Source of the DNA: Octopus sinensis
Lineage: Eukaryota
Assembly (NCBI RefSeq): GCF_006345805.1
Contig: NC_043003.1
Span: 83,886,001 to 83,950,000 of the forward strand
Reading direction: 5' to 3'
DNA length: 64,000 nucleotides
The notes beneath the pieces were generated by a model that saw only the letters and a list, made by a program, of their open reading frames with translations, did not search any database and was not told the origin of the DNA. Both the position numbers and the translations under genes were made by a program. Shown here piece by piece: positions 1 to 64,000 of the stretch; position 1 is the stretch's first letter, and each line of letters begins with the position of its first letter.

Positions 1-3000
1 GGGATGGATACAGCTGAAATGTCTTTGATCATCACAGGTATGTTCAATACAAGGCCAGATATTAGAAAACAGGTGCAGTGAAGAGTACAGCTGACCCTAT
101 TTGGTCCCAGTGGGATCATAATCAGAGAAAAAAGAAGACAAAATATGTTAAGTCATTTAGTCAGTGCCCCATTGTTTCCCACAACTTCATATCACACTGG
201 TTAAAATTCTATTAAAAGTACTTATATGTAGTGTAACCCAGCCAGTTAGAAATAGCAGCTAAATCTATTTTAAATAAAAGACAAACTGGCAGAATCATTA
301 GGGTGTCATCCAAAATACTATGTAGTATTTATTCCACAACAACTTTCCTTCTAATTTTCTTGCAGTGGGTCCTCCTCCTCATCTTTCTTTAACATCCATG
401 TTCCATGCTGGCATGGACTGGACTGTTTGGCAAGATCCAATGGGTTCAAATGCTGCATCAAGCTCCAGTCTTTGCTTTGGTTTGATTTCTACAGCTGGAT
501 GCCAAATCAGACTGGAGCATGGTGCAGCCCCTCAGCTTACCAGCCCTGGTCAAACCATCCAACCCATGCCAGCATGGATAATGGACACAAAATGATGATG
601 ATGATTTACAGGTACCGCACTCCACACTCATATCTACTATACCCCACCCTCACACCTGCCGTATTGCGCTCTTCTCATACGTGTTGTTCATCACAAAAGA
701 TGATGAACTAATTAGAAGTTATGAACTTACCAAACTCCAATCAACTGTTCAAAGGTAATTAATCTAACAGCTGTTTGTTATCTACTAAGATAAAGTTATC
801 TAATTTGTTACGTATTTTTTTCAGTTTCTAATCAACAACACCACTTAACATTACCCATTTACTTATCACCAACGAAGCCTCAATTGAATTCAATAACTTT
901 ACTGAAAAGGCCTCTGGCTACAAAATTCAGTCTCAACCCAACCCATGCCAGCATGGAAAAACATGCAAAAATGAACGAACATGGAGTTGTTTTAATTCTT
1001 TTATCTGTTTAAGTCATTAGACTGAAACCAGCCTGGGGCACTGCTTTGAAGTGTTTAGCTTGCAATACTAGGGGGCGCACACTCTCCTACCCTGATGTAA
1101 TCTCCAGGGATACAGGCATCCAGCAACAGGACCTCCGTAATACCATGATGGACCGTGAAGTCTGGCGTAGCATGGTAAATTCCATTGTCTCGACCACGGT
1201 CGAACAATGATGATGATGATTAGCTGGGTGAATTGACCTCAGTTTTTGTTTTTGTTTTAAAAGTCTGGTACTAATTCTATTGGTTGCTTTTGCCAAACCA
1301 CTATGTTGTGGGGATGTTAACAAACCAACACCAGTTGTTGAGCAATGGGGAGACAAACATAAAATGAGAGACACCATGCTAGTGCATCGCTTTGAAGTGT
1401 TTTTGTCACACAATTCGACCCCCAGGACTTATTTTTAACCCTAGTACTTATTCTATTGGTCTCTTTGCCAAACTGTTAAGTTACGAGGATGTAAACACAC
1501 TAAGACCAGTTGTCAAGCGATGACACACACACACACAAACATACACACATATACAAGCTTCTTTCAGGTTCCGTCAACCAAATCCACTCACAAGGCTTTA
1601 GTTGGTCTGAAGCAATAGTAGAAGACACTTGCTGAAGGTGCCACGCAGTGGGACCGAACCCACAACCATGTGGTCGGGAAGCAAGCTTCTTGCCACACAA
1701 CTGCTTCATTGCAGTTTCTACCAACCAATTCCACTCACAAGGCATTAATCAGCGCAAGACTATATAGTAGAAGACATTATTTGTCCAAGGGGACATGCAG
1801 TTAGGTAGAATAGGAAACTATGTGCAGATGTGAAGTTCATATTTGCACAACTATACCTGAATCAATTCCCCTGCACTGAAAATGTAAAGCTTTTATATTT
1901 GATTAGAAGACAAATAACATTCTAGCTAAATTTCCATTTTTCTACATCTACTGCTAAACCACCACCCTCTAAACCACCATTACTAAATTTTGTTAAGTAT
2001 TTGATCACCTATTTCCTTCTATTTACAATATACTGAATAAAAGGCATTTATCATTTATTGAATAAAATCAATAATCTATCTAAAAATTGTTTCGTTTTAG
2101 CTTACATTGATTTTTTTCTGTATTTACATGAATGAATTGCTTTGTTGTCGATACAAATCATTTTCACAGCTGGTGAACTTCCAACTGCAATCATTCAACC
2201 ATAAACCAAGAATAAAGCCTGTTTATGTTCCCCAATCAAACAGAAATAAGGAGAGGTCAAGCGTCTTGTTCCATGGCACAATTAAAATTTGAACTTTTGA
2301 CCAAGAGGTCAACAGCTGGAAAAATTAATCCCACCTGTATTATGCAACACAATGGATTAGTGAGATTATTGTAAATAAACATGAATAAAGAGCTTTTATA
2401 AGTGATTTGTATGCTATATTTAATAACTATTCATTGCTGTGTTGAGCAGAGCTATCACCCTCTCCAATCATGTAAAAAAAAAACAACAACCATGAAGCTA
2501 AAAAAGTAATAATGAATTTCACAAACCCAGACACATTTCCGACAATCCATAAAACTATTACAATAAGTTCAGAACACTATATTTCCAATAGCAATGGTAA
2601 ATACAGAGGAGAACAAACAATAGCCTGTCATGTTTGAACCATGAGTTTACTTAACATGTCTGAACTTAAACTTACAAGAGGTGTGGGAGTGTATAGGTCC
2701 AAGCTGTCACATTGCAGCTCATATGGTGTAACTACTTCCTGTTGGAGTGTAAAGGAGCTGTTATTTGCAAATGTTGAGCTGACTGACTATGCCATCATAG
2801 GTCTGCTTGAGAAGGACTGACCTTGGGTCACAGCAACAACAACAGACAAGGTGAATTGGTAGAGCCATTAGAGTATCAGAGAGCAATGCCTCATGATACT
2901 TTTTTGTAACTCTCTATGATCTGAGTTCAAATCCATTTGAATGTCAACTTTCGTTTTAACCCTTTTTTGGGGTCAATATAAAAGAACCACTTCAGCGTGG

Positions 3001-3251
3001 TGGTTCAGCAGAACTGTAAGATTGTAGGTGTGGATGCCTTGTAGCATTTACTCTGGCTCATTATAGTCTGGGTTCAAATAGTGCTATGGCCTACAAGACA
3101 ATCTATTGCCCATATTATCACCACCATCTGGCACCAGTGTGTCTATTGGAGTCCACTCTATTTCAAGCAAGCAGGCTAAGTCTCTGGTTTGAGCATGTCT
3201 TCTTCCCCCTCATCCACTAGTCTTGGAGGCCATTCCTACTCTCCTGATTAA

Positions 3252-3284
<33 letters not shown>

Positions 3285-3839
3285 GGTTAAGAAGCCTGCT
3301 CCCCAACCACAGAGTCATGGGCTCAGTCCCACTGTATATGTGGCATCTTCTACTATAGCACTGGCTGACCAAAGCCTTGTGAATGGATTCAGTAGACAGA
3401 ACCTGGAAGAAGCCTGTTGTGCATATATGTGCATGTGTGTATAAGCATTCAATGTGTTGTGTCATTGTGTTTGTCCTCCACCACTGCTTGACAACCGGTG
3501 CTGGTTTGTTTATGTCCTCATAACTTAGCAGTTCGACAAAAGAGAAGATTGAATATCAGGCCACAGTCCAATGACTGAATCAAGTAAAAGATGAAAGATG
3601 ATAACAAGTCTTGTTAATGACTCAAGTGTGAGAATTTGACACAAATAAAATAGTCAGTACCGTACTTTTTATTGTAATACCATATGTTTAACTTGGTGCC
3701 AGTCTACCAAGGAAAAGATTGAAAAAAAAAAAAAAAAGAGTAACCAAAAAGAGGAAAAAAAATCAGTGAGACAAGCCTTATGCTTTATTTTGCAAAGGTT
3801 TAATCTCATGAATAAATAGAATGACAATTCTCTGCTTAC

Positions 3840-3949
3840 CGCAAATAGCAGCACCCCATTTCTTTATTTCAACAAAATGGCAAGACAACTGTCGGCCACC
3901 ATACCAGCGACCATTAAATTTGGTAAATGCGTTGAAAGCATCCTCTTCA
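3840..3949 (-). CDS. ZRSR2: ZRSR2 exon 9 (EEDAFNAFTKFNGRWYGGRQLSCHFVEIKKWGAAIC)
   Basis: Poly-T+cccag acceptor, donor GCG|GTAAGC, 110 nt, phase 2 to 1. Confidence 0.96.
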
Positions 3950-6900
3950 CTGGGAAAAAAAAAAAAAAAAAATCAGAATAGATGTCAAATACAGAAAGTA
4001 TGTATAGCTGTAAGAATATCATAAGACAAATGCTATTATAAGAGCCCATTTTAAGGTGACAAGCTGGAAGAATCATTAGTGTGGGGGACGAAATGCTTAG
4101 TGGTATATCACCCATTGCTACATTCTGAGTTCAAATTCTGAGGTCGACTTTGCCTTTCATTTTTTTCAAGGTCAATAAATTAAGTCCCAGTGAAATACTG
4201 GGGTTGATGTAATCAACTAGCCTCCTCCCCAAGAATTTCAGGCCTTGTACCTATAGTAGAAAGGATTATTAGAGCCCATTTTTTCCCCAAATTCCGCCAA
4301 GGTTGACTTTACCTTCCATCTGTCTGGGGTTGATAAAATAAGTACCAGTTAAGTACTGGGGGGGGGGGGGGGCTGATGTAATCAACTTAACCCCCTCCTC
4401 GAAATTACTGGCTTTGTGCTAAAAATTTGAAACCATTATTAGAGTCCATGTCTACAGTGGAGTCTTTTAAAATTATTGTTTTAATATTTATTTTTCTAAG
4501 CTAAAGCTGATGAGATAGAAGTTTATTGTTTTTAACATCTGAGATGCTCATGAAATTGGAAAGAAAGACAAACACTGCAAAACATTCAGTTTGCAAAATG
4601 GAAAAAGTAAGTTGTACTTTGATATTATTTGCATAGCCTTATGCAAATGATATGACTTTCTCCTCAGCCTTCTATTTCAAAATGTGTATGTGATTGTGGC
4701 TACTACAGTAGAATCTGCTTCTCAAAATAGTCTGGTTTCATGCCACTTCCAATCAGTCCTTCCTGAGTTTCTTGTCTCACCATCTCCAATCATATATGCT
4801 GTGTCCATCCCCATTCCTTGCCAAGCACTAACCACATTTCCTGGAAGGGTCAGTCCTAGAGAAATGCTTCCTTTCCATTTTTCGCCTACAGCTGTTCATT
4901 AATATCAATCATGTTGAGCACAAATCTCAGAGGGCCTGTGAAGGCCTCATCTTCCACAGCAAATCATTTGAAATAAGGAAAGTATTATCTTATAGCAGGA
5001 TGTGATCTGTCAAGTTCACCATTTTGCTGTGATGTAGACACGGAACCTATTTTTGTCTGTTCGATAAAATAAGACTAGCAGAGTTATCTACCTTGTCCTG
5101 ATACTTTGCTATAGCTGACAAATTATCATGAACATCCTGTGATAAGTAGTCTAACATCTTGACCTGACATTTATTGTGATCAATTAATGTTAAGAAGCTC
5201 AGGTTTACCACTGGAATAATAATTCTCTCTAACTACTTTTAGGGAATCTCTATGAAGTGACACTACATGCAAGAAATAGCAGTAAAATCTCCCTCAAATC
5301 ACACCCAACTATCTTAAAGAAAAGGGTAATATGATTTCGTTAAATTTCTTTCAATCACTTATAACATGCAAATGACACTCAACAACTGGAAGCCACTTAC
5401 GCCTGCCTCGCCTAAGGAAATAGTTAGTACAGTATTTTCTGTTTTTTAGATGTTGTGGTGTAGTTTAAGGAAGATTTGGCTGCCATTTCTAGCAGGTCAA
5501 GAGATAATGTAAAATTTTTGCCTTCATTGTGCATGCTTATTGCCATGACAACAAACAATTGTGACTTCCGATATGTGGCAATGGAAGTTTTTGATTGGCT
5601 AAAATTACATCACTTATGATGCTTGTAACTTCTTTATTGTTAATTTCTAGAAAAAAAAATTAATGTGATTTTCATCAAAAAATTAATGTGATTTTCATGT
5701 AAAAACTACTTTAAAAAGAAAATGTGGTAAAAATTTGAAATGCTGCAAGTCATTGAAAGAAATTTGATGAGATCTGGATAATGTAGTTCAGAGTACATTA
5801 TGCCTGGGAGAAAAGAAAAACAATAGATAACCAAAGCTTGAATAAAGTTGATCAAAGATCTGGTGTCTAAGAGCTGATTTGGGTTAAACAACAACGTGAA
5901 AATAGCCAATAAGGGTGGTCTTTAGTGGATAATCAGCATGGCAGAAATAGCAGCTAAATCTCCTACCATAATGAAAAAAGAGGGACACTTAGATAATGCA
6001 GTCCTAGTATGATATGCCTGAGAAAAAGATGGGACAGGCAGTGCTAGAATGTCTTTGCTTGATCAAGGCTGACCTCAGGTTAAACAGCAACATTAAAACA
6101 GCTAAGGGAGTCTTCACATGACTTGCTAGAAATAACAGCTAAGTTTCTTTCAAAAACCATTCTACAATCTTAAAAAAAGTGAAAGGATATATGATACATG
6201 ATTGATTAGTCATGGTGGGAACGCTTTTGACCATAGATGAATCAGCTGGATCAAAGCTGATTTGTAGCTAAACAATAATATCAAAATGACTGTCTTCAAT
6301 CTTTTAGTTGACTGAATTGACCTCAGTACTTCTTTTTGGTTAAGAAAACAAGTTAACATAGTTCAAAACAGGTAGTACTTGCCAGGTAAAGTTGAATTAA
6401 TATAAAGGGGATGGGGATTATCATTTCAGTAAATCATCAACCAGCCAGGTGCCCTCCTTGCGTTCAGGGACTGACTTTCCAAGACACTTCAGTTCTCTCT
6501 CTGTGTTGTGTTGCATACATGCATACAACTAATCAGGCTCTTGTTTCCAGTCCTTTCCGGATATTGTTAGTCTAAAGATGTCTTTGACAGCCTCTCATTC
6601 TCTTCCTTTCCACATCTCTGATATGTCCAAAACATAACTTTGAGGACTTTATTCTCAACAATGGCTGTCTTTGGACTTTCAGCTTTTCTAGGACTGCAGT
6701 GTTCATTATCTAGTCTTTCCAGTTTATTCTGTCTAATCTATGAAAGTTCCACATCTCAAAGATTTCTGTCTTCTTCCCCATTGCTGTGTACACTGTCCAA
6801 ATTTTTATCCTGTAGAGGACAACTGGCATAATCTAACAGTTTATTAGCCTCAATTTTAGGTGCAGTGTTATATATCTTTGAGGTGAAGAGCTGTTTCATT

Positions 6901-9900
6901 CTTATAAACACTGTTTATAAATGTCTTATAAATGTAGATATCTACATTCCAGTAGATATCAATTAATTGAATAACTTATGAGGAATGACCTAATGAAGGA
7001 AGCTCTACATAGTTACTCAATTTGCTAGAAATAACAGCCAAATATCTAACAAATCACATGACCATTTACATTGAATAGTATAGCCCTTGATACACAATGC
7101 TTAAGTTTAAGATGGAAACCACCCTGCTTTTCAACCAAAGGCTAAACAACCTCAAATAATCAAAAACTATATTGATTTCTTACTTAGCTACAGAAAGTGG
7201 GGGATGTAGATAAGGTTTACAAAGAAGGAAAATGAGACTGTGATGGTCATGGCTTTCACAACAAGAACATTGGAGATTGGTGTATTAAGAAAAAAGAGAG
7301 CAACTTACGTTTTGAATTGTACGTAAACATTACCACGGAGATGAGGTTCATAATTACAAGATACTTTGAACTGAACAACTTGTGCCACTGCTTTGAACTC
7401 AGGTAAAACATCTTCATAGAATTCCTTGAAATTTTCATAAATTTCTCCTTCTTCAAATTCAAGTGTTAAATCTACAAAAAGTATAGAAATTTCATAATTA
7501 TATATATATATATAATTTCACCATGTTGAACTGTTAATGCCTACACATTTTTTTCTCTGTTTTTACCCTTTAATCCTTTCTGTCAAAGAGCATAGGCTCA
7601 GAATGCAAAAGACTTTTCCATTCTTCTCGAGTGTTAAATTAATACTCCTGCCTGTTGTTCTTACACCTTTCTTCGTCTTTTGCTTTCTGTAAATTTGAAC
7701 TCGTGTGTGTGTGTGTGTGTTTATTATTAATGAAATGATAAGTGCCAATGCACAAACACTTGGCCCTTGAGTTACTCTGAAACCTCTGCTGATTATTAAA
7801 AATAAAATATAGAAGTGGCTGTGTGGCAAGTAGCTTGCTTACCAACCACATGGTTCCGGGTTCAGTCCCACTGCATGGCACCTTGGGCAAGTGTCTTCTA
7901 CTATAGCCTCGGGCTGGCCAAAGCCTTGTGAGTGGATTTGGTAGAAGGAAACTGAAAGAAACCCATCGTATATATGTATATATATGCTGGTGTGTTTATG
8001 TCCCCGTAACTTAGCGGTTCAGAATAAGAGACTGATAGAATAAGTACTAGGCTTACAAAGAATAAGTCCTGGCCACAGTCAAATGACTGAAACAAGTAAA
8101 AGAGTATACGTTCATGTGCACTAATACATATTCCATAATTAGTACATTTGTGTGTTAAAAATTGAGGTTGATGAGGTTGAGTGAGCTTTTGACCTTTGTT
8201 ATTTACAATATGATGGTAATATTAATGTAATTAGTAATGTACATAATTAGTACATTTATGAGTTAAAAATTGAGGTCGATGAGGTCGAGTGAGCTTTTGA
8301 CCTTTGTTATTTACAATATGATCATCATCATCATCATCATTTAGCGTCCGTTTTCCATGCTAGCATGGGTTGGACGGTTCTACTGGGGTCTGTGAAGCCA
8401 GAAGGCTTCATCAGGCCCAGTCAAATCTGGCAGTGTTTCTACGGCTGGATGCCCTTCCTAACGCCAACCACTCCGTGAGTGTAGTGGGTGCTTTTTACGT
8501 GCCACCCGCACTGGTGCCAGACAGAGCTGGCAAACGGCCACGAACGGATGGTGCTTTTTATGTGCCACCGGCACGAGGGCCAGGCGAGGCTGGCAACGGA
8601 CACGAAACGGGGCGGTGCTGGCAACGGTCGCGAAACGGAAAGTTCTCTTACATGCCACCGGCACTGGTAACACATCTGCAATTTCCATTGATCGATTTCC
8701 ATTGATCGATTTCGATTCTGATCCTCACTTGCCTCAATGGGTCTTCACAAGCAGAGTTTCGACATGCCACCGGCACTGGTAGCACATCCGCAATTTCCAT
8801 TGATCGATTTCGATTCTGATCCTCACTTGCCTCAACACGTCTTCACAAGTAGAGTTTTGTGTCCCAAGAAGGGAAGGTATGCATACGTAGGCTGGCTCCA
8901 TCCCATGTAGAAGGCCACGGGTTGTGGACTCACTTGTCCTGCCGGGTCTTCTCGCGCACAGCACACTTCCAGAGGTCTCGGTCTCTAGTCATTTCCTCAG
9001 TGAGACCTAAAGTTCGATGGTCGTGCTTCACCACCTCGTCCCAGGTTTTCCTGGGTCTGCCTCTTCCACAGGTTCCCTCAACCGCTAGGGTGTGGCACTT
9101 TTTCACTAGGTAACGGAAACTATCAACTATTTCTAGTTTTTCTCCCTGGAAAGTGACGGAAGTTGGTCTCAGAGCATTTTCAGTGTTTATTGTTCCTGAG
9201 CATCTGCCACATACAAAAACCATCTTCCTAGTTAGCCTTCCTTTGACATTGCTGCATCTCTTATGTGTCCATAGCTTACACTTGGTGCATCTTATAGAGT
9301 TTCTACCTACACCTTTTCTACAGATCGAGCAGGGCCATCTACCTGAAGGTGTTTGTGATTTGTCTACCTTCCTACTGATTACGACTTTGGTTTTAGCTAG
9401 ATTGACTCTGAGGCCCTTCGATTCTAATCCTTGTTTCCACACCTGAAACTTCTCCTCCAGTTCTGATAGCGACTCAGCAATTAGAGCAAGGTCATCAGCA
9501 TAGAGGAGCTCCCAAGGGCATCCTGTCTTGAATTCCTCCGTTATTGCCTGGAGGACTAAGATAAATAGGAGGGGGCTGAGTACTGAGCCTTGGTGGACCC
9601 CTACCTCTACCCGGAATTCTTCACTGTACTCATTTCCAACCCTCACCCTACTGGTAATATTAATGTAATTAGTAATGTAAGATTAAGATAAACAATAATC
9701 ATTGATTTCTAATTGACTGATAATGTAGATATCACTTATTTGTCTACTTCATATTTCGAGAGGAAAACAACAAAATCCTTCTTTCATCTGACAAGGTCTA
9801 ACTACAGTTAAGTAATGAGGGGCCAGCACCAATTAGGAATGCAGGCTTTGATAAGACTGATATAGTCGATTTTTAGTTTAAACACATGCAAACCAATGTC

Positions 9901-12340
9901 TGAAGGAAAACATATCATCATCATCATCAACGTCCATCATTTGTTCACTGTTCCATGCTTGCATGGGTTGGTCAGTTTTGTTGAGATGGATTTTCTATGG
10001 CCAGATGCCCTTCCTGTCACCAACCCTCACCTTTTTCCAAGATATGTTATTGGAGAATGAAGACACCACTTGCATGACAGTGATGCTCGTTTACAACTAT
10101 CACAAGATGTCAAGTCAAGGAGACAGTAATATAAATGCATGCACGCACACACATACACAAATATACACCTATACACTATGGGCTGCTTTTAATTTCCATC
10201 AATCAAATCTGCTCGCAAGGCTTTGGTCAGCATGTGGCTATGGCAGAAGACATTTGCCCAAAGTGTTATACCATGGGACTGAACCCAAAGCCATATGATT
10301 ATGAAGCAAACTTCTTACTATACAGCCATGCATGTGGAAAAAACAAAAAGGAGTTCAGAAAAGTTAACATTCTTATTTCTTTAATGCCCACAAGGGCCTA
10401 AACACAGAGGGGACAAACAACGAGATTAAGTCGATTACATCAACCCCAGTGCGTAACTGGTACTTGATTTATCGACCCTGAAAGGCAAAGTCGACCTCGG
10501 TTGAATTTGAACTCAGAACATAACGGCAGACGAAATACTGCTAAGCATTTCACCCGGTGTGCTAACGTTTCTGCCAGCTCGCCATTAAAAGTTAACATTC
10601 TGGGGAGCAAGGATTGGAAGCAGGATTGGAGCTGCAGGTGGGGAAGTATAGGTGACAAAAAGAGGACAAGGTGGTATTCAGGTAAATTTCATCATCATCA
10701 TCATCATCATTTAACGTGTTTTCCAATCTGGCATGGGTTGGACAGTTTGAGAGGAGCTGACCGAGCAAAGGGTTGTCCAAGCTTCATGTCCGTTTTGGCA
10801 TGGTTTCTACAGCTGGATGCCCTTCCTATTGCCAATCTCTTTACTGAGTTTGCTGGGTGCTTTTACGCAGCACTGGCACAGGTGCTTTTTACACGGCACC
10901 AGCACTTATGAGCCCACAAGATCAGGGATGCTCAGCTTGAGAGGGCTGCAAGGGACAAGCTTGTAGGCAAGGGAACCATGCTTTTACTTAGCTTGACATG
11001 TCTTTTCAAGCACAGCAAACCACCAGGAGTCTCGGTCCCCTGTCATCCCCACCATGACTTCTAATGAGTCACTTAACATTTCACAATACTCAGCTACTTA
11101 CATGGCTGAGTATTTCACAGCCATATGTACTCTTAACATAATTCTTAAGTAGAATAAGTGACACAATGCAACAAGGCTGACCTTTTGAATTACAAGTACA
11201 GTTTACTCCAATGGGCTTCCATAATGTCCACATATCCAATTTCACTAGCAAAACTGCATCAAACCAAAGCCATTGTAGAAAACATTTGATCAAGACACCA
11301 CTCAATGGGATTGAACTCAAGACCTTAAGATTGTGCAGCAAACCTCTTAACCACTCAGCCATGACACACATAGAACAATGTGTTGACAGTAATAACAAGA
11401 TAATATATTCACCAGTATCATAGTCATCTTGGGCATTATCCAATGTCATGTGAGTGTACATTCCAGGAAAAACTAAAGTGGTACACACCTCTGGTTCAGG
11501 ATGGTTTCGAGAGCATCTACAATACATACAGACATAATCAATTTTATGAATATAAACACATTAAGTTCTACTTTATTATAATAACTAAGAAAAACAAAGT
11601 GTTTATCACTGAATAAATAACAGCAATTTTTTCCCAACAAAAATGAACTGATGTTAAGTAATTATAGCACTTATGATAGCTTCAATAACATTTTCTTGGC
11701 TGGTTTAGTTATAAACAATGAAGAACTACTCAAAATAAGGAGAGAAAAGTAAAACTTTGAACAGCAAAAGAAGTCAGTTACACAGTTACAATATAAACTG
11801 TAAACAACTAGCCTGAACAGAGAAAGAAAATATAGAGACAGAGAACAGAGAGAAAGGATGAAAATTTTATATATATCATCATCATCATCATCATTTAGCG
11901 TCCGTTTTCCATGCTAGCATGGGTTGGATGGTTCTACTGGGGTCTGAAAAGCCAGAAGGCTTCATCAGGCCCAGTCAAATCTGGCAGTGTTTCTACGGCT
12001 GGATGCCCTTCCTAACGCCAACCACTCCGTGAGTGTAGTGGGTGCTTTTTACGTGCCACCCGCACAGGTGCCAGACAGAGCTGGCAAACGGCCATGAATG
12101 GATGGTGCCTTTTATGTGCCACCGGCACGAGGGCCAGGCGAGGCTGGCAACGGACACGAGCGGATGGTGCTTTTTACGTGCCATCGGCACGAGGCCAGTC
12201 GGGGTGGTGCTGGCAACGGTCGCGAAACGGAAGGTTCTCTTACATGCCACCGGCACTGGTAACACATCTGCAATTTCCATTGATCGATTTAAAAATATGG
12301 AACGCTTCACGAATTTGCGTGTCATCCTTGTGCAGGGGCC

Positions 12341-12378
<38 letters not shown>

Positions 12379-15300
12379 ATATATATATATATATATATTA
12401 CAGACAAGAAAGTAAATTTCAAATGCAGTGTAACTATGAAACCAGCAGACAAAGATTGGGTATTTACCCTTATAAAACAAAGTTGCCAGCAGGTGGCTAC
12501 AAACACACACACACACAGACAGAGGCATTACATCATCGACATTATTAAATGTCCACCTAGCCATTGTGTTATGGATTGGATTGGTCAATATGAACCAGAA
12601 GACAGTGTCTGCTTTGGGATGGTTTCTACAGCTGGATGCCCTTCCTAACACCAACCACTTCACAGTGTGCACTGCATTAGGGTTAGGTTTTCACGGTGCC
12701 AGCACAGATGAGATTACAAAGTACCAGCGAGACAAGACCCTTCAACTAAATAGAGTATAGTACTAAGAGATAAGAAAGTAAGATATAGGGGGATAGGAAC
12801 AGGTGTCTTGATGAAGAGGTAAATACAAGGATTGTCCATCAGGAAAGAGAAAGATAGAGAGATGTGAGGTCAAAGTTCACGCTGAAAACAAAAGATGGAA
12901 TAGGGGATCTGTAGTTAAGTATGCTAGAGTGAGAATAATGTGACAGATGATTAGAGATAGGGAGTGAATTGGATGCTGAGAACATCAGTTCAGTAGATGG
13001 GAGGTGAAGTAAGGAAACAGGGTACTACAGAAAACTGACTGAAGAATGGGTATCAGAAGACGAGTTGTGGAGGAAAGCTTGACAGAACCTCAACTCTGCT
13101 GAGATGAATTGGTCTTCTTAAGCACAGCACAGGGCCATTCAACTCAATCATCCATCACCTCCTCCAAAAGCATCTTGAGGCCAGTTTTCACCACTTCATC
13201 TCACATTTTCCTGGCTCAACCTGTTGCACAGGCTCCTTCCATGTTTAGTAATTGGAACTTCTTTATACAGCTGTTCTCATCAGTTAACACCACTTGACCA
13301 TACCAGCACAATCTTCTCTCCTTCACAACCCATTTGATGCATCTTATACTCCATTTTTCTCTTAACACATATGTACTTTGTCATACAGCCATCAGACCAT
13401 GTTAGTTTAATTTCTTTCTAGTCTTTGCAGGTCTCCTGAATTCACAGCCCTAGTTTCACAACCTTGTCGCATTGCTATTTGTATACAGGCATCATATAAT
13501 CTGCCTCTCACTCTGAACTTTCTTCAGCTAGTTCTTATTTTAGCAACTATACTTTCATAAGATCCTCCTCAACTGTTAACTGGTCACAAAGGTAACAGAA
13601 ACTATCTACTACTTCTAGGGAGCCTCCTGTGCATTCCAGGACATCTATTTCCTGTGAACAAATATTCTTTATTGCTCCTGCACACATACCACTAATATAT
13701 TCTACTTTCTCCATTGACCTTCCCGTGATTTCACTGGACCTCTTATGAGGCAATAGTTTGCACTGAGGACACTGTATGGAATATCTACACATGAAGCAGG
13801 GCCATTTACCTGAGATGATTAGCGTTCTATTTGTCTACCTGCTTACTAGAACTTCAGTCTTTTGCTAAGTTAACTTTAAAATGCTCTGATTCCAGATTTT
13901 GCAACCACACCCGGAATTTCATTTTTAGTTCTACCAATTTCACTTATAAGAACAAGGGCACCAGCAAAGAGGAGCTCCTATGGGCAGCTGTTCTTAAATT
14001 CTTCTGTTATAGTCTGAAGGACTATGATAAAGAAGCAAGGATATAACCAAACTCTTACACATTAAGTTTATTGCTGCACTCATTAATTCTGAGTTAATGA
14101 TGCTGACAGCATCCCTGAATATGGTTCGAATGGTCCTCTCTAGCCATTCACCTACTCTTAGCTTCCACAGTAACCACTGGATGAAGAAGCAAGGTACTCT
14201 GTCAAAGGCTTTCTCCAGGTCTAAAAATGTTTAGTATGTATGTACACACACACAAAGGATAGTGATGTTCTTTTATAAGTTCACGAGTTGCAATGAAGCT
14301 GGGGCACTGTTTTCTAGGGTACAGTCCATTACATTGATCCTGCTATTTATTCTTACTGATCTTGGAAAGAAGAAAGACAATGCAAACCTGGGTAGAAGAT
14401 GAACTCCGAGCATAGAAGAACATAACCAAAAACCACAACATTCAAGCAATTCTACCAGTCTACATTTTTTATTAATAAAATACACAAATATTTTTTGAAT
14501 GATAATGAAACGTCAAGAAGGAAGAAAATATTTTCATATATGAATAATGAAATCAACTGTAATAATCTTATAAAATAACATATATGCAGTTGAACTATTA
14601 TTTATAGTTGAACTGACAAGCAAAATCATTTATAGAAGGACTTATTCACACATACTGTGATGCTTCTAAATTAATATTCTAAATGAATAACTCTCTGCCT
14701 GAAAAATGAAAAGTATGTAGTTGTCTGAATAAGCGATGAATACGATGATGTTGTGCTCAAATTTAATGCAATGTAAATTTACCTTTCTCCAAATCGGCAT
14801 GCACCAGTTTTGGCAAAAAACGAACAAACTTCAACGTCTCTCTTTTGGTGATGGTAGCTGATTGGAGCAAGTGGGTTGTGAGAACACTGCCCTCCCTATA
14901 AGATGGAGTTAGTGAATATTAAGAAATGTCAATAAGAAGAGAAAATAGAATCAGATAAATACAAAGAGTTATCTGCCCTTTGAAGGTGATGTGAATGAGA
15001 CATAAAACAAATACAAGAATTAGCGAACGTCATATACAGTAATCCCTCGCCTATCGCGGGTGTTACGTCCTAAAACCTCCCGTGATAGTTGAAAATCTGC
15101 AAAGTAGAAACAGTTCTGTACTGTATATATATATTTTTTATCACTTTTATAATTTGCATATATTTATTTTATTATAAATGCAAAACAACACCACTCACTT
15201 GCCTCCCGAGTTACGGTTTCCATACAGTATGTGCAATTCTTCGTTTACTCATCTACGGTACACTACAGATTTTCTTTTAATATATTATAATTAATGCGTT

Positions 15301-18300
15301 AACAGTACAGTACTGTAGCCTATTTTTATTTATTAATACATTAATTTTTTTGGCGTGAAAATGATTATTTTAGTGCTGAAATAATTAAAATCTAAAACAT
15401 TATAAATACCTATTGGCTGCAGAAACCCGCGATATAAATTTACATATATTATCCAGAAAAATCCGCGATGTACTGAGCGCATGATAGGTGAATCGTGATG
15501 TACTGAGTCCGTGATATGGTGAGGGATTACTATATTGCAAACAGTACACAACTTTTATTAAACATAAGTTTTATAATGTCAAGAAAATCTAAAAAGAGAC
15601 ATTTATTACTATTATTAGAATGAGTGGGTTTGCTCATGATGGTGTTAAGCATTTTGTCTGGCATGCTAACAATTCTGCCAGCTCATAACCTTCAGCCTCC
15701 TAAAATAATAATAATAATAATTCAAAAAACGTAAAATATGTTAGTTAATACTCACAGAATTTAGTGCCTGATTAATTGTTGCTTCTTTCAGTAGTGCTTC
15801 CTGCAATAGTGAATTGGGTGTCAGAAATAGGAATAATTGTCTAGGATAGCAGTATTAGGTGAACAATGCTGGTATCATTGTGCCTGTATGCATATGTGTG
15901 TATATATAGATATATACACACACACATACATATGAATTGCATATGGAAACAGAAGGCCTGCAAATACTTGAAACATGAGTTAAGGTAACAATCCAAGTTT
16001 AGCTTTCATAATATATTGAGTTAATAGAAAGAAATTGTAGAAATGCATGGAGTTAATTTGAACAGAAATTTTAACAGTTTATTTATTGAAAAGGAAAAGG
16101 AGAAAACAAAGAAGGGTCTACACCCCAAAACATTGGGGTTAATATACATTTCTTTATTGCCCACAAAGGGATTGAGGTGATTTCATTGACCTCAGTGTGT
16201 AAGTGGTATTTATTTAATTGACCCCGAAAAGACGAAAAGCAAAGTCGACCTCGACGGAATTTGAACTCAGAACATAAAGGCAGATGAAATGCCGCTAAGC
16301 ATTTTGCCTGGCATGCTAATGATTCTGCCAGCTCGCCGCCCTCAATTGGGGTTAATATTGTCATTGTACAACTAAACTAGTGGCGATATAGTAGAGGCAG
16401 GGTGGGTGTTAGATGAATAGGTTCAAGAAGAACATTAATGACATCAATCTAGGAGAGCCTGCAAGGCCATAGGCATTGCCCCTTCCTCCAGTACTATTGA
16501 ACAAAAAAACGAAAGTTCTGATGGTGAAGGGCTGGGTAAAGTACTCACTCTAGTGTTTGTAATGTGTGTGAGGGTGTGGGGTGGATGGGGGGAATGTAGA
16601 GCAACAAACAGTAAGAACGATGTAAGCAGAGCTGTCTTAAGACATAGGCACACTGTGTAGTTGCCCAGGGGCCTAATGTGTCTAGGAACCTAGTTCTGAT
16701 CTACGTATGCTTGGCTTGCTGTCAATACATAAATACTCTAGGGCTCAGCACACTGATTTGTCTGGGGAAATCTATAATACTGCTGAGATGGCCCTCAGTG
16801 TGAGGAGAAAAAAAGCCGGTGAAACAAGTGGGTTTAATTTGAAAAAAAAAAAAAAAGCTGTCTATCAGCAGGATTGATAGTAAAACTACCCAACAGACAG
16901 ACAAATAATACAGGGTTCAATTCCACTGCAAGGCACCGTGGGCAAGTGTTTTCTCCAGCTTTGGGAGAGAAATTTAGAAGATAGAAGCAGAGGAGAATGC
17001 AGTTGGATGTGAACCAACAAAGGAGCATCTATGTAGTAATTCGATCTGCTAGAAACAGCAGCTAAATCTACCTCAACTCACACTGCTGTCTTAAACAATA
17101 AAAGGACATGTTAAATAACATAGTCCTTCATATGCTTAAAAAGGAGGTGGAATACCTTTAAGCATATGTCTGTTCACTTAAGGTTGACCAAACTGAAGCT
17201 ACACATCTAACCACTTATTCCCCTCTTGCTATCCACCACACTCTCAGCCCTATCATATCTAGTTCCGAAATCACATTAAAAATCACCCAATACATTATGT
17301 TAAGTGTGAAACTGGGAGATCTCTTTAAAATTATTGAAGGCATGACAATTTTCCTAGCACTGCTGCCACTGTTAAGGTCACTCCCTCTGATGAAGAGAAT
17401 TTATTTTTAACTACCCACAAGGGGCTAAACACAGAGAGGACAAACAAGAACAGACAAACGGATTAAATCAATTACATCGACCCCAGGTGTAACTGGTACT
17501 TAATTTATTGACCCCGAAAGGATGAAAGGCAAAGTCGACCTCGGCGGAATTTGAACTCAGAACATAACGGCAGACGAAATACGGCTACGCATTTCGCCCG
17601 GCATGCTAACGTTTCCGCCAGCTCGCTGATGAAGAGAATTGACCTGCAAGAGTCCTGTGGTGGTACCATGTTAAAAGCACCCAGCACACACTGTGAAGTG
17701 GGTGGCATTAGGAAGGGTAATTAGCTGTAGAAACCAAACCAAATCAGACAGGAATCTAGTGCAACTCTTCGGCTTGCTAGCTCAGGTCAAACCATCTAAC
17801 CCATTCCAGCATGGAAAATGGGTGTTAAATGATGATGATGATGATGAATATTTCCAGATTCAATTTATTCATAAATAAATGTCCAAGTGGATATGCAGTT
17901 GGATCAAACCTTGAACTATATAGTTACAAAACAAACTTCTTAAGCACCAGCTATGTCTTCATTCAGAAGAATAAGCCATACTTGAGTAAAAACTTACTCT
18001 AGATACACTCAGTACATAATTCTATCAATTCTGTACCAAACATTTTAATATCATCCACTATATATAACAAGCATTGTCCCACAAAAGGTTTATTCTTTTA
18101 TTTGCTTCAGTCATTAGACTGTGGCCATGCTGGGGCACTGCCTCGAAGAATTTAAGTCAAATGAATCAATCCCAGGACTTTTTTATTTATTTTTTTAAGC
18201 CTGGTACTTATTCTATTAGTCTCTTTTGCCAAACTGCAAAGTCACAAGGGATGTAGTTACATCAACACCAGTTGTCAAGTGGTGTAGGGGACAAACACAG

Positions 18301-21300
18301 ACATGCACCCACCCACCCACACATATATATATATATATATAGAGAGAGAAAGAGTATATAAGGAGTTTTTGTCAACTGATGTGAAGTAACACGTCTCTCT
18401 GACTCCTCCTTCACTGATAACAGGTTACTCAGCTTATGCAATCCTTACTCAATATCGCGATCCACAGACTCTATATGTTTATATTCTCTATTTAAATTAA
18501 ATGTCTTTTACAAATGATGCCAAACATTTTGCTAGTTCATTCTTACCTTAATCTATCTATCTCTCTATCTAGATCTATATCTATCTATCAGTTCCCACCA
18601 ACCAAATCCACTCACAAGACTTTGATCAGCCTGAGGTTACAGTAGAAGACACTTGCTTAAAGTGTCATGCAGTAGGACTGAACCCAGAACCATGTGGTTG
18701 GGAAGCAAGCAGCTTAGCACACAACCACTCCTGTGCCTAGGAAAGTTTTTTGACAATTTACAAATTAAAACATCTATTTAATTTTACAAGTAAAAATCCA
18801 TAAAATTCAAAAAATATAAAATGATTACACACACAGAGACACATACATAAATATATACATCATCATCATCATCATTTAGCGTCCGTTTTCCATGCTAGCA
18901 TGGGTTGGACGGTTTAACTGGGGTCTATGAAGCCGGAAGGCTTCATCAGGCACAGTCAGATTTGGCAGTGTTTCTACAGCTTGATGCCCTTCCTAACGCC
19001 AACCACTCCTCGAGCGTAGTGGGTGTTTTTTACGTGCCACCTGCACATATATATATATGTATGATGTATATAAATATATATCTATATATCAATATGAAAC
19101 AAAAAGATAAACAGACATAAAATAAATAAAAGATAAATAGAAAGATATAAAATAAAAAGATACAGTTCATCAACAAAGTGTTGCTGCATGAAATCCAGCT
19201 TGTGAAATAGTTAAGGAATGAATTTTAAAAGGCAAAATAGTGCTGAAAGAAAGCATTAGTTTAAAACAGGTTGTTGTTTCCAACAGTTCACACAGTATAT
19301 TTTGAATCTTAAATAATAGGTTAATAACACAGGAAATATGAAGAAAAAGAAAGAAAAAAAATTTTTCAACTTTGATCAAACTGAAACGAAAATCAACTAA
19401 TTGTGAAGCAATCAAGAAATGTTACTGATGTAGTTTGAGAGAATTACGGTTAGTGGGTCTCACAAAATCACATGACAGACATGTATGTGAGTATGTATAT
19501 GTACACCCACAGCCACGGTGATAGCTTAGGAGTGAAATTTAGGATTTCTCGGTTTTCTGTGAATCAATTTTGATAAAATGTTTCCCAGCTGGTTTGCACA
19601 ATATGGCAACACCATTATGTTGTTTCCATTATTCTGTGTAATGTTCTTTCTTTTTTATTTCAGATTCTTTAGTTTTTGGGTGAACCATACTAATAGCTTT
19701 TGAAAGAAAACAGCCCATCTAGACATTTTTTCAGAAAATGAAGGGTAATGATACATATTAAACATACATTGAGTATATATTTAACAGAAAACCATAATAA
19801 TGTTATAACACTTATTGACATAATGAATTATTTAGCCACATAAGCACAATTTTGGCAGATAACTTCAAAAACCCTATTAGTTATGGAATCTGTCAATTTT
19901 TTATAATCTATTAGCATGGTTCTGGGTGTATATATAAATCATCATCATTTAGTATCTGCTTTCCATGCTGGCATGGGTTAGATGGTTTGACTGGAACTCG
20001 TAAGCTGGAGTTCCAGTCTGATTATATATGTGTGTGTGTGTATAAATACATATATATAAAAACTGGCACTCTGTTGGTTATGACAAGGGTTCCAGTTGAA
20101 TGGCCTACTTGTGGCATTAACATGAGAGTGGCTGAGCACTCCACAGACATGCATACCCTTAACATAGTTCTCAGGGTGATTCAGTGTGATACATAATGTG
20201 ACAAGGCTGGTCCTTCTGAATTACAGGTACTACTCATTACTGTCAGCTGAGTGGACTACAGCAACCTGAAATAAAGTGTATTGCTCAAGGACACAATGCC
20301 AGAATGGAAAACTGATGATGATGATGACGACAGCGACATATATATAAAATTCTTTCTAATTTTGGCACAAAGTCAGCAATCTTGAGGAGTGACAAAGTCA
20401 ACCAAATCAACCCCCAGAGCTAAACTGGTACACCACAAAAGGATTTAAGATAAAGTTGGCCTCAACAGCATTTAAAATCAGAATATCAAGGGCTGGCAGA
20501 AATGCCACTAAGCATCTTGTCTGGTGTGACACCAATTCTTCCAGTTCTCCACCTTATACTTGTAAATATAATCATCATTAATTACCCGTAGGGACACCGT
20601 ATTTCATTATGCAACCACAATATACTACAAAGTGTATCAAACATTTTTATAAGCCAATACTGCATTCTACTGTGTTAGCAGTGCTATCAAATCACATGTT
20701 AAGGTGTTAGTAGTGCTTTTAATCACATGTTTATTATTAGCAGTGCTATTAAATCATATGTTAACATGTGTCAATCATTATTGTTTTATATCTGCTTTCC
20801 ATGTGGGCAAGTGTAGGATGGTTGGTCATAGTCAGAGTCAGCATGTATTCCAGAGCTACTGTTCACCTAGACAGTTTGGGAGTCCTCATTTCTTTCGTGT
20901 TAATTTTTGGTTTGATTTCTATACTTGGATGCTTTTCCTAAAACCACATAGTGTACTCGAAGCTTTTTCTTTTTTTTTGTGGCACCAACACTACAGAAGT
21001 GTCATGCCCTCAACAAAACTAAAGGTTCCTGAGATCTTCATACTTGACAAAGTGTATACTGACACTCTTATCAGTTATGACAATAAGGGTTCCAGTTGAT
21101 TTGATCAACAGAACAACCTGCTGGTCAAATTAATGTGCAAGTGACTGAGCACTCCACAGACTCGCATATCCTTAACATAGCTCTCAGGGAGATTCAGCAT
21201 GACGCATCAAATGTGACAAGGCAGGTCCTTTGAAATACAGATACAATTCATTTTTGCCAGCTGAGTGGACTGGAGTAATGTGATATAAAGTGTCGCACTC

Positions 21301-24300
21301 AAAAACAGTGTGCTGCTGGGAATTGAACTCATGACCATACAATGGTGAGCTGAATACTTTAACCACTTATTGATGCGGCTTTGCCTGACAGAGTGCACTG
21401 AATGCATTTTCCTCAATGGTTGCAATGTCCTTACAACTTCACTCTCTGCTTGCTCATCTACCTCTTTACAGAGTGAGAGGCATGAATAATAAAGGGATTG
21501 CCACCACCCCCTGCCAGAGCCTCGTGGAGCTTTAGCTGTTTTCGCTCAATAAACACTCACAATGCCTGCTCTGGAAATCGAAACCATGATCCTACGACCG
21601 ATAGAATAAGTACTAAGCTTACAAAGAATAAGTCGTGAGGTCAATTTGCTCAACTAAAGGTGGTGCTCTAGCATGGCTGCATTCAAATGACGGAAACGAA
21701 TAAAAGAATATATATACATACACATACATACAAAATGAAATAAATATGTATGGAAGAACATTTAGGATATAATTGGATGTACTCGTCCAAAGTCACCTGT
21801 TTCTCTTTTTTTGCTTTTTCAACTGATTCTAATTTTTCTCTCTCTTCTGTTTCTTTCCTCTCTTGTTCTTCCCATTCTTCTCTGATTCGTCTCTAGAATT
21901 TAAAAGAAAATGAAAAAGAAATAGAAAAAGAATTGGAAAATTGACATTGGCAGGAGACAAATTTTTCGTCTCTAGAATTTAAAAGAAAATGAAAAAGAAA
22001 TAGAAAAAGAATTGGAAAATTGACATTGGCAGGAGACAAATTTAATGTGGAGATGTACAGATAATTAAATAAACCCTGGTACATTACTGATATTTATCAA
22101 ACTGAACTGAAGATAATTTTGGACCCTTACCATTTCTACTACTCTACCTTCCATACAATAATAATAATCCTTTTTACTATAGGCACAAGGCCTGAAATTT
22201 TAGGGGAAGGGGTCAGTCAATTAGATCAACCCCAGTATGCAACAGGTACTTAATTTATCACCCCCAAAAGGATGAAAGGTAAAGTCGACCTTGGCGGAAT
22301 TTGAACTCAGAACATAAAGACAAGCAGAATGCCACTAAGCATTTTGTCCAGTGTGCTAACGACTGTGCCAGCTCACCGTCTTACTGCTACTACTACTACT
22401 AATAATAATAATCCTTTCTGCTTTAGGCACGATACCTGAACTTCAGGGGCAAGTTGATTATACTGACCCCTGGCTCACCTGTTGAAGACAATGTTTGAGT
22501 GTTCAGCTTCTGCCGAACGACCTCCACAAAATAACTTGTTTATGGGATCAAGTGTTCATGCTGCACATTAGCTCACTCCCAACCCCATCGAATCAATGTT
22601 ACCTGAACAGGTGCACAGTGTACCACGTGTCAGGTGTCAAAGTGATCGCAGAGCAATGTAAGATGAAGTGCTTTGCTCAAGAACACAAAGCATCACCCAG
22701 TCTAGGAATTGAAACCACAATCTCATGACCATGAGTGCAATATCCTAAACACTAGGCCATGTGTTAAGGGTTTCAAATTCTGGCAGAGGACTAGCAGTTT
22801 TTGAGGGGAGAAGAAATTTAATTACATTGATGCTAGAACTTGAGTGGGTGGGGGTTACTTGATTATATCAACTCCAGCTCAACAGGTGTTTTATGGATCA
22901 TGGACTGTTTATTGAACATGGAGGGATAAAAATCAAAGTTGAATCCAGAGTGATTTGAACTGAGAAAACCAAGAGCCAGAACAAACACGACAAAGCATTT
23001 TTTCTGATGCTCTAATGATTCTACCAGCTTGTAACCTTCTTAATAATAATAATAATAATAATGATGATGATGATGATGAGGAGGATTTCAAATTTTGGCA
23101 TACAACCAGCAATTTCGGGGGAGGGGATGAGTGAAATACATTGACCCCAGTACTCAGCTGGTACTTATTTTATCAACCCAAAAAGGATGGAAAGCAAAAT
23201 GGACCTTGGTGGAATTTAAACTCAGAACATAAAGGTTTCAGATTTTGGCACAAGGCCAGCAATTTTGTGGGAAGGGGTTAATTTGATTACATTGACCTGG
23301 TCCTTATTTTATTGACCCTGAAAGGATGAAAGATAAAATCGACCTTGGCGGAATTTGAAAGACAGATGAACTAAAAATAATAATAATAAAGCTAAAGTCA
23401 AGATCAAATAAATAGTGCATGGGTTAAATTGGCAAAAGATGACCATCCCCACATATAACAATATCTGTTTCAACACACATTTCCACAGCAAGAATATTGC
23501 AGAACAAATACGTAGATGTTTGATAAATGGTTTCTAATTTAGATACAAAACCAGCAATTTTTGAGGATAGGGGTTAGTCAATTCCATTGACACTAGTACT
23601 AGACAACTACTTTATTTTATTGACCCCCAAAAAGATGAAAGGGAAAGTTGACCTTGGTGGGATTTGAACTCAAACTATAAAGGGCCAGAATATAAGCACA
23701 TCAAAGCATTTTATCTGACTCTTTAACCATCGTGCCAATCTACAATCCATAATAATAATCATTTCAAACACCCTCTCTCTCAGGTGAGACATCCTTGTCT
23801 TGCAAGCCACTCAGTGACCTCATGGGTGCTGGTGCCTGCTGAAACGCACCATGCTGAAGCCATGAGACACTCATGCCGGTGCCATGTAATAAGCACACAT
23901 GCTGGTGCCATGTAAAAAGCATCTGTGCCTGTGCCACGTGCCAGTTCTGCATAAAAAGGACCCATGCTGGCACCACAAGAAGGCACCCAATACAATCAGT
24001 AAAATAGTTGGCATTAAGAAGGGCATCCAACCATAGAAACTATACAAGGCGGCGAGCTGGCAGAAACGTCAGCACACCGGGTGAACTGCTTAGTGGTATT
24101 TCGTCTGCCGTTTCGTTCTGAGTTCAAATTCCACTGAGGTCGACTTTGCCTTTCATCCTTCCGGGGTCGATAAATTAAGTACCAGTTACACACTGGGATC
24201 CATGCAATCAACTCAATCCCTTTGCCTGCCCTTGTTTGTCCCCTTTATGTTTAGCCCCTTGTGAGCAGTAAAGAAATAAGAAACTATATCAAAACACAAC

Positions 24301-27300
24301 TGGTGCCTGGTACAATCATTCAGCTTTCCAGCACCTGTTGAACAGTCCAACCCAAGCCAGCATGGGAAATGGACACTAAATGATGATGACGATGATGATG
24401 ATGCACACGGCCAGCAATTTTGAGGGGCAGGGTTAGTTGATTAAATCAACCCCACAACTTGACTGGAACACTACCGGTCCAAGAGGAATGACAGGTGAAG
24501 TTAACCTCAGCAGGATTTGAACTAAGAATGTAAAAAACTGGAACAAATACTGCAGGGAAGTATTTAATGTCTGGTACTTCATTGGTTCTGACGATGAAAC
24601 TAACGTGCAAGTGGCTGAGTACTCTACTAACGCACGTAGCCTTAATGTAGTTCTCAAGGAGATCCAGTGTGACACAGAATGTGACAAGGTTGGCCCCTTT
24701 CAAATACAGGTACTACTTATTTTTTCCAGCTACGTGGACTAGAGCAACATGGAATAAAGAGTCTTGCTCAAGGATATATTGCACCACCAGGAATCGAACT
24801 CATGACCTTACAATTGTGAGTTGATTAGTCTAACCACTAAGCCATGTATCTTCACAGTATTTAATATAATAACAGAGTTATTATATTAAAATATAATAAC
24901 AGAGTTATCATCATCATCATCATCATCATCGTTTAACGTCCGTTCTCCATGCCAGCATGGGTTGGACGGTTCGACCGGGGATCTGGGAAGCCAGAAGGCT
25001 GCACCAGGCTCCGGTCTTATCTGGCAAAGTTTCTACAGCTGGATGCCCTTCCTAACGCCAACCACTCCGTGAGTGTAGTGGGTGCTTTTTACGTGCCAGG
25101 CGAGGCTGGCATCGGCCACGGTCGGATTGGTGCATATTAAAATATAATAACAGAGTTATTATATTAACATAGGAAAATAAAATATTATTGAATTTTGAGA
25201 TACCCACATCCTGTTCTTCTCGACGTTTTCTTTCTTGTTCTTCATGCTGTTTCTGAAGTTCCCATTCCTTCTGAGCCTGTCTTTCTCGTTCTAACCAGCG
25301 TGCATGTTCCACCATCTGTAGTTGCACTTCTTTGTCTCTTGCTTGTTCAGAAATGTCATTGTCAGAGCTACTTTTATCACAGGTTTCTGAAAAAACAAAA
25401 AAAAAAATGTAAAGTATAGAAGCCATCTTATCATGGCTAACCACATTGGGGAGGGGGTGTTACTGTAGCTTTATAGCCCCAAGAGATCGTCGTCTCTAGC
25501 TGGCTTAGACACAATATCAGTGTCTTGGAGTATTTGCAAAGGGAGGCCATCCTTCCTCACAAGCCTGAGTGATACGCTCGAACTAGTTTCGGGATTGTTG
25601 TCCCTCGTCAAAAAAAGAAAAGTAATAGGTGCAGATATGGCTGAGTGATTAAGAAATTTACTTTCTAACCACACAGTTTTGAATTCAGTTCCACAGCATA
25701 GCACTTCGGGGAAGTGTCTTCAACTATAGCTTTGAACCAACCAAAGCCTTATGAATGGATTTTGTAGATGGAAACTGAAAGCAGCTTGTCATATACATGT
25801 GTGCGTGAGTATGTGCATGTTTGTGTTTCTTTGTCTCAATAGCACATAATAGTTGTAAACGAGTGTCATTCATTTTCAATCTCTCATAAAAACATGTCTG
25901 GTCTCATTTGGAAACAGGTATGGGTTGGTAACACGAAGGGCATCTAACTGTAGACAATCTGCCTAAATAGACTCTGTCTATCCCCTGCAAGCGTGGAAAA
26001 GTGGATATTCACCCTTAAGTATTTAAATCAGCTATATCCAGCTCAAATAGTCTACCTATTTTGAGTTCAAACCAGCTAGACCTGGCCTCTCGTACCTACC
26101 TTACAATATCATTCTAAAAGTAATTAATCACATCACTGAAATCTCAAAGCTACAAGAAAATGTATGGTTAATTCAAAACAATGTAAATAAGCATTATATT
26201 TGAGAGAATAATTAGAATGCTAAAGGGTTACAATGATGATCATCTCAATCAACTTCTTTTCTTCTTCCATTGACTACACAACTTGTACATATATATACCA
26301 CAATGGTCTCATCACAACCTCTTAATTATAAGATTTGCCCAGAAGTGCCCATTGTTGTCTTTCAAAGCTGATTATACCTCGGGTTGCAGCTCCATAACAG
26401 TGGGGGTTTGCATCTCAACCACCCTTACTGAGCATAATCAGCATTAACCCTTTTGTTACCATATTTTTGGAGAAATACACTGCAGAGTCAAGACTATCGA
26501 AAAGGTTGCAAGACGCAACGAAAATTTTAGGAAAATAAAAATAAGAAATAAGTGGAAATTTTACCGGTGAGTGTGTTACATTATAAGGCACAAAAAGAAA
26601 ACGACTCTCCCCAGACACAACAGAATACACTGCTTTGTTTCAATTCATTTTTAAAATAATGACAAATTTAGTGAAATGACTTAGTCATTGCTAAGCTGGT
26701 GTGTGGAACATAAACTAACATGAAGTTTTGACAAGGATTTAATTTAGATCACTTTAGCACAAAGAATTTTTATCAGAGAACCAAGGATGGTATCAAGCAG
26801 AGTTACTATCAAAAGGATTAACAAGATTTGTGCAGGATTCTCAATCAGTCTTTTGCTGATAAAAGGCTGGGAGATGTTGAAATCATCATCTCCATTGCCA
26901 GTACCGCCTGACTGGCCCCCGTGCTGTGGCACGTAAAAGGGCACCATTCGAGCGTGATCGTTACCAACGTCGCCTTACTGGCACCTGTGCTGGTGGCAAG
27001 TGTAAAAAGATTTGAGCGAGGTCATTGCCAGTACCACCTGACTGGCCCCTGTGCTGGTGGCACGTAAAAAGCACCCACTACACTCTCGGAGTGGTTGGCG
27101 TTAGGAAGGGCATCCAGCTGTAGAAACTCTGCCATATCAAGACTGGAGCCTGGTGCAGCCATCTGGTTCGCAAGTCCTCAGTCAAAATCGTCCAACCCAT
27201 GCTATCATGGAAAGCAGACGTTAAACGATGATGATCATCATCATCATTGTCATCCTTTCATATCTATTTTCTATGCTGGCTTGGGTTTGTTGGTTTGACC

Positions 27301-30300
27301 AGAGATGGCAAGCTGGAGAGCTGCACCAGGTACCAGTTAGATTTAGCTTGGTTTCTACGGCTGGATGCCCTTCCTAATGCCAGTCACTTCATAGTGTGTG
27401 CTGGGTGCTTTTAATGTGATACCAGCACAAGGACTTTTAGGTGGTGCTGGCACAAGTGCCTTTACGTGGCACCAGCACAGAACTCTTGCAGACCAATTCT
27501 CTTCACCAGGGGAAGTGGCCTTAACACATCTCTGCTGTGGAGGAGGGGGTCTTCTTGAGAACAGTAAGGTGCCAGGTATCTTGTCATCAATTGATTACAT
27601 CAATCTCAGTATTTGAGTAGTACTTTATTTAACCAGTCTTGGAAAGATGAAAGGCTAAGGTGCCTTTACTAGGACTGTTGAACTTAGAACATAAAGGGTT
27701 AGAAGTAACTAGTGCAAAGTATTTTGTTTGGTGTAAACATAGCTGTATGAATATGGAGCTTGCTCCACAACCATGTGACTTTGAGTTCTATCCCATTGCA
27801 TGTTACCTTGGGAAAATGTCTAAACTTTAGTAGCTTAGAGATGATCCATGCTTTTTCATTGAAATTGGTAGGTGGAAACGCATGTATATAAATATGCATG
27901 TGTGTGTGAATGATGAATTTCTGCATCATTTGAACCAAAAAATGGTGATGTAATGTTTATATTCGTTGTGAACAACATATCTGAGCTTTTGAAGTCTAAT
28001 GGAATGAAAATTCTTTGTTTGAATAACAGGTAAATGATTAACTGGATGAGTATCTAGTTGCCTTAATAGTGCCTCAAATAAGTATCCACCCAACCCATGT
28101 CAACATGGAAATATAGATGTAAAGTGAATAAACAAATCCTAATGATTCTGCTTATAAACAGATGTAATAAACACAGAAGAGAGAGAGAAAGAGAGAGGTG
28201 GGGTGGGAGATAGAAAAAGAGAGAGAGAAGGAGAGATAGAGAAAGATATTGTCAGCAAGTTCTTACTTACCAAGGTTATTGTTCTGGGCAAGTTTTCTCC
28301 GTTTTAATTTCCTTTTTAATTTCTTTAAAAGTTTCTTCCAACTTTTATGACTAATAAAATATAAAATAAAATTTCATTTGTTTGCAGAGAAATACTTCTG
28401 AAATCATGTAATAAGAATGTAAACCATGACAAAAATTTAAAAAATTGATTTTATTGTCTGTATAAAACATGACATTGAAAACAGAAGCTCTTTGACTTGA
28501 GCAATCAATAATCCAGTCTCACTGGCTGTGTATGTGTTGTGTGTGTGAGAGAGAGAAAGAGATAGAGAGATTCTTTTTTTTTAATCCCATTCTAGCTTAA
28601 TCTAGAGGGACTAAAAGGAAGTGTTTTTCATAGAATAGTATCTAAGCATAATAGATTGAAGGCCAGTAAGGGCTATGGGCACCATGGCCTCTTCTTCCTC
28701 AGATTAACTCAAAATTAAAAAGAGATAAAGTTGCAAATTCTACTATTAACAGAGAGTGTGGACCAAATAATTAGCCAAGAGTTCAGCACTTCAAATCTTG
28801 TCCCTCAACACTGTCTTTGTATTGAACTGTTATATAGCCTTGTTGACCAAACTGAAAAGTACTGACAAGTGCAGGTAAAAGCCACAACTGATAAAATTAA
28901 TAAGAACTTTGTTGAGTTTATGGTGCTGAGTCTAACTCTTCCAGTAAACATAACTTTCTATCTTATAAAGGAATGTTTTCTGCTGTATGAATTGTTGAAT
29001 ATCTATTATATAAAATCCATTCTGTGTGTGTGTGTGTCTTCTAGGATCTCAGGCATTCTCCATCCGATTGCACTCAAATTTGATATGTAGATACCGACGA
29101 TATCAGGGCGTGTCTAAGTCTTGAAAAAATTACAAAAATCAATTCCAGGTGAGAATGCGATTGATAAAGCCGTGGGAACGTGCATTTGTATGCGCAAGTA
29201 CATCAGTCGAAATCTGTCTTTTGCTGGTGTCTCAAATTTAGGTTAAATCAGTGTTTCTCAAAGGGGAGGCTAATGGAACGGTCAGAGAAGTTGTTATGAG
29301 TAAATTTGGTGTAAATGTTTGACAACTCAGCACTGTCCATTGGATGAAGGGGGGGGGGGGCTTTTACTATATAAAGAGCAAAAGTTTACAGCACAGTCGA
29401 AAATCTTAGGTGGTTAAGGTGTTGAGCTCATAAACAAATGGTCATGGGTTCAATTTCTGGATTGGGTAGCAGAATGTGTCGACTAGCAAGGCACTTATTC
29501 CATGTTGCATCAGTCTACCCAGCAGGAATGAATACCAGCCAAGTGCAGCCCTCACTTCTATCAGCTGTCATATCCATATTCCACTGGGTTAACAATAGAC
29601 TGAAAGGGTATTCATGCCTGCTTGTGACTATACTGACACCTAAAATAATTAGCAAAAGCATGGTAAACACAGCCAGATCATACTTGCTTCTGAGTGACAG
29701 TTGTAGTTTTGGTTACTACACTTCTATGCAAGTCTGACCAAGAGCCAGTATGGGAATATGAGATAAGGCACATTTGTAGAAAGATAAACTGATTGGTAAC
29801 ATATTGACCACACATAGACAGAGGCGATTAGTATTCACCTACTCTTTTTTACTCTTTTTACTTGTTTCAGTCATTTGACTGCGGCCATGCTGGAGCACCG
29901 CCTTTAGTCGAGCAAATCGACCCCGGGACTTATTCTTTGTAAGCCCAGTACTTATTCTATCGGTCTCTTTTGCCGAACCGCTAAGTTACGGGGACGTAAA
30001 CACACCAGCATCGGTTGTCAAGCAATGCTAGGGGAACAAACACAGACACACAAACATATTCACACACACTTATATATATATACATATATACGACAGGCTT
30101 CTTTCAGTTTCCGTCTACCAAATCCACTCACAAGGCATTGGTCGGCCCGGGGCTATAGCAGAAGACACGTGCCCAAGATGCCACGCAGTGGGACTGAACC
30201 CGGAACCATGTGGTTGGTTAGCAAGCTACTTACCAAACAGCCACTCCTGCGCCTATGGGAGTTACTTTTGGATCATTGACTTTGATCATTACAATAATAA

Positions 30301-32381
30301 TTGCAGAATCAGTAAAGTTCTAGATAAAACGAATTGTATTACCATCATCATTGAGTGTTCATTTTTCCATGCATGCATGGTTCGAACAAAGTTTGAGGCA
30401 GATTTTCTATGACAGGATGCACTTCCTGTTGCCAACCCTCACCTGTCTCTACAGAAGGTAATATTTCCCCATGCTCTTGCATTCTCACAGAAGATTGGAA
30501 ATGAAAAACACTGCTTGTATGACAGTGACATTCATTTACAACAATCATACAATATCAAGACAAGGAGACACACACACACATATTTTAAAGAATGTGGAGC
30601 ACTTAAGATAAGTTTTAATCACACATTTACATTTTCAAGTTATTGTGGTGTGACAAAATGAAACAACGGCCAGGATATTGCGTCTTTCCAAATTCCAGCT
30701 GAGTCTTATACAACTCTTTTGTTTTTTTTTTTACTTGTTTCAGTCATTTGACTGCGGCCATGCTGGAGCACCGCCTTTAGTCGAGCAAATCGACCCCGGA
30801 ACTCATTCTTTGTAGGCCCAGTACTTATTCTATCAGTCTCCTTTGCCGAACCGCTAAGTGACGGGGAAGTAAACACACCAGCATCGGTTGTCAAGCAATG
30901 CTAGGGGGACAAACACAAACATACATATATATATATATATACGACAGGCTTCTTTCAGTTTCCGTCTACCAAATCCACTCACAAGGCATTGGTCGGCCCG
31001 GGGCTATAGCAGAAGACACTTGCCCAAGATGCCACGCAGTGGGACTGAACCCGGAACCATGTGGTTGGTTAGCAAGCTACTTACCACACAGCCACCCCTG
31101 CATCAATAAGAAATACAAACTGGATCCCTAACCAAGAATTGAATATCAGTTTCATCGTTCTTGGGATTTGCACTTGGAATTTATTAGTTCAAACTGTCAA
31201 ATTTGCCACCATCTCAGGTGATAGAGAGTTCAATCTAGATAGCACATCCTATTCCATTGTCAATGACTTGGTTTGTATTTTGTACAGGTATAAATTTGAG
31301 ACATTTAGAGAAAAAGGTTCTCTTTCTACTGCAATTTCCTGACTTAACTTCTTCTTCCGACCACGAGCAGATAGTGTTTTCTACGACCATGGAATCAAAG
31401 ACATAGCTTTCATTGGTAATGTACTTTGTGCAAACTACGTGCGTTTTCATCCCACACAATATAGTAACAGACTTCTACAAGCACTGACAAGCGATTCTTT
31501 ATCAAAACTGACTCCAACTCGCCGAAGTTGTGAAACTTGGTAACGATTCAATAAAATCTCTAATTATCACTCTGAAACTTATCATTTTATGCAACACATC
31601 TGCTTCTTAATACTGCAACAGCTCCACCATGTCACTATCTATTTTACCGTTACATTCGGCGTTACACTTGCATACCTTTTAAGGTTGTTATTAAATACTT
31701 CTATGTTACATCAAGTTCTTTTCTTTCTCGTTTTAAATATGGGCAATGTTTCGTTTGTCGCCTAAATATGTTTTTTCAAATGAACTCATAAGTATTGTTT
31801 TTATACCTCATTAGAACGTAAAATAATATATTTTTGAAAAGTTGTTTATAAGTTTCCGTTTACACCATTACATCTCAAAATGAATGCTATTTTTGTAATT
31901 CCTTTGATATTATTTCTAAATATTTTTTTTTCTCCCAAAATAAGGTCAGCAATATTTGGGTTTTGGTACATAAAGCACTCCCCAATTCCTCGAAAATAAA
32001 TATCGAACAGTGATGTCTCACATAAGCACGATGCCACAAATTTCAGTGACAGAACGCAATCCGATTATTTAACCGACCCCAGCACATGGTTACAAGTTTA
32101 TTTAAGGACACCACAAATCTGAAAGGTAGAGGCAACTTTGTTTAAATCAACAACAATGAGGGATATAATTAAATACTGCAAAACATTCGATCCAGCGCTC
32201 CATCGATTCTGTCAATCACAATATTATTAAATATAGTGAATCTTTCAACGAAATTTCATTTCAATTTTCAGACGTTGCAATATTTAATCTTTGTAAATGC
32301 TTACCTCATTTTATTTCCCTGTATAAAAGTATCAGCCGACGGCCCAATCAAACTAGTTAAAGCCTCCTCCGATATTTCCAT
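3840..32381 (-). CDS. ZRSR2: ZRSR2 / U2AF35-related splicing factor, spliced CDS (9 exons, 3' end runs off window)
   Basis: Exons 32305-32381, 28271-28350, 25208-25386, 21797-21892, 15756-15800, 14783-14895, 11413-11516, 7309-7471, 3840-3949 join in frame (967 nt) with GT-AG borders. Product: MEISEE...SHKSWKKLLKKLKRKLKRRKLAQ...charged coiled coil...CSFFAKTGACRFGERCSRNH (CCCH)...FYEDVLPEFKAVAQVVQFKVSCNYEPHLRGNVYVQF...FNGRWYGGRQL (UHM)...KWGAAICG. This is collinear with human ZRSR2 as recalled; the long N-terminal charged region separates it from U2AF1. Confidence 0.95.
7309..7471 (-). CDS. ZRSR2: ZRSR2 exon 8 (UHM/RRM: FYEDVLPEF...VSCNYEPHLRGNVYVQFK)
   Basis: Acceptor tttttgtag, donor AAC|GTAAGT, 163 nt, phase 1 to 2. 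Confidence 0.96.
8323..9652 (-). mobile_element. 5'-truncated, internally deleted RTE-clade LINE (RT fragment + C4HC3 finger + C-terminus + 3' UTR)
   Basis: ORF 8930..9646: GVHQGSVLSPLLF, LLYADDL, KGLRVNLAKTKV, GRGRPRKTW. (ATG)n tail at 8323-8340. Confidence 0.93.
10374..10586 (-). mobile_element. tRNA-derived SINE (family A) with 15-bp TSD
   Basis: Head (gg)cgagctggcagaaacgttagc. TSD aaaagttaacattct at 10359-10373 and 10587-10601. Many other copies, e.g. ~17400-17625, ~24049-24279, ~22180-22380. Confidence 0.85.
11413..11516 (-). CDS. ZRSR2: ZRSR2 exon 7 (CSRNHPEPEVCTTLVFPGMYTHMTLDNAQDDYDT)
   Basis: Acceptor ttgtag, donor CTG|GTGAAT, 104 nt, phase 2 to 1. Confidence 0.93.
11875..12290 (-). 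mobile_element. RTE LINE 3' UTR fragment with (ATG)n tail, partner of the U6 chimera
   Basis: Near-identical to the 3' UTR of the RTE copy at 8323-8930 and ends in the same (cat)n tail. Confidence 0.9.
12291..12378 (-). pseudogene. U6: U6 snRNA retrocopy (about nt 20 to 3' end), fused to RTE 3' end
   Basis: Reverse complement reads ATATACTAAAATTGGAACGATACAGAGAAGATTAGCATGGCCCCTGCACAAGGATGACACGCAAATTCGTGAAGCGTTCCATATTTTT, one mismatch (G>A at a CpG) to vertebrate U6. The 5' stem-loop is missing and no U6 promoter is visible. Confidence 0.97.
12560..14225 (-). mobile_element. Older degenerate RTE LINE
   Basis: Frameshifted remnants such as ITEEFK..CP*ELL (~13960-14010), LEVVDSFCYL (~13590) and a RLCWYG-like segment (~13300). 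Boundaries approximate. Confidence 0.65.
14783..14895 (-). CDS. ZRSR2: ZRSR2 exon 6 (GGQCSHNP...CSFFAKTGACRFGER), first CCCH finger
   Basis: Acceptor cttatag, donor AAG|GTAAAT, 113 nt. KTGACRFG is a U2AF35-family motif. Confidence 0.95.
15037..15532. mobile_element. pogo/Tigger-type MITE
   Basis: Imperfect TIRs CAGTAATCCCTCGCCTATCGCGG ... CCGTGATATGGTGAGGGATTACTA with flanking TA. Confidence 0.8.
15756..15800 (-). CDS. ZRSR2: ZRSR2 exon 5 (EALLKEATINQALNS), 45-nt small exon
   Basis: Acceptor ttgcag, donor TCT|GTGAGT, phase 0/0. Corresponds to the short EALQKMLDQAENE exon. Confidence 0.8.
21797..21892 (-). CDS. ZRSR2: ZRSR2 exon 4 (RRIREEWEEQERKETEEREKLESVEKAKKEKQ)
   Basis: Acceptor ttctag, donor CAG|GTGACT, 96 nt, phase 0/0. 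Confidence 0.92.
21886..22043. repeat. Perfect 2x79-bp tandem duplication spanning the exon-4 3' splice site
   Basis: 21886-21964 is identical to 21965-22043. Confidence 0.95.
25208..25386 (-). CDS. ZRSR2: ZRSR2 exon 3 (ETCDK...EHARWLERERQAQKEW...RKRREEQD)
   Basis: Poly-T+cag acceptor, donor GAT|GTGGGT, 179 nt, phase 1 to 0. Lies inside ORF 25052..25444. Confidence 0.92.
26443..26820. mobile_element. piggyBac-like MITE carrying a nested piece of a second MITE
   Basis: TTAA-cccttttgttacc ... gttactatcaaaagga-TTAA. Internal ~26490-26628 matches 52430-52570. Confidence 0.55.
28271..28350 (-). CDS. ZRSR2: ZRSR2 exon 2 (HKSWKKLLKKLKRKLKRRKLAQNNNL)
   Basis: Acceptor ttttattag, donor G|GTAAGT, 80 nt. 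Resembles ZRSR2 SHKKYRAALKKEKRKKRRQELA. Confidence 0.92.
29844..30254 (-). mobile_element. tRNA-derived SINE (family B)
   Basis: Head ggcgcaggagtggctg..., internal (CA/TA)n, tail gactgaaacaagtaaaagag. Similar copies at ~30720-31100, ~38112-38530, ~45615-46007, ~7813-8104. Confidence 0.85.
32305..32381 (-). CDS. ZRSR2: ZRSR2 coding exon 1 (MEISEEALTSLIGPSADTFIQGNKM-S)
   Basis: ATG at 32381, 25 codons + 2 nt, donor AG|GTAAGC. Phase 2 matches exon 2. Confidence 0.8.
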
Positions 32382-33615
32382 AGCACGAAAATATCACAAA
32401 ACCCACGCAAAAACAATTTCTTTCAGTCTGAAGACATTTCGTGCTCAAAAACACGGTTTATAGACCAAACTTGATCTTCATAGAATGAAGAGTACCAGTC
32501 AAGAACGATTATGCAAAAGATTTTTATTTATTTACTTTTTAAAAACTTAATTTATTTCTTAATCATTTCTGCTTTTTAAAATGCTTAGTCGGAACAATTT
32601 AGCATGTGTCTATCCCAATTTTTTATCTCATATTTCCCCGGGTGTGGGGAACGTGCATATACGTTAGTGGTGTTGCTATAGTTTCGGTCTAGGTCAACCC
32701 TGATTGATAAAAGCTTTTGGTCAATAACAATTTGGCCAAAGCCACCTTATCTTTTTCCAGACAGTTACATTTAGGGCTCTTCTTATATCCAACAAGCTCT
32801 TTTTATTTCAAAGTGGTGGAATGTTATACAAGGAAAATTTAGCCGCTATCGCTACAGGAATAGGCGCACGTGTGTGTAAAGGGAAGTAACTCTCTAAAAC
32901 TTGTCAATCTCATTCGACGCATAAAATTATTGAATAAGTCTTAGTATTCGACACATATTTTATTATAGCGACAAAGGTTAGCAGAATTCTGGTTTAAGCA
33001 CTTCAAAAAACTCCTCATTGCTTTTTTATTTTTCTTAATTTTATGAACATTTTTGCGAATATATGTTCTACATGGAGAGAGATTCTTTTATTCTCCGCCC
33101 CATAAAATCTTAAAATTTCTACTCTTCATCGAATTGTATTTAAATCAGAGTTTAAAATACGGACAGCCCGAATTGTTGCTTCAATCCTAGCAACGGATCT
33201 CCTTTGGGTACATCATCATTCCGTTAAATGTCTTTAAGGGGAGAAAAATATTGAAAAACATCAATACCTGTCAGAGTGACCAACAAACAAGGTGTCGAGT
33301 GGCCGTGAGATGTAAAAATCACTGCAAAATCGCCTTTAAATCACACACACACATGGTCCCGGCAACAGGGGGTGCAAGCGCACCCCTAGAATTTTCGCAG
33401 AGTGCAGAAGCAAAATTTGCAGCCCTACTTATTTTTCTAAGGTTTAGAAAACGGTAAATAAAAAGTGATGTGTAAAAAGTTGCTTGAAGTTGGGTTCCTT
33501 CTCAAAGAACAAAACACAAAAATAATAATAAAAAAAAAATAAATAAGACCTTGTTTGTAAATATTTTTGGACTTGGGTTTGCACCCCCTAAGCAATTTTC
33601 ATTCCCGAGCCAGTG

Positions 33616-33646
<31 letters not shown>

Positions 33647-33960
33647 TTTTTGCAAAATCGTGTGAATTCTCGCGTGCAGAACATAAATTTGCATAAATTT
33701 TCTGAAAATTCCATAAAATGAAGAAAAAGAAAGTTATTGGAGATTTTATGGCATGCTTAAACCAAAATTCCGGTCAAAATTTTGTTAGTAAATCATTATT
33801 TCTAAAAACACAAAGCATTCTGGGAATGGGGCTATTAGTTGAATATATTGGCTTGAATCTCTACTCAGAAAGAATAAGTATCGCAAACATTTTGTGCAAT
33901 GTTCTAACGATTCTGCAAATCGATAAATAATTCCCAGACTAAATAGCGGAGTCGGTATAA

Positions 33961-34019
33961 ATGATTGGCTCAACTCCGTGAACTAGGTCACCGTCTCCGC
34001 CCCACCGTAACATAGCAAC
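33961..34019. promoter_or_regulatory. Motif cluster: inverted CCAAT, GC box, RFX X-box-like
   Basis: ATTGG at 33964-33968, CCGCCC at 33997-34002, GTAACATAGCAAC at 34007-34019. About 1.6 kb upstream of the ZRSR2 ATG. Confidence 0.35.
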
Positions 34020-34152
34020 GGTTAATGTTTGAAACCAGTAATAAAAACTATGGAAGGGAGACAATCGAAACTGTCTTTATTATTTGCCTATTCTTACAAC
34101 TAGGGTTATTTCCCTTGAACAAAATAATTCCATTGCCAGTTAGAGAAATATA

Positions 34153-34691
34153 TAGGGTGATCTGACCCATTTGGAGGCTTAATAAAAGCACAAAATAAGA
34201 AATAATGAAAAGAAAAATTTCATTTTCTGAATGTACATTTAATGCCATTTTATTTCATTAAGTTTTAAAAATTAAATCAGCTAAATGCTTCCCATCACTG
34301 TCAACACACTGTTGGAGACGTTCATGAAAGTTATCGATAACTCTATGGATGATTTCTTCTGGAATGGTGAAATGTGATTTCTTCTTGTGGGGATATTAAA
34401 AATCAAAAGTATTCAGTCATCGCCCTCGATCTATTGATGAATTAAAGCATGCAATTTGTGTAGAAATAGCAACCATTCCAGAAGAAATGATCCATAGAGT
34501 TATCGATAGCTTTCATGAACGTCTCCAACAGTGTGTTGACAGTGATGGGAAGCATTTAGCTGATTTAATTTTTAAAACTTAATGAAATAAAATGGCATTA
34601 TATGTACATTCAGAAAATGAAATTTTTCTTTTCATTATTTCTTATTTTGTGTTAAGCCTCCAAATGTGTCAGATCATTTTGGTCCACCCTG
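34153..34691. mobile_element. Foldback element built from two inverted mariner-like transposase 3' ends
   Basis: Arms 34153-34368 and 34472-34691 (~215 bp) are inverted. The plus strand encodes CDFFLWGIL..., then IPEEMIHRVIDSFHERLQQCVDSDGKHLADLIFKT*, and ends ccaccctg-TA. Confidence 0.8.
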
Positions 34692-35249
34692 TATATAATT
34701 AAATTATTAAATAGAGCTATGAATGATGTTCACCATACTCCTTCCCATGATCTTTTTAGAGCAAATATGTAACTGAAACATCAGTTAGTCCATTGAAATA
34801 TTTCCCCCAGCAATAATCAACAAAAACAAGAAATTTTTCCTATTATTCATGGTCGGTCGGTCGGTAGAGGAATAATATTATTGCTAGGGTAAATATTCCA
34901 GTAGAGTAACTGATGTTTCGGTTACATATTCGGTCAAGAAGGATAATGGGGAGGCGTATGGTTCACATCATTCATAGCTCTATTTAACTATTTATATAAA
35001 TCTTATATTTTGCAGTAGAATTATTTTATTTAAGGGAAATAACCCTAGTTCTATGAATATATTCTAAAGGTTTCACACTGTGGTACGAAGCCAGCAATTT
35101 TAAGAGAAAGGTACAAGTCGAATACACCAACTCCAGTGTCCAAAAGGTAATTATGCTATCGACTCCGAAGGGATGAAAGGCAAAGTCAACCTCAACGGAA
35201 TTTGAACTCTGAACGTGAAATGTATAATAATAATAATAATAATAATAAT

Positions 35250-35795
35250 TGCAGTACCAGGCAGTGACTCGCGTGGCTTCTGATCTTAACTGATTGGAAG
35301 TGTTATCATGTACATTGTTTTGTCTTGGTATAAAAGATGGGCTACAGCAAATATTCTGCTCAATACCACAGATTTGCTTGTTAGTTGTTTGACCATAACC
35401 AGTTGAGCATGTCCCTTAGTGGCTGGCGATATGTGCATCTCTGATCAAGAACAGAAGTAGTGGCGGAGCATCATAGCCGTGTTGAAAGGAATTCTTAGAA
35501 GTTTGGATAATTCACCTTTGGAAACATGGGTGTTTCGTTCAACATCCTTAAACAATCCTTATTCAAGGACCTTTTGAGCGGGATGGCTAGTCGACCAGAA
35601 GAAAATTCTAACTGTGCCTCACCTGCGAGGTCATGCGCTGTTTATCTTGATATGAGATCACCATGTCGCGTACATATGGTTGTGATGCATGTGCCTGGTG
35701 TACCCTTATCAGACGGGTAGTCGTGATGAGTATACTGAGCTTCGTATATTTTACCCCAGTGTCACTTTGATGGCATGCACTGCTCTCTAATTCAA
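35250..35795 (+). mobile_element. Interspersed repeat (probable non-LTR 3' UTR) flanked by (AAT)n on both sides
   Basis: (taa)n at 35224-35248 and 35795-35830, with no ORF. Family assignment is an inference. Confidence 0.4.
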
Positions 35796-37455
35796 TAATA
35801 ATAATAATAATAATAATAAAATAATAATAATAGTAAAGCCTTCAGTTAGGCCGAAATAATGCCTTCACCACTTGACCCTTTCTAACCTCTTCTACTTCAC
35901 CAAAAGATAGAATAGAGATAACAAAACCACCAACTAAATCTATTGTTTTCAATGGTATGTCTATCCTTCTGAATAGTTATATAAGCAAGCATACCCCAAG
36001 CAAAAATCAGACGTAGTCTGGCTGACCAGCTAGAACCTTGGTCAGAGGGAGAAATGAAGTTTACTGTCAGCAACTGTGAGACAACACCCTACAATTCTCT
36101 AACATCATTCTATCGCTTTATATGGATTACTACTAACAATTCGTATACGCCAAACTATGTAAAGAAACATTCTACCGCATCTAACTTTCTTTCGCATGCT
36201 TTTGGATTTATCATAACCTACCCGTCGAGGCAAGGTGTTGTAACGTAACGGTAAATTAATATTTCCTTAAAACTTCATGCATTGTTCATCTTTCACGTCC
36301 TACAGTATGCGATTATAACAACAAATTTTTATCGTTACAACTGCTGACTCCGACATTTCATAATAATGTTTACTAATCAATCTTACCCGCGACAATTGGT
36401 GACTACGACATTATCATCATATTGTGTACCTAATCAATACCTCTCGTTACAAGTCTCTTTCTATATGCACAAAGCACATCCAACGTCTAACGCCACGCAT
36501 TCATTTACTGCTAACACACCATAGACATCTCAAACGGGATGCAACTCGTCTCTGTACAGTACTCTTATGCAGGGTATTTCATGTGTAACCCACTGCTACA
36601 ATAAACTTTGATATTGGACGAGTTGAGATTTTGTCGGTCTACCTCTGAATACCAACCACCGTTGAGTTTCGTCCGTTTGTCTTTGTGTTCCAATTGCGGT
36701 TGAGTGAGCGCACAGACACAGTATCGACAAGCTACCACCGTCGACATCGTCAATCAGACTGTGAACTCTCCGCCGTGTAACAAGCTACAAAGATAGAGAA
36801 CTCACCATACTGGCGATACCATAACTAAACTGATGGCCGAATCTTACATTAAATTAATGGGCTGAGAGCCCATTAAAATTACATATTTTTTCTTGTACAG
36901 AAAATTCAAAAACGCAAGTTCAGAATATTGGTACATAGTGGTTTAATAGTTTCAAGCAGACAACCGCTTGGTTTGTCACTATGAAAACAGTCACCAATGT
37001 GTCTGGCTTACGATTGGCTAAAATTACCCCAAATTTGCAAATTTTAAAAGCTATTAGCATTTTATTTATTAATTTATGGCAAAAATGAATTTCATTTATA
37101 TAATTAGTATGCAAAGCTACATCAATACAGCAAATTTGAAATCAACTACAACAAAATTAAAGGAACTGAAGAATGAAAGCCAAGCAGAAAAGATCCAATT
37201 TCGAGAAGCATAATATTTTTGAGGGATGCAATGTCCAGACGGTTAACAACGGTCGCAGGTATTTTTTTTTGCTCTATTAAATAATATAATGGTGAATATT
37301 TGAGTGAAACTGTATTTTCGTGTATCTATGAGGGTGAATGCAATAGCATTTCGTTATCTAGCTGGTTTCTTATTTCTGTTTCTATTTGAGTCAAACAAAA
37401 AGAAATGATTCACTCTAAATAACAAAGCGCTCATATCTTACATTCTCTCGATTTC

Positions 37456-37752
37456 CTATAATTCAGACCGTCTCATAGTCCCAGCAGACAAAATGGAAAA
37501 GGCAGGTTCCCTGGAAGATAGTGAGGGAGATGCGCTGAAACAGCCACTTTGACTCGCGGGCTTCGGATTTGCGGATAGCCATCTCCGCTCTGATAGCGGT
37601 GACCATAGGGATATGGTCCGGGGACCGAGAACGCTGGAGGTCTCCAATGCTACAGGCTCGACCATAAGCCTGTCAGAGAGCGACCGATACTTTGACAGTT
37701 TGCTTTTCTCAGCCTGACGAGCAGCGGAGCCTGGGCTGGTAGCTGAAGACAT
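37456..37752 (-). mobile_element. C-terminal RLE fragment of a CRE-like non-LTR retrotransposon
   Basis: With two compensating frameshifts: SATSPGSAARQAEKSKLSKYRSLSDRLMVEPVALETSSVLGPRTISL / VTAIRAEMAIRKSEARESKWLFQRISLTIF / ..AFSILSAG. Matches the K..KY..L..F.P.A.ET.G.LGP...LFQRIS.AIQRGNA..IL end of CRE-type ORFs. Confidence 0.65.
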
Positions 37753-38634
37753 ATCTATATTCATAAACTGCAGTCTAAGCTTCGATCCCAACAATCGTTT
37801 CTTGTTAAGGAGAACAGGAAAATCTGAAGCTTTGAAGTAGCCTTTACTTGCTCAAACAGAAATCTAATTTTCCTTAAACCGAAGAGTACATTGTTTATAT
37901 GTAGCATAGTAAAAAGTTGAGACGGCCATGATAGGAATACTTTTCATCGTAAGTCCTATCGATAAGAACCGGCTTGGAGATAAATAACAATAACTAGGAA
38001 TCTGCTCACCCTACAAGGTTTGAAGTCTCTCTGCTTATATCAGTGGCTGTATTTGTTTTGGTGCAGATGCTGTTTGTTTTGATGATAGATAGTGGAGATG
38101 GTGAAAGCATCTCTTTTACTTGTTTCAGTCACTTGATTACGGCCATGCTGGAGCACCGTCTTTAGGCGAGCAAATCGACCCCAGGACTTATTCTTTGTAA
38201 GCCTAGTACTTATTCTATCGACCTCTTTTGCCGAACCACTAAGTTACGGGAACGTAAACACACCACCATCGGTTGTCAAGCGATGTTGGAGGACAAACAC
38301 AAACACACAAACATACGCACACACACACACACATACACATACATACACACACACACACATATATATACGACGGGCTTCTTTCAGTTTCCGTCTACAAAAT
38401 CCGCTTACAAGGCATTGGTCAGCCCGAGGCTATAATAGAAGACACTTGACCAAGGTGCCGCGCAGTGGGACTGAACCCGGAACCATGTGGTTCGTAAGCA
38501 AGCTACTTACCACACAGCCACTCCTACGACTATATATATAAAATTTATATTATATATATATATATATATACGCGCGCATGTGTGTGTGTGTGCGTGTATG
38601 TATGTAAGTATGCATGTATAATATATATGTGTGT

Positions 38635-38700
<66 letters not shown>

Positions 38701-39210
38701 GTTTCTAATGAAAATCCAGTTTCTGGTTAGTAGGGCCACGCTTGAAAGGTTTAAGAAGCACTTGAATTTACACAGTATAAAATTGACACCTGAAGTTACT
38801 AGTAGTACACAAAAGCTGCTACTAATTCTCATGAGCAGCTGAAAAAAAAAAAGATAACTGAAGGGGCTGCACTCCAAAGAAAGTAAACAACTCTAATGAA
38901 ACTGCGCTCTTCAAGAACTTCGTGACAGCTAGAACGTTTATTTCTCGAGAAAGAAATCAACACCAGGATTTAAAGCTTTCAGAATTCACCTGACACTTCT
39001 GGGACGAAATGCTGCAGGTGATATGAAGCTGAAGCTCTTACTAATGTATGACTTTCAGAATTTATGCAAAGTTTTTTTTTGCCTCTCATCTGGCGTTTAA
39101 ATAAGAAGGCATGGATGATTAAAAGCCCTTTCGAAGAGTAGGTAACAGGCATTTTTGTTCATTTACATTATTTACATTTGAAGGATATTTGTCCTCATCT
39201 TGTTTGTTGT

Positions 39211-39257
39211 AAACACAACATTTCGGCTGATATACCCTCCAGCCTTCATCAGGTGTC
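39211..39257 (-). ncRNA. Minimal type I hammerhead-ribozyme-like motif
   Basis: GACAC-CTGATGA-A-GGCTG(gagggtatat)CAGCC-GAAA-TGTT-GTGTT: conserved core, perfect 5-bp stem II, stem I GACAC/GTGTT. Confidence 0.55.
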
Positions 39258-39337
39258 TTGGGGAAATTTCGATCCTGGGTTCTCATTCCTAAGGTATTTT
39301 CGATGTTGTTGTTGTTATTATTATTATTATTATTATT

Positions 39338-40277
39338 GTCATTTACTTTTAATCTGCATGTTTGATGCAATCACTTGCCGGGGCACACCCAGCGCCCTAG
39401 GGCAAGTGAAGGTTAAGAGTTGTTGAAATATAGCTGAAAGCTTGGGGAGGGGAAGTAGAGAAATATCTCCATGTAATACAAACACAAACATTTACATTGA
39501 TAGAGTTTTTCTAAGGATGTGGGCAGTACTTGTTAGCACAATCTTTTGGATTTCCTTGAGACATGGTTCTCCAGGGATATTGTCTAGGTGTTCTGACATC
39601 CCTTTTTTATCATACCTAGGGCACCTGCAATAACAGGAACAGTTTTGTTTTAAGATTCCACATCTTTTGTATTTCGATTTCCAGGTCCTTATATTTACCA
39701 AGTTTGTCAAATTCCTTTACAGATACATTTTTATCAGTGGGGACGCTTACCTCTATTAGTCTGCAGGTATTTTCTTCCCTGTCTTTAACAATTATGTCTG
39801 GTCGATTAGCCTTGATCGTTCTGTCAGTGTTGACTGGAAAATCCCAGAGGATGGTCACATCCTTACCTTCAACAACTGGCTGAGTATGGTGTTCATACCA
39901 GTTAGCAGGAGTGTCGAATTTGTAGTATTTACATATCTTCCAATGTATATACTGTCCTACCCTTTCGTGGCGATTTTTGTATTCGTTTGGTGTCAGGACA
40001 GGACATCCCGAAACGAGATGGTCTATCGTTTCGTCAAATGTGTCGCAGAATCTGCATTTAGGGTCAGTACCGTTTCGGAGAACGTTAGCCTGGTAATTTC
40101 TGGTAAACAAGCTTTGATCTTGTGCTGCCATTATGAAGCCTTCAGTCTCTGCTTTCAATCCAGAACTCTTCAGCCACTGATGGGTTGTTGCTTGGTCTAC
40201 ATCAGCATTTTGGCTTCGGAGAATATATTGTCCATGCAGGAGCTTCTGGCTCCACCGCCTCTCAATTTGATTCTGCC
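39338..40277 (-). mobile_element. 5'-truncated R4/Dong-like RLE non-LTR retrotransposon
   Basis: Frame open from RRWSQKLLHGQY..HQWLKSSGLKAETEG through CRFC..ETIDHLVSGC (CCHC), WDF, RPDIIV, EVSVP, KLGKYKDL. One frameshift near 39630, then ...LRKTLSM*. (TAA)n at both ends. Confidence 0.88.
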
Positions 40278-40328
<51 letters not shown>

Positions 40329-40529
40329 TCGAAAGGTTGTGTTAACAACAAACAAGATGACAAATATCCGTCAAATGTAAATAATGTACATAATTCCTCA
40401 TCTCTTAAATATAGAACTGTATTATCTTTTGTTCGGTTGTAGAATAGTACAGTGCCAGTCGTAGTATTTCCATCAAAACTACGAATTTTAGACAATGCAC
40501 TAAGCAACTGAATGAGATTAAATGAGTTT

Positions 40530-41100
40530 TCTGAATATATTCCCAAGAATACAACTTCTTTGCTTCAGCCAATGGATCAAGGTATGGCAGCTAACTCCAA
40601 GGCATATTATCTGAAAAGAACTTTCAAACAATTTATGAACGCAATTGATAGGGAGGATGAACCAACAATTTAAGACTTTGGAAAGAAGTTCAACATAGGG
40701 GATGTAGTGAATAATAAAGCCAAACCATGGGATGAAGTGAAACCTCAACTTTAAATGATGGCCAGACTGTATCCATAACTTTATAAGTTTCCCACGAACA
40801 GAAAGTCTATCTCAAACTCGGAATGATAAGATAAACTTTCAAATGTGAAGGGTCTGAAGAAGTCATAGAGGACGACGCATATGAGTTGCTAGCGTCCAAT
40901 ACCGAAAATTCATTTAATGGGAAACTGATATTGATCGAAGAAAAGCAATCTGAAAATACTGAGGAGAAAACCGAAATTCTACCAGTTCCACTTAAATTTA
41001 CTGCTAAAAATGTTGGGACTTAAAAAGTTTTGCTGATAACAACCTTATTTGTGAATGAAATATTAAAATTACAACAGGAGTTTGCAATAAGCTCAGTTCC
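40530..41100 (+). mobile_element. Degenerate pogo/Tigger DDE_1 transposase fragment
   Basis: YIPKNTTSLLQPMDQGMAANSKAYYLKRTF motif, with stops downstream. Confidence 0.75.
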
Positions 41101-41424
41101 TACATTAGGTTGTTCAAAGATGATGTGTCACAAACATCAAACAATTTTTGATAAGTTCTTCGCCCCATAAGTAACTGTTGGCGGTAATGAATTGTAAGAC
41201 AGAAAATAGTGTCCCCTATCCTCTCTGTAACTCTCATCCCACCACCATCTCTATTCTAACTTCACTTGAATTGTAAAGTTTATAAAATGGGAATATCAAA
41301 ACTAGTTTCTTACTGCACAATTGTAAATGATTGCTTAATGGGATCTTACGGGCATCATAGTTCCGAATTTGTTGCAGTGTACTCGTGTTCGTCCCGATAA
41401 TGAGTTTGCAGGCTAGCCAATAAA

Positions 41425-41463
<39 letters not shown>

Positions 41464-41599
41464 TATATATATCCTTTTCAATTCAGGGATTTGATACAGT
41501 AGATTGGATTTCTGCTTTTGATAAGTTTGATAAGTACCACGAACGAAACTCTCACCCCTTGAGTCACTGTGTAACTTCTGAGGATTAAAATTATATATA

Positions 41600-41678
<79 letters not shown>

Positions 41679-42689
41679 GGAGTAAGCACATAAGTGTGAA
41701 ACAAGGTGGAAAAAAAGAGTACTGAAACACCAGAGGTAGAGTAATATGCTTTATTTGAAAGCAGCAGAAATATAACAAAAGCTGTTACTCAGAGTTTCAC
41801 GTTCCCGTTTGTCGGACAGTTTTGTTAAAATAGAGCAGAAATATATACACACGCATATATATACATACATACAGCACACACACACACACACACACACACA
41901 TACGTATGTATGTATTTACAGCATGGTCGTAGTCCAGTGACTGAAACAAGATAAAGAAGATAGGAGAAGTAGGCGTACGTTGAACGTAGAAAATATTCAG
42001 GAAATAAACAACTAGACTCTATCGACATGAAAAACAAATCGTTGAGTTAGACTTAACACATTTAATGCAGGAAACATTAAATATGTTAACTAGATATAAT
42101 TATGCAGCAAAGAGAGAGCAACAACAACAACAACAACAACAACATTCAACCAATGACCAACTTCATTTTGAGTGTTTCACTAAGTGGTACAGGACATTGG
42201 CTTATATTGGCTCTATATTCACTAGCTTTTCAGAGAATTTCCAACAGCAGCGAATGACATCTCTTTATTCATTCATTTATTGCAATAAATAATTTGTTCT
42301 TTTTTTTTTTTGGTGCACTTCGTCTCTTTTCTTTTTCGTTTTTCTTTTCTTTTTTTTTTCTTTTTTTTTTTTGATGATGATGATCAGAGAAGGACTGCCT
42401 GGCACAGCGAATGGGACACACCTGCATCCGTCCGGTTTGCTGACGTTATAGGAGAAAATAAATGTCAATAATTGCGGGTTAGTGCTGTTGGGTCCGGTAT
42501 GAGGCGTGGAAACTCTTTTAGGAAATGCGTCCCATTTTTGTTTTAAAGATCATAACCTGGTGACATAAGAGCATGTGAGGTACAGACAGTGGTGGTGAGG
42601 GTTGGCGGTGGTGGTGCGTGGTGCGTGGTTTTAGTGGAAAAGATATGAAGAAGAAGAAGAGCGGCAGAGGATGTAAAGGAAATAGAATA

Positions 42690-43430
42690 AGAGTCTAATG
42701 GATGTTTGTGTTCGTGGAGGGGAGATTAGAATAGAAAAGAGAGAAAGAAAGACAGAGAGAAAGAAGGATGGCAGGGGAGACAGAGAGGGGGAGGAGGGGC
42801 AGAGGGAAGGAGAAAGAGAGACAGATATGACTGGAGATAACATATACATATGCATACAAAAGAATGTATATGAGAAGAGAGAAGAGGAGAGAAAGATACA
42901 GAGAGTCAGAGAAGGAGACAAAGGGAGAGAGAGAGGAAAAGAAAGACATGGAAGGAGAGAGAGGGAGAAAGCGATGGTGAGATAGATAAAAAGAGAGAGA
43001 AAGGTATATAGAGGGCGAGAGAGAAAGATACAGAGAGTCAGAGAAGGAGACAAAGGGAGAGAGAGGAAAAGAAAGACATGGAAGGAGAGAGAGGGAGAAA
43101 GCGATGGTGAGATATATAAAAAGAGAGAGAAAGGTATATAGAGGGCGAGAGAGAAAGAGGAGAGATGAAAAGATTTGAAGAAAGTGAGAGAGAAAGTGAA
43201 AGCGAGAGTGAGAGAGAGAGAGAGAGAGAAAGATAGGAAAGATGAAAAGAAAGATTAGAATAAAGACAGAGAGAGAGAGAGAGAGAACGCGAAAGTGAGA
43301 TAGCATGAGAGAGAGGGAGAGAGAGAGAAGGAGAAGGAGAGATGAAAAGAAATATTAGAATAAAGGGAGAGAAAGGATGAGAGCGAGAGAGAAGGAGAGA
43401 TGAAAAGAAAGATTAGAATAAAGATGAGTT
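42690..43430. repeat. GA-rich polypurine tract with an internal ~130-bp tandem duplication
   Basis: Nearly all A/G. The unit gaaagatacagagagtcag... recurs at 42891 and 43023. Confidence 0.9.
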
Positions 43431-43983
43431 ATCTGAAAGGCAGTTAGTGAAATTCAGCGAATCTCGTGTTTTCCATTACCATATCATTATCGCATTCAAT
43501 TCCTTGATGTGGCTCAGCCAATTCCACTTGTGGTCTTCTTATATCGCAGCTGTCTCCAATCTTTGTTTTTTTCCACCACAGATCAGTTTCATGAAAGACA
43601 ATTTTTCCACAGAAGCGCATAACAAAAACACAATAAAATGCACAATATACAATTAATTGTTGCACATATAATACATATAAGAAAATGAGATGACAAAGAA
43701 AGAAAAAATATATCATATGAACACCATTAGCTTACAGTTGTTTTTGCTGTGATATGCAGTGAACTCATAGTTGCATGCCTGAGTAACACCTTATAGCTTC
43801 ATCAGAACTTCAAATATGAAGCCATATGCTGATGAAGTTCATAAGATAATCGTTTATTTCTTTGTCATCTTACTTTCTTATTACCGCTCTGTACTCGACT
43901 AGTGCTTCATTTAGAGGCATACGTCTATTGAGTTCTACACCAGGTTATTAGTCTCGCAATGCCTAAGCGAAATATCATAATAC

Positions 43984-44020
<37 letters not shown>

Positions 44021-44773
44021 ATTATAATTAGGGTTCAGCTAATTGCTTCACCACACACCGAATTTAGAAATAGGCGTTAAAATTCCTTTTCTGGTACCAT
44101 AAGAATCTCCATGACGGTAACATACTTTTTTACGAAGGCAAAAAGCAAAACAATGAATCAACACGACCAGGATTAATTATATACGCGTTTCGAGATTAAA
44201 GTGATGTAAATTTTACTTACTTCTCTCTTCAGTATAGTATTTCCAATTATAAAATTTGAAAGTGCTAGGGTTAAATATGCACACGATCGAGCGACATCAT
44301 GTAACAGATATCCAACCAACACTTCCAAAATTTAGAGCCGAATGTGAATACACTATTCAACCCCTATACCCACTTGTATGCTACGAGCAGTACTGCAGAA
44401 AACTGCAGTATTCTATCATGGAGTAAATTATAACTTCAAATCAATAATAAAAGGGTAAAATTTATTAATTAAATTAATTAATTAATCAATCAATTAATTA
44501 ATAATTTCATCAAGTAGATCGGTACGTTAAAATAACCTTTATAGGTAAAATTATACATATATTTTATAATTATAAACATAATTATAATTAGAGTTCAGCT
44601 AATTGCTTCACCACATACCGAATTTAGAAATAGGAGTTAAAATTCCTTTTCTGCTACTATAAGAATCTCCATGACGGTAACATACTTTTTTTTACGAAGG
44701 TAAAGAGCAAAACAATGAATCAACACGACCAAGATTAACTATATACGCGTTTCGAGATTAAAGTGATGTAAAT
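44021..44773. repeat. ~190-bp direct repeat pair (44021-44211 and 44581-44773)
   Basis: Both begin attataattag(g/a)gttcagctaattgc and end gagattaaagtgatgtaaat, with scattered substitutions. Confidence 0.9.
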
Positions 44774-46202
44774 CACTTTATGTATAAGTGCAAGCGTGGT
44801 AATAAGAAGATTGCTTCCCAACCACATGGTTCCGGATTCAACTCACTGTGTGTAACAATGTATGTGTTTGCCAGCATACATACATTTTTGTGACGACTGA
44901 CACACACGCGCATCTAAAGATAGAGACAGACACACACGGGGGCAGAAATAGGCTTCACGTATGCGTTAATGTACATGTGTGTCTCTCTCTTACTTTATGT
45001 ATGTAACTACACCCCCCCCCAAAAAAAAAACCCCAGTGAAACGCGCCGATATTGAAAGTTTACTTGTGGCTGGACTTCAAACAACAACGTTCACTTTCAA
45101 GTAATACGAACGTTGGAGATTTGACTGATTTAATACCACTCACAATACTCGCAAATATATCTGGAAAAAAAATATTATTCTGGTTATTATAGCAAATTCG
45201 GAAACGTGGCGAAGTAGAAAGCCTTAGCGGCTCTTTCGATATAATTACAAAAATGTTATTCCACTCCTTCTAACCAGTTTCAAGATAATGTTTAACAGTC
45301 CTTGTATTCTTCATCACTGTGTGTATCAACGTCCCACAACCTTCTTACTGCATTACTCAGTATTTATTGTACAGCCTATAATGTTACACAGTTCAAAAAC
45401 AGTATCTTCCTTCTTATTTACTTTGTTCAGCATTTGCTTCAAAATTGTAAAATAAATTATTTTTGTACGTAAAAACTGAATTATGCCTTCTGAATTTTCT
45501 TGGACTTTCACTTTCTTTACAGTGACATTCATTCAATTGTGAATTTTACAACATTTAGGACATGTTCCAAATAAATGTTCACTTTCTGTACTTTCTTACA
45601 TTACTCTCTTTTTTTTTTACTCTTTTACTTGTTTCAGTCATTTGACTGCAGCCATGCTGGAGCACCGCCTGTAGTCGAGCAAATCGACCCCAGGACTTAT
45701 TCTTTGGACGCCTAGTACTTATTCTATCTATCTCTTTTGCCGAGCCGCTAAGTTACGGGGACATAAACACACCATCATCAGTTGTCAAGCGATGCTGGGG
45801 GACAAACACACAAACATACACACGCATATATATACATATATACGACGGGCTTCTTTCAGTTTCCGTCTACCAAATCCACTTACAAGGCTTTGGTCGGCCC
45901 GAGTCTATAGCAGAAGACACTTGCCCGAGGTGCTACGCAGTGGGAATGAACCCGGAACCATATGGCTGGTAAGCAAGCTACTTACCACACAGCCACTCCT
46001 GCGCCTACCACATTGGTAACGCATACTAACTTTTGCTAAATTGGTGACTTTCCATTTTTTATAGCATAACTATGCTACAGAAAGTACGTTTTGCGCCTAT
46101 GTTGACTACCTTTCGTTTCGCTTGAACTTCGTGTGTGTACGTTTTGCTGTTTTCAATATTATCACTTCTATCAGTGTATGTGTGTGTGAGCTGGAACTAC
46201 TG

Positions 46203-46252
46203 CTATCTACTGAGGATGAACACAAATGGCTCGAAACCGTACGGTCTGGTAG
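46203..46252 (+). ncRNA. Hammerhead-ribozyme-like motif (drifted)
   Basis: CTGAGGA...GGCTC-GAA-ACCGTACGGT-C: palindromic stem III and a GUC cleavage triplet. Stems I and II are imperfect. Confidence 0.5.
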
Positions 46253-46369
46253 TCCCGTCGCTAGAAGATGGTAGAGGTTCACTCTCCTGCTTGCAATATA
46301 TATCGGGTGCAGACTGCATCGACTAACTGGCTAGAGGAGGCGTCCCCCTCGGGTTAAAATGGTAGTAAC

Positions 46370-46693
46370 ATCGGTTTCTAAGGAACAGCCATGTTGAAGA
46401 GGCTATAAATATTTTCTGCATAGTTTCTCCCATTAGTGACATGAAGATCGTTGCGCTTTGTGATATTTACATTATCCCAATGCTGTAACTCCGCATTTCT
46501 GTCCATTTGGGTACGTTCATTCTCAATGCGTTCCTTCAGATGATTCATTTCTGCGATTTTCATTGAGTACGCCTTCTTCAGCATATCCTCCAAAAAGAAG
46601 TCAAGTGGTCTAATATCTGGTGAGCGAAGAACCCTTTCCACAAGAATATTAGCGATATTTCCCGTGTATCCAAACTTTATGGTTACCCTGTAT
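46370..46693 (-). mobile_element. Internally deleted mariner-like element (transposase C-terminus)
   Basis: RSPDIRPLDFFL..MLK..YSMKI...HLKERI. TIR-like TA-cagggtaaccataaag on the minus strand at ~46675-46693. Confidence 0.6.
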
Positions 46694-47077
46694 AATGTAA
46701 AAATATTCTGTAGACCGTGATAGTCAATAAAATATAAATAAAATTCAGAAATTTATTCTTGCTGTGCGGCCCAGTATCAAATGATTTACGGCCCGGTGGG
46801 TGGATACCTGTGCTATACTTCTTTCACTGGTGGTTCGTTCAAGCACGACCATATGCATCATATGCATTAGATGTATAATATAGTACTGTCAATTATGTTA
46901 CATGACAAAACCACTTCATTTTCAACCTTCTAACAATTGACGGAAGAGTTTCATGCATCAGTTTTCTCAACAATTTCTTCCCTGACACTATCGTTATGTC
47001 AAAATTTATATACCTGCATCAGCATGGCTGCAGCTCTGAGCTGAAATTACAGGGAAAAAAATACCTAGATATTTGGA

Positions 47078-47245
<168 letters not shown>

Positions 47246-47863
47246 GTGTGTGTGTGTGTGTGTGTAATGTTAGCGGTTAGTATATTATATCTAAAGCATA
47301 TATACTGTTGAAAGCCTTCTAAACTGCGGTTTTCTTCTCGAGAAAGCATATCTTATGGATGCATAGCTTTTAAAAAGCACAGAAATATACCAGCAGCAAA
47401 CGAAAGTTGCCCAGTAGTGGCGGTGGTATTGCTAAATGTGGATTTCTGTTCATTTCTCATTGTATCAACCAAACAATCAGATTTTGTTATACACCACTGG
47501 TCACAATGCACTTCTTCGCAATAATACCACCCTGCTTGTTAGGCAGGCAGGTCAACAGTCATCCTGGAAGGAGTGCCAGCCTGCTGCAGTGTTACTCATT
47601 TAACAGCTGAGTAGACTGGAACCACGTGAAATGAAGCGGTTTTGTTGAAGAACACAACGCGTCGCCGATCTGGAAATCAAAACCAACATCTTGCGATCAT
47701 GAGTGGAACGCCCTAACCACAAAACAGTGTGTGATCAAAAACCTTATGTATTGTTGAACAGGCACCATATTTGATAACCTTTGAGTTTCTGAAAATTCTC
47801 CTAAACTAACCATGTTGATATGTTGGTTATGACAAAGAAAGATAATCTATGCACAAGAATGCA

Positions 47864-47957
<94 letters not shown>

Positions 47958-49169
47958 GGAGAGAGAGAGAAAAGAAGGATACAGATATTGTATTATTACT
48001 GTGTTATTGCTAAACTTAAATCAATGTAATTAACGTTGAATATTTCCAACGCAGGAACCAAGTTGTAAAATAAATAAAAATGTAAAATATAAAAATATAA
48101 ATAATATTTTTCTAAAAAATATAATAAATTCTGCCTCCCATGTTTTGAGACCTAAATGGGCTCTTTGGTTAAATGGAGATTATGGGGTTGATTAGCCAAA
48201 CAGTTTACTGATTAAATAAAAAAAAAAAAGAATAACAAATACCAATTCTTAATTAAAAATATTTTCACCAAACCACCAATACAGCTGCTACAAATCCCAA
48301 TATATAGCTAAAGAGGATTATAACATTTTAGCAGTAGAATATCAATTGCATGGTGAATGTTTTTAACCAGCAAATTTGTTGATATACTTGTACTCAATAT
48401 TATGTAGCATCATTAGGCAGCGAATTGGCAGTATCGTTAGCAAGCCGGCCAAAATGCTTAGCAGTATCTCGTTCCTCTTTGTGTTCTGAGCTCAAATTCC
48501 ACCGAGGTCGACTTTGCTTTTAATCCTTTCGGAACTGATAAAATAAGTACCAGTTGAGCACTGGGGTCAATGTAATCGACTTACTCCTTCCTTGAACTTG
48601 CTGGTCTTGGCGCATAGGTCTAAGGTTAGCGGGATCGTTAGCACACCGGGTAAAATGTTCAGAGGAATTTTGTCCGTCTTCCCGTCTTGAGTTTGAATTC
48701 CGCCGAAGTCGACTTTGGGGGTTGATAAAATAAGTATGAGTTGAGCACTGGGTTCGATGTTATCGACATACCCACTAACCCGAAATTGCTTGCCTTATGC
48801 TAAAATTTGAAACCATTATTTTGCAATGCCATAAGTTAGCGAGTTGGTAGAATCGTTAGCACGTCGGGCAAAATGCTTTGCAGCATTTCGTCCGCCTTTA
48901 CCCTCTGAGTTCAAATACAGCCGAGGTCGACTTTGCCTTTCATTCTTTTGGGATCGATAAAATGAGTACCAGTTGAATACTGGTATCGTTTTGTCGATTT
49001 TATCCCCTAAACTTACTGGCCTTGTACCAAAATTTGAAACCAATATTTTAATGGAAATATTCCAAGGGAATTCTGTTTATTCTGGTCCAAAATCCACTGT
49101 CATTTCTTCAACGAAAATCTACTCTCTATATCCTAGGGTCAGCAACAGCAAGATACACTAATAATAATG

Positions 49170-49860
49170 ATTACCCATAATATATTAGTGGATGATCTAA
49201 AGGTCTATGCCCGAAATATTTACAATGCTGAAAAATAGCAAGATTTAACCATAACATTTTCCGTTGATAAAGGGATGTAGTCAGGCCAAAAGAAATGTTT
49301 ATATTTAACATTAGCAAGGCGGCGAGCTGGCAGAAACGTTAGCACGCCGGGCGAAATGCTTAGCGATATTTCGTCTGCCGTTACGTTCTGAGTTCAAATT
49401 CCGCCGAGGTCGACTTTGCCTTTCATCGATAAATTAAGTACCAGTTACGCACTGGGGTCGATGTGATCGACTTAATCCCTTTGTCTGTCCTTGTTTGTCC
49501 CCTCTATGTTTAGCCCCTTGTGGGCAATAAAGAAATAAGAAATGTCTATATTTAACAATTCAACGTAAAAGAACTATTCCCCAGACGACCAAGTTTTTGC
49601 ACCATCTCCCTTGTTTCACAAAGCGAATGCTACAAATACTTCGGTATGGACGAAAATTTATCATGCCTTTGTATAATAAATTTTCGTCAATATGAGTGAA
49701 CAAAGATTGAGTAAAGAATATTATACCAGAATTAAAAAGATATGGCAGTTAGACAATATTAAAGTGACATGTTACTTTCCCGGGACTAGAAACCGTTAGA
49801 TGACATCACATCTTGTCGGCTATGCTTTCACAATCGAAAAGCAGGCGATTACTGCAAAAT
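49170..49860 (+). mobile_element. Highly degenerate R4/NeSL-like RT remnant interrupted by a SINE
   Basis: ITHNILVDDLKVYA at ~49171-49212 and EYYTRIKKIW at ~49715-49745. Confidence 0.5.
49319..49539 (+). mobile_element. tRNA-derived SINE (family A), CpG-intact, inserted in an old RT remnant
   Basis: ggcggcgagctggcag...aaagaaata, flanked by aagaaatgt(t/c)tatatttaaca on both sides. Confidence 0.85.
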
Positions 49861-50697
49861 GTATCATGAACCAACAGAACAGCAAAGTTGTAAAATTCCC
49901 AGATGCAACCACGTGGAAGCACATGGCCTAGTAGTTAGAGCAGCGGACTTGTGGTCGAGAGATTGCGGGTTTGAATCTCAGACCGGACGATGTGTGTGTT
50001 TATGAGCGAAACACCTAAGCTCCACGCGGCTTCGGCAGAAGGTAATGGCGAACTTCTGCTGACTCTTTCGCCGCAACTTTCTCTCACTCTTTCCTCTTGC
50101 AGCTCAGACCGGCATCCCGTCCAGGTGGGGAACCTATACGCCAAGGAAACCGGGAAACCGGCCCTAATGAGCCAGGCACGGCTCGAGAAGGAACAAACAA
50201 AATGCAACCACATCTATTGGTTACAAGTTTCGGCTATGTCTTCTGTGGGAGACGCTGCACATATACTTGGTAGCAGAACTGCGACAATATACACTGCAAT
50301 CCACAGAAAAGTCTACCCTGGGATAAATATAAACGTCCTATCTGCTATGGGATACTTACATACCGGTTCTCCGTCGGTTACGACGGCGAGTGTTCCAACT
50401 GATCCGATCAACGAAACAGCTTGCTCGTGAAACTAACTTCCAAGCGGATGAGCAATCCACAGGCATACGTATCTTTAACATAGTTCTGAGGGAGATTCAG
50501 CATGACAAAGAATGTGACAAGACTGGCCCTTTGAAATTCAGGTAAGACCCATTTTTGCCAGCTGAGTGGACTGGAGCAACGTGAAATAAAGTGTCTTACT
50601 CAGTGACGCAACACTATGAATCGATCTCACGACCGTAAGGTCGTGAACCGAATGCTTTAAACACTGAGCCATACGCCTTCACTGATACTTACATACA

Positions 50698-51110
50698 TAT
50701 TTCTTTACTACCCACAAGGGGTTAAACACAGAGCGGACAAACAAGGACAGACAAACGGATTAGTCGATTACATCGATCCCAGTGCGTAACTGGTACTTAT
50801 TTAATCGACCTCGAAAGGATGAAGGCAAAGTCGACCTCGGCGGAATTTGAACTCAGAACGTAGCGGCAGACAAAATACCTATTTCTTTATTACCCACAAG
50901 GGGCTAAACACAGAGGGTACAAACAAGGACAGACATAGGTATTAAGTCGATTACATCGATCCCAGTGCGTAACTGGTACTTATTTAATCGACCTCGAAAG
51001 GATGAAAGGCAAAGTCGACCTCGGCGGAATTTGAACTCAGAACGTAGCGGCAGACAAAATACCGCTAAGCATTTCGCCCGGCGTGCTAACGTTTCTGCCA
51101 GCTCGCCGCC
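50698..51110 (-). mobile_element. Tandem dimer of SINE family A
   Basis: Two consecutive copies (5'-truncated 50698-50881, full 50882-51110) flanked by tacttacatacatatt. Confidence 0.85.
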
Positions 51111-52215
51111 TTACATACTTACATACATATTAACATAAAGAGTATTTGGTGGAACATTCCCAACAAAATATCTACCGAGTGCAAACATAACGGACCTGAC
51201 ATAGCTTTTTGGGATAGGAAAGAAAAGTCATGTACAGTCACAGAGGTTAGTTGCTTTGCAGATGTTAACACCTCTTCCAAAATAGCGAGGAGGGAGAACA
51301 TCCATGGACAACAGTTTGAAAACCACTGGTCCATTGCGCCTCCACACAAAGAGTATTACTAAATAGAAAGTAGAAGAAAGACATTGATACCTACCTTACA
51401 AAATGCATACACACATGCATACATACACATGTGCACACGTGCGCATATGCATGCACATACACGTATGCATACACAAATGCAGATACTCATATATGCACAT
51501 ACATATCCATCCATACATACATGCATACATACATAACTATCTACTAACCAACCTACCTACCTACCTACATACATACATGCATACATACATACATACATAC
51601 ATACATACATACATACATGTGTACCTACCTGCCTACCTACCTACCTACCTACTTACCTACCTACCTACCTACCTACCTACCTACCTACCTATCTGCCTTC
51701 CTACACACACACACACACACGTATTCAGTATCTGTCTAACTCCGATCTCATCTTTGAACACAAAACAATTACTGCTAATACATTCAGTTAATTAAATCTC
51801 AAGATGTTTTTAATCGTTTTACAATGTTAATTACTGTTCTTCTAGCCGATTGCTTTATATTTTTACTTTCGATTCTGGGAGGTGAGGGAAAATTTGCTAA
51901 ATTTTAATTACAAAGCTTATTCTTATTCTTATGGTTACGAATATTTCAAAGGCTGCTTGCATGTGCATTTGGAGTGTCTTTCCTTAAATAAACTCTCTGA
52001 TAAACGAAAACACTACCATTATTTATGGATAAATTTCTAATATTATTTTAAGTTGTACAGTTATATTTCTGGCTAATTATATAATCAGTCTAGTTAGGAC
52101 ATTGCCCTTAGCTTTCACGAAGTTCTATAGAACTTTGGTATGTCACTGACGCTGTGTTCATGGCGAAAACAGGTATGCTTTGTTTTTGATACGCCTTGTA
52201 GATATTGTAATTCTC

Positions 52216-52274
<59 letters not shown>

Positions 52275-52370
52275 TCTCTCTCTCTCTAGCAACTTATCCA
52301 TGAATATATTTATATTCCGTTTTTGGATTTGGTTTGCAATATTCTTTATATGAGTTCGTGTGTTGAAGCA

Positions 52371-52570
52371 TATTCTGTTATGTCTAGGGAGAGTCATTCT
52401 CTTTTAGTGCCTTATTATTTAACTATAAAAGTCAAGACTATTGAAAAGGTTGCAAGACGCAACGAAAATTTTAGAAAATAAAAAATAAGAAATAAGTGGA
52501 AATTTTACTGGTGAGAGTGTTAAATAATAAGTCACTAAAAGAGAATAACTCTCCCCAGACACAACAGAAT
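52371..52570. mobile_element. MITE with ~50-bp TIRs
   Basis: tattctgttatgtctagggagagtcattctctttt...ttaac is inverted to gttaaataataagtcactaaaagagaataactctccccagacacaacagaata. Confidence 0.65.
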
Positions 52571-52689
52571 ATTTATATTTCACTTTTCATTTTTACTTAA
52601 TGAAATATATATTTAATTCATTTTCAATGTTTATCCCTGTTAGCCATACTTTTCCCTTCTAAATTGCTTTGTTAAGATCTAAATAAAGA

Positions 52690-52985
52690 GATGTTTGATG
52701 GAGCAAAATCTGGGGAATGGTCCAGAACAATTTCCGCAACTTACGCGGTATGAGATCGAACATTATCTTGATGAGAGAGACTCCCAGTAGTTTATTGAAA
52801 CAGTCTTCAAATGGTGAAGTTGCTGACAATAGACTTCAGAAATGATTCCTCCAGAAGGTCCTGAACGCTCATAATGAAGAAATCTTTCAATATTCCACCG
52901 AACACCGAATAAAATTTTCTGCGGGTGGAGTTTACCTCATGGATATGGTACAAGCTTTTGATTTGGGCTTAGTCACTGTCTGCAG
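52690..52985 (-). mobile_element. Degenerate mariner (DD34D-type) transposase fragment
   Basis: Frameshifted remnants SEVYCQQLHHLK, QDNVRSHTA, HSPDFAPSN. Confidence 0.6.
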
Positions 52986-53318
52986 TGCATGGTATTGTTG
53001 TGAATAACCCATTTCTCAACTTCACTCACGATCCGGTTTTAATCATTTAGTATTTAAACCGGCCATATCCCGCCCAAATATGCTACCCGTTTTACGTTCC
53101 AACCAACTAGATCCAGCCTATTACACTTACCCTTCAATGTCATTATAAAATAAACAATTACATCATCAAAACTTCGAAGCTACCAAACAATGCATGATTT
53201 ATTGAAAACAATGTTAATGTAAAAACATTATACATTCATACATATATACGTACATACGTATGTACATACATATATACTTACACACACACATATACATACA
53301 CACAGAAAGTTACATATA

Positions 53319-54506
53319 CACAAGGGTTGGGCAAAATAATAGAAACACCTTAAAATTTCAAGCAAATTTATTTTAATATGGGGTAGGACCGCCTTTGGCA
53401 GTAATTACAGCTTGGATTCTACGAGGTATGGACTCGTACAAAGTTTGAATTATTTCCAAAGGAATTTTTGTCCATTCTTCAGCTAAAACAGTCTCCAGTT
53501 CTTGTAGTGATGATGGTAGAGGATATTGACACCTTACTTGTTTTTTTTATTGAGATCTGGTGAGCGTGGTGGCCAGATAAAATGTTGAACTTCACTAGAA
53601 TGTTCCTCGTGCCATTCAGTAACAACTTTAGCAGTGTGAATTAGTGCATTATCATTCTGAAGATTGCGTTTCTCTCTGGAAACAGTTCCGCAAACATAGG
53701 ATGAATTTGATCCGATAAAATGCTTAAATAATCTTGACTATTAATTCTGCCATGAAGGGAAACCATTCGGCGGGCGGATTTCTAAGATGTAGCCCCCCAC
53801 CCAGATCATCGCAGATCCTCTTCCATGTTTAACAGTTAGAAGAAGGCAGTCTGGGTCAAATGGTTCTTTTGGCTGTCTCCATACGTATACTCGGCCGGTG
53901 GTCAGAAATAAGGTAATGGATGACTCGTCCGAGAAAATAACATCCTTCCACTGCTCTAGGGACCAATTCTGTAGGTTTTTACCCCACTCTAAACGCTTTG
54001 CAACGTTTGTTTTTGAAAGTAGTGGTTTTCTGATTGCAGCCTTCCTGTGAAATCCGGCTTTGTGCAGCTCCTGGCGAACAATTTCTCAATGTGGTCATTA
54101 AGCTCTGCAGTAATTTTGGTAGCTGTACTTTTGTGATCCTTTCTAACAATTCGCGTAAGAGTCCGACGGTCCCTATCTGAAAGTTTTGATTTTCTTTCGG
54201 AATTTTGTTTCGGCGAGGAGGTTTTTCCCTCTTTCTCAAAGGCTGTCATTACTGTCGAGACGGTACTTCTTGATACACTAAACATTTCGGCTGTTTTCGT
54301 TACGCTAGCGCTTGCCATACGAGCCCCACGAAAAGTCCGATTGATATGTCATTTTAATGAATTTTAATTACCTTTTTCTGATGATATCAAACAACACTAA
54401 TAATAAATCAAAAACATAAAAATAAACAAACTTTTGACGGTTTTATAGATATTTCATAATTATGATGCTATGATGCTAGGTGTTTCCATTCTTTTGTCCA
54501 ACCTCT
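53319..54506 (-). mobile_element. Near full-length degenerate Tc1 transposon
   Basis: ~30-bp TIRs (gggttgggcaaaataatagaaacacct / aggtgtttccattcttttgtccaactctg-TA). HTH ORF 53989..54318; downstream WKDVIFSDES, QNDNA, WPPRSPDLN in shifted frames. Confidence 0.88.
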
Positions 54507-54916
54507 GTATACACATACACACACACAGGCACACACACACACACACAGAGGCACACACACACACGCACACACACACACTTATACATATATACACACATTT
54601 ACATACCCGTATGTATGTATGTATGTATGTATGTATGTATGTATGCTTATATGCATACGCATATGTGTGCAGGCGCACTCGCATATCTACAATATATATA
54701 TATATGAGTATTGTGATTACGAAAGGATTAGCTCTATCTACAGATTGTAGTACAGAGATAACAGGAAGTAGTTGATAGAATAATCAAAAATAATTACTGG
54801 AATTTCAGGAAACAAACGATGTAGTGTGTTGTCGGAAATTTATTCAGTAAATTCTTTTATGCGGAAACGTTCAGAACCTTTTGTTCAGCAAAGATCCAAA
54901 GAAGTGGGGGTAGGTC

Positions 54917-54968
<52 letters not shown>

Positions 54969-55829
54969 CACCCTCCACACTCTCTCATATATGTGTGTGA
55001 ATATGATTGCTATATCAATATATGCGGATATATGTCTTTATGCGCATAGATATACACCCCAGCCATATATATACATACATAGATGTCCACATACATACAT
55101 ACATACTTATATACATACATACATACATACATACATACATACATACATACATACATACATACATACATACATACATACATACATACATACATACATACAT
55201 ACATGCATGCATGTATACACACACACACGCACATATATATATATATACAAACACAATATACACACTCATATGTATATATGTACACATGCATGTTTTTACA
55301 TTCAAATATTCATACATATAAATACATGCACGCACCCGCATACGCACGCACGCACACACACTCATACACTCTCTCGCACACACTCATACACTCTCTCACA
55401 CACACATATTTAAAAGCGCCTGTTTAGAAATACCGAACTAGAGGGGCTCAAAGCGTAAGGTCACCGAGAATTAACATACATTAATAAAATTACTTCACTA
55501 GAAACAAAAGCATGATTGAACCATTCAACATTTTCAAACGAATTATTAAACATGTAAAGACGTCTCCAAAATTTTCCCAGTAATATTTCTAATTTTAAAA
55601 CCAAGGGTTTCAATTTTATAACTCCAGATAAATAGTTCACCTCTATCTGTAACAGGGTTCTCCAAAACATTTCGTTCTATTAGCCGACAATTAACTTTTT
55701 ATAAGTAAATTTTCTCTCACTCTGTTTTGTTCAGTAATTTGAGTTTACACTTCTACCACAGAATAACAATCAAGGAAAAAGAAGATTAAAATTCTTTATT
55801 GTTCTTTACAGGATAGAATCTTCGGCCGT

Positions 55830-56130
55830 GTATAGAGCAATGGAAAAGGTAGATGCTTTGAGACGTGAATCTTTCGCAGATTGGGATGTCGTACTAGAAA
55901 AGCTAAAGAAAGACGCCTATTGTCAAGAATCATATCCACAAAGGCTTTATATTTTAGATATACACTGCACCACGAGTCATTACCCAAGACTATCCTGGCA
56001 GGAGGCTTGGAGAAAAGAGCAAGAGATTGTCAAAGACGCTTGTGGACTGACTACACCAAAGAATGGGCTGACTGATTGTATGCATGCTGCATAACACAGA
56101 AAGAACTGGAGTGTTTTGGCAAACCAACCA
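55830..56130 (+). mobile_element. RTE-like C-terminal remnant
   Basis: LYFRYTLHHESLPKTILAGGLE..R.R..QRRLWTDYTKEW resembles the YFGH..R..SL.K.I.QG...G.R.RGR...W.D..KEW end of RTE ORFs. Confidence 0.55.
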
Positions 56131-56159
56131 CTGGACATAGGGAGGACATATGGTTCGTT

Positions 56160-57410
56160 GATGTTTTTCTCGATCTGGTCGACAAAATTCTGTCAATATT
56201 GAGCTTCTGAAAACTGTAGTTTAGGAAAACCCAAAACAAACTTCCCAAGAATTAGCGAAACAGTTCAATTCAAATCACACTTCGATCATAAAACACTTTC
56301 ATTAACTAGTAAGAGTATTCAAACTTGATCATATTAGCGAAACAGTTCAATTCAAATCACACTTCGATCATAAAACACTTTCATTAACTAGTAAGAGTAT
56401 TCAAACTTGATCATATTAGCGAAACAGTTCAATTCAAATCACACTTCGATCATAAAACACTTTCATTAACTAGTAAGAGTATTCAAACTTGATCATACCA
56501 CATATTTTTTCCTCATCATCTGAATGATTTTAAAATTAATTAAAAGTTACTATTTACTCTTCAATGATAAATTAAGAGCAACCTTTGATTAAACTAAGAA
56601 GCAGTTAGATGAAGAGAAACCCAATGACCAAGGTTAGATACTTTTCTTAGCTCATGAAGGTGTTTTATGATCGAAGTGTGACTTGACTTGAACTGTTTCG
56701 CGAATTCTTGTGCAGTTTGCTTTAGAGTTTTGGTTATCATTGAAGAATAAGAGCGATGTTTATCTTTTCCCAGGTAGAATCATCACAAGTGATGAGAAGT
56801 CGGTTCTCCATGATGAAAACGACAATAGTTAGCACCTAATGAAAAAGGGGAACTCCATCCCTAAATAGGGACGACACTAAAAAGTTTCGCTCGGTGGGAT
56901 ATGAAAAGATTCGTCCCTCATGAAGTGATAAACCAAAACGAAACAGTTAATGAGAAGTATTGTCACTGATTGGAAGCATTGCACAGAAATTCGAAGAAAA
57001 TGTGCCCATCTTTGATCAAAGGGGTGTTGGTTTTAAACAATAATGCAAGACCACATATTGTCCAAGTCATTTGGGAAAAGGCTATGGCACTAAATATGGA
57101 AATTTTATTTCATTCTTCTTGCTCTCATCACCTTGCTTCAATCTGACCATAATAGTTTCAGATCATTGCAACATTAATTACTGGGAAAAGTTTATTAATT
57201 GTGAAAAGCCTAAAAATTATATGGAGTATTTCTTTGCTTCGAAATCAGAATAACTTTGCACCCGAAAATCAAGAATTTGGCAAATAGATGGGATATGTTA
57301 TCAATGGTGAGGGAGAATGTTAGTTTGATTAAATATATCAATTAAGATAACAAAAGCGTTTGTTTCTTATCCATCTTGAAATCCATAGGATTTTCTTTTC
57401 AACCAAATAA
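56160..57410 (+). mobile_element. Rearranged degenerate mariner transposon
   Basis: ENPKQTSQELAKQFN (HTH), RIITSDEKSV, WDMK, NNNARPH and SD..FRSLQ remnants. Internal 3x82-bp tandem plus an inverted copy. Confidence 0.75.
56251..56496. repeat. Perfect 3x82-bp tandem repeat
   Basis: Units start at 56251, 56333 and 56415. Confidence 0.95.
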
Positions 57411-58235
57411 AATTACATATGATACATAAATGGCTATTTTAGTTCCAAACTGCTCCAGTTGTGTATAACGCATTTTCATTCAGTCGGACGGCTATTCGCT
57501 GCTTCCTATATACCGGTGGCGACGAGTTTCGTCTAAGCATGTGGATGGTTGTGAGTAGTCGCCGTTGACAAGGCCCATCTAGACCAAAATGCATCTAGCG
57601 TTCTTGCTTACCGTAGCTGGGATGATTTTTCGTCTCTCTCTTATATATATTATTTTTTTAAACGCATGAAAGTCCATAAGAGATGTTATCTCGGACTAAC
57701 AGTGCAATAACTTGCCTCTCAGCTATGCATATACATTAAGTATGATATATAGATAGCTATTTTAATTTAATAGTGCTTCCATTGCGTTTATCGTATATAT
57801 ATATATAGCGATAAATTTCTATTGAATTTTTTGCTACCCTAAATTGATTAATTGATAATTTTCTGACTAATTCTGAGATTGAATCGGCAGTTTATATTTA
57901 CTGCTGATGGATTGGCGCGAATACGTTGGTCTTGAAAATTTTAAGACAGATATTCCGGAGGCATTGATACAGACGCCTCGTGTATATTTGTCTCTCCCAG
58001 GTTTTTTACTGATGAAGTGTGACCTATGGTAGATTAGCTTAATTTAATTTAATTAAGCTGGTTTATCATCAAAAACACAGAAACGATGCATCGTCTAAAA
58101 GATGAATTAGGGTAAACGTTTTTAAATTTTCACCTAATTTCTGAATTACTACTGCTTGGCGGTTTGAGTTCTGGCTGCTCTCTCTGGTGGACGAATGGCC
58201 TGTTAAGGCCATTCCTAAATTGTTATATATATATA

Positions 58236-58326
<91 letters not shown>

Positions 58327-58899
58327 TATATACTGTATGTATATAGTATAAAAGAGAGGAGGAGAATTTCGATTATCCCCACGTGGTGAGTTGTAATGCA
58401 AAAAATATATATGAAGAATAAAAAAGGAAAATGCACATAGTTTACATAGTTTTAATACATTTTTAAATATATTTTATAAGTGAAAGAGTATTGTGTTTGT
58501 CGACCAGTTTTGCTTTCGCTAATCATGTCATTGAAATTATTGTAATTTCGTATTTTTTAAAGATTTTAGTCCAAGTTGTGTGGAGAAGTTTGTGAATGAA
58601 TGATTAAACAAGTTGAAAACTATAAGGGGAGTCAATTGGTGATCGTTATTATTGAGGACAGGAGAGGTAATTGCTCATATTTCAGGGAGGGGATAAATAA
58701 ATATATATACAAAATCTCAAAAGCTAAAGTAGTGAGATGAAATATGTACAGTGATGGGTATGTGATCATGAATTAAAATATATACTGAGACCAAAGATGG
58801 TTATGCGTTCATATTTAGACGTGTTCTGTATTTTTCGATAAATAAATTTTCTTTATTTAAACGTTCTTTTACAGAAATTGTTTCTTTACATTGGTAGAT

Positions 58900-60020
58900 G
58901 GGGAAAACTGTGAAGTTTGGTTGGATATTACCTGCTCATCTCTCTATGAGTTCACTCAAAGAAATCTGTCTGTATTGCAGGAACCGGATCTGTTCCTTAT
59001 GTAACGTGGTTCTCTGTCTCAGTGTCATACTTGTCTGTCCTACGTAGTTATGTTCACAACCTGAAGTTTTAAGATAAATTAGATTCTTGGAAATTGGTTT
59101 TAATAGTGAGCCTCTCTCCTTGTTTGAATAGGAATTCCAAGCCTTCCAGTAGGTTGGTGTGTGTTCCACAGTTTGGGCGTCTACCTTTTCTAACCATTGG
59201 TTTCGTGGTTGTTGTGTAAAGCTTCGCATTTGTTAGAAGTCTTTTCAGCGATTTGTGTTACTTTTTGCATTTGGTGAATTTATTTGCTTTCAGAATGTCG
59301 TTCATTTTTGGATGCCTAGTGAGCATAGGTAGATTTTGTACAATAGTGTTGTATGCCTCATTATTTCTAGAGTTGTGAGCTGATATATACAGTAGTGTTT
59401 TGAGACGAGGTGTGGTGTTCGTGTTTTAATGCTTAATTTATTAGAACGCTTAGTTCCATCGTCTATAAGTGAGAGTGGATATTATCTTTCAGTTAGTGTT
59501 GCACTGAGGTCTTAAATAACGAAGGTCCCAAGCATTTCCATCAGACATTATTGTGCAAATCCTTTTTGCTAAATTAAAGGGAATATTTCTGTTGATGTGT
59601 TTCGAGTGGCATGAGCTAAACAGGAGGTATTGCTTCGAGTCCGTTGGTGTATGATAAATGTCAATTACAATTTGGTTGTTGAGATTTTTTCTAGCTGTTC
59701 TTTGCTATATTCCATTGTAAATTGAATGTTAGGGTTTATATTATTTAGTATTCATTTAAATTCCAAAAGTTTATCAACGGTCTCCTTCCAAATGATAAAT
59801 CATTCATCTAGGTATCGTTTCCACTTCTCTCTTATATGGCGGTGAAATGGATATCCATATTTTTCCAGTGACACTTCATATATAGTGAATTCAAAATATC
59901 CCATTAGTAGGTTCGCAAGAACAGGGACTGCTTTCGTTCCCATCGCAAGTCCGCATTTTAGACGATAGTAGGTGTCATCAAATAGGAAATAATTGTTCAG
60001 AAGTATTAATTTTAAAGTTT
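58900..60020 (-). mobile_element. Penelope-like element remnant (RT + GIY-YIG)
   Basis: NNYFLFDDTYYRLKCGLAMGTKAVPVLANLLMG, WKRYLDE, DIYHTPTDSKQYL..SSCH, then KNLIYL...YVGQT..LRQR..LH. Multiple stops and frameshifts. Confidence 0.88.
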
Positions 60021-60247
60021 CAATAATAAATTAATTAATGGTAAAATAAGTTTGATTAAAAATAATTGTAAGCCTGTTTATAATAATATTCACTTTTATA
60101 ACTCTAACGGCCTAAGAATAAAGACACTGTACTTATATATATACACACCAAAAATAATAAACGTACACTAAACATACAAACGCTAATACATGCATACATA
60201 CATATATACAAACACACAGGTAAAATATAAATATGAATGTATGTATG

Positions 60248-60279
<32 letters not shown>

Positions 60280-60377
60280 TGAATGTATGTATGTATGTAC
60301 GTATGTGTGTATGTATGTATGTACGTATGTATGTATGTGTATATGTATGTGTGTGTATGTATGTATGTATGTATATA

Positions 60378-60555
<178 letters not shown>

Positions 60556-61089
60556 TATATATATATACAGTCGACTAAAACGTGTTTTTAAAGATATCGA
60601 ATACCAGAAGAGATTTGTTTATTTTATTGTATTTTATTCTTTATTATAATTTTATTATTATTTTCATTGTTTACTTAATTACTTCCATTGCATTTATTTG
60701 TCATCATTGATTGTAATTCGATAGTGATGACAGAGTTTGAATGAGCTTATTAACAATTTTTGGGCACTTTTCGGCTGTCACTAAGTTTTGTCATTTAAAT
60801 TTCGCCGAGGTCAAAATTTCTATTATATTATATTGCAGTATTAATTAAATTTTTTAATTTTTTCAATCCACAATTTGAAGTTACACTATTTTAATATTCA
60901 ATATACCAGACAAACGAGTTTAAATATACTAGTGTGTGTATATACGTTATGGTGTATATACGTTTGTTTATGTATATATATATATATATTATATTATATT
61001 TTATATATATATATATTATATTATATTATAGATTATATATATATAAAAGTAAAACCACACCCTTTACAAAAATAATAATAATAATATAT

Positions 61090-61123
<34 letters not shown>

Positions 61124-62484
61124 CATATGTATATTATATATATATATGATTATGTTTCTTACTTGTTAACTAAATGCTTTGTAAAGGGTGGGGTTACACT
61201 TTTCTTATCCTGTTGTCAGTTAGATACTTGTAATGAATAGCTTCCTAGATTCTGAGCCAGGATTTGAAACTGAACGTACATTTTTCTACCAATTCCTTTC
61301 CTGTTGTTCTCGGCTTTTGTTCCCAGAAATTTATGAGAGTCAACTGTCACACTTAGTTCTATTGTTTAAGTTAACATTCTTGGGTTAAGTACATTCCGAG
61401 AGAGATAACGCCATTATATTCCATTGTTCTCTGACCTATATCCAGCTTTTCAACATATATAACTACAGTAACCAAATTCAGTTCTTTCCCTTTTTTTCTT
61501 TTGGCGCCGACGTAGGAAGCACTTTAGACAAGGGACTATACAGGCTCTACTTGTCTAGACTCTTACTCATCATCTCTGCTTGTCTTGACTCTTTTACTCT
61601 TTCTCTCTCCTTTTCTCACCAGTTTTCTAGCTGTCAGCAAAGGATGAAGTTAACCACCTACAGAATGGATAACAGAACGACGAAATAATTTGTATATAAT
61701 AAGTCGAAGATGTATCTTACATGGTGACTATGAAAATAAAGAGTCATTTCAACCAATTAATAAAATTTTTCTTCTTATTTATTGGATGACTATAAACCGT
61801 TACAATTTGATGATTATCGTTACAGACTTCTACATTTGAAACCAGACGGTGGTTTGTCTCTCACTTTGACTCATTATATAACCAATATTCCTGCTCCTCA
61901 AGGCGGTTAACTGACAGAATCGTTAGCATGCCGTGCAAGATGTTTAGCGGCGTTCTGAGTTCAAATTCCATTTAGATCGACTTTGCTTTTTATCCTTTCG
62001 AGGTCGATAAAATAAGAACCAGTTGAGTGCTGGGGTCGACGTAATCGACTTATTACCTCCGCCGAAATTGCTGGCCTTGTGCCAAAATTTGAAATCAATA
62101 TTTCTGCTCTCATCGCACCTCACTTAGTTTTTCTCTCAAGGTTTCTTTCAATCAATTTTTATTTATCTGAACAACTTAAATATACAAAGCAAGAATAAAA
62201 AAAAAAGTTAAACTTAACTTCATCTAACTTCATTTATTGGAATATAATAAGCTTTGTCTAGACAATAGATTTGGCTTTTCTATCATTCCACGACAGATTA
62301 GTTACTTATTACTAGAACAACGTACTCACTTCATACCTGTATTTTTTGTCTCCTCCTCGTAATTTTTGGTTTCCGTCCGTCTGTTTCTCCTTACCAGTCT
62401 CTCCCCGCCCCCTTTCTCTCTGCCTCAGTATTTAACAAGAGCGAAATACTACATTTCTTTCTTTTTTCTTTCCACCTTTCCTTC

Positions 62485-62520
<36 letters not shown>

Positions 62521-62926
62521 TGTATCTCTCTCATTATCTCTCACTCTTACACGCACACACATACACAATCCAGCAACTATATTTCATCGTTATCTCCTAA
62601 CAATTCCTCTCGTCCTATTTTTTTCTCAAACGAAAGTTTTTGAAAATCAGAACAACCCAATTACGTAAAAGTCTTTTCAGGAAGATAATAATTCTTTTCT
62701 TCTATTTTTACCTCTTCCTATCAACAAAGCATTTCAGAATTTGAACATTATAGATTGATGTGAACTCCTTACCTGGAATTTATAATATTAAAAAAAAAAT
62801 ATCGGTCTTAAGATGAAAATTATCAAACTTTCCTTTTATTGTTATTAACTAAGTATCCTAATATTTTTGCATTTGTTTGATATTAACTTGTGAATGAAAG
62901 GCGGCGAGCTGGCAGAATCGTTATTA

Positions 62927-63004
<78 letters not shown>

Positions 63005-63005
<1 letters not shown>

Positions 63006-63320
63006 CCAGTTCAGTGCCTGGAATCGAACTCGGAATCTTGAGGTTAGTAGCCCGCGCTCTTAACCACTACGCCATATGCCCGTGGGCATATTGTGTGTAG
63101 GGGTTAAGAGCGCGGGCTAAATAATAATAATAACAACAACAACAACAACATCGAACATACCTTAGGAATGAGAACTGAGGTTCGAAATTTCCCCAAGACA
63201 TCTGATGAACGCTGGATGGCCGAAACGTTGTGTTAACAACAAACAAGATGAGGACAAATATGTATCAATTGTAAGCAATGTAAATAATGTACATAATTCC
63301 TCAACTCTTAAATATAGAAC
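63005..63320. mobile_element. Composite element: head-to-head tRNA-like heads + (AAT/AAC)n + hammerhead-like tail
   Basis: Minus-strand head has A box TGGCGTAGTGG and B box GAGTTCGATTCC. Inverted repeat 63048-63119. The tail is shared with 39120-39305 and 40330-40420. Confidence 0.65.
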
Positions 63321-63599
63321 TGGAAGAGTTCTATTAAGAATTTGTGTGAGCACTGTAGGGTCTTATTGTCTACTGGCATTCAGCCTAATACTCTCGTCAA
63401 CTAATCTTTGCATGTATTTATGTAAATACATTCATTGAAAACTTCACACGGTGACTTGGTTTTAATATAGGGAACAACACACAGCCTAGCCAAAATATCA
63501 GTTACCCATTTAACCAGCTTCCACAGCAGCTTTGACATCTGTCGTCGGCGTTAACTCATATCCAAGTAGTAAACATGTAGCGAGCGATTGGACCTCTTC

Positions 63600-63965
63600 A
63601 TCCTGATAGGTTCGAAGGGTACCGGTACATAAGGTGGCTATTCTGGCCAACGGCAGTATAGAAGGGTCAGAGGGAATTTATCGCATTGTACGGTTGACGG
63701 AGGACGAAGAAGTGCAAATCTCCCTTTCTGTCCTCGACGTCTAATCTCTGCCTCATGACTTCTGTCATTTTCCATCTAGTCCGTTCCCTTGAAGATGACA
63801 TGCCGCCACTTTGGACGGTCCTTGGTGATTGTCTCCTAGGTATTTGGGTCAATAGAACAGCGGAGGAGAGTAACCTTGGGTTAGTCATGGAAACGGAATT
63901 TAAGGGCTCCGCGTGGTCTGGTGTCTGAGGCCAACTCCGCAAAGATAATTTTTCTGCCTTGGCAA
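63600..63965 (-). mobile_element. RTE (BovB-like) C-terminal remnant
   Basis: RKIIFAELASDTRPRGALKFRFHD*PKVTLLRCSIDPNT*ETITKDRPKWRHVIFKG, with in-frame stops. Confidence 0.7.
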
Positions 63966-64000
63966 CAATATTATCTCAAAACATTGACAAACACTGCTCT

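What the first reader, a model, noticed from the sequence alone, without database searches (positions are those of the whole stretch)
21886..22043. Exact duplication of a 3' splice site in the gene for a 3'-splice-site recognition factor: candidate poison acceptor
Seen: a perfect 79-bp tandem duplication copies the pyrimidine tract, the AG and the first 7 nt of exon 4. There are therefore two identical acceptors, AG at 21973-21972 (upstream) and 21894-21893 (in frame). Using the upstream one reads AGA CGA AAA ATT ... TTC TTT TAA, a premature stop after 23 codons, well before the zinc finger and UHM. Established: U2AF35/ZRSR2-family proteins recognise the 3' AG, and splicing-factor genes often self-regulate through AS-NMD. 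Inference: first-AG scanning should favour the upstream, unproductive site, so this is either a tunable autoregulatory switch, a recent hypomorphic allele or a mis-assembly.
Basis: partly seen in the sequence, partly recalled or inferred. Interest (0 to 1): 0.7.

Follow-up and report, generated by a model that had tools for sequence, protein, structure and literature searches.

The report
Duplicated splice acceptor in octopus ZRSR2
A perfect 79-base tandem duplication really has copied the end of an intron in an octopus splicing-factor gene (ZRSR2), giving two identical acceptor sites, but nothing shows it is a regulatory switch; it looks like a young duplication that is tolerated because the original site still makes the normal message.

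Summary
Window 21886-22043 is a 79 bp x 2.0, 100 % identical tandem duplication. The unit is found nowhere else in the window. The gene on the minus strand is a ZRSR2 (U2AF35-related) orthologue of an octopod. The closest protein is the Octopus bimaculoides ZRSR2-like model, 93 % identical, and it confirms the exon 3/exon 4 join at the downstream AG. Each copy carries a TTCAT branch-point candidate 18 nt from its AG, the pyrimidine tract, TAG and 7 exon bases.

Intron 3 and all other introns seen are U2-type, the class read by U2AF1 rather than ZRSR2. Two identical sites offer no difference in affinity for a sensor to use. First-AG scanning does not decide between them, because each AG has its own branch point. 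Any frameshifting insertion of AT-rich intron would bring an early stop. Perfect identity means the duplication is young.

Exon context strongly favours the downstream site (90 % purine and 15 GAR triplets in 60 nt, against 32 % and 1). The best reading is a recent, tolerated duplication with some unproductive leakage. An assembly artefact cannot be excluded. No orthologous DNA, reads or RNA-seq were reachable.

The parts
21886..21964 (-). Copy 1 of the 79-bp unit (downstream on the gene strand). It holds 72 nt of the intron-3 tail (21964-21893) plus the first 7 nt of exon 4 (21892-21886), and contains the authentic, in-frame acceptor.
   Evidence: the join is supported by P0028
21965..22043 (-). 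Copy 2 of the 79-bp unit (upstream on the gene strand), 100 % identical to copy 1. It lies wholly inside intron 3 if the downstream acceptor is used.
21893..21894 (-). AG of the productive acceptor (ttctAG|AGACGAATC).
21972..21973 (-). AG of the duplicated, out-of-frame acceptor (ttctAG|AGACGAAAAATTT).
21910..21914 (-). TTCAT branch-point candidate of the downstream acceptor. The A at 21911 is 18 nt from the AG.
   Evidence: the only yUnAy motif inside the unit; inference, not mapped
21989..21993 (-). The identical TTCAT branch-point candidate of the upstream acceptor. The A at 21990 is 18 nt from the AG.
   Evidence: inference
21900..21902 (-). TAA premature stop, read only if the upstream acceptor is used. 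It is codon 24 of the extended exon and lies 103 nt upstream of the exon-4 donor.
21797..21892 (-). Exon 4 of the ZRSR2 orthologue (96 nt, phase 0 at both ends). It is purine/GAR-rich and encodes RRIREEWEEQERKETEEREKLESVEKAKKEKQ.
25208..25386 (-). Exon 3 of the ZRSR2 orthologue. Its donor GTGGGT starts at 25207.
21893..25207 (-). Intron 3 (3315 nt, U2-type GT-AG) as defined by the downstream acceptor. It includes the extra copy of the unit.
3840..32381 (-). The part of the ZRSR2 orthologue present in the window. Exons: 32381-32305, 28350-28271, 25386-25208, 21892-21797, 14895-14783, 11516-11413, 7471-7309, 3949-3840. The second zinc finger and the tail lie beyond the window start.

Best explanation
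This is a real, evolutionarily young tandem duplication of 79 bp that happened to span the intron 3/exon 4 boundary of an octopod ZRSR2 gene. The unit carries a complete 3' splice-site module: a branch-point candidate, the pyrimidine tract, TAG and 7 exon bases. The authentic acceptor is left intact next to its purine-rich exon. The extra copy can therefore be removed as part of intron 3, and the normal mRNA is still made.

That is why such a duplication can persist. A 79-bp duplication wholly inside the exon would always shift the frame. The upstream copy is a competent competitor and is probably used in some fraction of transcripts. Those transcripts gain 79 nt, stop after 23 codons and should be removed by nonsense-mediated decay. 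The net effect would run from neutral to mildly hypomorphic.

Shown here: the anatomy, the reading frames and the gene identity. Inferred: which site is preferred, the decay of the long form, and that the duplication is a neutral or slightly deleterious variant rather than a regulatory device.
For: 1. The duplication is perfect, has exactly two copies and is unique in the window.
2. Both copies contain the same TTCAT candidate 18 nt from the AG and the same tract, with pyrimidine fraction 0.80 over -23..-4.
3. The downstream join reproduces the protein junction of the O. bimaculoides orthologue. It also gives an open 307-aa model with zf-CCCH and RRM/UHM domains.
4. The downstream AG is followed by 90 % purine and 15 GAR triplets in 60 nt. 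The upstream AG is followed by 32 % purine and 1 GAR triplet. By established knowledge, purine-rich enhancers act more strongly the closer they are to the acceptor.
5. The window has other tandem duplications of similar unit size and graded age: 82 bp x3 at 100 %, 130 bp x2.1 at 97 %, 182 bp x2 at 94 % and 58 bp x2 at 88 %. Such events are therefore part of this genome's normal turnover.
6. The window has no N and runs through microsatellites of 100-300 bp. That points to a long-read assembly, in which a k-mer-overlap artefact is unlikely.
7. Precedents exist for tandem duplications whose duplicated splice signals let the extra segment be spliced out or ignored: PMC3265369 and the F7 intron-7 minisatellite, PMC1557585.
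Against: No reads, no second assembly, no orthologous intron and no RNA-seq could be reached. So neither the reality of the duplication nor the usage ratio is shown.

From my own knowledge, classic tandem-acceptor substrates often use the intron-proximal (upstream) site substantially. The leak could therefore be large.

The absence of microhomology at the breakpoints is a little unusual for replication slippage.
Confidence: 0.6

Rival explanations
1. Assembly or polishing artefact. The individual has one copy, and the second was introduced during consensus building, polishing or gap filling in a low-complexity A/G-rich stretch.
For: The identity is perfect, the copy number is an exact integer and there is no microhomology. 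A second perfect, integer-copy repeat (82 bp x3.0) lies in the same 64 kb. The unit is partly low-complexity (nested periods of 6 and 12).
Against: The window is gap-free and spans long microsatellites, which suggests long reads. The eight exons read are free of frameshifts, so the consensus is of good quality. Older, diverged tandem duplications of similar unit size sit nearby, which shows the process is natural here.
Confidence: 0.17
2. Strong hypomorphic or null allele. The upstream module wins the competition and most transcripts carry the 79-nt insertion and are degraded. The allele would be a deleterious variant, probably heterozygous in the sequenced animal.
For: The upstream module is sequence-identical from -72 to +7 and is transcribed first. 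Tandemly duplicated acceptors are known from my own knowledge of in-vitro and in-vivo model substrates to use the upstream site to a substantial degree. The stop meets the usual rule for decay, being 103 nt before the next junction with further junctions downstream.
Against: The exon-side context of the upstream site is intron-like (32 % purine), and the enhancer-like sequence starts 87 nt away from it. ZRSR2 is essential in the vertebrates tested (e.g. zebrafish, PMC9501576 abstract), so a strong loss-of-function allele should be rare.
Confidence: 0.17
3. One reading: an evolved autoregulatory poison acceptor. ZRSR2 protein level sets the ratio between the two AGs and so controls its own mRNA through unproductive splicing and decay.
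For: The gene encodes a 3' splice-site factor. An unproductive acceptor with an early stop exists in silico. Self-regulation by unproductive splicing is established for many SR and hnRNP genes (general knowledge).
Against: Intron 3 and every other intron seen are U2-type, while ZRSR2 binds U12-type sites and U2AF1 binds U2-type sites (PMC10853781). Identical sites cannot be told apart by affinity. 100 % identity means there has been no time for selection to shape the element, unlike conserved poison exons. The stop is an automatic by-product of reading intron out of frame. A literature search for ZRSR2 autoregulation by decay listed only general papers, judged from titles and abstract openings; none was opened.
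Confidence: 0.04

Closest known systems
Human F7 intron-7 37-bp minisatellite, whose first unit spans the exon 7/intron 7 boundary (PMC1557585)
   Same: A tandem repeat that straddles a splice junction and so creates sequence-identical pseudo splice sites next to the authentic one. The exon-adjacent site is the one normally used and the copies stay silent (abstract).
   Different: That case is on the donor (5') side, has several copies and is a long-standing polymorphism studied by experiment. Here the acceptor side is involved, there are two copies, and there are no expression data.
Tandem duplication with duplicated splice signals that lets the redundant segment be spliced out (Rogers model; Hellsten et al. 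2011, PMC3265369)
   Same: A short intragenic tandem duplication is tolerated because the duplicated splice signals allow the extra copy to be removed, leaving the protein unchanged.
   Different: There, an exonic AGGT segment is duplicated and a new intron is born. Here, an existing intron is simply lengthened by 79 nt and gains an internal decoy acceptor.
Laboratory substrates with tandemly duplicated 3' splice sites used to study site choice (beta-globin and adenovirus constructs; own knowledge, not retrieved)
   Same: Two identical branch-point/tract/AG modules compete for one donor. The ratio depends on the adjoining exon sequence and on SR/hnRNP levels.
   Different: Those substrates are engineered. 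This one is natural, sits in a 3.3-kb intron, and only 7 nt of exon accompany the upstream copy.
Unproductive splicing (AS-NMD) autoregulation of splicing-factor genes through poison exons or alternative sites
   Same: An alternative splice choice would introduce a premature stop in a splicing-factor transcript.
   Different: Known cases are ancient and strongly conserved, and they respond to the factor's own binding sites. Here the element is young, the two sites are identical, the intron is not of the class ZRSR2 reads, and usage is untested.

Membership tests
ZRSR2 / U2AF small-subunit-related proteins | N-terminal CCCH zinc finger (ZnF1) | tested here: met
   Pfam zf-CCCH, E = 2.4e-09, residues 165-189 of the spliced model
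ZRSR2 / U2AF small-subunit-related proteins | Central RRM-like U2AF homology motif | tested here: met
   Pfam RRM_1, E = 8.9e-06, residues 236-292. PDB best matches are the U2AF 23 kDa and 35 kDa subunits, E = 2.3e-24.
ZRSR2 / U2AF small-subunit-related proteins | Closest named relatives are ZRSR2 rather than U2AF1, with a long charged N-terminal extension before ZnF1 | tested here: met
   Hits named ZRSR2 at 54-60 % identity over ZnF1-UHM. The N-terminus is 93 % identical to the O. bimaculoides 'U2AF 35 kDa subunit-related protein'. About 160 residues precede ZnF1.
ZRSR2 / U2AF small-subunit-related proteins | Second CCCH zinc finger and C-terminal RS-rich tail | not testable with these tools
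   The last exon seen ends at 3840 in phase 1. No ZnF2 was found at 1-3839, so it lies beyond the window.
Autoregulatory AS-NMD poison splice site | An alternative site whose use creates a premature stop more than about 50 nt upstream of a downstream exon junction | tested here: met
   TAA at 21902-21900, 103 nt before the exon-4 donor, with four more junctions downstream in the window. In silico only.
Autoregulatory AS-NMD poison splice site | The site is actually used, and the product is stabilised when decay is blocked | not testable with these tools
   No transcript data. The protein database holds only the productive O. bimaculoides form.
Autoregulatory AS-NMD poison splice site | Evolutionary conservation of the poison element | tested here: inconclusive
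   No orthologous DNA was obtainable. 100 % identity of the copies argues for a recent origin.
Autoregulatory AS-NMD poison splice site | The encoded factor acts on the regulated site and can tell it from the productive site | tested here: not met
   The two sites are identical from -72 to +7. The intron is U2-type, the class bound by U2AF1 and not by ZRSR2 (PMC10853781).
U12-type (minor) intron | Donor /RTATCCTT and branch box TCCTTRAY 10-20 nt from the 3' end | tested here: not met
   The intron-3 donor is GTGGGTAT and its 3' end is ...cattttcttttaaattctag. The eight donors read (seven complete introns plus the exon-8 donor) are GTAAGC, GTAAGT, GTGGGT, GTGACT, GTAAAT, GTGAAT, GTAAGT and GTAAGC.
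Tandem duplication spanning a splice junction | Head-to-tail identical copies that include a complete splice-site module, with the authentic site left intact | tested here: met

The most novel reading that the evidence does not exclude
A splicing-factor gene caught at the birth of an unproductive-splicing valve. A one-step duplication would have created a decoy acceptor whose use depends on the cell's general 3' splice-site or SR-protein activity, of which ZRSR2 is one component. That would give ZRSR2 output an immediate negative feedback on which selection could then act.
Probability: 0.04. Interest if true: 0.7.

Novelty: new member of a known kind. Interest (0 to 1): 0.27.

Why it matters
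If the duplication is real, it is a clean natural experiment in acceptor choice. Two modules identical from -72 to +7 differ only in what follows them, inside an essential gene of an animal with little splicing genetics. Junction counts would show how strongly exon context outweighs position. If it turned out to be polymorphic or shared among species, it would show how decoy acceptors, the raw material for unproductive-splicing control, arise in a single step. As it stands it is an ordinary young tandem duplication, and that it sits in a 3' splice-site factor gene is a coincidence. With about one perfect duplication of this size per 32 kb in this window, hundreds genome-wide would be expected to hit an acceptor.

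Tried and rejected
1. Finding the same locus elsewhere. The protein search with exons 3+4 returned only the O. bimaculoides model P0028. Its encoding contig is not on record. An exact-match scan of metagenome contigs with a 38-nt stretch of exon 4 found nothing. The other DNA collections are bacterial, viral, plasmid or E. coli, so no comparative or population test was possible. The third protein search was not spent, because searches showed that the database lacks other cephalopod ZRSR2 sequences.\n2. Dispersed repeat. Rejected: the unit has only its two copies in the window. SINE-like repeats flank it at about 22160-22385 and 21596-21710 but do not include it.\n3. U12-type intron, which would have linked the site to ZRSR2's own function. 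Rejected from the donor and branch-region sequences.\n4. Alternative donor GTATCT at 25203 with either acceptor. Read by eye from the sequence, both combinations run into stops; no script was run for this donor.\n5. The second AG of TAGAG. Read by eye, it also shifts the frame.\n6. k-mer-overlap artefact (79 = k or k-1). Judged unlikely because the window is gap-free through long microsatellites. It is not excluded.\n7. Literature on natural duplicated acceptors. Four full-text searches gave the F7 and intron-gain precedents. They gave no direct study of a natural acceptor duplication and no report of ZRSR2 autoregulation. The papers opened were not relevant.

Full report
**Observation**

The minus-strand sequence of 21700-22250 shows the string aaatttgtctcctgccaatgtcaattttccaattctttttctatttctttttcattttcttttaaattctagAGACGAA twice in immediate succession. 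Tandem Repeats Finder reports 21886-22043 as period 79, 2.0 copies, 100 % matches and 0 indels, score 316. The repeat finder gives two 79-nt copies at 21886-21964 and 21965-22043 with 100 % identity. A blastn of the unit against the whole window finds only these two copies, so it is a local duplication and not a piece of a dispersed element. The breakpoints show no microhomology.

**Which gene**

A database search with the spliced ZnF1-UHM peptide returned proteins named ZRSR2 from many vertebrates at 54-60 % identity, and a bivalve protein at 64 %.

A search with the exon 3+4 peptide returned one protein, P0028. It is the Octopus bimaculoides 'U2 small nuclear ribonucleoprotein auxiliary factor 35 kDa subunit-related protein' (XP_014778217.1), 93 % identical over the whole query. 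The window therefore comes from an octopod other than O. bimaculoides.

Mapping P0028 back gave exons 1-4. After refining the boundaries, the model is:
- e1 32381-32305
- e2 28350-28271
- e3 25386-25208
- e4 21892-21797
- e5 14895-14783
- e6 11516-11413
- e7 7471-7309
- e8 3949-3840

All introns are GT-AG, and the model gives an open 307-aa product. Pfam finds zf-CCCH (E = 2.4e-09) and RRM_1 (E = 8.9e-06). The closest solved structures are U2AF small subunits (E = 2.3e-24). The second zinc finger and the tail lie beyond the window.

**Consequences in silico**

Joining exon 3 to 21892 gives ...EEQD|RRIREEWEE..., the same junction as in P0028 (...EEQD|RQIREEWEE...). Joining exon 3 to 21971 adds 79 nt and reads RRKICLLPMSIFQFFFYFFFIFF followed by TAA at 21902-21900. 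That is 23 codons into the extended exon and 103 nt upstream of the exon-4 donor, with four further junctions downstream in the window. By the usual rule this is a substrate for nonsense-mediated decay. The stop is not a sign of design: 79 is not a multiple of three, and the inserted sequence is AT-rich intron.

**Anatomy of the two acceptors**

On the gene strand there is no AG between 22077 and 21973, and none between 21971 and 21894. The only yUnAy motif inside the unit is TTCAT, with its A 18 nt from the AG. It is present in both copies, at 21990 and 21911. Each AG therefore has its own likely branch point, its own tract (pyrimidine fraction 0.80 over -23..-4, longest run 10) and the same TAG|AGACGAA.

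Scanning starts at the branch point that was chosen, so the decision is made earlier, when U2AF and U2 snRNP choose between two identical modules.

What differs is the sequence after the AG. The 60 nt after the downstream AG are 90 % purine with 15 GAR triplets, the composition of a strong exonic enhancer. The 60 nt after the upstream AG are 32 % purine with one GAR. With introns of 3.3 and 6.9 kb on either side, recognition across the exon is expected, and enhancers act more strongly the nearer they are. This is established knowledge and was not tested here. I therefore expect the productive site to be preferred, with an unknown and possibly appreciable share going to the decoy.

**Is it an autoregulatory switch?**

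Four points speak against it.
1. All donors in the gene are ordinary U2-type: GTAAGC, GTAAGT, GTGGGT, GTGACT, GTAAAT, GTGAAT, GTAAGT and GTAAGC. The 3' end of intron 3 has no U12 branch box. Genome-wide binding data show that U2-type sites are recognised by U2AF1 and U12-type sites by ZRSR2 (PMC10853781, abstract).
2. A sensor based on site recognition needs two sites of different strength. These are identical from -72 to +7.
3. Known poison elements in splicing-factor genes are ancient and conserved. Here the copies are 100 % identical, so the event is recent.
4. A full-text search for ZRSR2 with autoregulation and nonsense-mediated decay listed, by title and abstract opening, only general papers. 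None was opened.

The idea is not excluded, but nothing supports it beyond the coincidence of gene function.

**Is it real?**

The window contains another perfect repeat, 82 bp x3.0 at 56251-56497. It also contains older tandem duplications of similar unit size: 130 bp x2.1 at 97 %, 182 bp x2.0 at 94 % and 58 bp x2.0 at 88 %. This graded series suggests a natural, ongoing process. The window has no N and runs through microsatellites of 100-300 bp, and the eight exons read are free of frameshifts. That fits a good long-read assembly, in which a k-mer-overlap artefact is unlikely. Even so, two perfect integer-copy repeats in 64 kb keep a polishing or consensus artefact on the table (about 0.17). 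I could not reach reads or a second assembly.

**Why a duplication here is not very surprising**

A 79-bp duplication inside exon 4 would always destroy the frame. One that carries a whole acceptor module leaves the authentic site untouched, and the extra copy can leave with the intron. This is the same logic as intron gain by tandem duplication (PMC3265369). It also parallels the F7 minisatellite, whose first unit spans the exon 7 donor and creates identical but silent pseudo-donors (PMC1557585). Survivorship therefore enriches for exactly this kind of junction-spanning duplication. With about one perfect duplication of this size per 32 kb in this window, and acceptors covering about 1 % of the positions, hundreds of such cases would be expected in a genome of this kind. 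One of them falling in a 3' splice-site factor gene is a coincidence of modest weight.

**Comparative and population tests**

These could not be run. P0028's contig is not on record. A metagenome scan with an exon-4 stretch found nothing. The protein database holds no other cephalopod ZRSR2.

**Verdict**

The sequence observation and the annotation are correct. The functional reading is an untested conjecture with several points against it. The most likely explanation (0.6) is a young, tolerated tandem duplication that adds a decoy acceptor inside intron 3, with some leakage into a decay-targeted isoform. The alternatives are:
- an assembly artefact (0.17);
- a strongly hypomorphic allele (0.17);
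- an evolved feedback switch (0.04).

Interest is low to moderate. The locus would be a neat natural test of acceptor choice if reads and RNA-seq confirm it.

Noticed in passing
window 56251-56497 (and 56624-56705): A second perfect tandem repeat: 82 bp x3.0 copies at 100 % identity, with 1 nt of microhomology at the end. An inverted copy 84 % identical to the unit lies about 130 bp downstream, so the array sits in one arm of an inverted-repeat structure, possibly a foldback or MITE-like element. It bears on whether perfect integer-copy repeats in this assembly are natural or artefacts.
   Followed up: partly
window 12291-12394, minus strand: Rfam U6 snRNA match (111 bits, E = 3e-28) inside intron 5 of the ZRSR2 gene. 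On reading, the first ~25 nt (the 5' stem-loop) are replaced by a (TA)n run, while the rest, from ACTAAAATTGG to the T-run, is intact. It therefore looks like a 5'-truncated U6 pseudogene or retrocopy. It abuts a 62-bp tandem-repeat element.
   Followed up: partly
window 8442-8744 and 11993-12343 (also 26893-27069): Copies of a dispersed element that contains an internal tandem repeat of about 62-64 bp (GGTGCTTTTTACGTGCCACC...), present in several introns of the gene. It is probably an octopod SINE-like family.
   Followed up: no
window 8930-9646 (minus) and 39616-40323 (minus): Open reading frames that, by eye, look like reverse-transcriptase / non-LTR retrotransposon fragments (e.g. ...YADDLALIAES...). 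They lie in an intron of ZRSR2 and upstream of the gene. No family search was run on them.
   Followed up: no
window 21970-21973 and 21891-21894, minus strand: Each acceptor is a TAGAG, with a second AG 2 nt downstream of the first. Use of the second AG would shift the frame. The first AG is the one supported by the orthologous protein.
   Followed up: yes
window 42887-43423 and 47887-47970: Purine-rich GA/GAGA-type tandem repeats (130-bp and 58-bp units, plus a (GA)43 run) upstream of the gene. They give spurious E/R/K-rich tblastn matches to the charged N-terminus of ZRSR2.
   Followed up: no
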